From positions 9,509-73,508 of the forward strand of contig JAMWCD010000001.1 in assembly GCA_023818965.1 (NCBI GenBank): a stretch of 64,000 nucleotides of DNA. The letters run 5' to 3'. A program made the translations under genes and the position numbers. The stretch is from Candidatus Omnitrophota bacterium (GTDB lineage Bacteria > Ratteibacteria > UBA8468 > B48-G9 > DTJG01). Position 1 is the first letter of the stretch, and each line of letters opens with the position of its first letter. Of the stretch, positions 1 to 64,000 are shown piece after piece. Under the pieces are notes generated by a model. That model searched no databases. It had not been told where the DNA came from and saw only the letters and a list, made by a program, of their open reading frames with translations.

Positions 1-1
1 T

Positions 2-1135
2 GAATTGAGTTTACCTGCATGGCTTCAGTGCATTGAAAATAAAAAACCATTTGGTGAAATAAAAGGGATATCTTTTTTGCGTGATGGTAAGGCAGTGAGA
101 AATCAGAATATGGAACAGGTGAAAAACCTTGATACAATTCCATTTCCTCCTTATGAAAAAATTGTCAGTTATGCTCCATACATCAATGAATCTGCGCCGG
201 CAAGAATTTCAGAAGTTGCAAAAACTGCATACAATTATCCTGAGGTTATAAGGAATTTTTCTAAAAGAATTAAGAATAACCCACGTTATATTGAATTTAT
301 TTCAAAGAGGGGTTGTACCCATAAATGTTTTTTCTGTTACAGACATGTGCAGGGCATCAGGAGTCATAGTGTGGATTATGTTATAGAGCATATGAAATTG
401 CTACGTTCCCTTTATAACATCGGTGGATTTTATTTTGCTGATGAACTTTTCAACCATAATAAACAATGGGTTATGGAATTGTGTGAAAAAATAAAAAAAT
501 ATTTTCCTGACATTTTCTTTATCGTCTGCGGTGCAAGGGTTGACATGATGGATTCTGAAATGCTTGATGCCTTGAAAGAAAGCGGTTGTATTGAAATCAG
601 TTATGGTCAGGAGTCAGGCGCAGATACTGTCTTAAATGAGTATCAAAAGGCAGTTACTGTTGAACAGAATTTTGAGGTAACCCGTTTGACCCTTGAAAAA
701 GGAATATTTTCTCCTGTTCAACTTGTGATCGGTTCTCCTTCAGAAAGTCCTGAAACAGTGAAACAGACAATAAAATTTTTGAAAAAATTGAAGGTTTATA
801 CTGCCTCCATCAACTATCTCCTTCCATTGCCTGAAACACCTTCCTGGCAGTATGCGATGTCCCATAATTTAATCAAAGACATTGAAAGATACCTTGAAGA
901 TGTTGTTGAATTCGGAGCAGGTTATCCTTACGTCAATCTTACAAAGTACCCGGAAAAAACTTTTAGTACATGGGTTGGGATGATCGGTGTGAAATTGAAT
1001 GCCCTGTACTGGAAAAGAAAAAGAAAATGGATAAGATTTTTCATTGAAGACATTAAATTTTTTATCCTCTGGAGGTTTCCATCTTTTTACAAACTTCTTT
1101 CAAGATTGAAGAAATTTATAAAGAGGGGTTTTTGA
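2..1135 (+). CDS. B12-binding-type radical SAM enzyme (5' end outside window)
   Basis: CxxxCxxC motif (SKRGCTHKCFFC), then FADELF, GARVD, YGQESG and GSPSE motifs typical of class B-like radical SAM proteins. Frame is open to the window edge. Confidence 0.8.
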   Translation, partial: ELSLPAWLQCIENKKPFGEIKGISFLRDGKAVRNQNMEQVKNLDTIPFPPYEKIVSYAPYINESAPARISEVAKTAYNYPEVIRNFSKRIKNNPRYIEFISKRGCTHKCFFCYRHVQGIRSHSVDYVIEHMKLLRSLYNIGGFYFADELFNHNKQWVMELCEKIKKYFPDIFFIVCGARVDMMDSEMLDALKESGCIEISYGQESGADTVLNEYQKAVTVEQNFEVTRLTLEKGIFSPVQLVIGSPSESPETVKQTIKFLKKLKVYTASINYLLPLPETPSWQYAMSHNLIKDIERYLEDVVEFGAGYPYVNLTKYPEKTFSTWVGMIGVKLNALYWKRKRKWIRFFIEDIKFFILWRFPSFYKLLSRLKKFIKRGF

Positions 1136-1136
1136 A

Positions 1137-3056
1137 ATGATTGATTTTTCTGAATCCATGTTAAGAGATAAACTGAAAGAACCTTTGCATCACTTCCTGG
1201 GTCCACGAATTCCTGAAAATGCAACAATTGGATTGTGCACATCAGAAAAAGAAGTAATTTTTATGAAAGAAAAATATGGTTCAGGTATTGATGTTTTGAT
1301 AGCATTGACACCTCAGGCAATATATCAGTGTTATGTGATGAAAATACCTTATTATAAAATTGAGGATTTTTTTGATGTTAATTTCTTTGTCATTGCGGAT
1401 GAGTGGATGCTGAAAATTGAAAAAAAATGGATTGATGAAATTGACTCTTATTTGATGAAAAATTTTACACCTTTTGAAAAATATGATTTTAAACCAGGTT
1501 TTCTGTATTTTTTCTTTCTTAAGGTGATGTATGACATGGTATTCAGGGCTGCGATTGGTCTTGCCCACCTTCTTTTATCCTGCAAACCTGAAAGGATTGT
1601 TTATTTCGGTTCTGACAAATTTTCAATAACGGATACTCTTTTTTTTAATGAATCTGTCTACAAGATAATTCTTCCTGCTTTTGCAAAGACGTATGATGTG
1701 ACCTTAGAACCATTATCTCCGATAGAGAAAAAAACAGTTGAAATTTTTAAAAAAGAAAAATTCCTGAGGATATTGAAACAGATCGTCAAAAAAGTGATAA
1801 ATGCAGCAGGGAAAAGAAAAATGGAATTCCATAAGCCGTACATATTATATAAACCAGGTTACGATGTTGACTTTGTTATTAAATTTTCAGACGAATTTTT
1901 CTTTAAAAACTTTTCGGTCATTTTCCCTTTTATCAGTAAACTGAAAATTGAAAGTGGTCTGGTTTTTCCATCATATGAAATATGGGGAAAAATACGTTCT
2001 GAAAAATTTTTCAAAGATCCATTTGTCTGGTTCGGAGTTGATTTATTTACTTCTGTCGAAAAACATCTTTATTACTGGATGACAAAAATTATTCCTGAAA
2101 TGTGGATAGCATTTTTGAAACTGAATAAATTTTTAATGTTTCACAGACCACAGTGTGTTTTTTTATTTGCTCCATTGGAAATCAAAGATTTTGCACTTAT
2201 TCAATCATCACGATGTCTTAAAATTCCTGTAATTTTTTATCAGCATGGGGGTTTTGAGGGATACTGTGAATATACAGTATATGATATGACAGATTTAAGG
2301 CAATGTGATTATAGATTTGTTTATGGACAGGGTGTTGCGAATTATTTTAATTACAGGAAGTCGCTTTACACTGAGAAAATGGCACACATTATTCCTGTTG
2401 GTTCGGCAAAAATTGATGCATTAAAAAATAAAAAAGTCAATAAGGAAAAAATTTATGAACATCTTGGCATTGAAAAAAGTAAAAAAATCATTTTTTACAT
2501 TCCGACAAGTTACCAGTATCACTGGTATATGTCAAGGGAAGCATATCTTGGTTGTATGTATTTCGAAATGCTCGTTGAAATTTCAAAATTATTTTCTGAA
2601 TTTCCTGATGTTCAATTTATTTATAAGCCATTTCCTGAATCACCCCCTGACCCTGCTGTGGAAATTTTTCAAAGGCATTGCCCGAACTGTAAAATAACCA
2701 GAGAATATTCAGTTTATGAAATTGCATCAATAAGTGATGGCATTGTTGTTGACCTTCCATCAACAGCATTACTGGAAGTCCTGCTGACTGATAAACCCAT
2801 CATCGTTTTTTCTGACAAAAGATTTATATGTCTTCTTGCCGAGGCAAAAGAGATTCTTTCAAAAAGGGCGATTATTGAAGAAGAAATTACGGGTTTTTTC
2901 AATTCTCTCAGACAATTTGTTTCATCTGATCTGAAGAGTTTAAAAAATTATGACAGGACATTTCTAAGAGAGTACGGAACATTTCTTGACGATGGAAAAA
3001 GTGCTGAAAGAGCACTTAAAAAAATAAAGGAAATTACTGGAAAACAAAATGCCTGA
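1137..3056 (+). CDS. Surface-glycan biosynthesis protein, GT-B-like C-terminus (YQHGG motif)
   Basis: 639-aa ORF with YQHGG, GSAKID, YKPFP and STALLEVL motifs seen in capsule/teichoic-type transferases; lies directly before the flippase. Confidence 0.55.
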   Translation: MIDFSESMLRDKLKEPLHHFLGPRIPENATIGLCTSEKEVIFMKEKYGSGIDVLIALTPQAIYQCYVMKIPYYKIEDFFDVNFFVIADEWMLKIEKKWIDEIDSYLMKNFTPFEKYDFKPGFLYFFFLKVMYDMVFRAAIGLAHLLLSCKPERIVYFGSDKFSITDTLFFNESVYKIILPAFAKTYDVTLEPLSPIEKKTVEIFKKEKFLRILKQIVKKVINAAGKRKMEFHKPYILYKPGYDVDFVIKFSDEFFFKNFSVIFPFISKLKIESGLVFPSYEIWGKIRSEKFFKDPFVWFGVDLFTSVEKHLYYWMTKIIPEMWIAFLKLNKFLMFHRPQCVFLFAPLEIKDFALIQSSRCLKIPVIFYQHGGFEGYCEYTVYDMTDLRQCDYRFVYGQGVANYFNYRKSLYTEKMAHIIPVGSAKIDALKNKKVNKEKIYEHLGIEKSKKIIFYIPTSYQYHWYMSREAYLGCMYFEMLVEISKLFSEFPDVQFIYKPFPESPPDPAVEIFQRHCPNCKITREYSVYEIASISDGIVVDLPSTALLEVLLTDKPIIVFSDKRFICLLAEAKEILSKRAIIEEEITGFFNSLRQFVSSDLKSLKNYDRTFLREYGTFLDDGKSAERALKKIKEITGKQNA

Positions 3057-4581
3057 AGATTCATTGAAAAAGAGATATTTTTATAAACTTTCTGTGACCC
3101 TTGCTGGTTATGCAATGGGCTTGATTACAATGGGAATTATTCCCCGTGGGCTTGGACCAAAGGCATTCGGGGATTTTAATTTTATCACAAATTTTTTCTC
3201 TCAAATTGTAAGTTTTCTTGATATGGGTAGTTCAACTGCATTCCTCACAAAACTTTCACAGAGACAGGAAGAAAAAGGAATTTTTGTTTTTTATCTTTAT
3301 TTTGCGCTTGTGATTACTGCTTTTGTGATGTTTTTTGTCATAATTTCCCGGTTATTCTCCCTGCATATGAAATTCTGGCCAGGTCAGTCAATGTTTTTTG
3401 TGTACTGTGGTGTGATATGGGCAATTATGAACTGGCTGGCTAATGTTTTAAATCAGGCAACTGATGCCTATGGATTGACTGTTGCAGCAGAAATGAAAAA
3501 ACTGTATCAGAAATTGTTCAGCGTTATTGTCATTGTCGTTCTTTTCTACTTAAATCTTATAAATCTGAAAACATTTTTTCTTTACCAGTATTTCATTCAA
3601 ATTTTTCTTGTAGCATCGTTTTTAGTCGTTCTCAGAGATGCAGGAAAATTACCATCACAATGGAATCTTTCCATCCAGGCACGAAATTTTTACGTTAAGG
3701 AATTTGTTCAGTATTGCCATCCATTGTTTTTTTATTCCCTTGTCAGTTTATTGACAGGTATTTTTGACCGATGGATTTTGCAGTATTTTGGCGGAAGTGT
3801 TCAACAGGGTTTTTATGGTTTAGGGTTTCAAATTTGTTCACTGTGTATGCTCTTCACATCTTCCCTGACCCCACTATTTATAAGAGAGTTTGCTATTGCA
3901 TATGCAAGGAATGACAGGGATAGAATGGCTTTTCTCTTCCGCAGATACATTCCACTGTTTTATGTTATCACTGCATATTTTTCATGTTTTGCAGCCACAA
4001 ATGCTGATAGAGTGATAATGATTCTTGCAGGTCCTCAATATCAATTTGCCCTGATTCCTGTGATTTTGATGTGCCTTTTTCCGATTCATTCAACCTATGG
4101 ACAATTGAGTAATTCTGTATTTCTTGCGACAGACCAGACAAAACTGTACAGGAATATTGGTGTTCCTTTTATGATTTTTGGGGTTCCACTGACATACATT
4201 TTCATTGCTCCACATCATAAATTTGGTTTAGAAATGGGAGCCACAGGGCTTGCAATAAAAATGCTTTTATTCCAGTTCCTTCATGTTAACATCTGCCTTT
4301 ATTTCAATGCAAGATATTTAAAAATTTCATTTTTCAGATATCTTGTACATCAGATTCTTTCGGTCCTGGTCATCGGTATTATTGCAATTTTCTCAAGATT
4401 TGCAATGGAAAAAATTATTCCTGGATTTCATTTTATTGTAAAACTTGTTTTTAATGGAATACTGTATTCAGGAATTCTTGCTTTTCTTGCTTACTTTTAT
4501 CCAAGGATATTTGGTTTAAAACAGGATGATATTGGCATGATATATACAATCGTGCGGAGGGGACTTGACAAAACAAAATAA
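3049..4581 (+). CDS. Wzx-like oligosaccharide flippase (MOP family)
   Basis: 510 aa, hydrophobic throughout; N-terminal IPRGLGPKAFG..F..DMG pattern and DRWILQYFGG..QQGFY in the second half. Confidence 0.85.
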   Translation: MPEDSLKKRYFYKLSVTLAGYAMGLITMGIIPRGLGPKAFGDFNFITNFFSQIVSFLDMGSSTAFLTKLSQRQEEKGIFVFYLYFALVITAFVMFFVIISRLFSLHMKFWPGQSMFFVYCGVIWAIMNWLANVLNQATDAYGLTVAAEMKKLYQKLFSVIVIVVLFYLNLINLKTFFLYQYFIQIFLVASFLVVLRDAGKLPSQWNLSIQARNFYVKEFVQYCHPLFFYSLVSLLTGIFDRWILQYFGGSVQQGFYGLGFQICSLCMLFTSSLTPLFIREFAIAYARNDRDRMAFLFRRYIPLFYVITAYFSCFAATNADRVIMILAGPQYQFALIPVILMCLFPIHSTYGQLSNSVFLATDQTKLYRNIGVPFMIFGVPLTYIFIAPHHKFGLEMGATGLAIKMLLFQFLHVNICLYFNARYLKISFFRYLVHQILSVLVIGIIAIFSRFAMEKIIPGFHFIVKLVFNGILYSGILAFLAYFYPRIFGLKQDDIGMIYTIVRRGLDKTK

Positions 4582-4593
4582 TTATGTTTTAAT
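4565..4593 (+). promoter_or_regulatory. Putative internal sigma70 promoter
   Basis: TTGACA, 17-nt spacer, TTTAAT with upstream TG, just ahead of the ATG at 4615. Confidence 0.4.
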
Positions 4594-4614
4594 TGTTTAA
4601 AACAAATTAAACAA

Positions 4615-5310
4615 ATGAATGCCGCAATAATATTTGCAAAGGGTTCAGAGAAAGGGAAAAGAAATATCAACCTGTATCTTGTTGATGGAAAGCCATTGAT
4701 TTATTACTCAATAAAGGCAGCCCTTGATACAGTCAGTATACAGTCAGTTTTTGTTTCAACTGATGATGAGGAAATTTCACACATTGCGGGTGGATTTTCC
4801 TGCAGGATTATCAGAAGAAAGATTTCAACTGACCATGATGGAATGGGACCAGCAATTGTTGAGGCAGTAAATCAAATTAATGAAAGAAATGAATTTGAAA
4901 ACATTGTGCTTTTGTCAGGAAACACAGCAATGGTCAATAGCCATCTTATTGAGAAAGCCCTTGATGTTTTGAAAAAGAAAAATGATGTTAGTTCAGTCAT
5001 TTCTGTCTGGAAGGCAAAGCATGATCATCCAAATTTTGCATTGATTAAAAAAAATAATACTGTTTCACCACTACTTGATAAACCAATTCCAGATGATGTT
5101 TATTTTTACGATGGTTCTGTTTGTGCCATCAGGAGTAAAATTATCAATCACAGATGCTTCAATTTCAGAAACTGGTGGGCATATCTTCCTGATTGCGTTT
5201 TCCTTGTAAGACCCTGGCCTACAGGAAGGGATGTTCACGATAGTTATGGGCTTGCCCTTGCAAGATGGTGGATTGAAAATGCGTTGATTGATGTCAGCGA
5301 GGAACTATGA
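4615..5310 (+). CDS. Cytidylyltransferase family protein (NeuA/KdsB-like), divergent motif
   Basis: GKPLIYYSI and VFVSTDDEEI motifs; N-terminal motif reads AKGSEKGKRN instead of ARGGSKG. Confidence 0.7.
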   Translation: MNAAIIFAKGSEKGKRNINLYLVDGKPLIYYSIKAALDTVSIQSVFVSTDDEEISHIAGGFSCRIIRRKISTDHDGMGPAIVEAVNQINERNEFENIVLLSGNTAMVNSHLIEKALDVLKKKNDVSSVISVWKAKHDHPNFALIKKNNTVSPLLDKPIPDDVYFYDGSVCAIRSKIINHRCFNFRNWWAYLPDCVFLVRPWPTGRDVHDSYGLALARWWIENALIDVSEEL

Positions 5311-6281
5311 AAAAAATAAGAGTACTTGTTTCAACTCATCCATTTGCAAAATCAAATCCAGTTGCTGCTGAGTTGATTCTGCAGCAGGGATGGGAACTTG
5401 AATTCAATCCATATGGAAGAAAAATAACTCCATCTGAGTTGAAAATGTTATTGCCTGAAGTTGATGCCCTGATAGCAGGGACAGAGAGAATTGATGCAGA
5501 GGTTCTTGAATATGCTGCTGACTTAAAACTGATTTCGAGGGTTGGAATCGGAGTTGACAATATTGACTGGAATGAAATTAAAAAGCGTGGTATTGAGGTT
5601 GCATATACGCCTGATGCACCAAGTTTATCAGTTGCAGAATTAACCCTGAGTTTAATGATAAACCTGTTGAGGGGAATTCACATTGCTGACATTGAAATGC
5701 ACAAAAAAAACTGGAAGAGGGTTACTGGATATGAACTTACAAATAAGACAATCGGTATTATTGGCATGGGAAGGGTAGGGAAAAATGTTGTGAAACTTTT
5801 ACAACCATTTCATTGCAAAATCCTTTTTAATGATATTAAACCTGATTTTGAGTTTATAGAAAAATACAAATTGAAACTGGTGGAAAAGGAAGAGATTTAT
5901 AAAAATGCGATGATTGTGAGTTTTCATGTTCCATTAACACCAGATACACATCTGATGGTTAATGAAAAAGTTTTTCAATCAATGAGACACGATGCATACC
6001 TTATTAACACTTCAAGAGGCCAGATTGTTGATGAAGAATGTCTTTATAATGCCTTGAAAAATAACCAAATTGCAGGTGCTGCCATTGATGTTTATTCAGA
6101 AGAACCATATCACGGCAAGCTTACAGGACTACCTAACATTATACTGACCTGTCATATGGGTTCCTGTACAGAAGAAAGCAGATCTGCTATGGAAATTGGT
6201 GCTGCAGAAGCGGTTGTTGATTTTTTCAATGGACGACCATTAAAAAACAGGGTACCGGATGAGATGAGGATTTCTATATGA
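5307..6281 (+). CDS. D-isomer 2-hydroxyacid dehydrogenase (phosphoglycerate dehydrogenase-like)
   Basis: RVGIGVDNID, GIIGMGRVG Rossmann motif, INTSRG, DVYSEEP, HMGS. Confidence 0.9.
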   Translation: MKKIRVLVSTHPFAKSNPVAAELILQQGWELEFNPYGRKITPSELKMLLPEVDALIAGTERIDAEVLEYAADLKLISRVGIGVDNIDWNEIKKRGIEVAYTPDAPSLSVAELTLSLMINLLRGIHIADIEMHKKNWKRVTGYELTNKTIGIIGMGRVGKNVVKLLQPFHCKILFNDIKPDFEFIEKYKLKLVEKEEIYKNAMIVSFHVPLTPDTHLMVNEKVFQSMRHDAYLINTSRGQIVDEECLYNALKNNQIAGAAIDVYSEEPYHGKLTGLPNIILTCHMGSCTEESRSAMEIGAAEAVVDFFNGRPLKNRVPDEMRISI

Positions 6282-7294
6282 AAAAACAACCTTTTATCAG
6301 TGTTAATGCAAACATTCATTTTCTCTATATGACAAAGCAGGAAGAACAAAGTCCTGTGTATCAGGAATACAGGAAAAAATGGTATCAGAACCCTGAAACT
6401 TTTACTGCTGGCAGTTTTCCATTACATCTTGACATAGAATCAACAAGTTTGTGCAATTTGAACTGTCCTTTTTGCTCATTCAAATCAGTTCATCGTGGGT
6501 GGAAAAGAGGAAATATGGAGTGGAACCTTTATAAAAAAATTATTGATGAAGGGAAAGAGCACCGTCTTTATTCAATAAAATTAAGTTTACGGGGGGAACC
6601 TCTTTTGCATCCTGAAATTTTTAAAATGATTGAATATGCCAGAAAAAGTGGAGTGATTGATATTTATTTTAATACCAATGCAGTGCTACTTGATGAACAA
6701 AAGGCAGATGCCATCATTAATTCACAGGTCAATAGAATTTCAATTTCTTTTGAGGGCTACGAAAAAAATCTTTATGAAAAAAACAGGATTGGAGCACGTT
6801 TTGAAGATGTTGTAAAAAATATAGAAACACTTGTGAATAAAAGGAACAGAAAAAACACGAAATACCCGAGAATTAGAATTCAAACTGTTCTTATTCCTGA
6901 AATGGAAAACATCCTTGAACAGTATAAAAATTTCTGGATGGAAAAAGGTGTGGATGAAATCGCATACCTTGATCTTGAAAAAGAACCTGAGAATAATGAA
7001 GATTTAAGTTATCCATGGGTTTGTCCACAATTATGGCAGAGAATGACCATATGGTATGATGGAACATTACTGCCCTGTGTTCATGATACTTATGGAATTA
7101 TGCGAATTGGCAATGTTTCAGAAATAAATATTGCAGATGCCTGGCACAGTACAGTTGAAAATGGTTACCGGCTTATTCATCAGTCCGGCTATGGTGAAAC
7201 CCTTTATTCATGCAGAATATGTCCGTTAAGGGCAGGACAGGTAAGAAGAATTAAAAAGGAGATATGCCATGATACCAGCACTATTAATAGGTAG
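6278..7294 (+). CDS. Radical SAM protein with SPASM/twitch domain
   Basis: CNLNCPFC, RGEPLLHP, and C-terminal CPQLW..DG..LPC..CRIC cysteines. Confidence 0.9.
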   Translation: MKKQPFISVNANIHFLYMTKQEEQSPVYQEYRKKWYQNPETFTAGSFPLHLDIESTSLCNLNCPFCSFKSVHRGWKRGNMEWNLYKKIIDEGKEHRLYSIKLSLRGEPLLHPEIFKMIEYARKSGVIDIYFNTNAVLLDEQKADAIINSQVNRISISFEGYEKNLYEKNRIGARFEDVVKNIETLVNKRNRKNTKYPRIRIQTVLIPEMENILEQYKNFWMEKGVDEIAYLDLEKEPENNEDLSYPWVCPQLWQRMTIWYDGTLLPCVHDTYGIMRIGNVSEINIADAWHSTVENGYRLIHQSGYGETLYSCRICPLRAGQVRRIKKEICHDTSTINR

Positions 7295-8018
7295 GGAAGG
7301 AAGTTCAGGATTTCCAGGGAAAAACATATATATTGTTGTTGGAAGGCATATGATGGAGTATCCTTTACTCGCCGCAAAACATTCAAAATATGTTGATGAA
7401 ATCTATATTTCAACTGACTCAAAAAAAATCAAGGAAATTGGCAGTAAATATGGAACAAAAATTATTGAAAGACCTCCAGAATTATGCACAAATCAGGCAC
7501 TTGGTGAAGATGTTTTTGCTCATGGCTACAGGTATATCAGGGACACTTCAGGAAAACCAATTGAACTTGTGGTGCTATTGTTTTGCAATGCACCAACTGT
7601 TCTGGCAAAGACAATAGATGAGGCAATTGAACTATTAAGAAAAAATCCTGAAGCAGATTCTGCTGTAAGTGTTTCAATTTACAATATGTGGAGTCCTCTA
7701 AGAGCAAGAAAACTTGGAAAGGATGGTTTTTTGTATCCATTTGTTCCATTTGAAGTTTTTGGAGATGTGAGCAAACTCAGTTGCGACAGAGATTCTCAGG
7801 GAGATGTTTATTTTGCTGATATGGGAGTTTCTGTTGTAAGACCCCATTGCCTTGAAAATCTTAAAGAGGGACTTTTACCGCAAAGATGGATGGGAAAGAA
7901 AATATTACCGGTTCTCCAGTGGGGAGGACTTGATGTTGATTTCAAATGGCAGATTCCACTTGTTGAATACTGGTTAAAAGAACATGGTTTTACAGAAACA
8001 AGAACCCCGTATGAATAA
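7269..8018 (+). CDS. Cytidylyltransferase family protein
   Basis: GREGSSGFPGKN, YISTDS, IERPPEL and C-terminal LDVD motifs. Confidence 0.8.
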   Translation: MIPALLIGREGSSGFPGKNIYIVVGRHMMEYPLLAAKHSKYVDEIYISTDSKKIKEIGSKYGTKIIERPPELCTNQALGEDVFAHGYRYIRDTSGKPIELVVLLFCNAPTVLAKTIDEAIELLRKNPEADSAVSVSIYNMWSPLRARKLGKDGFLYPFVPFEVFGDVSKLSCDRDSQGDVYFADMGVSVVRPHCLENLKEGLLPQRWMGKKILPVLQWGGLDVDFKWQIPLVEYWLKEHGFTETRTPYE

Positions 8019-8775
8019 GAGAAATTTTGTAGAATTGCAGGGAAAAAAAGTTTTGGTCACCGGTGCGACCGGTGGGATAGGTTCAGCGATAGCAAGGAAT
8101 TTTGGTAAACAAGGAGCAATTGTCGGCATACATTTTTATAAAAATGAAGAAAGGGCTGAGATGTTATCAAGAGAAATTAAAGAAGAAGGAGGACAACCAA
8201 TTATACTGCAAGCTGACCTTACTATAGAAAAAGAAATTCTTGACCTTGTGGGATTATTTTATCAAAAAACAGGAGGTATTGATATTGTCGTTAACAATGC
8301 CGGCGGAATTGCTGACCTTGTTCATTTCGAAAAAATTACCCCAGCAGAGTGGGATGGAATAATTTCGCTTAACCTTAAAGCACCATTTTTTATAATGAGA
8401 GAATCATTTCTGCGAATGAAAGCACAAAAAAAAGGAAGGATTATTAATATCAGTTCCGTGGCAGCAAAATATGGCGGTTCTGAATGGAGTGTCCCCTATG
8501 GAGTGGCGAAGGCAGGGATCGAAAACCTTACCGTATTTTTCTCCCGAGTGGGTGCACAATACAATATCTTGGTGAATTGTGTTAGACCAGGTGTAATAGA
8601 TACAGAGTTCCAGAGAAGAATTAGAACGGATGAGCAATTGAAAAACAGAATATCCTTAATTCCTTTGAAAAGGATGGGAACACCTGATGATGTTGCTATG
8701 ATGGTGTTATTTCTTGCTTCAGACGCAGGTTCTTTTATTACAGGTCAGATTATTTCAGTATCAGGTGGAGAATGA
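8011..8775 (+). CDS. SDR family NAD(P)-dependent oxidoreductase
   Basis: TGATGGIG, NNAG, YGVAK catalytic motif, PGVIDT. ATG at 8011 preferred over the ORF-track start. Confidence 0.9.
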   Translation: MNKRNFVELQGKKVLVTGATGGIGSAIARNFGKQGAIVGIHFYKNEERAEMLSREIKEEGGQPIILQADLTIEKEILDLVGLFYQKTGGIDIVVNNAGGIADLVHFEKITPAEWDGIISLNLKAPFFIMRESFLRMKAQKKGRIINISSVAAKYGGSEWSVPYGVAKAGIENLTVFFSRVGAQYNILVNCVRPGVIDTEFQRRIRTDEQLKNRISLIPLKRMGTPDDVAMMVLFLASDAGSFITGQIISVSGGE

Positions 8776-9605
8776 AAAAAGTTAAAAAAATTTTTGGGGG
8801 TGTGGTTTCTCGCCTGTTTATGTTTCTAAAGGAATTGTCGCTGGATGTGGCATTAAGACAGCAACGACTGGACGCTCTTGCTGTCAGGTTATCGAATATC
8901 GTAAAGGATATTTCTAATCAATATACAGGGGTTGTTCTCACCGATAGTTTACAGTTAAAGTGTACAAGATATCTTCATGCTTTTCAAATTTCTCTAGTAA
9001 ACGATATTCTTCCTGAACTTGAAAACCCGTTAATTATAGATATAGGGGATTCAGCAGGTACCCACATTCTTTATATTAAATCCATCTACAGGGACAAAAG
9101 GATAAAGGCTATAAGTGTTAATCTTGATAAAATGGCAGTTGAAAGAATAAAAAAGTTGGGACTCGAGGCGCTGGTATGTCGTGCTGAAGATCTTCCGAAT
9201 CTTGGTATTAAACCCGATGTTTTTCTTTGTTTTGAAGTCCTTGAGCACATGTCCGACCCGGTCAGATTTCTTCATTCCCTAGCCACTGTTGGAGCAAAAT
9301 ATATTATCATTACTGTTCCTTTTGTCAGACGAAGCCGTGTAGGCTTTCAGCATATTCGTACAAAAACAAGGAAAATGGCGACCGCAGAGAATATGCACAT
9401 ATTTGAGCTTTGCCCTGAGGATTGGAAGCTTCTTATGATGCATTCTGGATGGAAAGTAGTGAAGGAAAAAATATATCTGCAGGAGCCACGATGGCATCCT
9501 CTATACTTCACTTCCATTTTATGGAGGAAATACGATTTTGAAGGATATTACGGAGTAATTTTACGGCCAGATTTTGAATGGGAACGTTTATACAGGGATT
9601 GGTGA
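8772..9605 (+). CDS. Class I SAM-dependent methyltransferase
   Basis: IIDIGDSAG motif I, CFEVLEHMSDP, ITVP. Confidence 0.75.
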   Translation: MKKVKKIFGGVVSRLFMFLKELSLDVALRQQRLDALAVRLSNIVKDISNQYTGVVLTDSLQLKCTRYLHAFQISLVNDILPELENPLIIDIGDSAGTHILYIKSIYRDKRIKAISVNLDKMAVERIKKLGLEALVCRAEDLPNLGIKPDVFLCFEVLEHMSDPVRFLHSLATVGAKYIIITVPFVRRSRVGFQHIRTKTRKMATAENMHIFELCPEDWKLLMMHSGWKVVKEKIYLQEPRWHPLYFTSILWRKYDFEGYYGVILRPDFEWERLYRDW

Positions 9606-9634
9606 CTCAGTGAACAAAAAAAATTCTTCTGTAT

Positions 9635-10586
9635 ATGGACGAGAGTACTAATTATAAGAATTTGAACGCGTTATTGAATTCTTTAAACGATGAAGACAAA
9701 GTTATTATTTGCTACACCGGCATAGTGATGAAACAGTATGTGAGGGAAAAACTTGGGGAATTTTATGGTGAGATGATTTTCTATCCATTTGCAAAGGAAT
9801 ATAGAGAAACCTCTTTTCGGTTAAGAAATGAATATGTGAAATTTGTTTCAATACTTGGTGAAAAATTGGTAAGTAAAGGGAGAAACTTAAAAACGTATTT
9901 CAAAATTCCTTTTAGAGACGTATCCGCTTGGTGGTTTAGCCTTATCGCGGAGAAGAATCCAATGAAATCGATGTCCATCGTAACTTTTTATCAACTTGTT
10001 ACAGTGATCAATGCTATCGAAAAAAATGGGTGTAATTCAGTATTTCTTATGGTGGACAACCCTGGGTTGTCCTTGTGTCTGAAAAAATACTCAAAAGACG
10101 ACCATATCGCTTTTTACTCCAAGCGTTTCACACTATTGAAGTATGAAATGCTTGTTGCTATGGGCACTACCATGTCTGCAATATACCGTTTCGTCCAGAT
10201 ACTCAAGAGGTCTATTATTCTGAGAAGAAGATTAAGAAGTTTTTCTTGTACACGGAGGCTGGCGATAACCGAACCAAACTATATTTTTGTTACCTATTTT
10301 CCGCAAGTGGATAAGGAAGCAATCAAAAAAGGGATGTTCATAAATAAATACTTTGGACCACTTCAGGGTGGTCTTGAACAAAAATACAAAGAAAAAATCG
10401 CGTGGATATTACTGCAGGAACAAACATTTGAATATAATGAAAATTCTGGAATATCTCTGACTGAAAAACTAAATCACGCTGGTTATAAACTGTTTTTTTT
10501 GGGAAGAATTTCTTTCTCCCATGGATTTTCTTATGGCAATTTTATGCCATGCATTACTTGCGATTAGATTTATTACAATAAAATAA
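9635..10586 (+). pseudogene. Truncated, frameshifted paralog of the downstream surface-carbohydrate protein
   Basis: SAWWFSLIAEKN and FINKYFGPL align with ISWWTSRVWERN and FYDRYFPGL of 10624..12522. Frame shifts at T8 (10493-10500); the alternative frame stops at TAA 10584-10586; the C-terminal half is absent. Confidence 0.7.
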
Positions 10587-10623
10587 ATGACATCGTTTAT
10601 GAGAGATGTCTCCAGAGTGAAGA

Positions 10624-12522
10624 ATGACAAAACCTGGTAATGATTTTCCTGAAGCAAACAGGGTTGAGATTATTCTTGTGCATTCGGAAAGGGCTGATTT
10701 TTCTTATGAGAAAGCCCAAGCTGACCAGTTATTGAATTGGATTTTTCTTGGACGTTCATATATTGAATTAATCAGGTGGGAGAAAATTCTTAAAAATTTC
10801 AAAAGAATTCAAACAGGTAAATTACTTGATGAAATTGCTTTTTCTTTGAAAGATTGTTATGTTTTGTGGAGTGCTTCTTTTGCAGAAAAATATAAAAATG
10901 ATATTTCATGGTGGACTTCAAGGGTATGGGAAAGAAATACGATGGTTTCATCAATTTTTTTACACCTGTGCTATGTAAAACTTCTTGAGAAGATTGTTCA
11001 GGATTTTGAAGGAGAGAAATTGCTTGTTGTGTGCGAGAGTTCTTTTCTTATGTCAACTTTACATCGTCATTTTAAACAAAAAGGTTTTCATGTTGTTTTA
11101 TCTGATGATTTTTATTTCTATCACTGTAAGGAGAAATTTATTTTGGTTTTTCGCTTTATCAAGAATTTTTTGAAAGGAATTAAAGGACTTCTTACACGAT
11201 GGGTTTTTGCAAAAACAACAAAAAGATATGCTAAAAATCAATGGCATGGTTCTGATAGAAACTGGATTATTATTCATACATGCATTGATGATGGTTGTTT
11301 CGGTAAAGATGGAAAATTTTATGATAGGTATTTCCCTGGTTTATATGATTGGCTTGAGAACAATGGGTTTGGTGTTGCGATAATTCCATGGATTTACAAT
11401 GTTACAATGCCATTGAAAAATGTGTACAGATGGTTCAGGGAAAATGAAAAGTTATTTTTAATTCCTGAAGATTTTTATAGGATTTCGGATTATTTCTGGG
11501 CATTTTTCCAATTTTTCAGAAGGAATTTTAGAGTTATGAATACCCAGTTCATTGAAGACATGGATATCACAATGTTTATAAAGGAAGAAAAAATTCGACA
11601 GATAATGGAATTTGAGACAATAAATTTTTTGCTCTATTATCGTTTGTTCAGAAGATTGAAAAAAAAGAATTTTCAATTGAGGCAGTTGATTGATACCTTT
11701 GAGAATATGATTACAGAAAAATCTCAAATTATGAGTATAAAGAAGTATTTCCCTGAAGCAAGCATAACCGGTTATCAGCACGCCTTAATCCTGACATTAC
11801 TTCTTTCATATCAAGCAACAAAGAAAGAACATCATACTGGCCCATATCCTGATATTATTATTTCCTGCAGTGAATGGACGAAAAAAATTCTGGTTGATAA
11901 TGGTTTTGATAGTTCAAGAATTTTAGAAGGTCCTCCTTTAAGATACCAGTATCTTTTTAAATTCAAAGAATTTTCAAATGTTTTTGAAAAACAAAAGTCA
12001 ATTTTGATTATCTGTCCTCTTGCCCTTGATTCAGCGGTTGAACTGATTATCAAGAGTTTCATTGCATTGAATGAAATCGTGGATTATTATGATATTGTCT
12101 ATCTCAAATATCATCCAATGATGAACCACAGGCAACTTCTAAAAGCGGCAAAAATGGAAAAATTGCCTGAAAAATGGGTAATTGCCTCAGGTAATATAGA
12201 GGAATTTCTAAAAAAAGCACACTGTGTTATTAGCAGCACAACATCAGCAGTGCTGGAAGCCATAGTTTGCGGTATTCCAGTAGTTATTACAGGCAGGGAA
12301 ACAGATTTAACAATGAATCCTCTTGGATGGTTGCAGGAAAAGGAATTTCAACCTGTTTTTGATACCTGTGAAATGAGAGAAATCATCAAACGAAACCTTT
12401 CTTTATCTGATGAACAAAGGACTCAATTGAAAGAAAAAGGGAAACATTTGCTTGATATGATTTTTAAGCCAGTTGATGATCAAGGATTAAAGGTTTTTGC
12501 CAGCATATGTACAGAAAAATAA
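10624..12522 (+). CDS. Surface carbohydrate biosynthesis protein, GT-B-like (resembles TIGR04326-type proteins)
   Basis: 632 aa; GYQHA, PLRYQYL, LKYHP and TSAVLEAIVCGIPV motifs. Confidence 0.6.
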   Translation: MTKPGNDFPEANRVEIILVHSERADFSYEKAQADQLLNWIFLGRSYIELIRWEKILKNFKRIQTGKLLDEIAFSLKDCYVLWSASFAEKYKNDISWWTSRVWERNTMVSSIFLHLCYVKLLEKIVQDFEGEKLLVVCESSFLMSTLHRHFKQKGFHVVLSDDFYFYHCKEKFILVFRFIKNFLKGIKGLLTRWVFAKTTKRYAKNQWHGSDRNWIIIHTCIDDGCFGKDGKFYDRYFPGLYDWLENNGFGVAIIPWIYNVTMPLKNVYRWFRENEKLFLIPEDFYRISDYFWAFFQFFRRNFRVMNTQFIEDMDITMFIKEEKIRQIMEFETINFLLYYRLFRRLKKKNFQLRQLIDTFENMITEKSQIMSIKKYFPEASITGYQHALILTLLLSYQATKKEHHTGPYPDIIISCSEWTKKILVDNGFDSSRILEGPPLRYQYLFKFKEFSNVFEKQKSILIICPLALDSAVELIIKSFIALNEIVDYYDIVYLKYHPMMNHRQLLKAAKMEKLPEKWVIASGNIEEFLKKAHCVISSTTSAVLEAIVCGIPVVITGRETDLTMNPLGWLQEKEFQPVFDTCEMREIIKRNLSLSDEQRTQLKEKGKHLLDMIFKPVDDQGLKVFASICTEK

Positions 12523-13394
12523 AAAGAATTGTCAGAGATTTATATGACTGGGTAAAACTTTTGCCTCATTATCTCAGTGCTGAATACTCACGTTTAAAAT
12601 ATCAGGAGAGAATTGAAAAGGTAATGACAGATTATGATATGGTAAAGGAGGAAGCAGAAAAATTTTTCAAACACAGGTATATGGCGGTTGTTTCTCAATT
12701 AATCAATAAGAAATTTAATGGATGCAGGAATTTAAGGGTTCTTGATGCAGGTTGTGGTCAGGGAAGAATTGCAATTGAACTTGCCAAAATGGGTTGTTAC
12801 ATTGAGGCAGTTGATTCAGTCAAGGATGTGATTGATAAGGGAAAAGAATATGCAAAAATTCAGGGGGTTGAAAATTTGATTTCATGGAAACATGGTGAAC
12901 TTCCAGAAGTACTTTCGGCTTACAAAAATGACTTCTATGACATTGTAATTTGCTTTGAGGTTTTATACATGATGCCTTTTCAGAAAAGCAAAGCGACATT
13001 TGAATCTCTTGCAAAAAAAGTGAAAGGCGGCGGGATTTTGATTGTTTCTTTGAGGACAAGATACTTTTATTTTCTTTACTCGCTGTTGAACAAAGATTTT
13101 TTAAAATTGAAGTGGGCTGCCGAACACAATGATTTTATTGGGCTCGGTGAATCCATTTCCTGGATTGATCCTGAACAGATTATTGAATTGTTTAAAAATT
13201 CTGGGTTTTCAGGTGTATCCAGAAAATCAATAGGTATGATTTCAGGCATCAAGGGTGATCCAACCGGTGTATTTTGTTTACCTGCTTTACTTACAGAAGA
13301 TCAGAAGAAAATTGTTGGAGAAATTGAAGATAAATATGGTGAAATATATCCTGATTCAGGAAGATATTTACTTGTATGGGGAGAGAAACAATGA
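12507..13394 (+). CDS. Class I SAM-dependent methyltransferase
   Basis: VLDAGCGQG motif I, YDIVICFEVL, KGGGILIVS. Confidence 0.85.
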   Translation: MYRKIKRIVRDLYDWVKLLPHYLSAEYSRLKYQERIEKVMTDYDMVKEEAEKFFKHRYMAVVSQLINKKFNGCRNLRVLDAGCGQGRIAIELAKMGCYIEAVDSVKDVIDKGKEYAKIQGVENLISWKHGELPEVLSAYKNDFYDIVICFEVLYMMPFQKSKATFESLAKKVKGGGILIVSLRTRYFYFLYSLLNKDFLKLKWAAEHNDFIGLGESISWIDPEQIIELFKNSGFSGVSRKSIGMISGIKGDPTGVFCLPALLTEDQKKIVGEIEDKYGEIYPDSGRYLLVWGEKQ

Positions 13395-14494
13395 TACCTG
13401 TCTCAAAACCATTTGTAGGTGAAGAAGAACTTGAAGAGGTAAGAAAGGTTTTTCAGTCATCATGGCTTGGAATGGGTCAGTGGACAAAGAACTTTGAAGA
13501 CCAATTAAAAAATTTTCTCGGCGTAAAACACGTAATCGCAGTTAATTCAGGAACTTCAGCCATTCATCTTGCTCTTGTCTGTTGTGGAATAAAAAATGGA
13601 GACCAGGTTATTGTGCCATCTTTAACATTCGCTGCAACAGTACAGGCAATAGTAGCAACAGGAGCAGAACCAGTTTTCTGTGATGTTGAGCCCGATACAT
13701 TGAACATTGATACTGATGATGCCAGGAGAAGGATTACTGAAAGAACAAAGGCAATTGTACCTGTTCATTACAGGGGATATCCATGTGATATGGAAAAGAT
13801 TGAAAACATAGCAAAAAAGAATAATATACGGATTATTGAAGATGCTGCTCATGCGTTTGGCTCAAAGTATAAAGGTAAAAAAATTGGTTCATTCGGAGAT
13901 ATTACCTGTTTCAGTTTCGACCCGATTAAGATTATCACATGCGGAGAAGGAGGGGCAATTGCAACAAATAATGACCAAGTAGCAGTGCTCGCACAGAAGG
14001 GAAGAATTCTTGGTATCAGTAAAGATACCTGGTCAAGATACAGACATGAAAGAGCATGGTTTTATGATGTTGAAACGATTGGATTCAGATATCATATGAG
14101 TAATATTAATGCAGCGATCGGGATTGTGCAGTTAAAAAAGTTTGATGAGTTTTTAAGAAGAAGAATAGAAATTGTGAAATTGTATGATGAAAATTTAAGG
14201 AATATTGAAGGGGTGAAACTGCTGAAAATCGATTACGACTCAATGGCTCCTTTTTGTTATATCATTCGGGCACAGAAACGAGATAAACTTATGCAATTTC
14301 TAAAAGAAAATTCCATTGATACAGGTATTCATTATATTCCCAATCATCAGCAAACATTTTTTTCAAAATATTCAACTTCATTGCCTGTCACCGAAAAAAT
14401 TTTTGAAGAAATTCTTACGCTTCCACTTTACTATCAGTTGAAGGATGAAGAGGTTCTGGTGATTTGTGAGAAAATTAAACAGTTTTATTCATAA
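13391..14494 (+). CDS. DegT/DnrJ/EryC1/StrS PLP-dependent sugar aminotransferase
   Basis: NSGTSAIH, IEDAAHAFG, FSFDPIKIITCGEGG (PLP lysine). Confidence 0.95.
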   Translation: MIPVSKPFVGEEELEEVRKVFQSSWLGMGQWTKNFEDQLKNFLGVKHVIAVNSGTSAIHLALVCCGIKNGDQVIVPSLTFAATVQAIVATGAEPVFCDVEPDTLNIDTDDARRRITERTKAIVPVHYRGYPCDMEKIENIAKKNNIRIIEDAAHAFGSKYKGKKIGSFGDITCFSFDPIKIITCGEGGAIATNNDQVAVLAQKGRILGISKDTWSRYRHERAWFYDVETIGFRYHMSNINAAIGIVQLKKFDEFLRRRIEIVKLYDENLRNIEGVKLLKIDYDSMAPFCYIIRAQKRDKLMQFLKENSIDTGIHYIPNHQQTFFSKYSTSLPVTEKIFEEILTLPLYYQLKDEEVLVICEKIKQFYS

Positions 14495-14496
14495 AA

Positions 14497-15444
14497 ATGA
14501 AAGATGTTAGTGTAATTATCCCGGTATATAATGCCAGCAGATTTATCAGGCAAACAATTGAAAGTGTTCTGTCACAAACATACAAGAACTTAGAATTGAT
14601 TATTGTTGATGATGGTTCAACTGATGATTCTCCAGAAATAATAAAAAGTTTCAAGGACTCAAGAATTGTTTTTATCAGGCAAAAAAATAAAGGAGTTTCA
14701 GCAGCCAGAAATACAGCAGTAGCAGCATCAAGTGGAAAATTTATTGCACTTCTTGATCACGATGATATATGGTTTCCAGAAAAACTTGAAAAACAAATCC
14801 CGTTGTTTGAGAAAAATCCTGAAACAGGGCTTGTTTATTCTGATATTGGCTACATTGATGCTGATGGTAAACAAGTTTCCTGGATGCTGAAACAATTTGA
14901 ACCACACAGAGGTTATGTATTGAAAGAACTTTTTCTGAATGATTTTATTCCGTGTTTGACTGCTGTTTTCAGAAGGGATGTTCTTAAAAAAACAGGGCTT
15001 TTCAATGAAAAATATAGATTTGCTGAGGAGTATGATTTATTTTTAAGAATAGCCCGTTATTATCAAGTTGATTTTGTTGATGAGGTTCTTGCCTGCTACA
15101 GGGTCCATGAAACAAACTTAAGCAGGAATGTTATTGCGGGTTATCTTGAAAATATTGAAATTCTTGAGAGTTTTTATCATAATGTTCCTGAAGTGAAAAA
15201 TTTTGAACATGTTGCAAGAGAAAGAATTTCGAAAATGTATTTTATCACAGGCAGAAGATACCAGGTTGAAGAAAAAAATCGTACAAAGGCAATGGAGATG
15301 TTTAAAAAATCCATTTTTTACAGAATCAGTTTTAAGGCAGTTGCTGGTTTTGTTACTGCATTTTTGAGAATTCCTGTTCCAAGAAGATACAGAATTTTAA
15401 AATTTTTTTCACCAAAAAATATTTTTGATGCCCATGAAAAATAA
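14497..15444 (+). CDS. Glycosyltransferase family 2
   Basis: VSVIIPVYN, VDDGSTD, GVSAARN, LDHDD. Confidence 0.95.
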   Translation: MKDVSVIIPVYNASRFIRQTIESVLSQTYKNLELIIVDDGSTDDSPEIIKSFKDSRIVFIRQKNKGVSAARNTAVAASSGKFIALLDHDDIWFPEKLEKQIPLFEKNPETGLVYSDIGYIDADGKQVSWMLKQFEPHRGYVLKELFLNDFIPCLTAVFRRDVLKKTGLFNEKYRFAEEYDLFLRIARYYQVDFVDEVLACYRVHETNLSRNVIAGYLENIEILESFYHNVPEVKNFEHVARERISKMYFITGRRYQVEEKNRTKAMEMFKKSIFYRISFKAVAGFVTAFLRIPVPRRYRILKFFSPKNIFDAHEK

Positions 15445-16558
15445 TTTTTCACAAATGGGGAATAAATTTCCGAAGGTCGCCTTTGTAATTTCATCCCTTG
15501 GTTGTGGTGGAGCAGAGAAAGTTCTTTCAATGATTGCAAATTATTTTTCATCAAAAGGATATGATGTGAGCATTATTACATTTGACAGTCCTTCTCAAAA
15601 ACCATTTTTTGCTCTATCAGAAAAGGTTAACATATTTCAGACGGACATGCTGGATATTTCAATCACGTTTGCATCTAAGATAAGAAATTTTCTCAGGCGG
15701 GTAATTACAATAAGAAGATTAATCAAGCAATTGAAAGCGGATATTGTAATTTCCTTTATGGACAGGGTTAATGTAATAACCCTGATAGCAACAAGATTTT
15801 TGAAAATTCCTGTAATTGTATGTGAAAGAAGCGACCCTGTTTTATGCTATCCTGGTAGATTCTGGAATATATTGAGAATTATTACCTATTTTTTTTCCTG
15901 TAAAATTGTTGTGCAAACGAAGTATGCATCTAAAAAGTTTTCCATTTTTTTGAGAAAAAAGATTGTTGTAATTCCAAATCCTGTAAAAAAGGTTGAAAAA
16001 ACCGGGATACAGAGAAAAAATTGTCTTATACTAGGTATGGGAAGATTTACTGAAGAGAAAAATTTTGAATTAGTTATTGAAGCATTCAGTAGAGTAAAGA
16101 ATAATCATCCGGGTTGGTATCTTGAAATATATGGTGAAGGCCCATTAAGAAAAAAATTCGAGTTAATGGTAAAAGAACTTGGAATTGCTGACTCTGTGAA
16201 ATTTCCAGGAATTACAAAAAATGTTGATGAGGTTTTTCAAACAGCAGATATTTTTGTGCTGTGTTCAAAATATGAAGGTTTTCCAAATGTTTTGTGTGAA
16301 GCCATGGCAAATGGCTGTGCCTGTATTTCAACAGATTGCAGTGGAATCAGTGAAATTATTACGGACAACTACGATGGAGTTATTGTTGAACCTGATAATC
16401 CTGAAAAACTTAAAAATGCAATAGAGTGTTTGATCGTTGATAGAGAAAAAAGAAGAAAACTTGGAGAAAATGCAGAAAAAATTTCTGTTAAATTTGATGC
16501 TGAAAGTATTCTTCAGAAATGGCTTTCAATCGTTGAACAATGTCTTTTTTCTCGATGA
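15434..16558 (+). CDS. Glycosyltransferase family 4
   Basis: GGAEKV, MGRFTEEKNF, EGFPNVLCEAMA. Exact start uncertain. Confidence 0.92.
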   Translation: MKNNFSQMGNKFPKVAFVISSLGCGGAEKVLSMIANYFSSKGYDVSIITFDSPSQKPFFALSEKVNIFQTDMLDISITFASKIRNFLRRVITIRRLIKQLKADIVISFMDRVNVITLIATRFLKIPVIVCERSDPVLCYPGRFWNILRIITYFFSCKIVVQTKYASKKFSIFLRKKIVVIPNPVKKVEKTGIQRKNCLILGMGRFTEEKNFELVIEAFSRVKNNHPGWYLEIYGEGPLRKKFELMVKELGIADSVKFPGITKNVDEVFQTADIFVLCSKYEGFPNVLCEAMANGCACISTDCSGISEIITDNYDGVIVEPDNPEKLKNAIECLIVDREKRRKLGENAEKISVKFDAESILQKWLSIVEQCLFSR

Positions 16559-16597
16559 TTTTTGCTATTAGAAAGATTGTTTTATCGACACGATCAC

Positions 16598-17674
16598 ATG
16601 ATTAAAATTTGCTATATCATTGGGACACTGGAAACTGGCGGAACTGAAAAACAACTTTATCTTTTGATTAAAAATCTTGATAAAGAGAAATTTTGCACAA
16701 CTGTTGTTTCATTGAGAGATGGAAGAATGAGAAATGATTTTGAAAAAATTACCAAATTATATGTTTTAAAAAAGAGATGGAAATTTGATCTGAAAATTCT
16801 TTTTGACCTGGTCAGAATTATGAAAAAGGGAAGGTTTGATATTGTTCACTCGTTTTTGTTTACGTCAAATACCTGGGGCAGGATTGCAGGTATATGTGCT
16901 GGAGTACCGGTTATCATTGCTTCTGAGAGGAGTATTGACTTATGGAAAAAGCCCATCCATATTTTTGTTGATATTGTACTTGGTTATTTCACTGATAAAA
17001 TTGTTTGCAACTCGTTTACTGTAAAAAAACACTACGAAAGAAAATTGAAACAGGTTGCAAAAAAATTGATTGTAATAAGAAATGGTATTGAGTTAAAGCA
17101 ACTCCCTGATTCTATTGAAACAGGAGAGAAAACAGAAAAAATTGTTTTTACTGCAAGCAGGTTATCACCTGAAAAAGGTATTGTGTATCTTATTTATGCT
17201 GCAAAGAAAATTCTTGAAAAAAGAAAGGATATAAAATTTCTTATTGCAGGGGATGGTGAACTCAGACAAAAACTTGAAAATTTTGCTAATGAATACAAAA
17301 TTTCAAATAATGTTATTTTTTTAGGTTACCAGGAAAATGTTCAACAGTTTATCTGTGTGTCAGATGTTGTGGTGCTTACTTCTTTATGGGAGGGATTACC
17401 AAATATTCTTCTTGAAGCCATGGCAATGAAAAAACCTGTTGTGGCAACAAATGTGGGTGGAACAGCAGAGATAGTAAAAGACGGTGAAAATGGGTTTCTT
17501 GTAGAACCGTGTGATGTTGCAGGGATTGCTGAGAAAATTGAAAAATTGATTGATGATGAAAATCTTTCAAAATCAATGGGAGAAAAGGGGTATGAATTTG
17601 TCAGGGGGAATTTTGACCTATCTTTAATGGTTTTAGCATATGAAAAATTATATCAAAAATTGATTTTGAGATAA
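16598..17674 (+). CDS. Glycosyltransferase family 4
   Basis: GGTEKQL, SRLSPEKG, EGLPNILLEAMA. ATG at 16598. Confidence 0.92.
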   Translation: MIKICYIIGTLETGGTEKQLYLLIKNLDKEKFCTTVVSLRDGRMRNDFEKITKLYVLKKRWKFDLKILFDLVRIMKKGRFDIVHSFLFTSNTWGRIAGICAGVPVIIASERSIDLWKKPIHIFVDIVLGYFTDKIVCNSFTVKKHYERKLKQVAKKLIVIRNGIELKQLPDSIETGEKTEKIVFTASRLSPEKGIVYLIYAAKKILEKRKDIKFLIAGDGELRQKLENFANEYKISNNVIFLGYQENVQQFICVSDVVVLTSLWEGLPNILLEAMAMKKPVVATNVGGTAEIVKDGENGFLVEPCDVAGIAEKIEKLIDDENLSKSMGEKGYEFVRGNFDLSLMVLAYEKLYQKLILR

Positions 17675-17707
17675 TTCCTCTTTGAATGTTTTTCATCCTC
17701 TTTTTGA

Positions 17708-17902
17708 TTTCCCCTTTTCCAAAATCTTTTCAAACATATTATACAAGGGGGAAGAAGGGGGATTTAAAAAATTATCTCCCTTTCGTAAAGGGAGATAAAA
17801 GAGGGATTTTTATCCTGGTGAAAATCCACCCCAACCCTCCTTTAAAAAAGGAGGGAGTAGAATATAATTTTTCCCCCTTTTCCAAAGGGGGAATAGGGGG
17901 CT
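17708..17902. repeat. C5/G5 hairpin repeat cluster 1
   Basis: Units such as CTCCCTTTCGTAAAGGGAG, CCCTCCTTTAAAAAAGGAGGG and TTCCCCCTTTTCCAAAGGGGGAA, with AAATCC/GGATTT flanks. Confidence 0.85.
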
Positions 17903-17929
17903 TGAAACAGGTTGAAAGGAGTGTGAAAA

Positions 17930-19825
17930 ATGTGTGGAATATGCGGGATTGTAAGAAAAAATGATAAGGTGGATGAACAACTTGTAAGAAAAATGGCTTC
18001 AACAATGAATCATCGTGGTCCTGATGAAGAAGGATTTGTGTTTTCAGGATCCTGCGGGTTTGGTCACAAGAGATTAAGTATTATTGACCTTACAACAGGC
18101 AGGCAACCAATTTCCAATGAAAACAATAAATTGTTTCTTATCTGCAATGGAGAAATATACAATTTTAAACAGTTGAGGGAAACACTTGAAAAAACAGGCC
18201 ATATCTTCAAAACAAAATCAGATAATGAGGTAATCATTCATCTTTATGAACAATATGGAGTTGAGTGCCTGAAATTTTTGAGAGGAATGTTTGCATTTGC
18301 AATATGGGACAGTGAAAAGAAAATATTATTTCTTGCAAGAGACCGGCTTGGCAAAAAACCACTTGTCTACTCAATAAAAGGTAATGACATTTACTTTGCC
18401 TCAGAAATAAAGGCATTGCTTGAAGTAGACGATATTTCAAAGGAAATAGATACTGCTGCCATGGACCTTTTTCTTACATATCAGGCAATTCCATCTCCCT
18501 ATACAATTTTTACTCACATTAGAAAATTGCAACCAGGGCATTTTTTGTTATGGAAAGATGGGAGTGTGAAAATTGAAAGATACTGGCAGATTGATTTTAC
18601 AAAAAAATTGATATTGAAAGATGAACAGGAATACATTGATGCAATGTGGGAGAAGTTAAAAGAAGCAACAAAAATCAGGATGATATCAGATGTTCCTCTT
18701 GGTGCTTTTTTAAGTGGCGGAATTGATTCTTCAACAATTGTTGGGATAATGAGTGAATTTTCAACCAGCCCAGTAAAAACATTTTCAATTGGATTTGAAG
18801 AAACAGATTTCAGTGAACTGAAATATGCAAAAATTGTTGCACAGAAATTTAGTACTGAACACAATGAGTTTATTGTAAGACCGGATATTATCTCCATACT
18901 TCCAAAACTTGTATGGCACTATAATGAACCATTTGCTGATTCATCAATGGTGCCTACTTATTATGTTGCCAGGGAAACAAGAAAACATGTGACTGTTGCT
19001 TTAAATGGTGATGGAGGGGATGAGAATTTTGCTGGTTATACAAGGTACTGGCAGACAAAATTGCTTGAAAAGATTTATTTTTTGTATAAAAAAAATCCCT
19101 GCGGCAGGAAAAAAATTCTTAATTTCTTCAGTTCGGCTTATAAAAAATACCCATCGAATTTTTTCTTCAGAATCTGGAAATGGCTTGATGAAACTGATAG
19201 ATATGGTTTTGATTATGCGTATGCCCGAAGAATAATTTCTTTTTCATCTGATTTCAGGTCAGATATTTATTCTGATGAAATGAAAGGAAGAATTTCTGGC
19301 TTTGATTCAATATCCATAGCAAAAAATTTATGGAACAATGCAGGAGATATTGATTTGCTTGAGAAAATGCTTGCTACAGATTTTCAACTTTATTTACCTG
19401 ATGTGTTAATGGTAAAAATGGACATCGCAACAATGGCTAATTCCCTTGAAGCACGAAGTCCTTTTCTTGACAATGAATTTGTGGAACTGATAGCATCTTT
19501 TCCTGCACAGTTGAAAATGAGAAATTTCAAATCGAAATATATTTTAAAAAAGAAATTAAAAAGTTTTTTGCCTGAGCAAATTGTTTCAAGAAAAAAAATG
19601 GGATTTGGAATTCCTGTTGGAAGATGGTTCAGAAAAGAATTGAAAAATTTTCTTCAGGAGATTTTGTTGAGTGAGGCATCGCTTAAGAGAGGTTATTTCA
19701 AGCAGGAGATGATTAGAAAGATTGTTGCTCAACATATTTCAGGGGAGATTGACCATACGAGCAGGTTGTGGGCTCTTGTTACACTTGAGATGTGGCACAG
19801 AATTTTTGTTGACAGAAATCTTTGA
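17930..19825 (+). CDS. asnB: Asparagine synthase (glutamine-hydrolysing) family amidotransferase
   Basis: MCGI N-terminus, HRGPD, RDRLGKKPL, FLSGGIDSS, GDGGDE. Glycan-locus position suggests sugar amidation (inference). Confidence 0.92.
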   Translation: MCGICGIVRKNDKVDEQLVRKMASTMNHRGPDEEGFVFSGSCGFGHKRLSIIDLTTGRQPISNENNKLFLICNGEIYNFKQLRETLEKTGHIFKTKSDNEVIIHLYEQYGVECLKFLRGMFAFAIWDSEKKILFLARDRLGKKPLVYSIKGNDIYFASEIKALLEVDDISKEIDTAAMDLFLTYQAIPSPYTIFTHIRKLQPGHFLLWKDGSVKIERYWQIDFTKKLILKDEQEYIDAMWEKLKEATKIRMISDVPLGAFLSGGIDSSTIVGIMSEFSTSPVKTFSIGFEETDFSELKYAKIVAQKFSTEHNEFIVRPDIISILPKLVWHYNEPFADSSMVPTYYVARETRKHVTVALNGDGGDENFAGYTRYWQTKLLEKIYFLYKKNPCGRKKILNFFSSAYKKYPSNFFFRIWKWLDETDRYGFDYAYARRIISFSSDFRSDIYSDEMKGRISGFDSISIAKNLWNNAGDIDLLEKMLATDFQLYLPDVLMVKMDIATMANSLEARSPFLDNEFVELIASFPAQLKMRNFKSKYILKKKLKSFLPEQIVSRKKMGFGIPVGRWFRKELKNFLQEILLSEASLKRGYFKQEMIRKIVAQHISGEIDHTSRLWALVTLEMWHRIFVDRNL

Positions 19826-20065
19826 AAATTTGCAATATTAAAAATTTGTGTTATATTTTTAATAAATGGAGGAAAACAAAAAGATAAAAAAATTTGGAGA
19901 ATCAGAATCTACACGAAAGTTTATCTCATCCGTGAATACCTGCCATTCAATCATCCTTCTTTATCCCTGTTACAAAAAAGTATGTTACCCTTTTTTTTCT
20001 TTTTACAGAACAGGGATTGAAAAAGGATAAGTATTTTCATTTTAACCTTAAAGGGGGTGATTTGA

Positions 20066-20143
20066 ATGGCGTGTGCCAAAAAGACAGCAAAGAAAACAGC
20101 CAAGAAGACAGCAAAGAAAACAGCGAAAAAAAAGAAAAAGTAG
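20066..20143 (+). CDS. 25-aa basic histone-H1-like peptide MACAKK(TAKK)4KKK, absent from ORF track
   Basis: RBS AAGGGGGTGA 5 nt before ATG; synonymous codon variation between repeats; followed by a GC-rich hairpin. Confidence 0.75.
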   Translation: MACAKKTAKKTAKKTAKKTAKKKKK

Positions 20144-20151
20144 TTTGAATT

Positions 20152-20191
20152 GAGCGCCCGGCTGAGTTTGTTTTCCGGGCGCTCGTATTTT
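20152..20191 (+). terminator. Intrinsic terminator
   Basis: Perfect 10-bp stem GAGCGCCCGG/CCGGGCGCTC followed by GTATTTT. Confidence 0.75.
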
Positions 20192-20241
20192 AATACAAAC
20201 ATTTTATACCATTTATACTAATTTGCCGTCAAAATTGTAAA

Positions 20242-20365
20242 AATACCGAATTAAGTTCGCCAGAGAGCAAGGCGGCAAGGAGAAGGCAACGAGGCATACT
20301 GATGTATGTTGAAAAATCCGACGACGCAGCCAACGATGCTATATGGATGAAATCAATTCGGTATT
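20242..20365. mobile_element. ERIC-like miniature inverted-repeat element (124 bp)
   Basis: 11-bp terminal inverted repeats AATACCGAATT/AATTCGGTATT; internal AAGGCGGCAA, CATAC-tgat-GTATG hairpin and GCAGCCAAC; GC-richer than flanks. Confidence 0.6.
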
Positions 20366-20387
20366 AAAAAATAACAGGGAGAAGACA

Positions 20388-21755
20388 GTGGACAAAGAAA
20401 GAACCATTCAATTGAAAGATGAATTTGAAAAAGTGCTGCGAGTTTTAGAGACAACTGAGAAAATTGATAAAAATTTTTCTATTCCAACCGAAGAATTTGT
20501 TCAGAGACAGAAAACAACATACGAAAATATCAAAAAGTATGGTATTGATGTTGGTATTGTCTTTTCAGATCAGCATTATAATGGCGATGTTCCATATCTT
20601 GGAGGAAATACAAACATTACAATTGAACAGGTTGCAGGTGTCATTGGGAAAACAGGATTTCATATTATTGCAGGACTTGAAGGGGGTTATGTCTCAGAAC
20701 AACTTGCGAAAAGGGCTTGTGCGAAGGTTCATAAGGTTGAGATGTTAAAACTTGCAGACGAAGAATACCCGATAAATGCGGAAAAACTTGAAGATGTTAT
20801 TGAGCAAGCAGCGGGTTCAAAGGTCAAAAAAATTGGACTTCTCACACCGAGGGAGGTAATTCCATACAGGCTTGTCAATTATCTTGAAAATATTTACGGT
20901 GCAGAAAATGTTGTTGATATTCAGGAAGTTTATTACAAAATCAAATATGAAAAATCAGATAATGAGATGCGATTAATCAGAGATGCCTGCAAAATCGCTG
21001 ATGCCATGATGAGAGGTATGCTGGCAGTATTAAAGCCGGGTATGCTTGAAACACAGGTTGCAGCATGGGGTTATTTCATTGGCAGGGAACTTGGGGCTGA
21101 AGAAATGGGATGGGATATTATTGTTGGTGCAAATGAGGCAAATCGCACCTTGATAGGAAAGGCACTTAACAGAGAAATCAAAAGAGGCGATTATGTTCAT
21201 TTGGGTGTTGCACCAAAAAGGGATGGATTGAATTCATGTATACGAAGGTCAGTGATTGCTGTTGAACATCCTTCACAGGTTACCAGTGAACAAAAATACT
21301 GGTTTGACCTTGTTGAACAGGCATATAAAATTGGTTTCGAGAAATACTGTGAGGTTGCAGAAAGAAATCTTCCAGCATATATCCAGGAGAAAGCCCTTGT
21401 GGATTTTTTTGCATCAAAATCAGAAGAAGTGTCCAAAAAGATAGGGAAAAAAATTAATCTTGAAAGATTAAAGCCATACACTGGAACTCATAATGCAGGT
21501 TATACTGAGTGTCAGGAATTTTATGGGGCAATCACATTGAAATCAACAGAACCTCTTGGAAATCAAATCGTTACTATGCTTGATGTAGCCCTGAGAGGGA
21601 TTGGTGATTACTGGGATGATGTTATAATACCAGGGTTTGACTATGTTGTCATTGAGAATACACTCGGGAAATTTGGAACACGTGTTGAATGTTTTAATAA
21701 GTTGCCATTAAATGTTCAATCTCTTGTGGGGAATCCAGAACCTCCTAATTATTAA
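20388..21755 (+). CDS. M24 (Xaa-Pro peptidase/creatinase) fold enzyme with non-canonical metal ligands
   Basis: KSDNEMRLIRDACKIAD and LKPGMLETQVA patterns. GTG at 20388 follows AGGGAG; the ORF-track ATG lies inside the ERIC-like element. Confidence 0.7.
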   Translation: MDKERTIQLKDEFEKVLRVLETTEKIDKNFSIPTEEFVQRQKTTYENIKKYGIDVGIVFSDQHYNGDVPYLGGNTNITIEQVAGVIGKTGFHIIAGLEGGYVSEQLAKRACAKVHKVEMLKLADEEYPINAEKLEDVIEQAAGSKVKKIGLLTPREVIPYRLVNYLENIYGAENVVDIQEVYYKIKYEKSDNEMRLIRDACKIADAMMRGMLAVLKPGMLETQVAAWGYFIGRELGAEEMGWDIIVGANEANRTLIGKALNREIKRGDYVHLGVAPKRDGLNSCIRRSVIAVEHPSQVTSEQKYWFDLVEQAYKIGFEKYCEVAERNLPAYIQEKALVDFFASKSEEVSKKIGKKINLERLKPYTGTHNAGYTECQEFYGAITLKSTEPLGNQIVTMLDVALRGIGDYWDDVIIPGFDYVVIENTLGKFGTRVECFNKLPLNVQSLVGNPEPPNY

Positions 21756-23343
21756 TTTTTTTCTTCTGACGTTTATTGGCATACATCATTTTGTCGGCTA
21801 TAGAAATGAGATTATCAATAGAAAGTTCTTTGCCTGGTTCATAGACCGAATAACCGATGCTTATTGAAATTTTATAGCCCTTTTCAATTTTTTCGTTTGC
21901 TGCATCAAGAGTTTTTTGTAATCGTTGAATAATGGTTTCAACATCAACAGGAGAATTTTGAATTACAAGGGCGATAAATTCATCACCGCCAACTCTTCCG
22001 ACAATATCAGATTGCCGAAAAGTTTGTTTTAATATTTCCGCAGTCCTCACAATAGCAATATCACCTTCAAGATGTCCATACCTGTCATTGATATTCTTAA
22101 GGTCGTCAAGGTCAAGGAAAAAAAGCACCATAAATTGTTTCATTCTTTCTGCTATTTTTAATTGTTGTTCTGCCAGAAGGAAAAATCCTCTTCTATTGTA
22201 TAAACCAGTAAGAGAATCAGTCACAGATAATTGTTCAAGGATTTTTTCTGCATATTCTTTTTTTAAGGTTATCCTTGCAATAATCCATGAAACCACAATA
22301 AAAAATAATATCAGAACAGAATCATACAAAAGGAATTCTTTAAGCCGTGTTGCCGATTGGATTGTACAGAGGTGTTTTGGTACAAAAGAGATAAATTTCC
22401 ATACATAGTCAAAACTTTTGATAGGAGAAAGAGATGAATAATCAAAATCAGTGGTTGTCTGCTGACATGCCTTTTCTGCACGTGCAACAGGATAAAACGT
22501 GGTAAAGGTAAAAAGACCTTCTGAAGTGAAAATCTGTCCTGTCTGGTCTATTGTAATTTTTTTCCATGCATGGGGAAAGACACGGTCAAAAGTTTTCTCA
22601 CGTCTTGCACTGTAAAGGAAACCGAATTCATCCTCAGGTTTTGGCCCTTTAATCCAGTACCCCTCGGCATTGACAATAAAATATCTTGCACTTTTTCCTT
22701 CCTGTTCTGAAGGATGTTCAAATGCGGTTTTCAATATTTCGAAAATTGGCTTACAATTGAAACTGACAAGCATTACTGCCCTTTTACTTCCCTGTTTATC
22801 AAAAACACATATTCCGAATACAATGACCGGAATGTCATCATCAAGTTGAAAATCTGATAGGTATAAGTGTCCTCTCGCAAGAGGTAAAGTGCTTTTATAA
22901 TCGATGTTATTTCTGAGATTTCCTTCTGTTTTTGATAACTCAATAAATTTTCTATTTTCCGCTTTCAGCCGTAAGAGAATATTACCGTTTTTATCAAGTA
23001 GTGTAATTTTTGAATAATAATCTTTACTGCTTAAAAAGGACGAGACAGCATCAAGAAATTTTGTTTTGTTCTGATCCCCTGAAATATAACTGGAAGATAG
23101 TTTTTCCAGAAAAAGCACATCAGCAATTGTTGAATCAAAACTTTTGATAATGAGTTTTGAGATTGCAGAAATATTTTTAATTTCCTGATTTTCAATGATG
23201 GAGAGTTCATTTCTTGCACTGGAGACATAAAGAACCGTTGTGATTCCTGCAAGTATTATAACAATTGAACAAAAAATAAACAAAAACCTTTTGATAAGGT
23301 CTGATGTTTTTATTCCTTCTTCTTCAGGTTTATGAAATTTCAT
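21745..23343 (-). CDS. Membrane sensor diguanylate cyclase (Cache-like periplasmic domain + GGDEF)
   Basis: Two TM segments, DSLTGLYNRR, DLDDLKNINDRYGH, RQSD I-site, intact GGDEF. Confidence 0.92.
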   Translation of the reverse strand: MKFHKPEEEGIKTSDLIKRFLFIFCSIVIILAGITTVLYVSSARNELSIIENQEIKNISAISKLIIKSFDSTIADVLFLEKLSSSYISGDQNKTKFLDAVSSFLSSKDYYSKITLLDKNGNILLRLKAENRKFIELSKTEGNLRNNIDYKSTLPLARGHLYLSDFQLDDDIPVIVFGICVFDKQGSKRAVMLVSFNCKPIFEILKTAFEHPSEQEGKSARYFIVNAEGYWIKGPKPEDEFGFLYSARREKTFDRVFPHAWKKITIDQTGQIFTSEGLFTFTTFYPVARAEKACQQTTTDFDYSSLSPIKSFDYVWKFISFVPKHLCTIQSATRLKEFLLYDSVLILFFIVVSWIIARITLKKEYAEKILEQLSVTDSLTGLYNRRGFFLLAEQQLKIAERMKQFMVLFFLDLDDLKNINDRYGHLEGDIAIVRTAEILKQTFRQSDIVGRVGGDEFIALVIQNSPVDVETIIQRLQKTLDAANEKIEKGYKISISIGYSVYEPGKELSIDNLISIADKMMYANKRQKKKINN

Positions 23344-23525
23344 TGTGCTCCCTGTTCAGAATTATTCTATATTATGGCTGAAATTCAGTCAAAATTCATT
23401 TAGTTATCTTTTTTATACTTCCTCTCATCTCCTCCTGATATACCCATATTTTCCACCTTGCAAAAGGGGATGTGAGGATGAACCGATAGGAAAATAAGTA
23501 AAATTGTTATATAATATTCTACATT

Positions 23526-23656
23526 CCTCCTGGATCCCCCTTCTATTCCCCCTTTTGTAAAGGGGGATTGAGAGGGATTTAAATCCAACCCCGCCCTCCT
23601 TTATAAAAGGAGGGAAGGGGAGGTTGAAAAGGGGGAAAATAGGGGGATTCAGGAGG
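23526..23656. repeat. C5/G5 hairpin repeat cluster 2 (MITE-like)
   Basis: Imperfect ~30-bp terminal inverted repeats (CCTCCTGGATCCCCC... / ...GGGGGATTCAGGAGG) enclosing two hairpin units. Confidence 0.85.
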
Positions 23657-23711
23657 GTAAAGGAAATAATTAGTTAAATTTGCAGAATCTATTTTGCTAT
23701 CAGGAGGGAAA

Positions 23712-24746
23712 ATGTCAGTTGAAAAAATGATCGAGACAGAAGAATCCCTGGAAGAGATTCTTTCAAGACCATACCCTGAAGTGGTTGAATTATGCAGGAA
23801 ACTGAAAGGCGACATTATCATACTTGGTGTGGCAGGTAAAATGGGACCAACGTTTGCGATTCAGTTGAAAAGGGCATGTGATATGGCAGGAGTCAAAAAA
23901 AGAATTATCGGGGTTGCTCGATTTTCAGATGAGAATGTGAAAAAGAATCTTGATAACAATGGAATTGAGACAATTGTTTGCGATTTACTTGAAAGACAAC
24001 AGGTTGATAATCTTCCGGATGTTGAAAATGTGATTTTTATGGCAGGAATGAAATTTGGCACGGTTTCCAATCAACCGCTTACCTGGGCAATGAATTCTTA
24101 TGTTCCAGCACTTGTCGCTACAAAATTTAAAAATTCCTGTATTGTTGCTCTTTCAACAGGCAATGTTTATCCACTGGTGCCTGTTTCATCAGGTGGTTCA
24201 AAGGAAACTGATCCACCCGAACCCATTGGTGAATATGCTCAGTCATGTCTTGGCAGGGAAAGGGTTTTTGAATATTTTTCATCAAAGTTCTCAATTCCCT
24301 CTGTTATTGTGCGGCTTAATTATGCTGTTGAATTACGGTATGGCGTGCTATATGATATTGGAAAGAAGGTTTATAATGGGGAAAAAATTTTTCTTGAAAA
24401 TGGCTATGTGAATGTTGTCTGGCAGAGATGGGCAAATAGTATAATTTTCAGATGTTTCAGTTTATGTTCAGTCCCGCCAAAAATATTGAATTTAACAGGT
24501 CCAGAAATTCTATCTGTTAGAAAGATCGCTGAAGAATTTGGAAAATTATTTAAAAAACAACCAGTGTTTGAACGAAAAGAAGCACCTACTGCCTATCTTT
24601 CAGATGCAAGTCAGTGTTTCAAAATTTTTGGAAAACCTGATGTTGATCCGTGGACTCTTGTAAAATGGATTGCTCACTGGATAGAAATTGGAGGTAGGGC
24701 TTTTGAGAAACCCACACATTTTGAAGAAAGGACAGGGAGGTATTGA
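23712..24746 (+). CDS. NAD-dependent epimerase/dehydratase family protein
   Basis: ILGVAGKMG, STGNVY, YAQSC (YxxxK lysine replaced), RLNYA. RBS GGAGGG before ATG 23712. Confidence 0.8.
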   Translation: MSVEKMIETEESLEEILSRPYPEVVELCRKLKGDIIILGVAGKMGPTFAIQLKRACDMAGVKKRIIGVARFSDENVKKNLDNNGIETIVCDLLERQQVDNLPDVENVIFMAGMKFGTVSNQPLTWAMNSYVPALVATKFKNSCIVALSTGNVYPLVPVSSGGSKETDPPEPIGEYAQSCLGRERVFEYFSSKFSIPSVIVRLNYAVELRYGVLYDIGKKVYNGEKIFLENGYVNVVWQRWANSIIFRCFSLCSVPPKILNLTGPEILSVRKIAEEFGKLFKKQPVFERKEAPTAYLSDASQCFKIFGKPDVDPWTLVKWIAHWIEIGGRAFEKPTHFEERTGRY

Positions 24747-25798
24747 TGAAAATACCAGAAAACATACTGAAAAAAATAAAAAAAGGAACTGTAATTCCTG
24801 CTCATCCTCTGGCACTGACAGAAAAAAGAACATTTGATGAAAAAAGGCAAAAAGCCCTGACACGATATTATCTTTCTGCAGGCGCAGGTGGGCTTGCTAT
24901 TGGAGTTCATACAACGCAATTTGAAATCCATGACAAAAAAATTGGGCTTTACAGACCTGTGCTTGAAATCGGAGCAGAAACCATTTCAGAGTATGAAGAA
25001 AAAAATCAACTGGAAACTCCGATTATAAGAATAGCAGGTGTCATCGGGAAAACTAAGCAGGCAATGAGTGAAGCAGAATTAGCCCACCAACTTGGATATC
25101 ATGCAGTTCTTTTAAGTTTATCTGCATTCAAGGGCTCAACCAATGATGAGATGTTATCACATGTCAGAAAAGTTTCTGAAATCATGCCTGTATTTGGTTT
25201 TTATTTACAGACCAGTGTTGGGGGCAGGGTTCTGAATTATGATTTCTGGAGAAAATTTGCTGAAATTGAAAATGTTGTTGCAATAAAAATAGCACCATTT
25301 AACAGGTATCAAACAATAGATGTTATAAGGGCTATTGCTGATAGTGGAAGAGACATTGCATTGTACACAGGAAATGATGATAATATTGTATCTGACCTTA
25401 TTACTCCATTTAATTTTTCAAACAGAAAATTGCGAATTGTTGGAGGATTGCTCGGTCACTGGGCTTTCTGGACATCAAAAGCAGTCGAACTATTGAACAG
25501 AATTCATTCAATTGTTGAGAATGAAAAATCAATTCCTGATTTTCTATTATCTCTTGGTGTGGAAATTACAGATGTCAATGCAGCAGTATTTGATGCGGCA
25601 AATAATTTTGCCGGTTGTATTCCAGGTATTCATGAAATTTTAAGAAGACAGGGATTATTGAAGGGTATATGGACATTAAATGAAAAAGAAACCCTCTCAC
25701 CAGGACAAAAAGAAGAAATTGATAGAGTTTGTAAACTTTATCCTCACTTGAATGATGATGAATTTGTTTCTGAACATCTTGACCAGTGGCTGAAATAA
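24746..25798 (+). CDS. Dihydrodipicolinate synthase (class I aldolase) family protein
   Basis: VIPAHPLAL, GVHTTQF, FGFYLQ, VAIKIAPF (Schiff-base Lys), YTGNDD. Confidence 0.8.
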   Translation: MKIPENILKKIKKGTVIPAHPLALTEKRTFDEKRQKALTRYYLSAGAGGLAIGVHTTQFEIHDKKIGLYRPVLEIGAETISEYEEKNQLETPIIRIAGVIGKTKQAMSEAELAHQLGYHAVLLSLSAFKGSTNDEMLSHVRKVSEIMPVFGFYLQTSVGGRVLNYDFWRKFAEIENVVAIKIAPFNRYQTIDVIRAIADSGRDIALYTGNDDNIVSDLITPFNFSNRKLRIVGGLLGHWAFWTSKAVELLNRIHSIVENEKSIPDFLLSLGVEITDVNAAVFDAANNFAGCIPGIHEILRRQGLLKGIWTLNEKETLSPGQKEEIDRVCKLYPHLNDDEFVSEHLDQWLK

Positions 25799-25820
25799 TC
25801 ATCAAAAGTTTTTCAAAAAA

Positions 25821-28355
25821 ATGGAAAATCTCCAGGGTTTAAGAGAGTCTGAGGTTCAAAATCTTCTAAAAAGATATGGTTATAATGAACTGCCTTCGCC
25901 TGACCGCAGAACAACTTTGAATATTCTGATAAGTATCTTTAAAGAACCAATGTTTTTACTTCTTGTTTCCTGCGGTGTGATTTATTTGATTGTTGGGAAT
26001 ATGACTGAGGCGCAGATGCTTCTTGGCTTTGTTTTTCTTGTTATGGGCATCACTTTTTACCAGGAAAGAAAGACAGAGAGAGCGCTTCAGTCATTGAAAA
26101 ATCTTTCAAGTCCCAGGGCACTTGTTATAAGAGATGGAATTGAGCGCAGGATTTCTGGAAGAGAGATCGTTCCTGGAGATATTGTCATTCTCAGTGAAGG
26201 AGATCGAGTGCCAGCAGATGGTTTGATTATTTCTTCCAGTAATCTTTATATTGATGAATCACTTATTACAGGGGAATCTGAGCCAGTGAGAAAAATTGCC
26301 TGTCAATCCAATTCAGAAATCTCCAGCGAAAAAGAAAATGTTTGTTTTGCTTATGCAGGCGGACTGGTGGTCAGGGGATACGGAGTTATGAGAGTGACAT
26401 CAACCGGTCAAAAAACTGTGATGGGTAAAATCGGAAAATCCTTGCAGAGTATTGAAACCGAAGAGACATTGATTCAAAAGGAAATTAAAAAACTTGTGAA
26501 GAGATTTTCAACAGTTGGCTTTTTCCTCTGTTTAATTGTTTTTCTTACATACCGGTTGTTTAATTACCACTGGATGGATGGAATTCTGGCAGGTTTAACA
26601 CTCGCAATGGCAATTCTTCCTGAAGAATTTCCTGTAGTTGTTACAATATTTTTTGCTCTTGGAGCATGGAGATTATCAAAACATCATGTTTTGACAAGAA
26701 GAATTCCTGCTATTGAAACACTGGGAGCAACCACTGTGTTATGTGTGGATAAAACAGGGACCCTTACAACAAATCGAATGGAAGTAAGAGGGCTTTATTC
26801 AGAGGGGAAACTTTTAGTTTTTGATCCTGATAAAATTTCAGAATTACCAGAAACATTTCACAGATTGATTGAATTCGGTGTCCTTGCCAGTATTGAAAGA
26901 CCTTTTGACCCGATGGAAAGAGCATTTCAGGATTTTGCAAAAAAATATCTCATTAATACTGAACATATTCATCACAACTGGATTCTTGTAAGAGAGTATC
27001 CTCTTTCAGAAAATCTATCAGCAATGTCAAATGTCTGGAAATCACCGGATGGAAATAAATTCATCATTTCAGTGAAGGGTTCGCCAGAGGCGATTTTCGA
27101 TTTGTGTCATTTTTCATCTGCTGAATACAGTCAGCTTGAAGAAGCAGCAAGAATGATGGCTGAACAGGGTTTCAGAGTACTGGGTGTGGCAGAAGCAGAA
27201 TTCAGCCAAAAAAATTCCCTTCCTGAAAAGCAGCATGATTTCAATTTTGTTTTTATTGGACTGATTGGATTGATGGACCCGCCAAGAGAAACAGCAACCG
27301 GGGCACTACAATCATGTAAGGATGCAGGGATCAGGGTTGTGATGATTACGGGTGATTATCCTGGTACTGCAAGGGCAATTGCAAAGAAAACAGGATTATT
27401 ATCATATGACAGAATTATTACAGGGCAAAATCTTGAACAGATGAGCAACGAGGAACTGGAAAAAAACTTAAAAAATGTTGATATTTTCGCCCGTATTATG
27501 CCTGAACAGAAACTGAGGATTGTGAATGCTTTTAAAAAAAATGGAGACATTGTCGCAATGACTGGAGATGGTGTTAATGATGCGCCTGCATTAAAATCAG
27601 CTCATATCGGTATTGCAATGGGAGAAAGAGGTACAGATGTTGCAAGGGAATCTGCGGATATAGTGCTTATGAATGATGATTTTTCATCCATTGTTGAGGC
27701 AATAAAAATTGGTAGAACCATTTACGATAATTTGAAGAAAGCCATGTCTTATATTATTTCAGTGCATATTCCTATCATCGGAATGTCTCTTTTTCCTGTG
27801 TTAATGGGGCTTCCGCTTGTGCTTGGACCGGTTCACATTGTTTTTCTTGAAATGGTGATAGACCCTGCATGTTCAACTGTTTTTGAGGCAGAACCACCAG
27901 AACCAGATCTTATGAAAAGGCCTCCAAGAAAACTGGATGAGCAGGTCCTTGATAGAAAAACATTTTTATTTGCTCTAATTCAGGGAATAGTGGTGTTATG
28001 TGTTGTTCTTGCTGTTTTTATGATATCTCTTGCAAGCGGCCATAGCGAAGGCAGGTCAAGAGCCATTACATTTACATCCTTAATTGTTGCAAACATTGGT
28101 CTTATATTTGTGAATCGCTCAATGTCAAGGTCTATTTTTTCAAAAACATTACTCAATAAACCACTCATTTTTGTCACTGCTGGTGCATTATTTTTTCTTT
28201 CAATCATCAATTTTAATCCATGGTTAAGGCAGATGTTCAAATTTGAAACAATTGATTTCCATGATACAGTGATGTGTGTTATTGCCGCAATCTGCAGTAC
28301 ATTGTGGTTTGAAGGAATTAAATATTTTATGAGGAAAAAACAGAAAGAGAAATAA
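25821..28355 (+). CDS. Cation-translocating P-type ATPase (type II-like)
   Basis: TGES, DKTGTLT, KGSPE, TGDY, MTGDGVNDAPAL; TM4 motif PEEFP. Confidence 0.95.
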   Translation: MENLQGLRESEVQNLLKRYGYNELPSPDRRTTLNILISIFKEPMFLLLVSCGVIYLIVGNMTEAQMLLGFVFLVMGITFYQERKTERALQSLKNLSSPRALVIRDGIERRISGREIVPGDIVILSEGDRVPADGLIISSSNLYIDESLITGESEPVRKIACQSNSEISSEKENVCFAYAGGLVVRGYGVMRVTSTGQKTVMGKIGKSLQSIETEETLIQKEIKKLVKRFSTVGFFLCLIVFLTYRLFNYHWMDGILAGLTLAMAILPEEFPVVVTIFFALGAWRLSKHHVLTRRIPAIETLGATTVLCVDKTGTLTTNRMEVRGLYSEGKLLVFDPDKISELPETFHRLIEFGVLASIERPFDPMERAFQDFAKKYLINTEHIHHNWILVREYPLSENLSAMSNVWKSPDGNKFIISVKGSPEAIFDLCHFSSAEYSQLEEAARMMAEQGFRVLGVAEAEFSQKNSLPEKQHDFNFVFIGLIGLMDPPRETATGALQSCKDAGIRVVMITGDYPGTARAIAKKTGLLSYDRIITGQNLEQMSNEELEKNLKNVDIFARIMPEQKLRIVNAFKKNGDIVAMTGDGVNDAPALKSAHIGIAMGERGTDVARESADIVLMNDDFSSIVEAIKIGRTIYDNLKKAMSYIISVHIPIIGMSLFPVLMGLPLVLGPVHIVFLEMVIDPACSTVFEAEPPEPDLMKRPPRKLDEQVLDRKTFLFALIQGIVVLCVVLAVFMISLASGHSEGRSRAITFTSLIVANIGLIFVNRSMSRSIFSKTLLNKPLIFVTAGALFFLSIINFNPWLRQMFKFETIDFHDTVMCVIAAICSTLWFEGIKYFMRKKQKEK

Positions 28356-28418
28356 AATTTCCTTTCCGTATAGGAAACTTTGTCATATTTGAGATTTTCA
28401 TAATAATCCGTTTTTTCA

Positions 28419-28477
28419 TTGACAATTTTTGAAATAATATTACAATAATCGTAGAAAACATTTGAAATAAAATAACA
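28419..28477 (+). promoter_or_regulatory. Sigma70 promoter with two candidate RpiR operators
   Basis: TTGACA (28419), 16-nt spacer, TACAAT (28441); 15-bp sites TGAAATAATATTACA (28430-28444) and TGAAATAAAATAACA (28463-28477). Confidence 0.6.
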
Positions 28478-28488
28478 TAGGGGTTGAT

Positions 28489-29328
28489 GTGAATATCTAT
28501 GAGAAAATCAAAATTCTCGAGCCCTCATTTACGTCTTCGGAAAAAAAGGTTGCAGATTTTCTGTGTTTCAATAAAAAAGATACACCGTTTTTAACAATCT
28601 ACAATGTGGCAAAAAGTACAGGTGTTAGTACTGCAACTGTGACTCGTTTTGCAAAAAAAATGGGTTGCAGAAATTTTTCAGAATTGAAAATATTTTTTGC
28701 AAAACAATCATCAGGCTCACTCCACGAAATTTTTAGTGCAATAGAACCAAAAGATACTGATGAAGAGATAGTGAAAAAGGTTTTTCATGGGAATAAAAAG
28801 AGTCTGGAAGATACTCTGCACATTACAGACATATCAAAACTTACTACCCTTGCAAGAAAAATAGTTACTGCAAAACGGTTGATCTGCATAGGAATAGGAG
28901 GTTCAGGAAATGTAGCACAGGATGCAGCATTGAGATTTTCACATCTTGATTTACAGTCTGAGGCATATACTGACTATTATCATATTTTGATTCAGATGTT
29001 ACGGGCAGATGTAAATACTGTTGTAATTGGGATTTCGCATTCCGGGCGTTCCACAATTACTGTTGAGGGATTGAAAATGGCAAGGGAACAAAATGCTACC
29101 ACTGTGGGAATTTCAAATTACTATAATTCCCCTCTTGCCAGGGTTTCAGATTATTTCTTTTGTACATCTTTTCCTGAAACAGGTGTCAAGGTTGCTGCCC
29201 TATCGTCACGGATCGCCCAGTTGTGTTTGATCGATGCAATTTATCTTCTTGTTGCAAAGTATAAAAAGAAATTGTGGGATGTCAGTAAATTGAATGATCT
29301 TACAAATAAACTACTTCGCAAAAAATGA
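28489..29328 (+). CDS. MurR/RpiR family transcriptional regulator
   Basis: N-terminal HTH (VSTATVTRFAKKMG..FSELK) plus SIS domain (GIGGSG, ISHSGRS, SSRIAQL). GTG start. Confidence 0.93.
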   Translation: MNIYEKIKILEPSFTSSEKKVADFLCFNKKDTPFLTIYNVAKSTGVSTATVTRFAKKMGCRNFSELKIFFAKQSSGSLHEIFSAIEPKDTDEEIVKKVFHGNKKSLEDTLHITDISKLTTLARKIVTAKRLICIGIGGSGNVAQDAALRFSHLDLQSEAYTDYYHILIQMLRADVNTVVIGISHSGRSTITVEGLKMAREQNATTVGISNYYNSPLARVSDYFFCTSFPETGVKVAALSSRIAQLCLIDAIYLLVAKYKKKLWDVSKLNDLTNKLLRKK

Positions 29329-30797
29329 AAAAAGAAAAGAAATATCTTGCAATAGACATTGGTGCTTCTAATGGAAAAGCTGTTTGTGGTGTACTGAGAA
29401 ATGGGAAATTTGAACTTAATGAGGTATACAGATTTCCTAATGAGCCTGTTTACATCAATAATAGTTTGAGGTGGAATATCGTTTCATTGTGGAAAGAAGT
29501 GCAGAATTGCATTTCTGCATGCAGGGCTGAAGGATTTGACGATATATCAAGCATTGGTATTGACACATGGGGAGTTGATTTTGTTCTACTGGATAAAAAC
29601 AGACAAATATTACAGATTCCTTATCATTACAGGGATAATCTTACAAAAGGGGTTGAAAAGATAATTTCAAAAAAGATAAACGAGGAAAAACTTTATACAA
29701 TTACAGGATTGTTTATAAACAAGGTTACCAGTTTATCTCAAATGGTTAGTTTGAAAGAGAAATCAAAATGGATTCTTGATATCGCTGATGTATTTTTGAT
29801 GATGCCTGACTTTTTCAGATACTTACTTTCTGGTAACATCGGCTGTGAACTTACAGTCGCAAGCTCTTCTCAACTTCTTGATATTAGAGAGAAAAAATGG
29901 AGCGAAAAGGTTTTTGATACTTTTAACCTTCCTATAAGAATTATGCCAGAAATCATTCAACCCGGAACAATCTGTGGAAAGATGTACAAGCAGTTTTCTG
30001 ATGAATATTCTTTAAAGGACGTAAATATTGTAGCAACTGCTGGCCATGATACTGCGTCAGCAGCCGCCGCAGTGCCTTTTGTTTCTGAAGATACATTGTT
30101 TATAAGTTCAGGCACATGGATTGTTTTCGGACTGATCTCAAATTCTGTTAAAACGGATGAAGAAACTTATAAATCTGGATTTATTAACGAAGCAGGATTT
30201 AATTCTGTGTTAATTGTCAGAAATCTGGCAGGTCTTTATTTGTTTGAAAATTTTTACAGGCAGTTGCTCGAGAAGAATAAGAAACTTACATACAGGGATA
30301 TAATTTCTTCTGCTGCATCTACTAAGGGTTTTAAATTTTTTATCAACCCAAATGACAGTATTTTTTTCTTGACTGAAAATGTTGAATCAGCCGTTAGGGA
30401 ATACTGTTTGAAAACCGAACAGAAATATTCCGAAAATCCTGCTGATATATTTCGCACGATCCTTGAAGGGATTGCGATCAGTTTTATAAAGCCCAAAGAA
30501 GACCTTGAAAGATATATGAAAAAGGCATTCAACAAAATTTGTATGGTGGGAGGGGGTGTGAGAAATAACCTTTTGAGTCAGATGATTGCCGATGCAACAG
30601 GACTTGACGTTATTACAGGTCATGCTGAAGCAACATCGCTCGGTAATCTTTGTATCCAGGCTTTCGCGGATGGAGAAATCAAGGACATTTCAAAAATTAG
30701 AGATATTGCAGCAAACTCATGTAAAATGCGTGTTTTTCATCCAGGAAATACAGAAAAATGGCTTAAACATTTTGAAAAATTCAGAAATTTGTTATAA
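29325..30797 (+). CDS. FGGY carbohydrate kinase, rhamnulokinase/fuculokinase-like
   Basis: AIDIGASNG, GIDTWGVDF, HYRD, GHDTASA, ISSGTW, VGGG, EATSLGN. Confidence 0.9.
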   Translation: MKKEKKYLAIDIGASNGKAVCGVLRNGKFELNEVYRFPNEPVYINNSLRWNIVSLWKEVQNCISACRAEGFDDISSIGIDTWGVDFVLLDKNRQILQIPYHYRDNLTKGVEKIISKKINEEKLYTITGLFINKVTSLSQMVSLKEKSKWILDIADVFLMMPDFFRYLLSGNIGCELTVASSSQLLDIREKKWSEKVFDTFNLPIRIMPEIIQPGTICGKMYKQFSDEYSLKDVNIVATAGHDTASAAAAVPFVSEDTLFISSGTWIVFGLISNSVKTDEETYKSGFINEAGFNSVLIVRNLAGLYLFENFYRQLLEKNKKLTYRDIISSAASTKGFKFFINPNDSIFFLTENVESAVREYCLKTEQKYSENPADIFRTILEGIAISFIKPKEDLERYMKKAFNKICMVGGGVRNNLLSQMIADATGLDVITGHAEATSLGNLCIQAFADGEIKDISKIRDIAANSCKMRVFHPGNTEKWLKHFEKFRNLL

Positions 30798-30816
30798 CTT
30801 CAAAGGAGGAATTTTG

Positions 30817-32157
30817 ATGGAAAGATATCATTTGCCTGAGATTTTTCTAAATACGCTTGATGGAATTGATTTGAAGACGCATATAGTCGCAACATACTAT
30901 TTGAAGGATCGGCTTGAAGGGGTGGAATTTATTGACCATTTCGAACTTCTTCAAGCCATTGCGCTTGAGGGTTCGACAGGAACATGGGAAAAAGTTGAAG
31001 AGGATACTCTGCAGGTCAGACAAAAACTTTCAGGAAAACTTGTGGGTTACTATGAAATACCCACAGAAGATAAATATACCAGAGAAGCAGTGGTCCAGTT
31101 TGCTTTTCCAATATACGCATGGACAGACAACTTACCGATGATGTTACTTTCAATCGCAGGAAATTGTTTTGCCTATTCCCAGAATCTTAGACTTCTTGAT
31201 ATATTTTTACCATCGGAAATTCTTGATAAATTTTGTGGTCCGAAATTTGGTGTTGAAGGAATAAGAAAGATTACTGGTGTAGCTGAAAGACCGTTTTCAC
31301 TTCATATCATAAAGCCGAAAATGGGAATGACTCCGAAACAGGTTGCCAATCAGGTTTATCAGACAGCCCTTGGTGGAGTTGATATGGCAAAGGATGACGA
31401 AATGACATCCGATGTCTACAACAATACATACCTTGATAGGTTGGATGCTGTGCTTGAGAAACTCTATAAAGCAGAGAAGCAGACAGGAAAAAAGGTAATA
31501 TATTTTTTGAGTATTACGCACGAACCGGATAAAATTGTTGAACGGGCGCGCAAGGCTGTAAAAAACGGTGCAAATGGACTTCTGATAACATATTCAGCAG
31601 GATTGCCTGTTTTAAGGCAGATTGCTTCTGATCCGAAAATTAATGTACCGATTCTCTGGCATGCTTCGCATATGATAGCTGCGCAACCCAGAATTTCATG
31701 GCCTGTGTTTGCGAAACTTGCACGGGTCTGTGGTGCTGATTTGATGCTGACTCCAACGTACTGGTCATCGATACCGATGGTAAGTATGGAAGAAGGCCTT
31801 CGCACGGCTCATGTGAAACTTGCTCCACTTGGTAAGATCAAACAAACATTCCCAATGCCGTGTGCCGGGGTCTACCCGGGACTGGCGCCGGTTATTATAG
31901 GAGAATATGGAACTGACATCGTCATACCTGCTGGAGGTGGAATGCTTGGGCATCCTGACGGCTACACTGCTGGTGCGGCTGCATGGCAGCAAGCAATATC
32001 AGCGGTAATGGAAGGGGTCCATATTGTTGAATATGCAAAAAGGCCAGAAAATCGTGCTTTGAGAAGAGCAATCGAAAAATGGGGATACATTGAAAGACCA
32101 AAAACACCATGGTTGAGGGTTGCACCTCAATTTCATCCAAAAAGGATGGAAATATAA
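30817..32157 (+). CDS. RuBisCO-like protein (form IV)
   Basis: EGSTGTW, IAGN, GPKFG, IIKPKMG, KDDE, GGGMLGHPDG; loop-6 lysine absent. RBS AAGGAGG before ATG 30817. Confidence 0.92.
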   Translation: MERYHLPEIFLNTLDGIDLKTHIVATYYLKDRLEGVEFIDHFELLQAIALEGSTGTWEKVEEDTLQVRQKLSGKLVGYYEIPTEDKYTREAVVQFAFPIYAWTDNLPMMLLSIAGNCFAYSQNLRLLDIFLPSEILDKFCGPKFGVEGIRKITGVAERPFSLHIIKPKMGMTPKQVANQVYQTALGGVDMAKDDEMTSDVYNNTYLDRLDAVLEKLYKAEKQTGKKVIYFLSITHEPDKIVERARKAVKNGANGLLITYSAGLPVLRQIASDPKINVPILWHASHMIAAQPRISWPVFAKLARVCGADLMLTPTYWSSIPMVSMEEGLRTAHVKLAPLGKIKQTFPMPCAGVYPGLAPVIIGEYGTDIVIPAGGGMLGHPDGYTAGAAAWQQAISAVMEGVHIVEYAKRPENRALRRAIEKWGYIERPKTPWLRVAPQFHPKRMEI

Positions 32158-32188
32158 AAAATCCTTTACCATCACTAAAGGAGGAGCA

Positions 32189-33166
32189 ATGTATAAAAAT
32201 TATAAACTCGGTGCATGTCTACCAACTTTTGGTTCATGTGCTGATAGATTTTGTCTTTCTGGTTATGGAAAAGGTGGAAAAACAATGGAAGAAATGGTTG
32301 AACTCGCGAAAAAGGTCGAAGGTCTTGATGGACTTGAACTTGTTAGTAACTGGCATATAAATGACAGGAATATCAGATATGTTGAAAAACTTTTCAAGGA
32401 CAATGGTTTTGAAATATGTATGGTTGTACCTGATTTGTGGACACGTGCAGAATGGGGTAGTGGTAGTATAGCATCATCTGATAAAGAAACAAGAAAAAAG
32501 GCGATTGAAGAGATTAAAAAAAGTATTGATTGGGCAGCAGAGATTGGCTGTAAGTATGTTGATGTATGGCCTGGTCAGGATGGTTACGATTATCCGTTTC
32601 AAGCAGATTACCCTGAAGCATGGAAAAGAATGAGGGAAGCCATTGCGGAATGTGCCAGTTATAATAAAAATGTGAAAGTTCTTGTTGAATACAAGATGAA
32701 AGAACCAAGAACTCACTGTTTTATCAGCAATGCTGGAAAGGCTGTGTTGCTGATTCAGGGAATAGAGAATACAGGATGTCTTCTTGACGTGGGACACAGT
32801 CTTGCAGCAGGAGAGAATATGGCAGAGGCAGTTTGTCTTCTTTCCCAAAACGGAGTGCTATCATACATTCATCTGAATGATAATTACGGGTTATGGGATG
32901 ATGATCTCCTTGTTTCATCTGTCCATATTGTTGAATATCTTGAATTCATTTACTGGTTAAAAGAATCTGGATATAATGGATGGTTAACACTTGATATTTT
33001 TCCTTATAGAGAAGAAAAGGTTTCTGCAGCAAGAAATTCTTTTGAATGGATAAGGTTCTTGTTTGAGAAGATTGAGAAAACAGGTATGTCAGAAATTAGA
33101 AATGTTATTGAAAAAGCAGATGGAAACGAAGTTTCATCTCTTGTTAGAAAGATTTTATCGTGTTAA
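32189..33166 (+). CDS. Xylose-isomerase-like TIM-barrel sugar isomerase
   Basis: WPGQDGYDYPFQ, EYKMKEPR, LDVGH, HLNDNY..WDDDL, LDIFP metal-ligand motifs. RBS AAGGAGGAG. Confidence 0.85.
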   Translation: MYKNYKLGACLPTFGSCADRFCLSGYGKGGKTMEEMVELAKKVEGLDGLELVSNWHINDRNIRYVEKLFKDNGFEICMVVPDLWTRAEWGSGSIASSDKETRKKAIEEIKKSIDWAAEIGCKYVDVWPGQDGYDYPFQADYPEAWKRMREAIAECASYNKNVKVLVEYKMKEPRTHCFISNAGKAVLLIQGIENTGCLLDVGHSLAAGENMAEAVCLLSQNGVLSYIHLNDNYGLWDDDLLVSSVHIVEYLEFIYWLKESGYNGWLTLDIFPYREEKVSAARNSFEWIRFLFEKIEKTGMSEIRNVIEKADGNEVSSLVRKILSC

Positions 33167-33195
33167 TAATTTTTTGATTTTACAGAGGTGTTCTC

Positions 33196-34287
33196 ATGGC
33201 GATTCAAATCAAAGTTCCTGACGTCGGAACAACAGTTGAAGAGGTAACCCTTATTAAGTGGAGAAAAAATCAGGGAGATTTTATTAAGAAAGGAGAGATT
33301 ATTGCTGAAATTGAAACCGACAAGGCAGTTGTAGAACTTGAGTCAATTGCCGAAGGAAAAATTTTGAAAATTCTTTGTAAAGAAGGGGATGTGATTAAAA
33401 AGGGTGAAACTATTGCCTATGTTGGCGACGAGGGTGAAGTAATTGAAATTCCAGAAAAAATTCAACCCAAAATTTCACCAGCCCTGAAAGCGCTTGCTGA
33501 TAAACTTGGTGTGGATTTATCAAAGGTTAAGGGCTCCGGTCCTGATGGTACTATCACAAGAAAGGATATTTTAGAGGCCAGGGGAAAGTTAGCAGACAAA
33601 CAAGGAATGATGGAAGAGACAGTCATTATGCCTGATTACCAGAAATCAGTGATGAAAACAGTTATTGCAAGCCATAGAGAAATTCCTCCAGTACATTTTA
33701 CTTCTTTCATTGACATGGAAAAGGTGCTTGAATTTCGAGAAAAAATATTAAGACAGGAGAAAATAAAGATTATATTTGATGCATTTTTTATTTTTGCGTG
33801 TAGCAGAGCGATAAAAGTTTTTCCTGAAATGCAGCATTACATTCTTGAAGGGACATTAAGGAAGAGAGACCAAATTTCTATTGCTTTTGCTGTATCTTCT
33901 GACAGAAAACTTTATCTTCCTGTTATAAGAGATTGTGATCGCAAGTCCATAATGGAAATCGCATTACAGACAAATGACATTATAAACAGGATTAATGAAG
34001 GAAAGCTTCTGGGAGATGACGTAACCAGTGGTTGCTTTCTTGTTAGCAATCTCGGGATGTATCCTGTTGAATTTTTTGATGCGATGATTTACCCTGGACA
34101 TTCAGGTGCGCTTGCGATTGGTTCAATATCAAAAAAGCCTGTTGTGATTGGCGATAGTATTGTAATAAAGAATATTTGTAATATCACGCTTTCATGTGAC
34201 CACAGGATAATCAATGGTTCCGTTGCTGTAAGTTTCCTGAAAAATGTCAAAGATATTATTGAAAACGGACTTTTTATGGAGGAGTGA
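33196..34287 (+). CDS. Dihydrolipoamide acyltransferase (E2)
   Basis: Lipoyl domain ETDKA, subunit-binding domain GSGPDGTITRKD, catalytic SNLG and DHRIING. Confidence 0.93.
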   Translation: MAIQIKVPDVGTTVEEVTLIKWRKNQGDFIKKGEIIAEIETDKAVVELESIAEGKILKILCKEGDVIKKGETIAYVGDEGEVIEIPEKIQPKISPALKALADKLGVDLSKVKGSGPDGTITRKDILEARGKLADKQGMMEETVIMPDYQKSVMKTVIASHREIPPVHFTSFIDMEKVLEFREKILRQEKIKIIFDAFFIFACSRAIKVFPEMQHYILEGTLRKRDQISIAFAVSSDRKLYLPVIRDCDRKSIMEIALQTNDIINRINEGKLLGDDVTSGCFLVSNLGMYPVEFFDAMIYPGHSGALAIGSISKKPVVIGDSIVIKNICNITLSCDHRIINGSVAVSFLKNVKDIIENGLFMEE

Positions 34288-35253
34288 ATGAAAGAAAATT
34301 ACTATAGTACGGAACAGTTGCTTATGTTTTACAGAAAAATGGTTTTGATCAGAGAATTCGAAGAACGTGTAAAATTTTTGTTTCTGGAAGGTACCATGCC
34401 AGGAACAATACATCAGTATCAGGGGCAGGAAGCGTGCGCAGTTGGTGTTTGTTCTGCCTTGAAAAAAGGAGATATTATTACAACTACTCACAGGCCTCAC
34501 GGACATTGTATTGCAATGGGTATGGACATTAAATCAATGATGGCTGAATTATTTGGTAAGGTGACTGGTTGTTGCAGGGGGAAAGGTGGTTCTATGCACA
34601 TGGGAGACATTGAGAAAGGTGTTGTGCCTGGCATTGCTATAGTTGGAGGAGGGATTCCCATCGCCACAGGCATAGGATTTGGTTTCAAAATGAAAAATAT
34701 GCCGAATGTTGCTGTTTGCTTTATGGGTGATGGTGCAACAAATGAAGGCACCTTTCATGAATCTTTAAATATGGCTTCTGTCTGGAATTTACCGGTTATT
34801 TATGTTGTTGAAAATAACCTCTATGGTGCGTCAACTCATGTTTCTCTTGTAATGAAGGTTGAAAAAATTTCAGAAAGAGCATCTGCCTATAGAATTCCGG
34901 GGATTACAATTGATGGAAACGATGTTATCAAAGTTTATGAAACCGCCATGGAAGCAGTTGAGAAGGCTCGTTCGGGAGGTGGTCCCACGCTTATTGAACT
35001 TTTGACCTACAGGATTACAGGCCATTCAAGAAGAGACCCTGCAGCATACCAGCCTCCTGAGGAAAAGAAAAAAGCTCTTGAGAATGAACCAATAAAAAAA
35101 TTTACTTCTTTTCTCCTTTCAAGAGGTGTCAGCAAGGAAATAATTGAAAGCATCAGAGAAGAAGTAAAAATTGAAATTGAAGAGGCGGTAAAATATGCGA
35201 TGGAATCTGAATATCCATTACCAGAAGATACCCTCAATGATTTATTTGCTTGA
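34288..35253 (+). CDS. ThDP-dependent dehydrogenase E1 alpha (PDH/acetoin dehydrogenase-like)
   Basis: GQEA, THRPHGH, GKGGSMH, GDGATNEG..ENNLY, YRITGHS. Confidence 0.93.
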   Translation: MKENYYSTEQLLMFYRKMVLIREFEERVKFLFLEGTMPGTIHQYQGQEACAVGVCSALKKGDIITTTHRPHGHCIAMGMDIKSMMAELFGKVTGCCRGKGGSMHMGDIEKGVVPGIAIVGGGIPIATGIGFGFKMKNMPNVAVCFMGDGATNEGTFHESLNMASVWNLPVIYVVENNLYGASTHVSLVMKVEKISERASAYRIPGITIDGNDVIKVYETAMEAVEKARSGGGPTLIELLTYRITGHSRRDPAAYQPPEEKKKALENEPIKKFTSFLLSRGVSKEIIESIREEVKIEIEEAVKYAMESEYPLPEDTLNDLFA

Positions 35254-35264
35254 AAAGGAGAAAA

Positions 35265-36287
35265 ATGGCAAGATTAACAATTGCTGAAGCACTGAGGGAA
35301 GCAATAAGGGAAGAAATGAGAAGAGACGAAAATGTTTATTGCATCGGAGAAGACATCGGTATTCCTGGTGGCTGGGGAGGTGCATTTACTGTGACACTCG
35401 GTCTTGAAAAAGAATTTCCTGATAGAATTATCAATACACCCATCTCAGAAGCAGGATTTTTTGGGGTTGCCCTTGGTTCTTCATTGATTGGATTAAGACC
35501 GATTATTGATGTTCAATATGGAGATTTTCTTTTCTGCGCCATGGACCAGATTGCAAATCAAATAGCAAAATTGAGATATATGTCCGGAGGAAAAGTCAAG
35601 ATACCCATTGTGATTAGAGCACCTGTGGGAGTGACGGGTCGTGGAGCTCAACACTCCCAGATGATGGAACCATTTTTTCATTGTCTGCCAGGTATTAAGA
35701 TTGTGGTTCCAGCAACAGCATATGATGCAAAAGGTCTTCTGAAGACTGCTGTAAGGGATGATAACCCAGTATTAATTTTCGAACATAAACTGCTTTATGG
35801 CGCAAAGGGAGTTAGAAGTGAATCAGGTTCAATCGATGCCTCAAGCGAAATACCTGAGGAAGAATATACAATTCCATTTGGAAAAGCAGTAGTAAGAAAA
35901 CAGGGTAAAGACATAACCATAATTGCAACACTTTTGATGATGTACAGGGCATATGAAGCAGCACAAATACTGGAAGAACAAGGAATATCTGTGGAGGTTA
36001 TAGATCCCAGGTCTCTTGTTCCCTTTGACTGGGAAACAGTAAAAAAGTCAATTGCAAAAACAGGCCGTGTTGTTATAGTTGAAGAGAGCCCTCGCCGTGG
36101 CGGGATAGGTGCTGAAATCGCAGCAACAATTGCTGAAGAGATGCTCGATTTTCTTATTGCCCCAGTAAGAAGAATTGCTGCACCTGATACGCCTGCTCCA
36201 TTTTCACCTGTTATGGAAAAGTTCTATGTTCCAAGCACTGAAAGAATTGTGCAGACAGTAAAGGAAATTATTAATATCAGTTCTTAA
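35265..36287 (+). CDS. ThDP-dependent dehydrogenase E1 beta
   Basis: GEDIG, NTPISE, AQHSQ, FEHKLLY, VIDPRSLVP. RBS AAGGAG before ATG 35265. Confidence 0.93.
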   Translation: MARLTIAEALREAIREEMRRDENVYCIGEDIGIPGGWGGAFTVTLGLEKEFPDRIINTPISEAGFFGVALGSSLIGLRPIIDVQYGDFLFCAMDQIANQIAKLRYMSGGKVKIPIVIRAPVGVTGRGAQHSQMMEPFFHCLPGIKIVVPATAYDAKGLLKTAVRDDNPVLIFEHKLLYGAKGVRSESGSIDASSEIPEEEYTIPFGKAVVRKQGKDITIIATLLMMYRAYEAAQILEEQGISVEVIDPRSLVPFDWETVKKSIAKTGRVVIVEESPRRGGIGAEIAATIAEEMLDFLIAPVRRIAAPDTPAPFSPVMEKFYVPSTERIVQTVKEIINISS

Positions 36288-37633
36288 ATTAATCCTTCCT
36301 GGGATATGATGATATCCTGGACCTGTTTAACAGGTACTGCATTTACATCACACCTGTTTTTGAGTGCGACTGCTGCCATTACACCTGCGGCATGTCCGGT
36401 TGCCATACAGGTTGCCATTACCCTGATTGCTCCCATTGCCTTATGGTCAGCAGAAATACATCTACCTGCAACAAGTAAATTTTTTGATTGCTCAGGGATT
36501 AAACACCTTGCAGCGATACTGAACCAGTCATTTTCTGGTGGATGAAGTTTGCTTTTTGAAGGAAGATAGTCCTTATATCTGTCAAGCATGAAACAATACT
36601 GGGTTGTTTCGCATTCCTTACAGCACAAATGAGTATTTATTGTTCTTCCAAGTGGGCAGTGTATATCAATCCAGTATGTGCAACGTGCAATACTATCATC
36701 TGCCTTTTTCCCTTCAATAACATCCTGTTCATTGAGAGTGTACAGTCCTTTAATCTGTCTTGTTTCCCTTATCCCTGCATTGATATGAAATGATGAAATA
36801 TAGGAATTTTCAAATCCCTTCACATTGTTTTTGAAAAATTCATAGATTTTGAATGCTTCCTTTCTTAATTCAATTTCAGCCTGTGTAAGTTCAATGGCAT
36901 TTGTTGCATCTCCGGCAAATCTTGTCATATTAAAACTTCTTTCGCCTTTTCTTATGGTGCTTCCCTTTCCGCCAGGACCTTCATTGTATATTTTCAGTTC
37001 TCCATTCTGTCTCAATTGTTTCAGTTTTTCTCTTGCTTCCCTTACGATATCTTCTGTTAATTTTTCTTCATCAATGCCTGCGATTTTAAAAACACTTCCC
37101 ATGGATTCTGTTTTTCCATCCTGTGGCCTCCCTTTTGTGCATTCAAAACCTCCAAAGTATGCGATATCAGCATCACCAGTTCCATCAATGAAAATTTCTC
37201 CTTCTATTTCCATTTTTCCATTCTTATTAACAACTTCAATTGATTTAACTTTTCCATTTTCAGAGTTTACTGCTGAAAGGCAGGAATGATACAAAAATTT
37301 TACTCCTGCATCAAGAAGAACCTGTTCTGCTGCAATTTTAAGTAATTCTGAATCAAAAGGGATTCCGTATTTTTTGAATGCTTTTTCCCATGGTTCACAG
37401 CCACCAATTTTATGTAAATGTTCAATAAGTACTTTCAAAAATCCTGCGACTGCTGGTTGGTTTTCATTAAGATAATGTCCGAGAATTGGACCAACAATTC
37501 CTGTTGTTGCCATCCCGCCGCAAAAACCGTATCTTTCAACAAGTAGTGTTTCTGCTCCTGTTTTTGCTGATGCCCATGCAGCAGCCATTCCTGCTGGTCC
37601 TGCTCCGACTACAACGACTTTTGATTTCATCAT
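36284..37633 (-). CDS. FAD-dependent oxidoreductase
   Basis: VVVGAGPAG, IDGTGDAD, GIRETRQI, LLVAGRCIS, RVMATCMATGHAAG. Confidence 0.9.
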   Translation of the reverse strand: MMKSKVVVVGAGPAGMAAAWASAKTGAETLLVERYGFCGGMATTGIVGPILGHYLNENQPAVAGFLKVLIEHLHKIGGCEPWEKAFKKYGIPFDSELLKIAAEQVLLDAGVKFLYHSCLSAVNSENGKVKSIEVVNKNGKMEIEGEIFIDGTGDADIAYFGGFECTKGRPQDGKTESMGSVFKIAGIDEEKLTEDIVREAREKLKQLRQNGELKIYNEGPGGKGSTIRKGERSFNMTRFAGDATNAIELTQAEIELRKEAFKIYEFFKNNVKGFENSYISSFHINAGIRETRQIKGLYTLNEQDVIEGKKADDSIARCTYWIDIHCPLGRTINTHLCCKECETTQYCFMLDRYKDYLPSKSKLHPPENDWFSIAARCLIPEQSKNLLVAGRCISADHKAMGAIRVMATCMATGHAAGVMAAVALKNRCDVNAVPVKQVQDIIISQEGLI

Positions 37634-37876
37634 CCCCCCTGGTATAATAATCACTATTATGGACTATGCAGATTAAAACATAGATTTTTTAATTTTGCAA
37701 TTGTTAACCTCCCATAAGAATAGAAAATAGGAGATGGATTGAGGTGATTTTCTTTGACAATGATTTTAACTTCACCCCATCATGACAATTTTTTTCTGTT
37801 GGGACTGTAATCAGATTTACCTGACGCGTGATTTGATGTATAATTTTAAAGGAATCAAGATAACAGGGAGGTAAAA

Positions 37877-40495
37877 ATGAAATTCAAATTGTCATTGGCT
37901 TTAATAGTTCTCTATCAATGTATAAGTTTTGCAACTGTTAGCATTAGCGGTGAAATATTTGATATACAAACTAATTCAGGTGTGAGTGGTGCAACCATAT
38001 CAATAGTTGGCACAAATCTTTCAACACAAACATCATCAGATGGGAGTTTTACAATTTCAAATGTGTCTGTTTTTTCAACAGGATTTCAAATTAAGGCAAG
38101 TAAATCAGGATATGTGAATACCTACAGCCAGCTTGGAAATGTAGGAGCAGTTGATGAAACAGATATTTCTTTCCCTGTTTTTTCTAACACAATGTACAGT
38201 AATCTGCATAGTACTGCTTTTGGTGGTGTCGCTCATACATCAGGAAAAGGTGATATCGTTGGTATGGTTAATAGTGGAAACAAAGTAGGTGTTAGTGGTG
38301 TTGTAATTACTGCAAGATATATTGATAACAATCAGGTGGCAGGAACAATAAGATATGTAAACGAAAGTATGATGCCTGACCCAAGTTTAACAAGCACTTC
38401 ATCATCTGGTGCTTTTATCGTATATAATGTTGACCCTTATAAACCAGTAAAAATCATCGGGACAAAATCTGGAAGTAATTTTTCTTCATGTGTTGTAATA
38501 TGTTATCCTGACAGTGTCACTGTTGGCGGCATTGAAGGAATTAGTTTATTACCGCAACTGACAGGTACTGTTACATGGGATGATAATCCAGTTAGTGGAG
38601 CAACAGTTTCAATCCCAGGGACAACATTTTCAGCAACCACAGGTAATGATGGTTCATTTAGCATAAGTTTCCATCCTACCCCTTATGGAGTCATTAAGGT
38701 TTCAAAGCAGAATTATGTGGATACATATGTCAGTGGCAGGGCTGACGAAGGAAACAATAAAAATGGTAATGTTGGTGAACTATTTATTATTCCTCAGGCG
38801 GTTTACAATGATATGCTTGCTTCACTTGGAAAAAGTCACATACCAGGGAAGGGTGATATTTATGGTTCATTAAAAACAGCAAATGACTTTCCTGTTGCTG
38901 GTGCAAAAATAAATCTTTATGATAAAAATGGGACAAAATTAAATCCTGACATTTTTTATTTTGATGAACAAGGAAATCCTGAAACATCATTAAAGGAAAC
39001 CACTTCAGAGAGCCAGTTTTTAATAATCAATCTTGATCCAGGATATTACTTTATTTCAGCAGAGAAAAATGGTTTTGAATTTGGAAGGAATCTTGCAATT
39101 GTCTTTGCAAATGGTATTGCAGGTGCACCTGATATTATTTCATATCCACCAATGCCCGGGATTGAAAAACAAAAATTTGAAGATATCCCGTCAGCAAATA
39201 TTTCTGCAGGTGCTCAAAATGTTGCAATGCTTTCTTTTATCCTGAATTTGATGAAATGGGAAACAGATGAAAACGTAGTTTTTGATAGTGTGATTGTAAC
39301 AGCAAAAGGAACCGGAAACATTTCAACAGCACTTTCAAGCGCAAAACTCTATGTTGATGCAGACAATAACGGAACTTATGAAACCCTCGTTTCAACAGGA
39401 ACAATATCAGGTAATAAAATAATCTTTTCAAACATCAACAGGGAAATGGACTATGGTGTGAATCAAAAATATCTTGTTGTTTTTAATTTCAATGGAACTG
39501 CATCAGTAGGTCAAACATTTGGGGTAGACATATTGAAAAATTCAGATGTTTCATCCCATGCAAAAAATTCCTTGCTTCCAGTAACCTGTGAAGGAGAGCC
39601 GATTGAAGGTAATTTGATGACAATAGTTCCAGCATACCCACCAGCAAAACCAATGGTATATGCACCACCTTATGGAACAAATCCACTTGCTTATGCGATT
39701 CAATCAAGTCCATTTGATCCTGGCCAGGGGAATACAACCCATAAAGCATCACAGTGGAGAATATGGAAGGAAGGAGAAAGTTATGAAACATTAACCTGGG
39801 ATAGTGGAGAGGATACTGTGCATCTTACTTACATATATACACCTGTTCCTCTTGAAGGTTATACGATATATTATTGCCAGGTAAGGTATGAAAATGGCGA
39901 TAATGTATGGAGCGAGTGGTCAAATGCAGCGTCCTTTAGGACAGGAGCAGATGGAATAACACCACCACAGGCGCCAACAAATCAATCACCTTCTAATGGA
40001 GCGACTGATGTTAAAATTCCTGTTACACTACAAGCAAGTTCTTTTGTGCCAGGCAGTTCAAATACTCATATTGCTTCTCAATGGAGAATTTATAAATTAT
40101 TTGATTCAAAACAGTATGAAATTGTTTTTGACACTAAAAGAGATACAACCAATCTTACATCAATCACAGTGTCTTCACTGCTGCCTTCAACACAATACTA
40201 CTGGACTGTAAGATATCAGGATGGAAATGGTGCCTGGAGCAATTGGAGTGAACCTACAACTTTCACAACCTTACAGGGTATTAAAGGTAATTTGAATGGA
40301 GACAGTGAAATTGATATTTCTGATGTGATTCTGTGTCTCAGGATGGCAATAGGACTACCTGTGACAATTTCAGCCCAGACATATAATTCACCATATCCTG
40401 ATTGGCTTATTTACCTTGCTGATATGAATAATGACGGTGTTGTAGATATTTCAGATGTAATTTTGATTCTGAGAAGAGCCATTGGTCTGGACTGA
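37877..40495 (+). CDS. Secreted modular protein: duplicated carboxypeptidase-regulatory-like modules, FN3-like pair, C-terminal dockerin
   Basis: Signal peptide; repeated VSGAT(I/V)SI.GT and GKGDI.G; two SQWRI..YY..VRY..WS.WS modules; paired EF-hand loops GNLNGDSEIDISD and ADMNNDGVVDISD. Confidence 0.75.
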   Translation: MKFKLSLALIVLYQCISFATVSISGEIFDIQTNSGVSGATISIVGTNLSTQTSSDGSFTISNVSVFSTGFQIKASKSGYVNTYSQLGNVGAVDETDISFPVFSNTMYSNLHSTAFGGVAHTSGKGDIVGMVNSGNKVGVSGVVITARYIDNNQVAGTIRYVNESMMPDPSLTSTSSSGAFIVYNVDPYKPVKIIGTKSGSNFSSCVVICYPDSVTVGGIEGISLLPQLTGTVTWDDNPVSGATVSIPGTTFSATTGNDGSFSISFHPTPYGVIKVSKQNYVDTYVSGRADEGNNKNGNVGELFIIPQAVYNDMLASLGKSHIPGKGDIYGSLKTANDFPVAGAKINLYDKNGTKLNPDIFYFDEQGNPETSLKETTSESQFLIINLDPGYYFISAEKNGFEFGRNLAIVFANGIAGAPDIISYPPMPGIEKQKFEDIPSANISAGAQNVAMLSFILNLMKWETDENVVFDSVIVTAKGTGNISTALSSAKLYVDADNNGTYETLVSTGTISGNKIIFSNINREMDYGVNQKYLVVFNFNGTASVGQTFGVDILKNSDVSSHAKNSLLPVTCEGEPIEGNLMTIVPAYPPAKPMVYAPPYGTNPLAYAIQSSPFDPGQGNTTHKASQWRIWKEGESYETLTWDSGEDTVHLTYIYTPVPLEGYTIYYCQVRYENGDNVWSEWSNAASFRTGADGITPPQAPTNQSPSNGATDVKIPVTLQASSFVPGSSNTHIASQWRIYKLFDSKQYEIVFDTKRDTTNLTSITVSSLLPSTQYYWTVRYQDGNGAWSNWSEPTTFTTLQGIKGNLNGDSEIDISDVILCLRMAIGLPVTISAQTYNSPYPDWLIYLADMNNDGVVDISDVILILRRAIGLD

Positions 40496-40510
40496 AAATT
40501 CGTCTTAAGC

Positions 40511-40844
40511 ATATTCTACTTTCTTTTTCAACCTCCCCTTTTTGTAAATCCCCTTTCCATTCCCCCCTTTGGCAAAGGGGGACTAAGGGGGATTTCATCT
40601 TCTAAATCCACCCCAACCCTCCTTTAAAAAAGGAGGGGGATTGAGGGGGATTAAATCTCCCCCAGCCCCCTCTTTGGAAAAGAGGGGGAACTTGAGCAGG
40701 AAAAATCCACCCCAACCAATAAAGGAGGGGGGAGAATATAACTTCCCCCTTTTTCAAAGTGGGATTGAGGGGGATTTGAGATGCGAGATGGATTTTTATC
40801 TTGAGAAAAATCCGACCCAACCCTCCTTTTGAAAAAAGAGGGAG
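40511..40844. repeat. C5/G5 hairpin repeat cluster 3 (largest)
   Basis: At least five hairpin units in alternating orientation; 40604-40637 is identical over 34 bp to 17822-17855. Confidence 0.88.
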
Positions 40845-40936
40845 ATAGTACCATTCTGCTAAGATGGAAAAGAAGATATCCACTTCTATATGGACGGGAT
40901 CAAAAAATTTTGCAAGAAGTAAAAAGATGACTGTTT

Positions 40937-41605
40937 TTACAATTTTTTATAACACAGCCACCAGTCAAAGCATTTAAATTCGCCTGCTTTTGCCTTTTCC
41001 AATCTTTCCCTGGCTGTTTTTACATCCTTTGCAGGTGGTATTATGACACTATCTCCAATAATTTCATTGTTTGGCCAGTTTGCAGGCATAGCAACATTAT
41101 TTTTGTCTGATATTTGCATTGCCTGTACCACCCTTAAAATTTCATCCATATTTCTTCCTAATTCCTGCGGGTAATAAAGTATAATTCTAATTTTTCCTGC
41201 ACTATCAACAACAAATACTGCTCTGACTGTATTTGTGCCTTTTCCTGGATGAATGAGTCCAAGCTTTTCAGCAACTGTTCCTGTATCAGCAATAATAGGA
41301 AATTCAATTTCAATGTTCAGATTGTTCTTTATCCATTCTTCCCATTTAATATGAGAGAAAACCTGGTCAACACTCAGTCCAATAAGTTCACAATTTAAAG
41401 ATCTGAATTTATCATATCTTTTCTGGAATGCGACAAATTCAGTTGTACAGACAGGAGTGAAATCAGCAGGATGGCTGAATAACACAAACCATTTTCCTGC
41501 GAATGCTTTTGGCAGTGTAATTACTCCATGAGTTGTTTGAACAGTCATTTCAGGAAAATCATCCCCGAGTAGTGGTATTCCCTTTCTTTCATTAATATTT
41601 TCCAT
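40937..41605 (-). CDS. Peroxiredoxin (Prx6 subfamily with C-terminal CxDWWxC)
   Basis: [14 protein letters not shown] active site; C-terminal CFDWWLC. Confidence 0.93.
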
Positions 41606-41632
41606 GTTCGCTCCTTTATTATTTTTATTATC

Positions 41633-41706
41633 TGGCTGGGGGACTAGGATTTGAACCTAGACACTCAGATCCAGAGTCTGATGTCCTACCGTTAGACGAT
41701 CCCCCA
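41633..41706 (-). tRNA. tRNA-Gln (CTG)
   Basis: Reverse complement TGGGGGATCGTCTAACGGTAGGACA-TCAGA-CTCTGGA-TCTGA-GTGT-CTAGGTTCAAATCCTAG-TCCCCCAGCCA folds as a cloverleaf with encoded CCA. Confidence 0.96.
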
Positions 41707-41711
41707 TTTTT

Positions 41712-41918
41712 TTATCTATTGCGGAGTTTGACCTTGAAATCATTTCTTCCTGACTTTACAACTTCAACATGTCCTTCTCTTGCAAGCCAGCCGAGGCTCA
41801 TAAGTGCAAGGTCTCTTGGCTTATCAATGGCTTTCACAATTTCTCTGAATGATGACTCTCCGTGTTTGTCAAGATAATTCCATATATCGCCTGCTGCAAA
41901 ACCAATTTCTGTTATCAC
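41712..41918 (-). CDS. Small winged helix-turn-helix protein (DUF2582-like)
   Basis: IGFAAGDIWNYL...MSLGWLAREG pattern; GTG start with GGAGG RBS. Confidence 0.8.
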   Translation of the reverse strand: MITEIGFAAGDIWNYLDKHGESSFREIVKAIDKPRDLALMSLGWLAREGHVEVVKSGRNDFKVKLRNR

Positions 41919-42193
41919 CCTGCCTCCTTGCTGTTGGGTAAGTTTTCCCTTGTTATATTATACCCTTTTTCGCCTCTTTTGGAAAGACACCCGCATACAG
42001 GGCACTTTGAAATCTCATTGCCTGAACTATCAATGTAGATATGAAAACACAATGGGCATTCCCAGAGAAATTCATCTTTTTTGAATGGAAAACCTGTTTT
42101 TTTCCTTGCCTCTGTAACCATCCAGAAAAATAGTATCAGAAGGCTTAAAAATAAATACCCTGTGATCGCAAGGGTCAGTTCTATTTTTATCAT
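41915..42193 (-). CDS. Membrane-anchored zinc-ribbon protein
   Basis: N-terminal TM helix, then CPLC and CPVC pairs; translationally coupled on both sides. Confidence 0.7.
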   Translation of the reverse strand: MIKIELTLAITGYLFLSLLILFFWMVTEARKKTGFPFKKDEFLWECPLCFHIYIDSSGNEISKCPVCGCLSKRGEKGYNITRENLPNSKEAG

Positions 42194-42903
42194 TGTAATC
42201 GAAATTTAAAGGTTACTATTGCCCAGACATTAATATCCTTTTCTATTTCGGCAAACCGCCATTTTTTTAATGATTCCTCAGCGACAGCATCAAGTTTCCT
42301 GTATCCGCTTGTTTCAATAACTTCTGTTGATTGCACAAGTCCGTTTTTATTTACCCATATTTTTATTTTTACATTTGCTTCAATTCCTTGCTGTTCAGCC
42401 CATGATGGATATTGTGGAATTACCTTTGTGATGATTGGTCTGTTTCCACCAGGACCAGTGATTTCAAAATTTTCTCCAGATATTTTCCCCTCGGGTTGCT
42501 CAGTTGAAAGAGGTGGTTGTAGATTTTCTTTTTTTTCAGGACCTGTTAGAGAAATCCTGTGTAAAGGGAGTTGCCAGTTAAATTGCTCCTGTGTTTCCAT
42601 GAAAAGTACAGGTGTTTTTGGTATCCCAATTGAGGTGTTTTCTTCCCTTATTCCTGTTTCCCTTATAGGAATTTGAATTTTCTGTTTTGTCGCTGGTTTT
42701 ATTACTGGTAATTGAGGGTTGATTCTTGTTTCTGGTACATTAACTGCTTTTGATTGTGGCTCCTGGTAAAGGTAAACAAACTGGTATTTTGGTTTTTTGG
42801 TTTTTTGTGGGAGTACGAAACTGAACATTGGCATTATTATTAAATGTGCCAGAAGACACAGAGCAAATATTTTTAAAAGATTTTTATTGTCGGATTCCAT
42901 CAT
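42190..42903 (-). CDS. tonB: TonB-family energy transducer
   Basis: TM helix with His (CLLAH), Pro-rich linker, C-terminal PQYP..A...GIE...SGY..LD..WRF domain. Confidence 0.88.
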   Translation of the reverse strand: MMESDNKNLLKIFALCLLAHLIIMPMFSFVLPQKTKKPKYQFVYLYQEPQSKAVNVPETRINPQLPVIKPATKQKIQIPIRETGIREENTSIGIPKTPVLFMETQEQFNWQLPLHRISLTGPEKKENLQPPLSTEQPEGKISGENFEITGPGGNRPIITKVIPQYPSWAEQQGIEANVKIKIWVNKNGLVQSTEVIETSGYRKLDAVAEESLKKWRFAEIEKDINVWAIVTFKFRLQ

Positions 42904-43313
42904 TGTTGTTCTGATTGCGGCATTGTTGCAATAGCAATTTTTGATAGCCCAGCAGTCCTGGCAATATCCATTATTTTAACAATCTTACCATAAGGAACCC
43001 TGACGTCTCCCTTAATAACGACGGTAATACCAGGAGAATTTTTACCAAAATTTCTTAATGAATATTCAAGTTGTTCAACAGAAACCTGTTGTTCTCCAAG
43101 AAATATAATACCTTCTGCTGAAACACTTATGAAAATTTCCTTTGCTTCAATTCTATCTGTTGAAACAGCAGAAGGAAGATTGATTTTTATTCCTGGTTGC
43201 ATAATAAAACTTGAAGTTAGCATAAAGTAAATCAACTGTTGCAAAACCACATCAATCAGTGGCGCCATATTAATCTGCCCTTTAAAAATTTCATATCGTT
43301 TGGTAAATTTCAT
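42900..43313 (-). CDS. exbD: Biopolymer transporter ExbD/TolR
   Basis: INMAPLIDVV, INLPSA, IKGD..VPYG.IV.IMD. Confidence 0.9.
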   Translation of the reverse strand: MKFTKRYEIFKGQINMAPLIDVVLQQLIYFMLTSSFIMQPGIKINLPSAVSTDRIEAKEIFISVSAEGIIFLGEQQVSVEQLEYSLRNFGKNSPGITVVIKGDVRVPYGKIVKIMDIARTAGLSKIAIATMPQSEQQ

Positions 43314-43945
43314 TTTATCTGTTCTTCTTCAGTTATTAAAAAAGTTAGAATGTCCATCATTCTGGATGCTGCCCGTTCCATATCATTAATTAAACTGTTC
43401 ACACGTGATACAAGATAATTATAACCCAGATACGCAGGAATGCTTACAACAAGTCCACCAACTGTAGTAATCAGTGCTTCCCATATTCCACGAGCAAGGT
43501 CTCCAGGATTAACAAGTCCACCTTTTGCTTCAATAACCATAAATGCTTTGATCAAACCAGTAACAGTGCCAAGCAGTCCAAGTAGTGGTGCAATTGTTGC
43601 AATTGTTGCAAGTACTCCAAGATATTTTTCAAGGTATGGTATGATTTGATTTGCTTCATCCTGAATATTTTCCTTGATTACTTCAGGTGGTCTATCAGAT
43701 TTTATCAGCGCTTTATAAACAAGTCGTGCAACTGGGCCTGGAGTTGACTCGCATAATTCAATGGCTTCTCTTATCTTTCTTTTTTTTAATTTTTGTTCAA
43801 TTTCTCCGATAAATTTTTCAGCGTCAATTTCAGATTTTCGCAGTGCAATAAGTCGTTCAATGATCACTGCCAGGGTAAGTGCGCCGCAGATGGTAATGGG
43901 AATCATTAAATAACCACCGCGAATTGTAAACTCCCAGAGATTCAT
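43310..43945 (-). CDS. exbB: MotA/TolQ/ExbB proton channel
   Basis: APLLGLLGTV.GLI.AF and GIWEALITT.GGL..IP. Confidence 0.92.
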   Translation of the reverse strand: MNLWEFTIRGGYLMIPITICGALTLAVIIERLIALRKSEIDAEKFIGEIEQKLKKRKIREAIELCESTPGPVARLVYKALIKSDRPPEVIKENIQDEANQIIPYLEKYLGVLATIATIAPLLGLLGTVTGLIKAFMVIEAKGGLVNPGDLARGIWEALITTVGGLVVSIPAYLGYNYLVSRVNSLINDMERAASRMMDILTFLITEEEQIK

Positions 43946-43971
43946 TTTTCCTCCTGACTGGTATTATAAAT

Positions 43972-45408
43972 TTACCATTTTGTTTGAAATCCTGCAATAA
44001 ATTCAAAAGGTCTTCCTTTAAATAATGGAGCTTCCTGGTAACTGGTGCCAAAGATATTGTTAAATTTGAAAAACATCTTTACATCCTTTGATATGTCGTA
44101 TGAAATCAAGGATGAAAATATTGTGTAACTACCAATTTTTTTTGTTCCAAAAATTTGTTTTCCTGTATATTTTAATTCAAATTCTGGTTTGAATTTTCCA
44201 GCATTAAAACCTGCCCTGATATAACCAGTATCATCAGGAAAACCTGATTTTGTTTTATCACGGTTGAAAGATGTATAATCTCCTTCAATATAGAATGCCT
44301 CTAATTTCTTTGTAATATTTATGTTGAGCATTGTGAATGCATTGTCTTTCAATACAACAGGTTGATAAATATTATCATTGTCGGGATCCTGCCACTGGTA
44401 TGCCACGCTTTCATATCCTGCGAGTGCTTTAATTTTAAATTGTATGCCAACTGTTTTCCATGAAACTTCTGAAAAGATCGAATAATTTTCTTCTGGTTGT
44501 AAAAAAACATTTTTCATCTCAAGATATGGCGATTCTGCAATATCCTTTGAGAATTCAAAAAATGAAAAATTGCTTGAAGCACCAAACAAAAATTTTGTGT
44601 CTTGTTTTTCAATTAAAAAATATGCAGACGGCAAAATTTTTGTCTGCTGCCCGATTGTTTTCAGGGCAAGGTCTGTTTGAAAATGTTCCTTTCTATAAGT
44701 TCCTGATAGTTCAAGAATTCTGTTTCCCTTTCCTGCAAAACTGTTATAGCCAATTTCTCCACCAACAACAAAATCTCCACAGAATTTTTTTACTTTTACA
44801 TACTCATTTAATTCCTCAAGTTTTGAAAGTGTGTTTTTTTCAATAACTGTATTCACTTCAAACATATCATTTTTGAAAAACAAATCTGTACCTGCCATTA
44901 CTGTATGTTTTTTTCTTCTGGCAGATGATAAGTCAATTTGTGGTATTTCTTTCAGGCAGTTGTAATAATCAAAATTGAGAATAAGGTTTTCTGTGATGGG
45001 TTTTTTTATGTTTGTTTGAAAGATTACTGTTCTATCATGACTTCTGAAAGAATTGTCATTGACTGCAGAAAAATAACCATCCCATTGGAAAGATTTTAAT
45101 GAAAAAACAGAACCAGTGTATCCAAATTTACCTGCAAAAAAAGAAAATTCGTAAAAAATTTTTTTCTCCTGCTGGGATTGCTCAATGTTTTTTTGTTGTT
45201 GTGGTATTGTTTTAAATTTTATATACTGCTCAGGAACTTTTTTTGTTTCAGGAAATTTTATGTAAATTTCGTGAGAGTAGGGTAGAATCGGTGTTTTATA
45301 AGTACTTTTGTCTTCTCCAGTGATAATTGCTTCAGGAATATTTATATCCTGTGCGAAAATGATTCTGGAAGACATAAGAAGGAAAATTGTTATACACAGT
45401 TGTTTCAT
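43972..45408 (-). CDS. Putative outer-membrane beta-barrel (TonB-receptor-like C-terminus)
   Basis: Signal peptide from MKQLC; amphipathic strands; NNIFG..Y...GRPF...GFQTKW terminal beta-signal. Confidence 0.6.
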   Translation of the reverse strand: MKQLCITIFLLMSSRIIFAQDINIPEAIITGEDKSTYKTPILPYSHEIYIKFPETKKVPEQYIKFKTIPQQQKNIEQSQQEKKIFYEFSFFAGKFGYTGSVFSLKSFQWDGYFSAVNDNSFRSHDRTVIFQTNIKKPITENLILNFDYYNCLKEIPQIDLSSARRKKHTVMAGTDLFFKNDMFEVNTVIEKNTLSKLEELNEYVKVKKFCGDFVVGGEIGYNSFAGKGNRILELSGTYRKEHFQTDLALKTIGQQTKILPSAYFLIEKQDTKFLFGASSNFSFFEFSKDIAESPYLEMKNVFLQPEENYSIFSEVSWKTVGIQFKIKALAGYESVAYQWQDPDNDNIYQPVVLKDNAFTMLNINITKKLEAFYIEGDYTSFNRDKTKSGFPDDTGYIRAGFNAGKFKPEFELKYTGKQIFGTKKIGSYTIFSSLISYDISKDVKMFFKFNNIFGTSYQEAPLFKGRPFEFIAGFQTKW

Positions 45409-47051
45409 CTTCCTGTTTTGTATTTTGCCATCATTGCCTGCGCTTTTTGTGCCCATACTGTTTTTGGAAATAAGGTCAAAAGTTTCACATAGTATATTTG
45501 CGCTTCTTTGATCATGGATTTTTTCAGATTAATGTCAATAAGCAGAAAAAGGGCTTCAGGAGCAAAAGGACTTTTTTTATCAATTTCTTTTAGCATCTTT
45601 TCACTGTCCTGGTAATTTCCATTGAGATAAAGGATTTTGGCATTGAGAAACATTAATTCAGGGTTTTTCTTTGTTTCAAATTTTTTCAAATACCCCATAG
45701 CTTCTTCAGTTTTTCCTGTGTCTATGATTTCATTAATGAACATAATTCCTTCTGTGAGAATGAAATTATCTTCAGGATATTTTTTTAACATTGTGTCAAA
45801 AATATTTTTCATCATCTCTCTGTTTTCTTTTTCTCTGTAAAAATTGTACATAATTTTAAGGGTTTCAATTGAGAAAGGATAATCAGGATTTTCTTTAAAC
45901 AATTGTTCCCAGGTATTCACTGCACTGTCAATCTGATCATTGTTGTAAAATGCAGTCCCGAGAATATTCATAATATCCTGGTCATGTTTTTGTTTAAGGT
46001 ATTCAGAAAAGATTTCTATGGTTTTTTTATAATTTTTCTGGTTGAAATAAATGTATCCCAGTTGCAATTTTGTCCTCAAAAGAATTTCTTCATTTTTCGT
46101 TGTTTCAAGTAATTTATTATACCAGGTAATGGCTTCATCTTTTTTATCCTCAAGTTCTGCGATTTTACCAAGTTCCCAAAGCGAGCGAAGTAAAATATCA
46201 CTGTTTGTGGTTTTTAGAAGTCCTGAAAGAATTTTTCTCGCTTCCTTATACTTCATGTTTCTTTTGTAAATTAAGGAAGTTTGAAATTTTGCCCATTCTG
46301 CCTGCTCTGATCTGGGAAATCTTGCAATTATTTCATCATAATATTTTTGGCTCTCAGCGTATTTTTTCAAATTGAAGAGGCAATCTCCAAGTTTTAAAAG
46401 TATTTCGGGTTCAAGTTTATGATTTTTAAAAAAGGCAATAGCAGAAGTGAATTTTTTTTCGGCTAATTCAAAATTATTTTTTTGATAAAGAACAAGTCCC
46501 TGATAATATAAGATTTCTCTTACAATATCGGTTTCATTGAAAACCTGTTCCATATGGTTCAATGTATTTTCTGCTTTCCCATAATCTCCTGACTGTAAGA
46601 GTTTTCCCATTTCGTTCAAAAGCATATATCCGAGATTTTTTTCTATTTCAGGATCCCTGCCACCTGCAGCAATCTCATTTCTATAATTTTCCCACGCTTC
46701 AAATGGCATGTTCAGGAACATCTGAATGATTATTATGTATTTTCTAACTTCTTTGTTGTATGTAGAATTCGGGAACTTTTTTAATAGTTGTTCAAATTTT
46801 GTCAGTGATTCCTGATATTTTTTGAGTTTCAGGAGATTGATTCCATAAAGAAACAACGCATAGTCGTTTTTTTCTGCTTCTGGCTGGGTAAAATATTTAT
46901 TAAGGAATTCAATGGACAGTTCGTAAAGACCCTCATTGAATGCGACAGCAGCGCAAGAAAAAGCATCATCCTCATCAACAATTCTTTGAGGTAAAGCGAG
47001 GTTTGATAACAACAAGCATGCTGTTATCAGAATCCCGATTTTTTTTCTCAC
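45405..47051 (-). CDS. Exported tetratricopeptide repeat protein
   Basis: Signal peptide after probable GTG 47051; many TPR-like helical repeats ending ..FP.S/T..A. Confidence 0.85.
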   Translation of the reverse strand: MRKKIGILITACLLLSNLALPQRIVDEDDAFSCAAVAFNEGLYELSIEFLNKYFTQPEAEKNDYALFLYGINLLKLKKYQESLTKFEQLLKKFPNSTYNKEVRKYIIIIQMFLNMPFEAWENYRNEIAAGGRDPEIEKNLGYMLLNEMGKLLQSGDYGKAENTLNHMEQVFNETDIVREILYYQGLVLYQKNNFELAEKKFTSAIAFFKNHKLEPEILLKLGDCLFNLKKYAESQKYYDEIIARFPRSEQAEWAKFQTSLIYKRNMKYKEARKILSGLLKTTNSDILLRSLWELGKIAELEDKKDEAITWYNKLLETTKNEEILLRTKLQLGYIYFNQKNYKKTIEIFSEYLKQKHDQDIMNILGTAFYNNDQIDSAVNTWEQLFKENPDYPFSIETLKIMYNFYREKENREMMKNIFDTMLKKYPEDNFILTEGIMFINEIIDTGKTEEAMGYLKKFETKKNPELMFLNAKILYLNGNYQDSEKMLKEIDKKSPFAPEALFLLIDINLKKSMIKEAQIYYVKLLTLFPKTVWAQKAQAMMAKYKTGR

Positions 47052-47064
47052 TGATTTAAGGGAA

Positions 47065-47087
47065 AGGGGGGTGCAGTGCACCCCCCT
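47065..47087. terminator. GC-rich palindrome downstream of csp (probable terminator or RNA stabiliser)
   Basis: AGGGGGGTGCA-G-TGCACCCCCCT, 14 nt past the csp stop; short U tract on - strand. Confidence 0.5.
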
Positions 47088-47101
47088 GGGTGATGTTTGG
47101 C

Positions 47102-47308
47102 TTACAGTTTTACCACGTTTGTGGCCTGGAGCCCTTTCTTACCCTGAACTACTTCAAATTCAACGGTGGCGCCTTCTTCAAGCGTCTTATATCCATTTCC
47201 CACAATTGCTGTGTAATGGACAAAGACATCCTCACCGTTTTCTCGTTCAACAAAGCCATATCCTTTGGCATTGTTGAACCACTTCACCTTCCCCTTCTCC
47301 TTCGCCAT
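47102..47308 (-). CDS. cspA: Cold-shock protein
   Basis: [14 protein letters not shown] (RNP1), DVFVHY (RNP2). RBS AAGGAGG. Confidence 0.96.
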
Positions 47309-47408
47309 GCTATCCTCCTTTTATCTCCGCAAAATCTTTAGCCGTTGTTTCGGCTGTACGGAGATTAATTTTTCTGTTGAAAGAAATTTCGTAAACACAG
47401 ATTTATTC

Positions 47409-47519
47409 CTATTTGGTTGAACTTGAGGACTTACCTTGCGGATGAAGATCTAAACTCAATGTACAACCGGCTAATCCAATCAAAGAAAGCATTATAATAA
47501 CCAAAAAAAACTTTTTCAT
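47409..47519 (-). CDS. 36-aa small lipoprotein, absent from ORF track
   Basis: MKKFFLVIIMLSLIGLAG-CTLSLDLHPQGKSSSSTK; LAGC lipobox; GGAGG RBS. Confidence 0.7.
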   Translation of the reverse strand: MKKFFLVIIMLSLIGLAGCTLSLDLHPQGKSSSSTK

Positions 47520-47536
47520 TAATCCTCCAACATCAT

Positions 47537-47564
47537 ATTCTAACACATATTTTTTTTGTGTCAA
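47537..47564 (-). promoter_or_regulatory. Sigma70 promoter for small lipoprotein/csp
   Basis: TTGACA, 16-nt spacer, TAGAAT with TGn extension on the - strand. Confidence 0.55.
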
Positions 47565-47572
47565 GTGGTGTT

Positions 47573-47731
47573 TCATCCTTTCAGGTTGATGTATTTGTCA
47601 GGTTCTTTTTCAAACTTTGCTTTACATCTCGGGGAACAAAAGTAGAATGTTTTACCATCCTTTTCTACAACATTCTTTGTTGAATTTTTCAGCCATACTC
47701 TGCAAACAGGATCTTTGATTGTTTTCTTCAT
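47573..47731 (-). CDS. YHS/TRASH-domain small metal-binding protein (52 aa, absent from ORF track)
   Basis: KDPVC...GKTFYFCSPRCKAKFEKEPDKY; AAGGAG upstream. Confidence 0.88.
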   Translation of the reverse strand: MKKTIKDPVCRVWLKNSTKNVVEKDGKTFYFCSPRCKAKFEKEPDKYINLKG

Positions 47732-47753
47732 AACCTTTCTCCTTCTTTTTTTA

Positions 47754-47782
47754 ATTATACTTCATAATTTGAAACAAGTCAA
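47754..47782 (-). promoter_or_regulatory. Sigma70 promoter for YHS gene
   Basis: TTGACT, 17-nt spacer, TATAAT on the - strand. Confidence 0.65.
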
Positions 47783-47832
47783 ATTTTTTCTCACATTTTC
47801 CAGAAATTTAAGGGAATATTGAAAACGGCTGT

Positions 47833-48675
47833 TTATGATAAAATCTCAACAAGTTTAATAATTTTATTAATTTCAATCTGATGGCTTCTCATTGATGGTT
47901 CTATTTGCAGATGTTGAATAATCGCAAGGATATCTTTTTTGTCAATCCTGAATGAGGAAGAAAGAACGTTCAGGATATTCTTTCTTCTATGGACAAAAAT
48001 TTTTGGAACTGTCTCAAGAAATAATTTTTCGTCCTTAATCTGATATTCTAATTTTTCCTTCGGGGTTATTTTCATTACTACGGATTTCACATCAGGCACA
48101 GGGAAAAAAACAGAACCAGGGATCCTATAACATATTGAGCAATTTGTAAAAACAGAGAAGAAAACTGACATATGATTAAAATTTTTATCACCTGGTATTG
48201 CCATAATTTTTAATGCAACATCTTCTGGTATCATTACAAGAGCAAAATTCCAGAACATTTTTAATTCAATAAGTTTAAAGAGAATTAGTGAAGCCACAGA
48301 ATAAGGGAGATTTCCAGTAATTTTGACCTTTTCTTTGAGTGAACTGAAAAATTGTTCATCAAGTTTCAAAAAGTCATTGTTGATAATATGAACATGGGAA
48401 CAATTTTTCAATCGATTTTTCAAAATTTCAGCAATTTTTCTATCCTTTTCAACCGCATAGACGGTCCCACACTTTTCTGCAATAACTCCTGTTAATGCAC
48501 CAAGTCCTGGACCAATCTCAACAACTATATCTTTTCTTGTGATGTCCGCAAATGAAAGAATTTTATCTCTTACATTTCTATCAATGAGAAAATTCTGACC
48601 TAACTTTTTTTCTAAAACGATATTATTTTCTTTCAGGACCGCCAGAAGTTCCGTAAGAGTAAGAAATGTATCCAT
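47833..48675 (-). CDS. rsmA: 16S rRNA dimethyltransferase RsmA/KsgA
   Basis: KKLGQNFLID, VEIGPGLGALT, GNLPY, FFPVPDVKS. Confidence 0.95.
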   Translation of the reverse strand: MDTFLTLTELLAVLKENNIVLEKKLGQNFLIDRNVRDKILSFADITRKDIVVEIGPGLGALTGVIAEKCGTVYAVEKDRKIAEILKNRLKNCSHVHIINNDFLKLDEQFFSSLKEKVKITGNLPYSVASLILFKLIELKMFWNFALVMIPEDVALKIMAIPGDKNFNHMSVFFSVFTNCSICYRIPGSVFFPVPDVKSVVMKITPKEKLEYQIKDEKLFLETVPKIFVHRRKNILNVLSSSFRIDKKDILAIIQHLQIEPSMRSHQIEINKIIKLVEILS

Positions 48676-49655
48676 CAGTTGTTTTTTGCCATTTTAATGG
48701 CAGTAAGGATTGCCTCTTTCATTGGTATAACATCTGCTTTACCAGTCCATGCAATATCAAATGCTGTTCCATGCCCTGGACTTGTTCTTATCCAGCCCGA
48801 AGCATTTACTGTAATATTAACCAGTTCTTCAAAAAACATTGTTTTTAGAACAATCATCGCCTGATCATGGTATAAAGATACAATAAGGTCAAAATCCTTA
48901 TCGCTAATATTTTTCCTGAAAATAGCATCTGCTGGAAATGGTCCTGAGACAGAAAATCCATTTTGACGCAGTTTCTCCATTGCAGGGATAATGATGTTAT
49001 TTTCTTCATCGCCCATTGTTCCTGATTCTCCTGCATGGGGATTCAGACCACAGAAGCCAATACTCATATTTTTTATTTTGAAAAATTTTGCAATGAATTC
49101 GGATGTAATTTTTGTAGACAAAAATAAATGTTCTACTGTGAGATGTTTCCAGATATCACGCATGGGAATGTGTACAGTGGTAAGTAGTACTTTAAGATTT
49201 TTAGTACCCATCAGCATATATGTTTTTTCTCCTGAAAATGAAGATAGTGCATCAGTATGTCCACTGTAGTGAATACCTGCAAGTTTCCAGGCAGTTTTTG
49301 AAATGGGTGCAGTAACAAGGCAATCAGCATATTGATTTGAAAGCAGTTGCCACGCTTTTTCAAAATATTTAAATGAAGCCATACCTGTAAGATGATGATT
49401 TATTCCAGAAGGAAATTCAGTATTTTTTATGACACCTGTCTCAACAAAAAAAATTTCACCTGTTTTATCTTCAGTCCATCTTGTGATTTTTTTCTTTACA
49501 TTGAAAAACTTTTTTACCCGCGATATGACTGGTTCATCTATGACAAGAATCGGAACAAATTTAACACCCTCATCAAGTAATTGGGATACCGCTTTGATGG
49601 ATATTTCAGGACCAATTCCTGCAGGATCCCCTGTTGATATCAGTACACGAATCAT
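48675..49655 (-). CDS. pdxA: 4-hydroxythreonine-4-phosphate dehydrogenase
   Basis: GDPAGIGPE, TAPISK, GHTD, LNPHAGE, YHDQ, RTSPGHGTAFDIA. Confidence 0.95.
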   Translation of the reverse strand: MIRVLISTGDPAGIGPEISIKAVSQLLDEGVKFVPILVIDEPVISRVKKFFNVKKKITRWTEDKTGEIFFVETGVIKNTEFPSGINHHLTGMASFKYFEKAWQLLSNQYADCLVTAPISKTAWKLAGIHYSGHTDALSSFSGEKTYMLMGTKNLKVLLTTVHIPMRDIWKHLTVEHLFLSTKITSEFIAKFFKIKNMSIGFCGLNPHAGESGTMGDEENNIIIPAMEKLRQNGFSVSGPFPADAIFRKNISDKDFDLIVSLYHDQAMIVLKTMFFEELVNITVNASGWIRTSPGHGTAFDIAWTGKADVIPMKEAILTAIKMAKNN

Positions 49656-50497
49656 TGATTGTAGTTTGTGAAAATCTTTTTTGAGATACTCTCATCAAAT
49701 ATTTTCACCGGGATACTTTGAAGAAGTTTGTTTATGTATTCTCTGTATGCTGTATTGACTTTTCCCTGATATATTTCCTGCCTTGCAATTTTATATAATT
49801 GCTCAGGAGTATTGTCTCTTATTTCATAAACCAGATACACGATAAATTTCTCACTGCTTTTTACAATAACTGGTTTGTCCTTTCCTGCCTCAAGCAATTG
49901 AGATAGTAAAGAGGGGTCAATTTTACTGACGCTTATCCATCCTGTTGAATCCATTTCAGAAATTGCTGATTTGTTTTCTCTGATTTTTGAAACAAATGTT
50001 TCTGCAGATGTAATATCATCAAAAGTTTTTCTGAGTAAGAAAATCTGTTTTTCTTTTGGCATTTTACTCATTCGGTCTGCAATTTCTACTGGCGAAATGT
50101 GAATTCCGCTGTAAATTTTCTGGGCAACAAGTTTTTCACTTCTTATCTGGTCAGCAAGAATTTCTCTGTACTGATTAACTGTTAAACCATTTTCTTTAAT
50201 GAAAGAGAGAAAATCAACATTCCTTTTCTTCCACTCATTGACGATAAGGTCTAATCTGTTGTCAATTTCTTCTTTGCTGACAAAAATATTTTCTTTTTTT
50301 GCCTGAATAATAAGAAGGTTTTCTTCAATCAATTGAAGTAGTGCTTCTTCAAAAGATATTCCTCTTGTCTGCGCCCGTTCTTTTACATCATTTTCCCATA
50401 TGATTCTCTTTCCAACTGTTGCAATGGTCGTATCTGTACCACAATAAAGGCACGTAATAAATCCAAAAAGTAAAAATAAAAGGTATTTCTTTTTCAT
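49652..50497 (-). CDS. SurA N-terminal domain chaperone
   Basis: Signal peptide, IATVGKRII, L.QLIEE.LL.Q.AKK; surA-pdxA-rsmA order is established synteny. Confidence 0.75.
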   Translation of the reverse strand: MKKKYLLFLLFGFITCLYCGTDTTIATVGKRIIWENDVKERAQTRGISFEEALLQLIEENLLIIQAKKENIFVSKEEIDNRLDLIVNEWKKRNVDFLSFIKENGLTVNQYREILADQIRSEKLVAQKIYSGIHISPVEIADRMSKMPKEKQIFLLRKTFDDITSAETFVSKIRENKSAISEMDSTGWISVSKIDPSLLSQLLEAGKDKPVIVKSSEKFIVYLVYEIRDNTPEQLYKIARQEIYQGKVNTAYREYINKLLQSIPVKIFDESISKKIFTNYNQ

Positions 50498-51414
50498 AAC
50501 TGCTTCAATTTTTCGCTATATCTGATAATTTTTGATTCATTTTTTATCTGGTTGACATAAGTATTGAGTAGTTGTGTTCGTTTCTGGTTTATCAAAATTT
50601 GTTTAATTGTTGGTGTTGCTTCTTCAAGGGTTTGTAAATGTGCTGGTTGTTTTTCTCCTATTTTTATGATGTGATAACCCTGGTCTGTTCTTACAACTTT
50701 TTCAAGAACACTGTTGGGTTTCATTGAGAAAAGAATTTCTTCAAGTTCTGGCATCAATTGACCTCGTGATATCATACCAAGGTCTCCACCTTTATCTTTT
50801 GAAGGACTTATTGATTCCTTTTTTGCTATCTCAGAAAAATCCTCGCCACTGGAAATTCTATTAAGGATATTTCTTGCCTCTTCTTCTGTGGCAACAACAA
50901 TTTCATACAGATGAACTCTTTCAGGAACAAGAAAGTCCTTGAGATTGTTGTTATAGTAATTTTTTATCTCGTCCTGAGAAATGTCTGCCTTGCTCAACAC
51001 CTGGTCTGCAAGAAATTCTTTGATGAGAAGGTCGTTTTTGTAATTCTCAATGGCTTTTTTGATTTCCTTGCTGTACTTCCTTTCAAATTTTTTTGCTTTT
51101 TGCATCAGAAGACGTTCTCCAATATAATCCTCCAACGCCTGTTGCGGAAACTGTTTAACATATTGTTGATAAAATTCAGGGTATGATGAAATTTTTTGTT
51201 TTAATGCTGATAGGGTGATAATTTCTCCGTTTACAATTGCTACAGCATTTTTTTTCAAATACTGTCTATAAGCAATGTTTGAAGCCACTACAATGACTGC
51301 AATGACCACGATAGTGATCAATGCCTTTTTCCTTTTCTTTCTATCAACAAAACAATTTTTTGTTCTTTCAATAAATTTTTTCCAGCAATTTTTTACATTT
51401 TCTTTTATTTTCAC
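50494..51414 (-). CDS. Membrane-anchored PpiC-type peptidyl-prolyl isomerase
   Basis: TM anchor, VAIVNGE, FSEIAKKES...GGDLG, GYHII. Confidence 0.9.
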   Translation of the reverse strand: MKIKENVKNCWKKFIERTKNCFVDRKKRKKALITIVVIAVIVVASNIAYRQYLKKNAVAIVNGEIITLSALKQKISSYPEFYQQYVKQFPQQALEDYIGERLLMQKAKKFERKYSKEIKKAIENYKNDLLIKEFLADQVLSKADISQDEIKNYYNNNLKDFLVPERVHLYEIVVATEEEARNILNRISSGEDFSEIAKKESISPSKDKGGDLGMISRGQLMPELEEILFSMKPNSVLEKVVRTDQGYHIIKIGEKQPAHLQTLEEATPTIKQILINQKRTQLLNTYVNQIKNESKIIRYSEKLKQL

Positions 51415-53723
51415 TGTCTTCTCCTTTCAAGAATTTTGTTATTCTGCCTGTCATAAATAATACGATATCTGGTTTCTGCTTTTATTTCATTGTCTGTTAT
51501 TATACCATCGTTATTTAAATCTTGCACCTTTTGAGATATGACAGTAATTTTGAAAACATTTCCACGCACTGTAATGAGGTTACTGATGGCAGAAATCACC
51601 ATTTCTTTTTCGTCTTCTGTATCAACCCATTTATTGTTGTTATTGTCAATGCCGTCGTTTCCAAACTTTGTTATTTCATTGTTTAACGGACTTTTGTATT
51701 TTCCTACAATATCAGAGACATCTTTAAATGGTCTTGCTGAAATGATTTCATTTGCAATATTTGCATCAACAAGAGGAAGACACTGGAGCACAGGAGAAGA
51801 GGCAGTATTTATATTGATTCTTCCTGAAACCGGGATTTCTGGTTTTTCAGCGATTGTAAAAACATCAAGAAGTTTTTTATCATAATTTTTCCACATGTTT
51901 AATGTCTCCCATTGTTTTCCTTTATGAACAAATGAAAGTTCTGCAGGAGATGAAAATGGATGATTTTTTACTCTAAACGACGCTTGCCAGCAGATAAACT
52001 GGTTGTCAATGGTAAATTCTCCACCTGAGGATGGAGAAAAACATGAATTCATTTTTCCTGGTGTTTTTGCTCCCAGAAACCACTGCTGAACCCTGGGGTC
52101 ATTTTTTTGTTTTGTGTCATTGCCTGGTTTATCAGAACCATAGTCGGTTTCTTCTATTAATTGATTTTTTTCATTTACAAGATACATTTTTCCATTAAGG
52201 ACTGTGTCAATATGGAAAATTTTTCTGATGATTGAAAATACTTTTGAAAGGGCAGGGATATCAAAGTTCATAAAGAGTATTGGTTCATACTGGTCAGCAC
52301 CTGCAGGTTCCTTTATTGGAAAGAAAAAAGGAGTTACAACAATACCTTCAGCAGTATACAATATGACAATTTTCCATTTGATTGAGTCACCAATAAGATA
52401 ATATGAATGTGGTTTGATGATGGTTCCCTCAGGAATTTTTATGTGGTCAGGCATCAATGATTTGAAAAATGGTTCTATTTTTGATGTATCAGGTTTTTCG
52501 CCCTTTTCAATTTTATCAATGGTTTGTTGTGATTGATTATTGACATCAAAAATATTTGAGTCAGGTAGTGTTATCATCCCGCCTTTGATTGTCCAGTTAC
52601 TGATATCAACTGGCACATCATATGGATTGAAGATTTCAATAAATTGTGGTCCAAGTTCTTCAATGATTGTAACTGGAATACCTCCTGGACCTTTTGCATC
52701 TTCTATTTTCATTTCTGGGCAGGGTTCAATTTCATTCAAATACGGTGTCCTGTCAATTCCAATGAAACGTCTTCCTTCAGGAGTTTTTATTACTGTTGGA
52801 GTGCTGTCTCTGTCCCTGTAATCCAGAATATTTAATGCAATCTGAATTGCCTGGTTCTTTTCATATCCAATTCCTGTAAGGATTGAAACAATTTGTTCAA
52901 GTGATGCCTTATTAATGTTTGTGCGAAGATAATTTTCGGCATCAATATTCAAATCATAACTATGACAGGTAATATGATTTTTGATTTTATTATAAATTGT
53001 TTCTGTCATTCTTTTCAGCATCTTAATATCTTCAATCACAAAAAATGGTCTATCATCACCAGATGGTTTTGCGTGATGAAATTCATCTGGCTCGTCAATG
53101 CCTTCATTATTTTCATCAATAATTCCATCACCATCATTATCAATTCCATCATCTGAAAGTGTTTCATTGTCCCTGTCATCATCATTATCCTTCACACCTG
53201 CCTGTAAATCTTTCCCATTTCTGAATAACACAAGTTTATCTGCAATGGCATCACATAGCCCCGGGAAAAAACCAATTTCAAATGTTGTCCACCCTTCATT
53301 AAAACTATGCCTGCCATTTTTTGAAAGATTGCCTGTATAATTGATATTTATGGAGCCATTTTCATCTCTGACCAGTACTGCATATCGTGCAACAATTTTT
53401 TTCCTGAAGTTTTTTACATAGAAAAATTTACTTTCTTTTATTCCGTCTCCATCAATATCAACATCATCTCCTGAAAATGTCGTGTTCCATGACTCATCAT
53501 ATCCATCATAATTATTTTTATCATTTTTCAATTCCCATATTGCCTGTTCAATTCCTATTTTCGCAGCATGGTCTGCAAATGTTTTTGAAAACATAAAAAA
53601 TGATGATTTTTCCCAGTTTCCAAAAACCAGTAGTAGCCCTGCTGTTATAACAAAAAGTACCAGTATTATTCCTATGGCAAGAATGAGTGCATCACCCTCA
53701 TTGACCCATCCAGATTTCTTCAC
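51411..53723 (-). CDS. Large GspK-like tip pseudopilin with HhH, acidic repeat and lamin-tail-like inserts
   Basis: N-terminal hydrophobic helix, DENGSININ, two NIN.AS motifs, C-terminal ITVRGNVFKI. Probable GTG start 53723. Confidence 0.7.
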   Translation of the reverse strand: MKKSGWVNEGDALILAIGIILVLFVITAGLLLVFGNWEKSSFFMFSKTFADHAAKIGIEQAIWELKNDKNNYDGYDESWNTTFSGDDVDIDGDGIKESKFFYVKNFRKKIVARYAVLVRDENGSININYTGNLSKNGRHSFNEGWTTFEIGFFPGLCDAIADKLVLFRNGKDLQAGVKDNDDDRDNETLSDDGIDNDGDGIIDENNEGIDEPDEFHHAKPSGDDRPFFVIEDIKMLKRMTETIYNKIKNHITCHSYDLNIDAENYLRTNINKASLEQIVSILTGIGYEKNQAIQIALNILDYRDRDSTPTVIKTPEGRRFIGIDRTPYLNEIEPCPEMKIEDAKGPGGIPVTIIEELGPQFIEIFNPYDVPVDISNWTIKGGMITLPDSNIFDVNNQSQQTIDKIEKGEKPDTSKIEPFFKSLMPDHIKIPEGTIIKPHSYYLIGDSIKWKIVILYTAEGIVVTPFFFPIKEPAGADQYEPILFMNFDIPALSKVFSIIRKIFHIDTVLNGKMYLVNEKNQLIEETDYGSDKPGNDTKQKNDPRVQQWFLGAKTPGKMNSCFSPSSGGEFTIDNQFICWQASFRVKNHPFSSPAELSFVHKGKQWETLNMWKNYDKKLLDVFTIAEKPEIPVSGRININTASSPVLQCLPLVDANIANEIISARPFKDVSDIVGKYKSPLNNEITKFGNDGIDNNNNKWVDTEDEKEMVISAISNLITVRGNVFKITVISQKVQDLNNDGIITDNEIKAETRYRIIYDRQNNKILERRRQ

Positions 53724-54315
53724 TGAAACCCTTTTCAATTCTTCTTCCTTCAAGATTTCCTCCATACAGGATGAAAAACACCTTAATTTTTTCAGGCAAT
53801 TTTGCATTTTCTTCCTGATTTTTTGTATCCCAGTAATTTTGCCATGATGAACCGTCCCAGTAAGAAAATTCAAGTTTTTTAACGTTTTCTACCAGTATTT
53901 GACTGCCTGAGAATCCTGATGGAAATTCGTATGAGTCCATACTGGCATCAATTCTTTCAAAAGACATTTTGATTTTATCCCCATCAAGATAGATTCCATA
54001 CATTCCAAGGTCAGAACCTTTTCCTTCAGTATATGGTGCAACAAATTTTATTGATGTTTCTGTACCGACAAAATCAATTCTGAAATTTCCAGGGATATTC
54101 CTGATAATGGCTTGTTTAAGTTTTGGCCTTAAAAATAAAATAAAATCGGTTGCCCTTTGTGAAATTGTTTTCTCTGCTGATTGAGAGGAGATTCTTCGTG
54201 TGATTGATGAAAAAATTAAAAAACCTGAAATAAAAACAACAACAATAATGACCATCGCAACAATAATTTCAACAAGAGACATCCCACGACTATCTCTGTT
54301 GCAGGGCAGAAACAA
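53698..54315 (-). CDS. GspJ-like minor pseudopilin
   Basis: G|MSLVE cleavage motif; C-terminal FSYWDG..W...WD....LPEKI. Start uncertain. Confidence 0.75.
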   Translation of the reverse strand: MFLPCNRDSRGMSLVEIIVAMVIIVVVFISGFLIFSSITRRISSQSAEKTISQRATDFILFLRPKLKQAIIRNIPGNFRIDFVGTETSIKFVAPYTEGKGSDLGMYGIYLDGDKIKMSFERIDASMDSYEFPSGFSGSQILVENVKKLEFSYWDGSSWQNYWDTKNQEENAKLPEKIKVFFILYGGNLEGRRIEKGFSEEIWMGQ

Positions 54316-54652
54316 ATTCTTCAGAATATTGTTTTCCTTCAATGGTTCTGGTGAATTTGATACGAACTTCATACAAATGTTCCCTGATTTTTATAAAATT
54401 AACCGTATAAAAAAGATTTGAAAAACCCTGCATTTTCCCTTCAATCTTATCAGGAACTTCAATTCCCTGAGTTCCAAAATCTTCTTGAATTTTGTCAAAC
54501 AAAATATCTGCAGCAATTGAAAAGTCCTGAAAATCAGTTGCTCTCCTGAAAAGTTTTTCTGTTTGCTGTACGATCATCATTACGCAGGATATTCCAATGA
54601 TGATAATAATTGTTGCCACCAGTGCCGAGATAAGAGAAAATCCTTTTTTCAT
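54290..54652 (-). CDS. GspI-like minor pseudopilin
   Basis: MKKG|FSLIS (Glu5 absent); small size; position between H-like and J-like genes. Confidence 0.65.
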   Translation of the reverse strand: MKKGFSLISALVATIIIIIGISCVMMIVQQTEKLFRRATDFQDFSIAADILFDKIQEDFGTQGIEVPDKIEGKMQGFSNLFYTVNFIKIREHLYEVRIKFTRTIEGKQYSEEFVSALQQR

Positions 54653-55116
54653 TTTTCTACAGATGTTTTTTCAACTGTACAGAGACCAGTCAAATTATAT
54701 AAAATAATTTTCCTTGTTTTTTTTGTTGATGTATCCTCAATGATTAAGTGCCCTGCCTGCTTTGCTGCGCCTTCAGGTAAAAATTCAACAGGAGAAAAGC
54801 CATCTGTCTTTTCTTTAATGACAATAGATTGAGGAAATTTATAAACTTTTCCCAGAAGTTTCCCATCATCTAAATAAATGCCGCAGGAATTGTTTTCAAA
54901 AACAACACTAACGACTTTATGGTTTGCAATTGCGTATGAACGGCCAGTATGAAGCATTTCACATATGGTTTGGATTGCTAAATCAAGATTTTTTTGCCTT
55001 ATTGCTTTATGTGGGAAAAAAACTGAAAAACTTGCAATCAAAGAAATGATGATTATGACAACAAGAATTTCAATTAATGTGATACCTTTTTTATCACCAG
55101 TTTCCAATGTCATCAT
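54649..55116 (-). CDS. GspH/FimT-like minor pseudopilin
   Basis: KKG|ITLIE, GRSYAIA, VEFLPEG, LTG. Start uncertain. Confidence 0.75.
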   Translation of the reverse strand: MMTLETGDKKGITLIEILVVIIIISLIASFSVFFPHKAIRQKNLDLAIQTICEMLHTGRSYAIANHKVVSVVFENNSCGIYLDDGKLLGKVYKFPQSIVIKEKTDGFSPVEFLPEGAAKQAGHLIIEDTSTKKTRKIILYNLTGLCTVEKTSVEK

Positions 55117-55531
55117 TTGTGTCAAATTTTCTATCAGGACCTGATGAAACAATGATGAAAGGAACATTATTTTTTTCTGATTGTGGATAGAAGTAATGAA
55201 TAGGATTCCTCCATGTATCCACAATGTTATTTTCCTGGTCAATATCATTTTGTTTGAATCTCATATATGGACCTTTCCAGTTTTCATCTTCAATAGGTCC
55301 CATCAATGCCTCAACAAGGATTTTGCTTGAACCGGAACTATTTGGAAAATCACCCATATCTGTTTGATACATAAACAATGCTGCTTCAAGTGAAGAAATC
55401 ATTCCTTTGGTTCTTAATATCGCTGCCTTATTTCTTGCTTTTTTCAATGCTGGCAAACTGATGGCAGCAACCATTGATATGATTGTTAAAACAACAAGAA
55501 TTTCTATTAGAGTAAAGCCCGATTTTTTCAT
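55094..55531 (-). CDS. gspG: GspG-like major pseudopilin
   Basis: G|FTLIE, Y..D.G.FP, WKGPY, DTWRNP, SSGPD...DDIGNW. Confidence 0.88.
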   Translation of the reverse strand: MKKSGFTLIEILVVLTIISMVAAISLPALKKARNKAAILRTKGMISSLEAALFMYQTDMGDFPNSSGSSKILVEALMGPIEDENWKGPYMRFKQNDIDQENNIVDTWRNPIHYFYPQSEKNNVPFIIVSSGPDRKFDTNDDIGNW

Positions 55532-55536
55532 TTTCT

Positions 55537-56181
55537 TTAAAACGGGAGTTTGTTTCTAACTCTTACAAGGGTTGTTGCAATTGTTTGTGGTCTTGTCTTC
55601 AAAGATGGGTCATTACTTTTTCCTATTAATGTAATTTTTACTGCATCAGGTGTTTCTAACTGTAAATTATCAATTTGTTTAAGTCCTGCTGATGTTATTT
55701 TATAATAAATAAATTGTGTTCCTGATGCAAGTTGTATTGATTTGTTAACATCAATAAGTTTCCAGTATCCTGAATTCCTTGCAGGAACACCGGTTAAATT
55801 TGTCTTTGCCTGCCACAGTGTTGTATCTGTGTCTGTTGTTGGTAGGTTGGATGGCATTCCTGAGTTCATCCCAGGAGAAATAAGATAAAAAACTGTTTCT
55901 CCTTTTGTTTTATCGTACAAACCAAGTTCATAACAGGGATTCTGTAAATCATTTTTTACATCATGAGCAAATTCAAGTCCAATTGTATTCCTTGAGCCAT
56001 AAGTGATTTCAGTAATCATTGCGTTTAACTCATTCTGGATTTCATTTTGATAAGTGATGAGTTTGCGAAGACGTGCTGCTTTTGCATAGAGAAAGGCAGA
56101 TAATCCAACAACAATTACAAGAAGTGCCAGTGCCACAAGTATTTCAAGCAATGTGAAGCCGGACTTATTTTTTTTCATCAA
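55537..56181 (-). CDS. PilW/GspJ-like minor pilin
   Basis: KSG|FTLLE; C-terminal VKITL...TLVRVRN. Confidence 0.75.
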   Translation of the reverse strand: MMKKNKSGFTLLEILVALALLVIVVGLSAFLYAKAARLRKLITYQNEIQNELNAMITEITYGSRNTIGLEFAHDVKNDLQNPCYELGLYDKTKGETVFYLISPGMNSGMPSNLPTTDTDTTLWQAKTNLTGVPARNSGYWKLIDVNKSIQLASGTQFIYYKITSAGLKQIDNLQLETPDAVKITLIGKSNDPSLKTRPQTIATTLVRVRNKLPF

Positions 56182-56624
56182 TATATCCCGTTTCTTGTAA
56201 TAAAAACTGGCATACGAAGTAAAAGATAATTATTTTTTGCTCTTCTTACTTCTAACTTTATTTTTCTCAATACAACCTTATCTGTTTCAGTACCAGTTGC
56301 TTCGCTTCCATCTGATTTATACCAGACACATCCTGCATAAACTTTGAAAGACGGGTCAGGACTTGAAATTGGTGGTAATGGGTCTGTTTCACTTATTTTT
56401 TGGGGATAATCACTTTGTCTGTCTGCATACACAGGCGGAAAATCAATGATATTAACCATTTCAATATAATACTGGGCAATTGCAGAAGCAAGAAGCATTT
56501 CATTTGATTTTTGCATGATATTCAAATTTCCTGCAATAATCAGTAGTCCTGTCCCAACAACAATTGTGAGTAAAAACATTGCTACAACAAGTTCAAGAAT
56601 TGAAAATCCTGCCTTTACAGGCAT
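56178..56624 (-). CDS. PilV/GspI-like minor pilin
   Basis: MPVKAG|FSILELVVAM. ATG at 56624 preferred. Confidence 0.75.
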   Translation of the reverse strand: MPVKAGFSILELVVAMFLLTIVVGTGLLIIAGNLNIMQKSNEMLLASAIAQYYIEMVNIIDFPPVYADRQSDYPQKISETDPLPPISSPDPSFKVYAGCVWYKSDGSEATGTETDKVVLRKIKLEVRRAKNNYLLLRMPVFITRNGIY

Positions 56625-56802
56625 TTTCTTTTTCTTCCCCTGCCACCGGTATTCCAGCCAACTATGCGCTATTTTCATCCTTGTCATATCCTGTTTCTTT
56701 AAAGTTTCTAATAAATTCACAACCTATTCCATTTTCTCTGCTTTTTCTATTCTATTATTACTGAGTCCACCCGTTGCAAAGGTCCTTAAATGCCCAGAGC
56801 GC

Positions 56803-57066
56803 TCAATATACATTGCCCCTAAAATCAACCGTATCCACAATAATGCGACTGTTATCCCTATCAATCTTAACTATCATCCTGATGTTTCCGATTCTTATCC
56901 TGTGGTAGCCATACCATTTGCCTTTTAACTTTTTCACATCCATGACTATATTTTCTCCTGCGTATCTGAGAATAAGTTTTCTTATAATTTCTCTTACTTT
57001 ATCTTCTACTTTTTGCTCCTTGATAAACTTATAGGCTCTATTAGAATAACAAATTTGCCATTTCAT
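56803..57066 (-). CDS. RelE/ParE-family toxin
   Basis: 87-aa basic protein with DVKKLKG....RIRIG..R and DFRGNVY C-terminus. Confidence 0.88.
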   Translation of the reverse strand: MKWQICYSNRAYKFIKEQKVEDKVREIIRKLILRYAGENIVMDVKKLKGKWYGYHRIRIGNIRMIVKIDRDNSRIIVDTVDFRGNVY

Positions 57067-57269
57067 ATTTCTATCTGTTCAGAGTGAACAATATTTTTGT
57101 CTGGCGCTTTATATCTTTCTTTAATCTCTGTCATTTCTTTTTCTGATATTTCCGGAGTTAGTTCTAACCTTATTTTAAAAAATTCTTCTTTTATCGTCTC
57201 CCTAATTGTTTCTTTTATCACATCCCTTAGTTCTTTCTTACTATTAACTATCAATCTTTGAGTACCCAT
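57063..57269 (-). CDS. Putative antitoxin
   Basis: Small charged ORF with ATGA overlap onto the toxin start; RBS AAGGAGGG. Confidence 0.7.
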   Translation of the reverse strand: MGTQRLIVNSKKELRDVIKETIRETIKEEFFKIRLELTPEISEKEMTEIKERYKAPDKNIVHSEQIEI

Positions 57270-57345
57270 TTTCAATTCCCTCCTTTTGCTCCTTTGGATT
57301 CTGCCAATTTTGGATAATTATTTTTTACCCTTTCCCTTCTCTTTT

Positions 57346-57455
57346 AAATCCCCCTATTTCCCCCTTTTGAAAATCCCCCTTCCATTCCCCCTTTTATAAA
57401 GGGGGACAGAGGGGGATTGAGGGGATTTCAACCTCCCCCTGCATCCCCTCCTTTT
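57346..57455. repeat. C5/G5 hairpin repeat cluster 4
   Basis: AAATCCCCCTTCCATTCCCCCTTTTATAAAGGGGGA closely matches 40546-40582. Confidence 0.85.
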
Positions 57456-57476
57456 GCTCCTTTACTTTTATTATCT

Positions 57477-59213
57477 TCACCATATGAGTTTCCAGTTGGT
57501 TGGAAGAAAAATTCTTCGGCCTCCAACAAAACCTGCATAAATTTTTGTCCTGTCAGGAGAAAAAGCATTTCCATCAAAAAAAATTGTGCCATTATTTAAA
57601 TTTACTGTTCCATTCGCAACAAGGCATCCTGTAATGGTTGTATTAGCGTTATTCAATGTGATATTGCCAGTTGTTCCGTATGAATAGATAAGACCCTGAA
57701 TCTTCGCATAATTTGATCCACTGCCTATGTTAATGGAACAATTACTTCCAATAGAATATCCCACGAGTGTTGCCTGTTCATTTAAGTTTTGAATTCTATT
57801 TGAAATAAAATCTACATTGCCACCAGTTCCAATATTCACTGTCAGTGGATTTGTGGATGTCGCAAGAAATATTGCATAGGTCTGGTTATCCCCGAGAATA
57901 ATGTTAGGGGTTGAATTGAAAGTAACAGTTGTTGTACGAGGAGAATAAACAATTATTGTACCACTTTTTCCGCTTGTTCGTGCATCAATTGTGAAGTTTG
58001 TTGCACCAGGAGTTATTGATAGTGATGTATTTGTTACAAATGCTCCATTGATTGTGATATTCGGTTTGTTTATTGTAATTGTTCCATCTCCATTATAATC
58101 ATAGCAAATCAGGTCATAACCGCTTATTGTTGTATTCGGATAGATGTTTATTGTGCCAATCCCATCACCATTTGCATCTGCTTCAAAAATTGCTGAACTA
58201 TTTAAATTGATTGATCCATTAAGTGTGATACTTCCATCAGCAAGAACAGAATTAACAATACTTGTTCCATTGAAATATGCTCCACCACTTCTTCCTGATG
58301 GCGAAAAGCTTGCCCTTACATAAATTTTTCTGTTTCCCAGTGGTACAAAAGAACTACTGAAAATAAATGTTTCTGTACCTGTGCCATCAGATACATATGT
58401 TACTCCGCCTCCTGGATAAATATCAATCCGGTCCCATGAGCCACCATCAATCCTGTACCTTGGTTGGCCTCGTTGCTGGAACTCAATCCAGCCTGCTGGT
58501 GCTGGGTCAGGCGGGGCAGATTCAAATGGAAGGGAAGGTACTACTGGTAATGGAGGAGAAACATTTGTTTCTGTCCATGTTGCATCAGTCCATGATGCAG
58601 GCCAGGGTGATGGTTTTGAAGACATTGTTGCGATATTTCCTTTTACTGTTGCCCCTGTTCCTGTTACACTACTGGCATAAATTACATGTTTATTGAATGC
58701 TTCAGGAATGCCTTTTGTGTCTGTATTTGTAGAATCTGCAAGGGGTTTATTAAGATTTATGGCATCGCTCAGTGTTCTAATGCTTACAGCAATTTTTGCT
58801 GTTCTTCCCCTGAATTTTCCTGTTGAAAAAATTGTATCAGGTTGAGTTCCATCATTAATACGGAGTTCAACTTTTACTCCATCATTTATTGATGCAAGAG
58901 GGATACCAAGGTCTGTCGCCTTTATCTCATATGAGTAAGTTGTGTTGTTTGCAGGATTTGTAACAAGGCATTCTCCATCAGATGTGAATCCATAATAATG
59001 GTCTGGGTCATGGTATCTGTAATTGAGTTTATAAAGTGCATCAGCAATTCCAATTTTTGCAAGATTAAAAGCGATGTTTCTATCCCTGAAATAAGATGCC
59101 CTCCTATATGCAGTTGTACTTGTAAGGACAACAGAAAGGATAATTGCTGAAAAGAGCATTATCAGTACAATCACAACAATAATTGCGACACCATTTTTTT
59201 TCTTTATATTCAT
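57477..59213 (-). CDS. PilX/GspK-like large minor pilin with beta-rich C-terminal domain
   Basis: KKKNG|VAIIV (no Glu5), AFNLAKIGIADA; long Gly/Thr/Asn/Ile-rich beta-helix-like tail ending in W. Confidence 0.75.
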   Translation of the reverse strand: MNIKKKNGVAIIVVIVLIMLFSAIILSVVLTSTTAYRRASYFRDRNIAFNLAKIGIADALYKLNYRYHDPDHYYGFTSDGECLVTNPANNTTYSYEIKATDLGIPLASINDGVKVELRINDGTQPDTIFSTGKFRGRTAKIAVSIRTLSDAINLNKPLADSTNTDTKGIPEAFNKHVIYASSVTGTGATVKGNIATMSSKPSPWPASWTDATWTETNVSPPLPVVPSLPFESAPPDPAPAGWIEFQQRGQPRYRIDGGSWDRIDIYPGGGVTYVSDGTGTETFIFSSSFVPLGNRKIYVRASFSPSGRSGGAYFNGTSIVNSVLADGSITLNGSINLNSSAIFEADANGDGIGTINIYPNTTISGYDLICYDYNGDGTITINKPNITINGAFVTNTSLSITPGATNFTIDARTSGKSGTIIVYSPRTTTVTFNSTPNIILGDNQTYAIFLATSTNPLTVNIGTGGNVDFISNRIQNLNEQATLVGYSIGSNCSINIGSGSNYAKIQGLIYSYGTTGNITLNNANTTITGCLVANGTVNLNNGTIFFDGNAFSPDRTKIYAGFVGGRRIFLPTNWKLIW

Positions 59214-59806
59214 CTGAAAACATAAACAAGGTCATCAGAATTTGCCGGAACAGTTTGACTTCCGGCGTTTGTTTGTAATTTACCATCAGGGCCTGCTGAA
59301 TAAATAATCATTACTTTATCGGTTGAATTATAGGCAACAAGATATGGATGACCCCATGGATCCAGTGGTGTACCGTCAAGGGTATCAGGATACGGAGGAG
59401 CATTGAAATCAGGCCAGCCAGTAGCGCCATCAATTGCTGGTAAACTTCCCTTACCTAAACCTGGATGGAATACTGTATTTTGCTGGAAAACCATGTATGG
59501 ACCATCCCATCTATCACTGCTGGTTATCTGGCTTTCGTTTCCTGTATCATCCTGTTGTGTGGAAGGATTGTAGTAAACATTAACAGGGGTCGTTGCATTG
59601 TCCAGGTCACATAGTTTCACATAATAACCAATGTCATTTTTTGCCTGAATAACAGCACTTGCAATGGATGCCATTTCATTTTTTGCTTTGTCTCTTGCTG
59701 CTTTTACCCTTGCTTTTCTCAGTGCAGGCAATAACATCGCAGCAAGCATTGCAATAATCACCATTACAACAAGTAATTCAATTACTGTAAAACCACGCTT
59801 TTTCAT
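59210..59806 (-). CDS. Second GspG-like pilin
   Basis: KRG|FTVIE, WDGPY, DPWGHPY, YSAGPDG...DDL. Confidence 0.8.
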   Translation of the reverse strand: MKKRGFTVIELLVVMVIIAMLAAMLLPALRKARVKAARDKAKNEMASIASAVIQAKNDIGYYVKLCDLDNATTPVNVYYNPSTQQDDTGNESQITSSDRWDGPYMVFQQNTVFHPGLGKGSLPAIDGATGWPDFNAPPYPDTLDGTPLDPWGHPYLVAYNSTDKVMIIYSAGPDGKLQTNAGSQTVPANSDDLVYVFR

Positions 59807-60430
59807 TTACTGCCCCCAGTACGATTGAACACCATCTGCAACTATATCAATGCAGTTACCTGTTGCATCACAGGCAACATTTACACCTTCTGTAGGTCCT
59901 CTGTTGCTACTGGAATAATAAACAACCTTTGATTCTAAAACCCATGATGCAGAGCCATCAAGATATTGAACATTCATCCCATACTTATGATTTCCATAAT
60001 CTGCTGCAGAACCAACAAAAATTCCCCTGTCACTGATGACAGGAACAGGGTTGGGACAATTATTTCCAGTTGTTAAACCAAAAACAAAAGAATATGAATC
60101 ATTCCAGTTTGATGAATTGATTTCATTTGGTTGTCTTATGCCCCTTGAAATTGTACTTGGACACCAGAAAGTTTGAGGGGTCTTGATGAATTCGGGATAA
60201 ATGCTGGTATAGATTGCTTGTCCCTTTGCAGGATAGTTTTCAAAATAATCTTCTGCGTACATTTCATATGCTGCCATAATTTGCTTGAGATTATTAAGAC
60301 AGGTTGTTCTTCTTGCCCTTTCCCTCGCTCCTGATAGCGCTGGTAGTAACATCCCTGCAAGGATTGCTATTATTGCTATGACAATGAGAATTTCTACAAG
60401 CGTAAAGCCATTTTTTTTATCTGGTTTCAC
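59807..60430 (-). CDS. Prepilin with H-X9-DG motif (DUF1559-like)
   Basis: G|[51 protein letters not shown]. Confidence 0.88.
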
Positions 60431-61755
60431 TCACCACCTCCTTCGCCTCCGCCACCTCCTGCACCTCCTGAAAGGCTCAATGCTATTTTAATCAAAGGCA
60501 TAAATAATGAAATAACAATAAAACCAACAACAACTCCAAGGCAAACAATGAGAATTGGCTCAATCATTGATGTCATTGCTGCAACTGCTGCGTCAACCTC
60601 TGCTTCGTATGCATCAGCGACCTTTTCAAGCATTGAATCCATTGCGCCTGTTTCTTCTCCAACAGCAATCATATTTGTTACCATTGGTGGAAATGCACCT
60701 GTGCGAAGCATAACACCTGAAATTCCTTCGCCTTCACGAACCCTATTTCGGATTTCATTAATGGCATTTGAAATTACTTCATTTCCGACAGTATCCCTGA
60801 CAATCTGAAGGGATTGGAGAATTGGTACACCACTGGTAATCAAAGTCGCAAATGTTCTTGCAAACCTTGCTATGATTGTTTTTGATATTACAGGTCCAAA
60901 CAAAAACATTCTGAGTTTCACCTTGTCTATCAAATATCTTGTGAATTTGATTTTTGTTGCTATTTTATAAAGGATAGCGAGTGCGAAGACAAATCCAACG
61001 ATTAAATAAGAACGTTCTGCCATCAATTTGGAAATTTTGATTAGAAGTTTTGTTGCTGCAGGGAGATCTCCAACTTCCATATCTTCAAAAATCTTTGTAA
61101 ATGTTGGAACAATCTTAACCATAATGAAAGTCAAAATTCCTATCATAACAACAATAACTACAGAAGGATATGCCATTGCTGATTTTATTTTTCCTCTGAG
61201 TTTTGCTTCTTTTTCCATAAATTCTGCCAATCTACTCAAGACAGATTCCAGAGCACCACCTGCTTCACCTGCTTTCACCATTGCAACATAAATTCTTGGA
61301 AAACTTGATGGAAATTTTGCCAGGGCTTCAGAGAAAAGTGCTCCCTGTTCAATTTCACTTGCGACCCGATTTAAAACCTTTGCTGCACCCCCCTTTCTCT
61401 GTTGCTCAAGAACTTTCAATGCACGTAAAAGGGGTAACCCTGAACCTATGAGAGTGGCAAGCTGGCGGGTAATAACCATCAATTCCTTTGGTTTTATTTT
61501 CGATCCACCGCCAAGAAACGGTATATTTATGCTCAGTCCACCGCCTGTCTTTTTCTTTGGTGGTGCCTTTGTTGCCTGCTTTGCTGCTGGCGCAGAAGAT
61601 TTTGCTGGTGCAGTTGATTTTCCAGCACTCACACCTGTAACAAAATATCCCATTGCCTTCAGTTTTCCTATGGCATCCTGTGAACTTGATGCCTCAATGG
61701 TTCCACTTATTGCCTTTCCTGTTGCATCAAGTGCAGAGTAGTGGAAATTTGGCAT
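60427..61755 (-). CDS. pilC: PilC/GspF platform protein
   Basis: [36 protein letters not shown]. Confidence 0.93.
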
Positions 61756-61815
61756 TTTTACCTCCTTCGCCTTCCAATATATAATACCCCTTGTTCTGCA
61801 CCATGTAAATACTGA

Positions 61816-63540
61816 TTAACCATAACCATGGACTTCTTTCATAACTTCTTCCACAGATGTAATGCCAAGATTGATTTTTTCTATTCCATCTTCAACAAGT
61901 GTTTTCATTTTGCATTCTTTTACAGCAATCTCACGTATTTCGCCAAGGGGTCTATTCTCAAGAACAGCGCGCCATAGATTTTCATTGGGAATAAGAATTT
62001 CAAATATTCCTGTCCTTCCTTTGTATCCACCCCTGCAAAATGGACATCCAACGGGCTTGTAAAACTTCATTTTCTCAACCTGCTCGTCAGATAATCCAAG
62101 TTCAATAATTTCCTGTTTTGTTGGTCTATACTCTTGTTTACATCTTGGACATAGAACCCTGACAAGTCGCTGGGCAATAATGCCTTCAATTGTTGATGCA
62201 AGAAGAAATGGTTCAACCTTCATATCAACAAGTCGCATGATTGTTGTTGGTGCATCATTGGTGTGAAGGGTGCTTAATACAAGATGTCCTGTTAATGATG
62301 ACTGTATTGCCATTTGTGCTGTGTCAAAGTCACGCACCTCTCCTACAAGGATAATATCAGGGTCCTGACGAAGTATACTTCTAATACAGGCAGCAAATGT
62401 TAATCCAATACTTTCTTTCACAGGCACCTGTACTGCTCCCTCAAGCATATACTCAACAGGGTCCTCTGTTGTAATGAGTTTTACTTCCGGGGTATTGAGT
62501 TTTCGCAAAAGAGCATAAAGGGTTGTTGTTTTACCACATCCAGTAGGACCTGTCGCAAGAATAATACCATGGGGCTTATGAATAAGTTTTTCAACTATTT
62601 CCATATCTCGTGGCAATAGCCCGAGGTTTTCCATGTCAAAAATTGTTTTTCCTCTGTCAAGAACACGAATTGCAAGACATTCTCCAAACACTGTCGGAAC
62701 AGTATTCACACGTAAATCAACAGGTCGACCCATTACAGATAATTCAATACGGCCATCCTGAGGAAGACGTCTTTCGGCAATATCCATTGAAGCCATGATT
62801 TTGAACCTGCAGAATAGAGCAAAGGCAAGTCCTTTTGGTGGATGTACCATGTCATAAAGCACTCCATCAACCCTGTACCTTACCCTGAAATCATTTTCAA
62901 ATGGTTCAAGGTGAACGTCTGATGCATTGTCTCTTACTGTTTGCAATAAAATCAAATCAAACAACTTTACCACTGGTGGCAGTGTTGCTATTTCTTCAAG
63001 GCTTGTGATTGTTGCATATTCACCACTGGCTGAAGCAATTGTTTCAAGTTCTTCCATTTCAGACATATCCTGAGAAATCCATTTGATCAGGTCATCAATT
63101 GTCTCAATTTCTGACCCATAATAAACATTGATGTTTTCCTTAATGTCTTCTTCATCTGCAAGAACCATCTTGATTTTGTATCCAAGAATGAATGAAATAT
63201 CATCCTGAATGTTCAAACTCAGTGTGTCTCCAACAGCAAGTGTTAAGACATTTTTCTCAAGTTTTATTGGTAGTACCGTATATGTTTTTGCGAGGGCTGA
63301 TGGAAAAACATTAATAGCATTTTTATCTATGACAGTATTTTTTAAGTCAATCATCTCAATGCCTGCCTGCATACTTAATATTCTCTTCAATTCCTTTTCA
63401 TCAATATAACCTTTGTCAACAAGAATTCTGCCAAGGAAACGACCTGTTTTTACCTGTTCTTTCAATGCCTCTTCAAGTTGTTTTTCAGTAATAAGCCCTG
63501 CCTCAATCAGCATTTGTCCGAGAAGTTTTCTTTCAGCCAT
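61816..63540 (-). CDS. pilB: PilB/GspE assembly ATPase
   Basis: MshEN-like N-terminus (KLLGQMLIEAGLI), GPTGCGKTTT, EDPVEY, LRQDPD, tetracysteine motif. Confidence 0.93.
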   Translation of the reverse strand: MAERKLLGQMLIEAGLITEKQLEEALKEQVKTGRFLGRILVDKGYIDEKELKRILSMQAGIEMIDLKNTVIDKNAINVFPSALAKTYTVLPIKLEKNVLTLAVGDTLSLNIQDDISFILGYKIKMVLADEEDIKENINVYYGSEIETIDDLIKWISQDMSEMEELETIASASGEYATITSLEEIATLPPVVKLFDLILLQTVRDNASDVHLEPFENDFRVRYRVDGVLYDMVHPPKGLAFALFCRFKIMASMDIAERRLPQDGRIELSVMGRPVDLRVNTVPTVFGECLAIRVLDRGKTIFDMENLGLLPRDMEIVEKLIHKPHGIILATGPTGCGKTTTLYALLRKLNTPEVKLITTEDPVEYMLEGAVQVPVKESIGLTFAACIRSILRQDPDIILVGEVRDFDTAQMAIQSSLTGHLVLSTLHTNDAPTTIMRLVDMKVEPFLLASTIEGIIAQRLVRVLCPRCKQEYRPTKQEIIELGLSDEQVEKMKFYKPVGCPFCRGGYKGRTGIFEILIPNENLWRAVLENRPLGEIREIAVKECKMKTLVEDGIEKINLGITSVEEVMKEVHGYG

Positions 63541-63541
63541 G

Positions 63542-64000
63542 TTATCCCTTTGCTTCCTCTTCCTCTATTACTATGCTTTCACCGTACTTTTTTGAAGCAA
63601 GTTTTTCATCAATGAAACCTTCTGCTGCAAGTTGAAGTTTTACCTGTTCAGGGTCGTGACTGTAAATCATTACATCTTCAAAAGATATTTTTCCTTCCTT
63701 GAACAATTTCATCAAGGATGCATCAAGGGTAATCATTCCCATCTTCATTCCTGTTTGAATATCTGAAAGAATTCTATAGGTTTTTCTTTCACGAATGAGG
63801 TTTTGTATTGATGGGGTAGCAATCATAATTTCAAAGGCAGCGACCCTTCCTGGTTTATCCTTTCGTCTTAAAAGGATTTGAGATATGATCGCCAGGATTG
63901 AAACAGAAAGCATAACCCTGATTTGTTCCTGCTGGGCAACAGGGAAAACATTGACAATTCTATCGATCGTTCGAGTTGCCCCTGTTGTATGGAGAGTTCC
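63542..64000 (-). CDS. pilT: PilT retraction ATPase (C-terminal part; 5' end outside window)
   Basis: Frame from window edge reads GTLHTTGATRTIDRIVNVFP..QQEQIR and later SIQNLIRE (AIRNLIRE motif). Confidence 0.9.
   Translation of the reverse strand, partial: GTLHTTGATRTIDRIVNVFPVAQQEQIRVMLSVSILAIISQILLRRKDKPGRVAAFEIMIATPSIQNLIRERKTYRILSDIQTGMKMGMITLDASLMKLFKEGKISFEDVMIYSHDPEQVKLQLAAEGFIDEKLASKKYGESIVIEEEEAKG

Follow-up and report, generated by a model that had tools for sequence, protein, structure and literature searches.

The locus described here raises the question of why a form IV RuBisCO-like protein (RLP) should lie in the same operon as sugar-converting enzymes and the E1 and E2 components of a thiamine-diphosphate/lipoate complex. 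It belongs to a 64,000-nucleotide stretch of a Candidatus Omnitrophota genome (contig JAMWCD010000001.1), the whole of which is called the window. The pairing of the RLP with a dedicated E1/lipoyl system points to an undescribed split of a sugar phosphate into an acyl-CoA and a triose phosphate. A literature search found no paper describing a combination of RLP and E1/E2.

The operon includes seven closely spaced genes, all on one strand: rpiR, FGGY kinase, RLP, xylose-isomerase-like (XI-like) enzyme, E2, E1-alpha and E1-beta (Table 1). Pfam and NCBIfam uphold the family assignments of all seven. The ORFs of rpiR and the kinase overlap by 4 bases, as do those of E1-alpha and E1-beta; a gap of 19 bases separates the kinase from the RLP. 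Position 28419 is the start of the -35 hexamer of a promoter-like site. Terminator-like sites are not in excess in the region (7 found, 6.6 expected from shuffles). The coupled seven-gene operon described in an earlier note on this DNA is therefore borne out by ORFs, domains and packing, and so is, for these seven genes, the lack of any aldolase, transporter or E3. Two of its statements need qualifying. The lack of E3 is no peculiarity of the operon, because E3 and lipoyl synthase (LipA) are encoded on contig 4 of the same genome. The idea that the RLP and the complex replace the aldolase is too strong, because the genome encodes, outside the operon, two aldolase-family proteins of class II as well as an LsrF-type enzyme. 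Such an arrangement is far beyond chance, the RLP being surrounded by the same genes across many phyla.

Table 1. Features of the RLP operon, with their positions in the window and the evidence for each.
Feature	Position	Strand	Evidence
Promoter-like site TTGACA-16-TACAAT, upstream of rpiR	28419..28446	+	11/12 positions; best of the region; consensus match only
RpiR/MurR-family regulator	28489..29328	+	Pfam HTH_6 60 bits, SIS 69 bits
FGGY sugar kinase, rhamnulokinase / L-fuculokinase subfamily	29325..30797	+	TIGR02627, PDB matches
Form IV RuBisCO-like protein, P0001, 446 aa	30817..32157	+	Both RuBisCO large-chain Pfam domains
Xylose-isomerase-like TIM-barrel enzyme, putative aldose-ketose isomerase, P0002	32189..33166	+	PF01261 104 bits
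E2 dihydrolipoyl acyltransferase	33196..34287	+	Pfam Biotin_lipoyl, E3_binding, 2-oxoacid_dh
E1-alpha, thiamine-diphosphate-dependent dehydrogenase subunit	34288..35253	+	PF00676 290 bits
E1-beta, RLP-linked 'type 1' clade	35250..36287	+	Transket_pyr + Transketolase_C domains

The RLP is a member of a clade whose sequences are closely related (58-91% identity) and come exclusively from metagenome-assembled genomes, those of Spirochaetota, Planctomycetota, Bacteroidota, Acidobacteriota, Omnitrophota, Armatimonadota, Verrucomicrobiota, Nitrospirota and other phyla. Its pairing with the E1/lipoyl genes is met again in uncultured bacteria from more than ten phyla. The RLP scores under every curated NCBIfam cut-off for RLPs and RuBisCOs (MtnW, form III, OiaX, form II). 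The best named relatives are MtnW proteins (PRK09549, 271 bits, cut-off 409; PDB 2OEK, 206 bits); a second MtnW-type model gives 220 bits (cut-off 514) and the OiaX model 142 bits (cut-off 700). In a tree whose references are named MtnW, OiaX and form I sequences, the RLP branches off as a separate clade with a long stem. Neither the tree nor the NCBIfam models place it in a characterised clade that would explain the operon.

Residue columns are those of a HMMER alignment to the T. kodakarensis RuBisCO 3A13. The equivalents of E60, W66, N123, K175, K177, K201, D203 and E204 are invariant in the aligned clade members (46/46); that of G381 is kept in all 46, those of G403 and G404 in 45/46 each. 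The KPK and KDDE motifs reported on first reading are present. The loop-6 lysine had been reported missing, and its column (K334) is indeed a gap; the H327 column is Leu. The R295 column is not Arg. The His previously called the His294 equivalent exists, but its equivalence is ambiguous because the alignment puts it in the H298 column, H294 being matched by Pro next to a two-residue gap. By these columns, the RLP retains its carbamyl-lysine/Mg site, the residues for enolisation and phosphate site P1; its second phosphate site is gone, as is the lysine of loop 6. Read with RuBisCO structure-function work, this pattern fits the enolisation of a monophosphate substrate.

The regulator is under all NCBIfam equivalog cut-offs; a relative adjoins the RLP in 40/58 loci. 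The kinase scores 363 bits with the TIGR02627 rhamnulokinase model (cut-off 528) and has as its best PDB matches the L-fuculokinase of S. pneumoniae (4C23, 291 bits), the rhamnulokinase of E. coli (224) and xylulokinase (52); its identity to E. coli LsrK is only 22%. It is closest to the 1-kinases of 6-deoxy-ketoses. The XI-like enzyme matches two models weakly, Arthrobacter-type XylA at 93 bits and Gram-positive RhaI at 84 bits, its best PDB match being the uncharacterised 3KTC (188 bits). Relatives of at least 50% identity are found in 32/58 loci.

The E2 includes lipoyl, E3-binding and catalytic domains, with an ETDKA lipoyl-lysine motif and a DHR catalytic His, and is under all E2 equivalog cut-offs. 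The E1-alpha scores 369 bits with TIGR03182 (cut-off 394); its alignment to human PDH E1-alpha, its best solved relative, includes the GDG...NN ThDP motif and the GHS motif. The E1-beta passes the cut-off of NF006667, a PDH E1-beta subfamily model (341 bits, cut-off 321). It belongs to a clade of 32 RLP-linked sequences (support 100/99) that leaves out the genome's own paralogue. Identity is 59-87% inside this clade and at most about 52% to other E1-beta sequences: 47.5% between the operon E1-beta and the second E1-beta of the genome, which carries a second full E1a-E1b-E2 set, and at most 48.8% for plasmid-borne relatives, which stand apart from the clade.

Co-conservation of RLP and E1/E2, on which the functional proposal of the earlier note depended, was found. 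Type 1 E1 adjoins the RLP in 39/58 loci and in 18/23 long-flank loci (8 kb or more on either side of the RLP); the five long-flank genomes devoid of a linked E1 all encode, away from the RLP, an E1-beta of 61-68% identity, which in one of them belongs to an XI-E2-E1a-E1b block. In several loci, E1 follows the RLP immediately, with nothing between. Both are rare in a Planctomycetota sample of 201 background genomes (RLP in 1, type 1 E1-beta in 2); one background genome has a type 1 E1, located at a contig end, and no detectable RLP. The E2, part of the gene set as first described, is present in the window operon but is not universal: its catalytic domain is absent from 12/39 E1-holding loci, some of which are left with just a lipoyl domain, either free-standing or fused to E1.

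Other genes accompany the cluster. An LsrF thiolase orthologue is found with an epimerase and a dehydrogenase in 22/50 RLP genomes and in the window's genome; in several phyla it lies in the operon of the RLP cluster or divergently beside the cluster. It scores 504 bits (cut-off 297), is 60% identical to E. coli LsrF and keeps K203. The LsrF family is also present in 29/201 background genomes devoid of RLP. The companion short-chain dehydrogenase (SDR) corresponds to the C-terminal half of bifunctional rhamnulose-1-P aldolase/dehydrogenases (402 bits). The known substrate of LsrF is a C5 methyl diketone phosphate, and its co-occurrence with the epimerase and dehydrogenase points to five-carbon methyl-ketone phosphate chemistry; the 5-deoxypentulose that the earlier note gave as an example thereby gains indirect support. 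GH140 apiosidase-like genes lie inside or beside the cluster in 4 loci, and two Planctomycetota loci have a weak rhamnosidase-like hydrolase match. Some loci hold such glycoside-hydrolase-like or sugar-transport genes, which suggests that the sugar stems from an external glycan and is not a by-product of SAM. No MTA/5'-deoxyadenosine nucleosidase-family gene was found in 72 loci. URO-D-like genes (decarboxylase/methyltransferase-fold) flank the isomerase in 25 sources. In Spirochaetota, an ABC-type ATPase cluster, recognised as such by eye in its sequence, adjoins a binding protein that weakly resembles RbsB (42 bits, cut-off 337).

The reading preferred here, tentatively and with a real chance of being wrong, is that of an RpiR-controlled, horizontally mobile module that breaks down or salvages a terminally modified pentose. 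The XI-like enzyme would convert an aldose into a ketose, from which the fuculo/rhamnulokinase-like kinase would make the ketose 1-phosphate. The RLP would enolise this compound and shift its carbonyl, giving a 1-deoxy-ketose 5-phosphate, i.e. a substituted acetoin. The dedicated E1-alpha/beta would split this acyloin, releasing glyceraldehyde-3-P and loading the two-carbon unit oxidatively on a lipoyl domain. The E2 would pass the unit to CoA, giving acetyl-CoA; the cofactor would be recycled by the E3 and made by the lipoyl synthase encoded elsewhere. Carbonyl migration followed by acyloin cleavage, the mechanism put forward in the earlier note, is plausible and meets no contrary finding in this analysis, although we infer the whole reaction sequence. 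In about 40% of genomes, a companion branch (LsrF orthologue, RPE-like epimerase, SDR) would oxidise the substrate to 3-hydroxy-2,4-pentanedione-5-P, whose thiolysis would give DHAP and acetyl-CoA. Were the two branches to share a substrate, they would be redundant; the companion branch may handle the other C3 epimer. NCBIfam scores the E1 subunits like ordinary PDH-type E1, which counts against the pathway, as do the lack of nucleosidase-family genes in the 72 loci, the glycoside-hydrolase-like and sugar-transport genes of some loci, the incomplete E2 of others, and the presence of the LsrF family and of one type 1 E1 in background genomes that lack the RLP.

The same architecture could serve a 6-deoxyhexose (L-fucose or L-rhamnose), which is unlikely: the RLP would move the carbonyl of a 6-deoxy-ketohexose-1-P from C2 to C4, and E1 would yield glyceraldehyde-3-P and a lactyl unit leaving as lactyl-CoA, free lactaldehyde being avoided. 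The solved relatives of the kinase, the RhaI matches of the isomerase, the correspondence of the SDR to rhamnulose-1-P aldolase/dehydrogenases and the rhamnosidase-like hydrolase agree with such a substrate, as does the frequency of polysaccharide degraders among the host phyla. However, kinase and isomerase are under the rhamnose-pathway cut-offs, a C5 compound is the substrate of MtnW, the characterised RLP that lies nearest among the tree references, and the close relationship of the thiolase to E. coli LsrF also indicates five carbons. It is similarly improbable that E1/E2 is an ordinary pyruvate- or acetoin-type complex, merely co-regulated with the sugar pathway and oxidising a small end product, with the RLP product going to an aldolase or LsrF elsewhere. 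The PDH-like scores of both E1 subunits, their standard catalytic motifs, the human PDH relative and the aldolase-family and LsrF genes of the genome would be accounted for, but the genome already contains a second full set, and the E1 of the RLP loci constitutes a distinct clade, accompanies the RLP from phylum to phylum, shares its rarity in the background and directly follows it in several loci.

Two readings concern the RLP itself. By analogy with OiaX of the apionate pathway, it might be a decarboxylase ('reverse RuBisCO') acting on a branched carboxy-sugar phosphate, e.g. an aceric-acid- or apiose-derived keto acid, E1/E2 and LsrF clearing the resulting deoxy-ketose phosphate. Its carboxylation site is indeed closer to that of RuBisCO than the MtnW site is (N123, K177), and GH140 and URO-D-like genes occur nearby. 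This reading is nevertheless quite improbable: named OiaX lies elsewhere in the tree and its model scores far too low, K334, which stabilises the carboxyl group in RuBisCO, has no equivalent, the four-carbon acid sugar kinase accompanying OiaX is absent from the recurrent neighbour clusters, and the GH140 link is limited to 4 loci. The methionine-salvage DK-MTP-1-P enolase (MtnW), as many clade members are labelled by JGI, is hardly credible. No named relatives score better than the MtnW models and structures, but the scores are far under cut-offs, identity to named MtnW is 32%, the column of the lysine that we take to be the MtnW catalytic base is Asn in 46/46 clade members, and the MtnX and aminotransferase neighbours of a true mtnW are absent here.

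Among known systems, MtnW/YkrW (2,3-diketo-5-methylthiopentyl-1-phosphate enolase, form IV RLP of Bacillus and Geobacillus) comes closest to the RLP, among named relatives, by HMM, PDB and tree. Both share the fold, the carbamyl-Lys/Asp/Glu metal site, the glycine-rich phosphate site and an actual or predicted monophosphorylated C5-type substrate. They differ in sequence (about 32% identity, long branches between), in the N123 and K177 columns (Asn and Lys here, Lys and Met in MtnW) and wholly in gene neighbours. The RLP of Rhodospirillum rubrum is reportedly a 5-methylthioribulose-1-P 1,3-isomerase of the MTA-isoprenoid shunt; to our knowledge, it is the only RLP that moves the carbonyl along a ketose-1-phosphate, giving a 1-substituted xylulose-5-P. 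This carbonyl shift is the reaction type proposed for the window RLP. The R. rubrum enzyme has a cupin methylsulfurylase as its partner, not an E1/lipoyl system.

Acetoin dehydrogenase (AcoABC-L) and pyruvate dehydrogenase complexes have the same heterotetramer-type E1-alpha/beta with ThDP motif, lipoyl-bearing E2 and shared E3. Acetoin dehydrogenase cleaves a methyl acyloin oxidatively into acetyl-CoA and an aldehyde, which is the chemistry proposed for the window E1/E2. Unlike these complexes, the latter sits in a sugar kinase/isomerase operon and would act on a sugar phosphate, its E1 is a clade of its own, and at some loci a lipoyl domain, free-standing or fused to E1, takes the place of the catalytic domain of E2. 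Lsr autoinducer-2 processing (LsrK kinase, LsrG isomerase, LsrF thiolase; also LsrE in Salmonella) is related through the LsrF orthologue and RPE-like epimerase accompanying the RLP cluster. The common logic would run from phosphorylation by an FGGY kinase through a carbonyl shift to the release of acetyl-CoA and triose phosphate; the kinase is however not LsrK, LsrG is not among the recurrent neighbours seen, the regulator is RpiR here and LsrR at the E. coli locus, and neither RLP nor E1/lipoyl system belongs to the Lsr system. Beaudoin et al. 2018 describe 5-deoxyribose disposal by the DHAP shunt (DrdK-DrdI-DrdA), with phosphorylation first, isomerisation second and a class II aldolase yielding DHAP and acetaldehyde; they list a 6-deoxyhexose-type isomerase and kinase as a possible alternative entry. 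Disposal of a 5-deoxy-pentose via 5-deoxyribulose-1-P would be common to the shunt and the window operon; the shunt ends in an aldolase, whereas the operon, devoid of one, would end in acetyl-CoA and triose phosphate.

Beyond reasonable doubt, the form IV RuBisCO-like protein (RLP) of the window is functionally coupled to the E1 proteins encoded in the same operon, because each of these genes is rare and yet they are adjacent in most loci across more than 10 phyla. The seven-gene operon described in the earlier note is confirmed by the open reading frames, the family of each gene being backed by Pfam and NCBIfam, and its intergenic spacing ranges from -4 to 31 bases. The best promoter-like site of the region (11 of 12 consensus matches) has its -35 box at the operon start proposed in that note; terminator-like sites are not more frequent in the scanned region than in shuffles. 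Near-identical DNA is found in the metagenomes of 14 studies (hot springs, sludge, sediment, biogas), one of which, P1, is a possible source. No RNA runs carrying the operon were found.

The genes that flank the operon are listed with it in the table. The last 4 bases of the E1-beta gene are shared with the convergent gene of the FAD-dependent oxidoreductase (PF12831, 358 bits); in the neighbour clustering, the oxidoreductase cluster includes the window and three close relatives (L001, L003, L072), other phyla being without it. The epimerase-like, DHDPS-like (class I aldolase fold, weak match of 27 bits) and P-type cation ATPase genes lie directly upstream of rpiR, and each of their clusters includes the window and four close relatives (L001, L002, L003, L046). 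In the 872-aa protein, which is kept downstream in close relatives, a Rha78A-like Ig domain accompanies two CarboxypepD_reg domains; it may be secreted and bind or degrade glycans.

Coordinates of the operon, of its surroundings and of related features. Contigs 2 and 4 belong to the genome of the window; L numbers are loci from homology searches.
Feature	Sequence	Position	Strand
Epimerase-like, DHDPS-like and P-type cation ATPase genes	window	23694-28355	+
rpiR	window	28489-29328	+
FGGY kinase	window	29325-30797	+
RLP	window	30817-32157	+
Xylose-isomerase-like TIM barrel	window	32189-33166	+
E2	window	33196-34287	+
E1-alpha	window	34288-35253	+
E1-beta	window	35250-36287	+
FAD-dependent oxidoreductase	window	36284-37654	-
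872-aa protein	window	37877-40495	+
Second E1-alpha, E1-beta, E2 set	contig 2	about 258500-263950 (L079:4525-9945)	
LsrF trio	contig 4	125179-127618 (L186:8180-10622)	
Stand-alone lipoyl protein	L037	11398-11655	
Stand-alone lipoyl protein	L040	11374-11628	
Stand-alone lipoyl protein	L043	near 9047	
URO-D-like protein(s)	L009	15919-17019	
URO-D-like protein(s)	L040	18697-21004	
URO-D-like protein(s)	L033	14830-17836	
GH140 apiosidase-like gene	L013	3339-4973	
Distant RLP relative with neighbours	L064	10001-14392	

In-clade loci are those whose RLP shows at least 58% identity and 60% coverage (n=58). The conservation of the seven-gene neighbourhood, on which the earlier note made its reading depend, is borne out: 39 of the 58 encode an E1 subunit that shares at least 50% identity with that of the window (E1-beta in 35, E2-like in 29, isomerase in 32, kinase in 26, RpiR in 40), as do 18 of the 23 having at least 8 kb on both sides (isomerase 18, kinase 14, RpiR 18). 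All five genomes whose long-flank loci lack E1 (L008, L012, L014, L048, L051) encode a 61-68% identical E1-beta elsewhere, in one case within a block of xylose-isomerase-like, E2, E1-alpha and E1-beta genes on another contig. Of 201 evenly sampled Planctomycetota genomes, one (the centre genome itself) has the RLP and two have the E1-beta of the RLP-linked clade (type 1): this same genome and G070, in which the E1-beta gene is at the end of a contig and an RLP was not detected. When relatives were searched for with E1-beta, generic E1-beta sequences dominated and type 1 occurred in one of 80 loci (L102: 65% identity, E1-alpha adjacent, RLP absent from its 10.7-kb contig), so the reverse test, from E1 to RLP, draws on the 201-genome sample only.

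Among 8000 candidates scored in the protein search, 932 are relatives of the RLP; all 120 relatives among the matches listed are 67-91% identical to it, and the clade comprises at least 120 clusters at 90% identity. The 72 related loci each come from a metagenome-assembled or uncultured genome. The clade is thus large, strongly conserved, spread over more than 10 phyla and found in uncultured organisms only, which explains its escaping study. The 28 rows of the RLP tree are the window, five distant loci, 17 loci drawn from the 58 in-clade ones, and named references: MtnW, OiaX, form I and a further two plasmid RLPs, the R. rubrum-type isomerase RLP not being among them. The RLP clade is monophyletic (support 100/99), with a stem of 1.37 changes per site. 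A Spirochaetota locus left out of the tree, L064, encodes an RLP relative of 46% identity, preceded by RpiR and followed by E2 and E1-alpha. The frame of the match contains 6 stops, and the relative is either a decaying copy or a member of a sister clade that has the same partnership.

Both RuBisCO large-chain domains are found in the RLP above their cut-offs (PF00016, 134 bits; PF02788, 46 bits), and its score is below the cut-off of every curated RLP or RuBisCO model, including those of bona fide RuBisCO (TIGR03326, form III, 221 vs 497; PRK04208, 212 vs 438; PRK13475, 102 vs 489). Residue columns are taken from HMMER alignments to the RuBisCO of T. kodakarensis and to three MtnW-type structures; the clade alignment (n=46) includes the window and, from a 63-member RLP cluster, the 45 locus ORFs that reach 420 aa. 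The RLP keeps the equivalents of E60, T65, W66, N123, K175, K177, K201, D203, E204, G381, G403 and G404, of which E60, W66, N123, K175, K177, K201, D203 and E204 are invariant in the 46 aligned members. The H327 column holds L, the K334 column a gap and the S379 column C; the R295 column holds I or V, never Arg, in the RLP and in the clade alignment. H327, K334 and R295 are residues for carboxylation, and form IV is assigned where at least one carboxylation-essential residue is replaced, as is the case here in these three columns. Loop 6 is conserved as LTPTxWSSIP in the 46 sequences. The histidine likened to H294 in the earlier note is present, in the H298 column with a 2-residue gap adjacent; its equivalence is ambiguous. 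Read against RuBisCO structure-function work, these residues suggest that the RLP still has its metal/carbamate site, a P1 phosphate site and the machinery for enolisation and has probably lost the second phosphate site and the carboxylation lysine, a pattern that fits a ketose monophosphate. CO2 fixation is rejected, K334, H327 and R295 being absent and no phosphoribulokinase context being seen in the window.

The tree of E1-beta includes 34 of the 36 cluster members and the paralogue of the window's own genome. The 32 RLP-linked sequences form one clade (100/99); outside it lies this paralogue, grouped with the second E1 copies that L016 and L018 carry. The paralogue belongs to a second set of E1-alpha, E1-beta and E2 genes on contig 2, 43, 48 and 32% identical to those of the window and preceded by mannitol-dehydrogenase-like and Zn-ADH genes. 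In L016 and L018, the second E1 copies are followed by a HAD phosphatase. Plasmid-borne relatives of E1-beta do not exceed 48.8% identity. The lipoyl part varies: most loci encode a full E2; in L037, L040 and L043, the sole lipoyl carrier is a stand-alone protein of 84-92 residues encoded between RLP and E1-alpha; in L007, L019 and L028, a lipoyl domain and E1-alpha share one open frame (464-499 aa) with no catalytic domain nearby; seven loci of an Omnitrophota/Armatimonadota group (L009, L013, L025, L032, L050, L054, L059) have E1 alone, without a lipoyl domain. No acyltransferase domain was found near the stand-alone, fused or lipoyl-free forms. In L020, E2 is encoded on the divergent arm, in one transcription direction with the LsrF trio. 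What stays constant beside the RLP is therefore E1-alpha/beta, in most cases together with a lipoyl acceptor. The earlier statement that E3 is missing holds for the seven operon genes but not for the organism, which encodes a dihydrolipoyl dehydrogenase on contig 4 (442 bits vs a cut-off of 409), adjoining lipoyl synthase.

This LsrF trio (LsrF thiolase orthologue, epimerase, SDR) was found by neighbour clustering. The LsrF orthologue scores 504 bits (NF006081, cut-off 297); the epimerase is ribulose-phosphate-3-epimerase-like (210 bits vs 212.6) and the SDR corresponds to the C-terminal half of bifunctional rhamnulose-1-P aldolase/dehydrogenases (402 bits). The trio is divergent beside rpiR in Planctomycetota, Armatimonadota and unclassified loci, and lies in one co-directional string with the RLP, E2 and E1 genes in a Bacteroidales locus (L026). 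In the genome of the window, it forms a separate three-gene unit flanked by V-type ATPase genes and by pilin-like, GH2 and GH20-like genes, its members being 69, 50 and 74% identical to counterparts in other phyla. LsrF of E. coli K-12, annotated as 3-hydroxy-2,4-pentadione-5-phosphate thiolase, is 60% identical to the copies of the window's genome and of L040 over the whole length of these copies (284-291 residues), K203, which we take to be its Schiff-base lysine, being aligned to K. Family matches above the cut-off are found in 22 of 50 RLP genomes vs 29 of 201 background Planctomycetota, and matches of at least 482 bits in 19 of 50 vs 1 of 201, both being rough comparisons with a single-phylum background. 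A control with NF006081 (E up to 1e-60) gave no match in any of 14 well-known genomes, E. coli among them, though E. coli K-12 has lsrF; no conclusion here draws on this control.

Other neighbours recur. URO-D-like proteins (PF01208) come from 25 sources; their genes lie beside the isomerase gene, often directly after it, or else after E1-beta; in some cases there are two copies, or the protein measures about 614 aa. They match MtaA/CmuA weakly (38 bits) and are absent from the window operon, relatives of 31-36% identity being encoded elsewhere in its genome. A HAD beta-phosphoglucomutase-like phosphatase follows E1-beta in five loci, and a class III aminotransferase with two amidohydrolases is found in three. 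In Spirochaetota, the cluster adjoins an ABC-type ATPase cluster, read by eye from the sequence, with a binding protein that matches RbsB weakly (42 bits vs 337). Genes of the class II aldolase family occur in only four of the 72 loci, and those of the purine-nucleoside-phosphorylase/MTA-nucleosidase family in none. ORF clusters c7, c9 and c20 are antisense artefacts in high-GC loci and are excluded.

The reading favoured here, tentatively and at somewhat less than an even chance, is a sequence of isomerase, kinase, carbonyl shift by the RLP, acyloin cleavage by E1, and E2/E3; beyond the gene assignments, we infer all of its steps. The xylose-isomerase-like enzyme would convert an aldose to a ketose, and the kinase would phosphorylate the latter to a ketose-1-P. 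The RLP would enolise this compound and migrate its carbonyl, giving a 1-deoxy-ketose-5-P. E1 with ThDP would then cleave the methyl acyloin, releasing glyceraldehyde-3-P and reductively acetylating lipoate; E2 would transfer the acetyl group to CoA and a shared E3 would re-oxidise the lipoate. The SDR, LsrF and epimerase would form a parallel or epimer-specific branch to DHAP and acetyl-CoA, which are the products of LsrF. The substrate of LsrF is 4-oxidised 1-deoxy-xylulose-5-P, the same compound as 4-oxidised 5-deoxy-ribulose-1-P; this identity is the main reason for favouring a C5, methyl-terminated substrate. It is possible, but rather unlikely, that a sugar phosphate is the natural E1/lipoyl substrate in the full form of this proposal: the RLP would turn a 5-deoxy- or 5-substituted pentulose-1-P into compounds of the 1-deoxy-xylulose-5-P type, and a dedicated E1 would split these oxidatively to acetyl-CoA and glyceraldehyde-3-P. 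Uncultured anaerobes would then have a widespread aldolase-free and aldehyde-free disposal of 5-deoxyribose, which radical-SAM enzymes give as a by-product, by a route touching DXP, the precursor of isoprenoids and thiamine, with the LsrF-based thiolytic branch as backup.

Solved RLP clades have each given a new enolate chemistry and pathway (methionine salvage, MTA-isoprenoid shunt, apiose catabolism); to our knowledge, the function of most clades is still unknown. Thiamine/lipoate E1 enzymes are known to act on 2-oxo acids and acetoin but are not known to use sugar phosphates. A direct coupling of RLP and E1 would imply a reaction new to RLPs, a substrate class new to the E1 family and a new, aldolase-free breakage of ketose phosphates in which a C2 unit is saved as a thioester worth one ATP; with 5-deoxyribose as the substrate, it would fill a gap in the disposal of 5'-deoxyadenosine by radical-SAM-rich anaerobes. 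All components are soluble, expressible and assayable enzymes, which makes the question directly testable. Literature searches found no description of RLP with E1/E2 or with LsrF, although a similarity-network figure or supplement (e.g. Carter et al. 2018) might show the clade, and nothing on RuBisCO-like proteins with rhamnulokinase or acetoin dehydrogenase. Among the matches listed, none deals with LsrF together with 5-deoxyribose or 5-deoxyribulose, and none of the listed papers on RuBisCO-like proteins since 2021 describes the cluster. RLP with E1/E2 is unmentioned in the available portions of PMC13454268, PMC6302742, PMC6079011 and PMC6389311.

A 6-deoxyhexose version of the pathway, ending in lactyl-CoA, is improbable beside the C5 substrate to which LsrF points. 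The kinase scores highest with rhamnulokinase models, below the RhaB cut-offs (TIGR02627, 363 bits vs 528; NF007925, 324 vs 639), and its best solved relatives are L-fuculokinase of S. pneumoniae (291 bits) and rhamnulokinase of E. coli (224), xylulokinase reaching 52; these matches place it in or nearest to the subfamily that phosphorylates C1 of 6-deoxy-ketoses, and by the cut-offs it is not an orthologue. The isomerase matches class I xylose isomerases and rhamnose isomerases weakly, the uncharacterised structure 3KTC being closest. An ordinary pyruvate or acetoin complex, merely co-regulated with the RLP, has similarly low odds. General features of the 2-oxoacid/acetoin dehydrogenase type are present (ThDP motif of E1-alpha, lipoyl-lysine and catalytic His of E2, available E3): E2 has lipoyl, E3-binding and catalytic domains, with ETDKA and DHR motifs in the translation; E1-alpha has the ThDP motif GDG...NN and a GHS motif and aligns best with human PDH E1-alpha. 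The subfamily model NF006667 is exceeded by E1-beta (341 bits, cut-off 321); TIGR03182 is missed by E1-alpha (369 vs 394), and the best E2 model by E2 (229 vs 445).

The favoured carbonyl shift has two further rivals in the RLP itself. That the RLP is a decarboxylase acting on a branched carboxy-sugar is very unlikely. Four loci (L013, L015, L026, L062) have GH140 apiosidase-like genes (PF13204, 240 bits) within the cluster or at its end, that of L013 being located between E1-alpha and E1-beta; OiaX, the 3-oxo-isoapionate-4-P decarboxylase, is a named reference in a different starred clade of the tree from the RLP, which misses its cut-off (NF042437, 142 bits vs 700). It is hardly to be expected that the RLP is MtnW. 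In the tree, MtnW is the sister of the RLP clade (97/96; long-branch warning), OiaX and form I being separate from it, and the scores of the RLP are below both MtnW cut-offs (NF007095, 271 bits vs 409; TIGR03332, 220 vs 514). True mtnW is flanked by genes for an aminotransferase and MtnX, neither of which is among the recurrent neighbours of the RLP clade. The Lys found in MtnW at the N123 column is presumably its catalytic base. This Lys (2OEK, 2ZVI, 4NAS) contrasts with Asn in the RLP and in 46 of 46 clade members, and MtnW has Met at the K177 column, where the RLP keeps Lys; the two proteins thus differ at positions which are important for MtnW catalysis.
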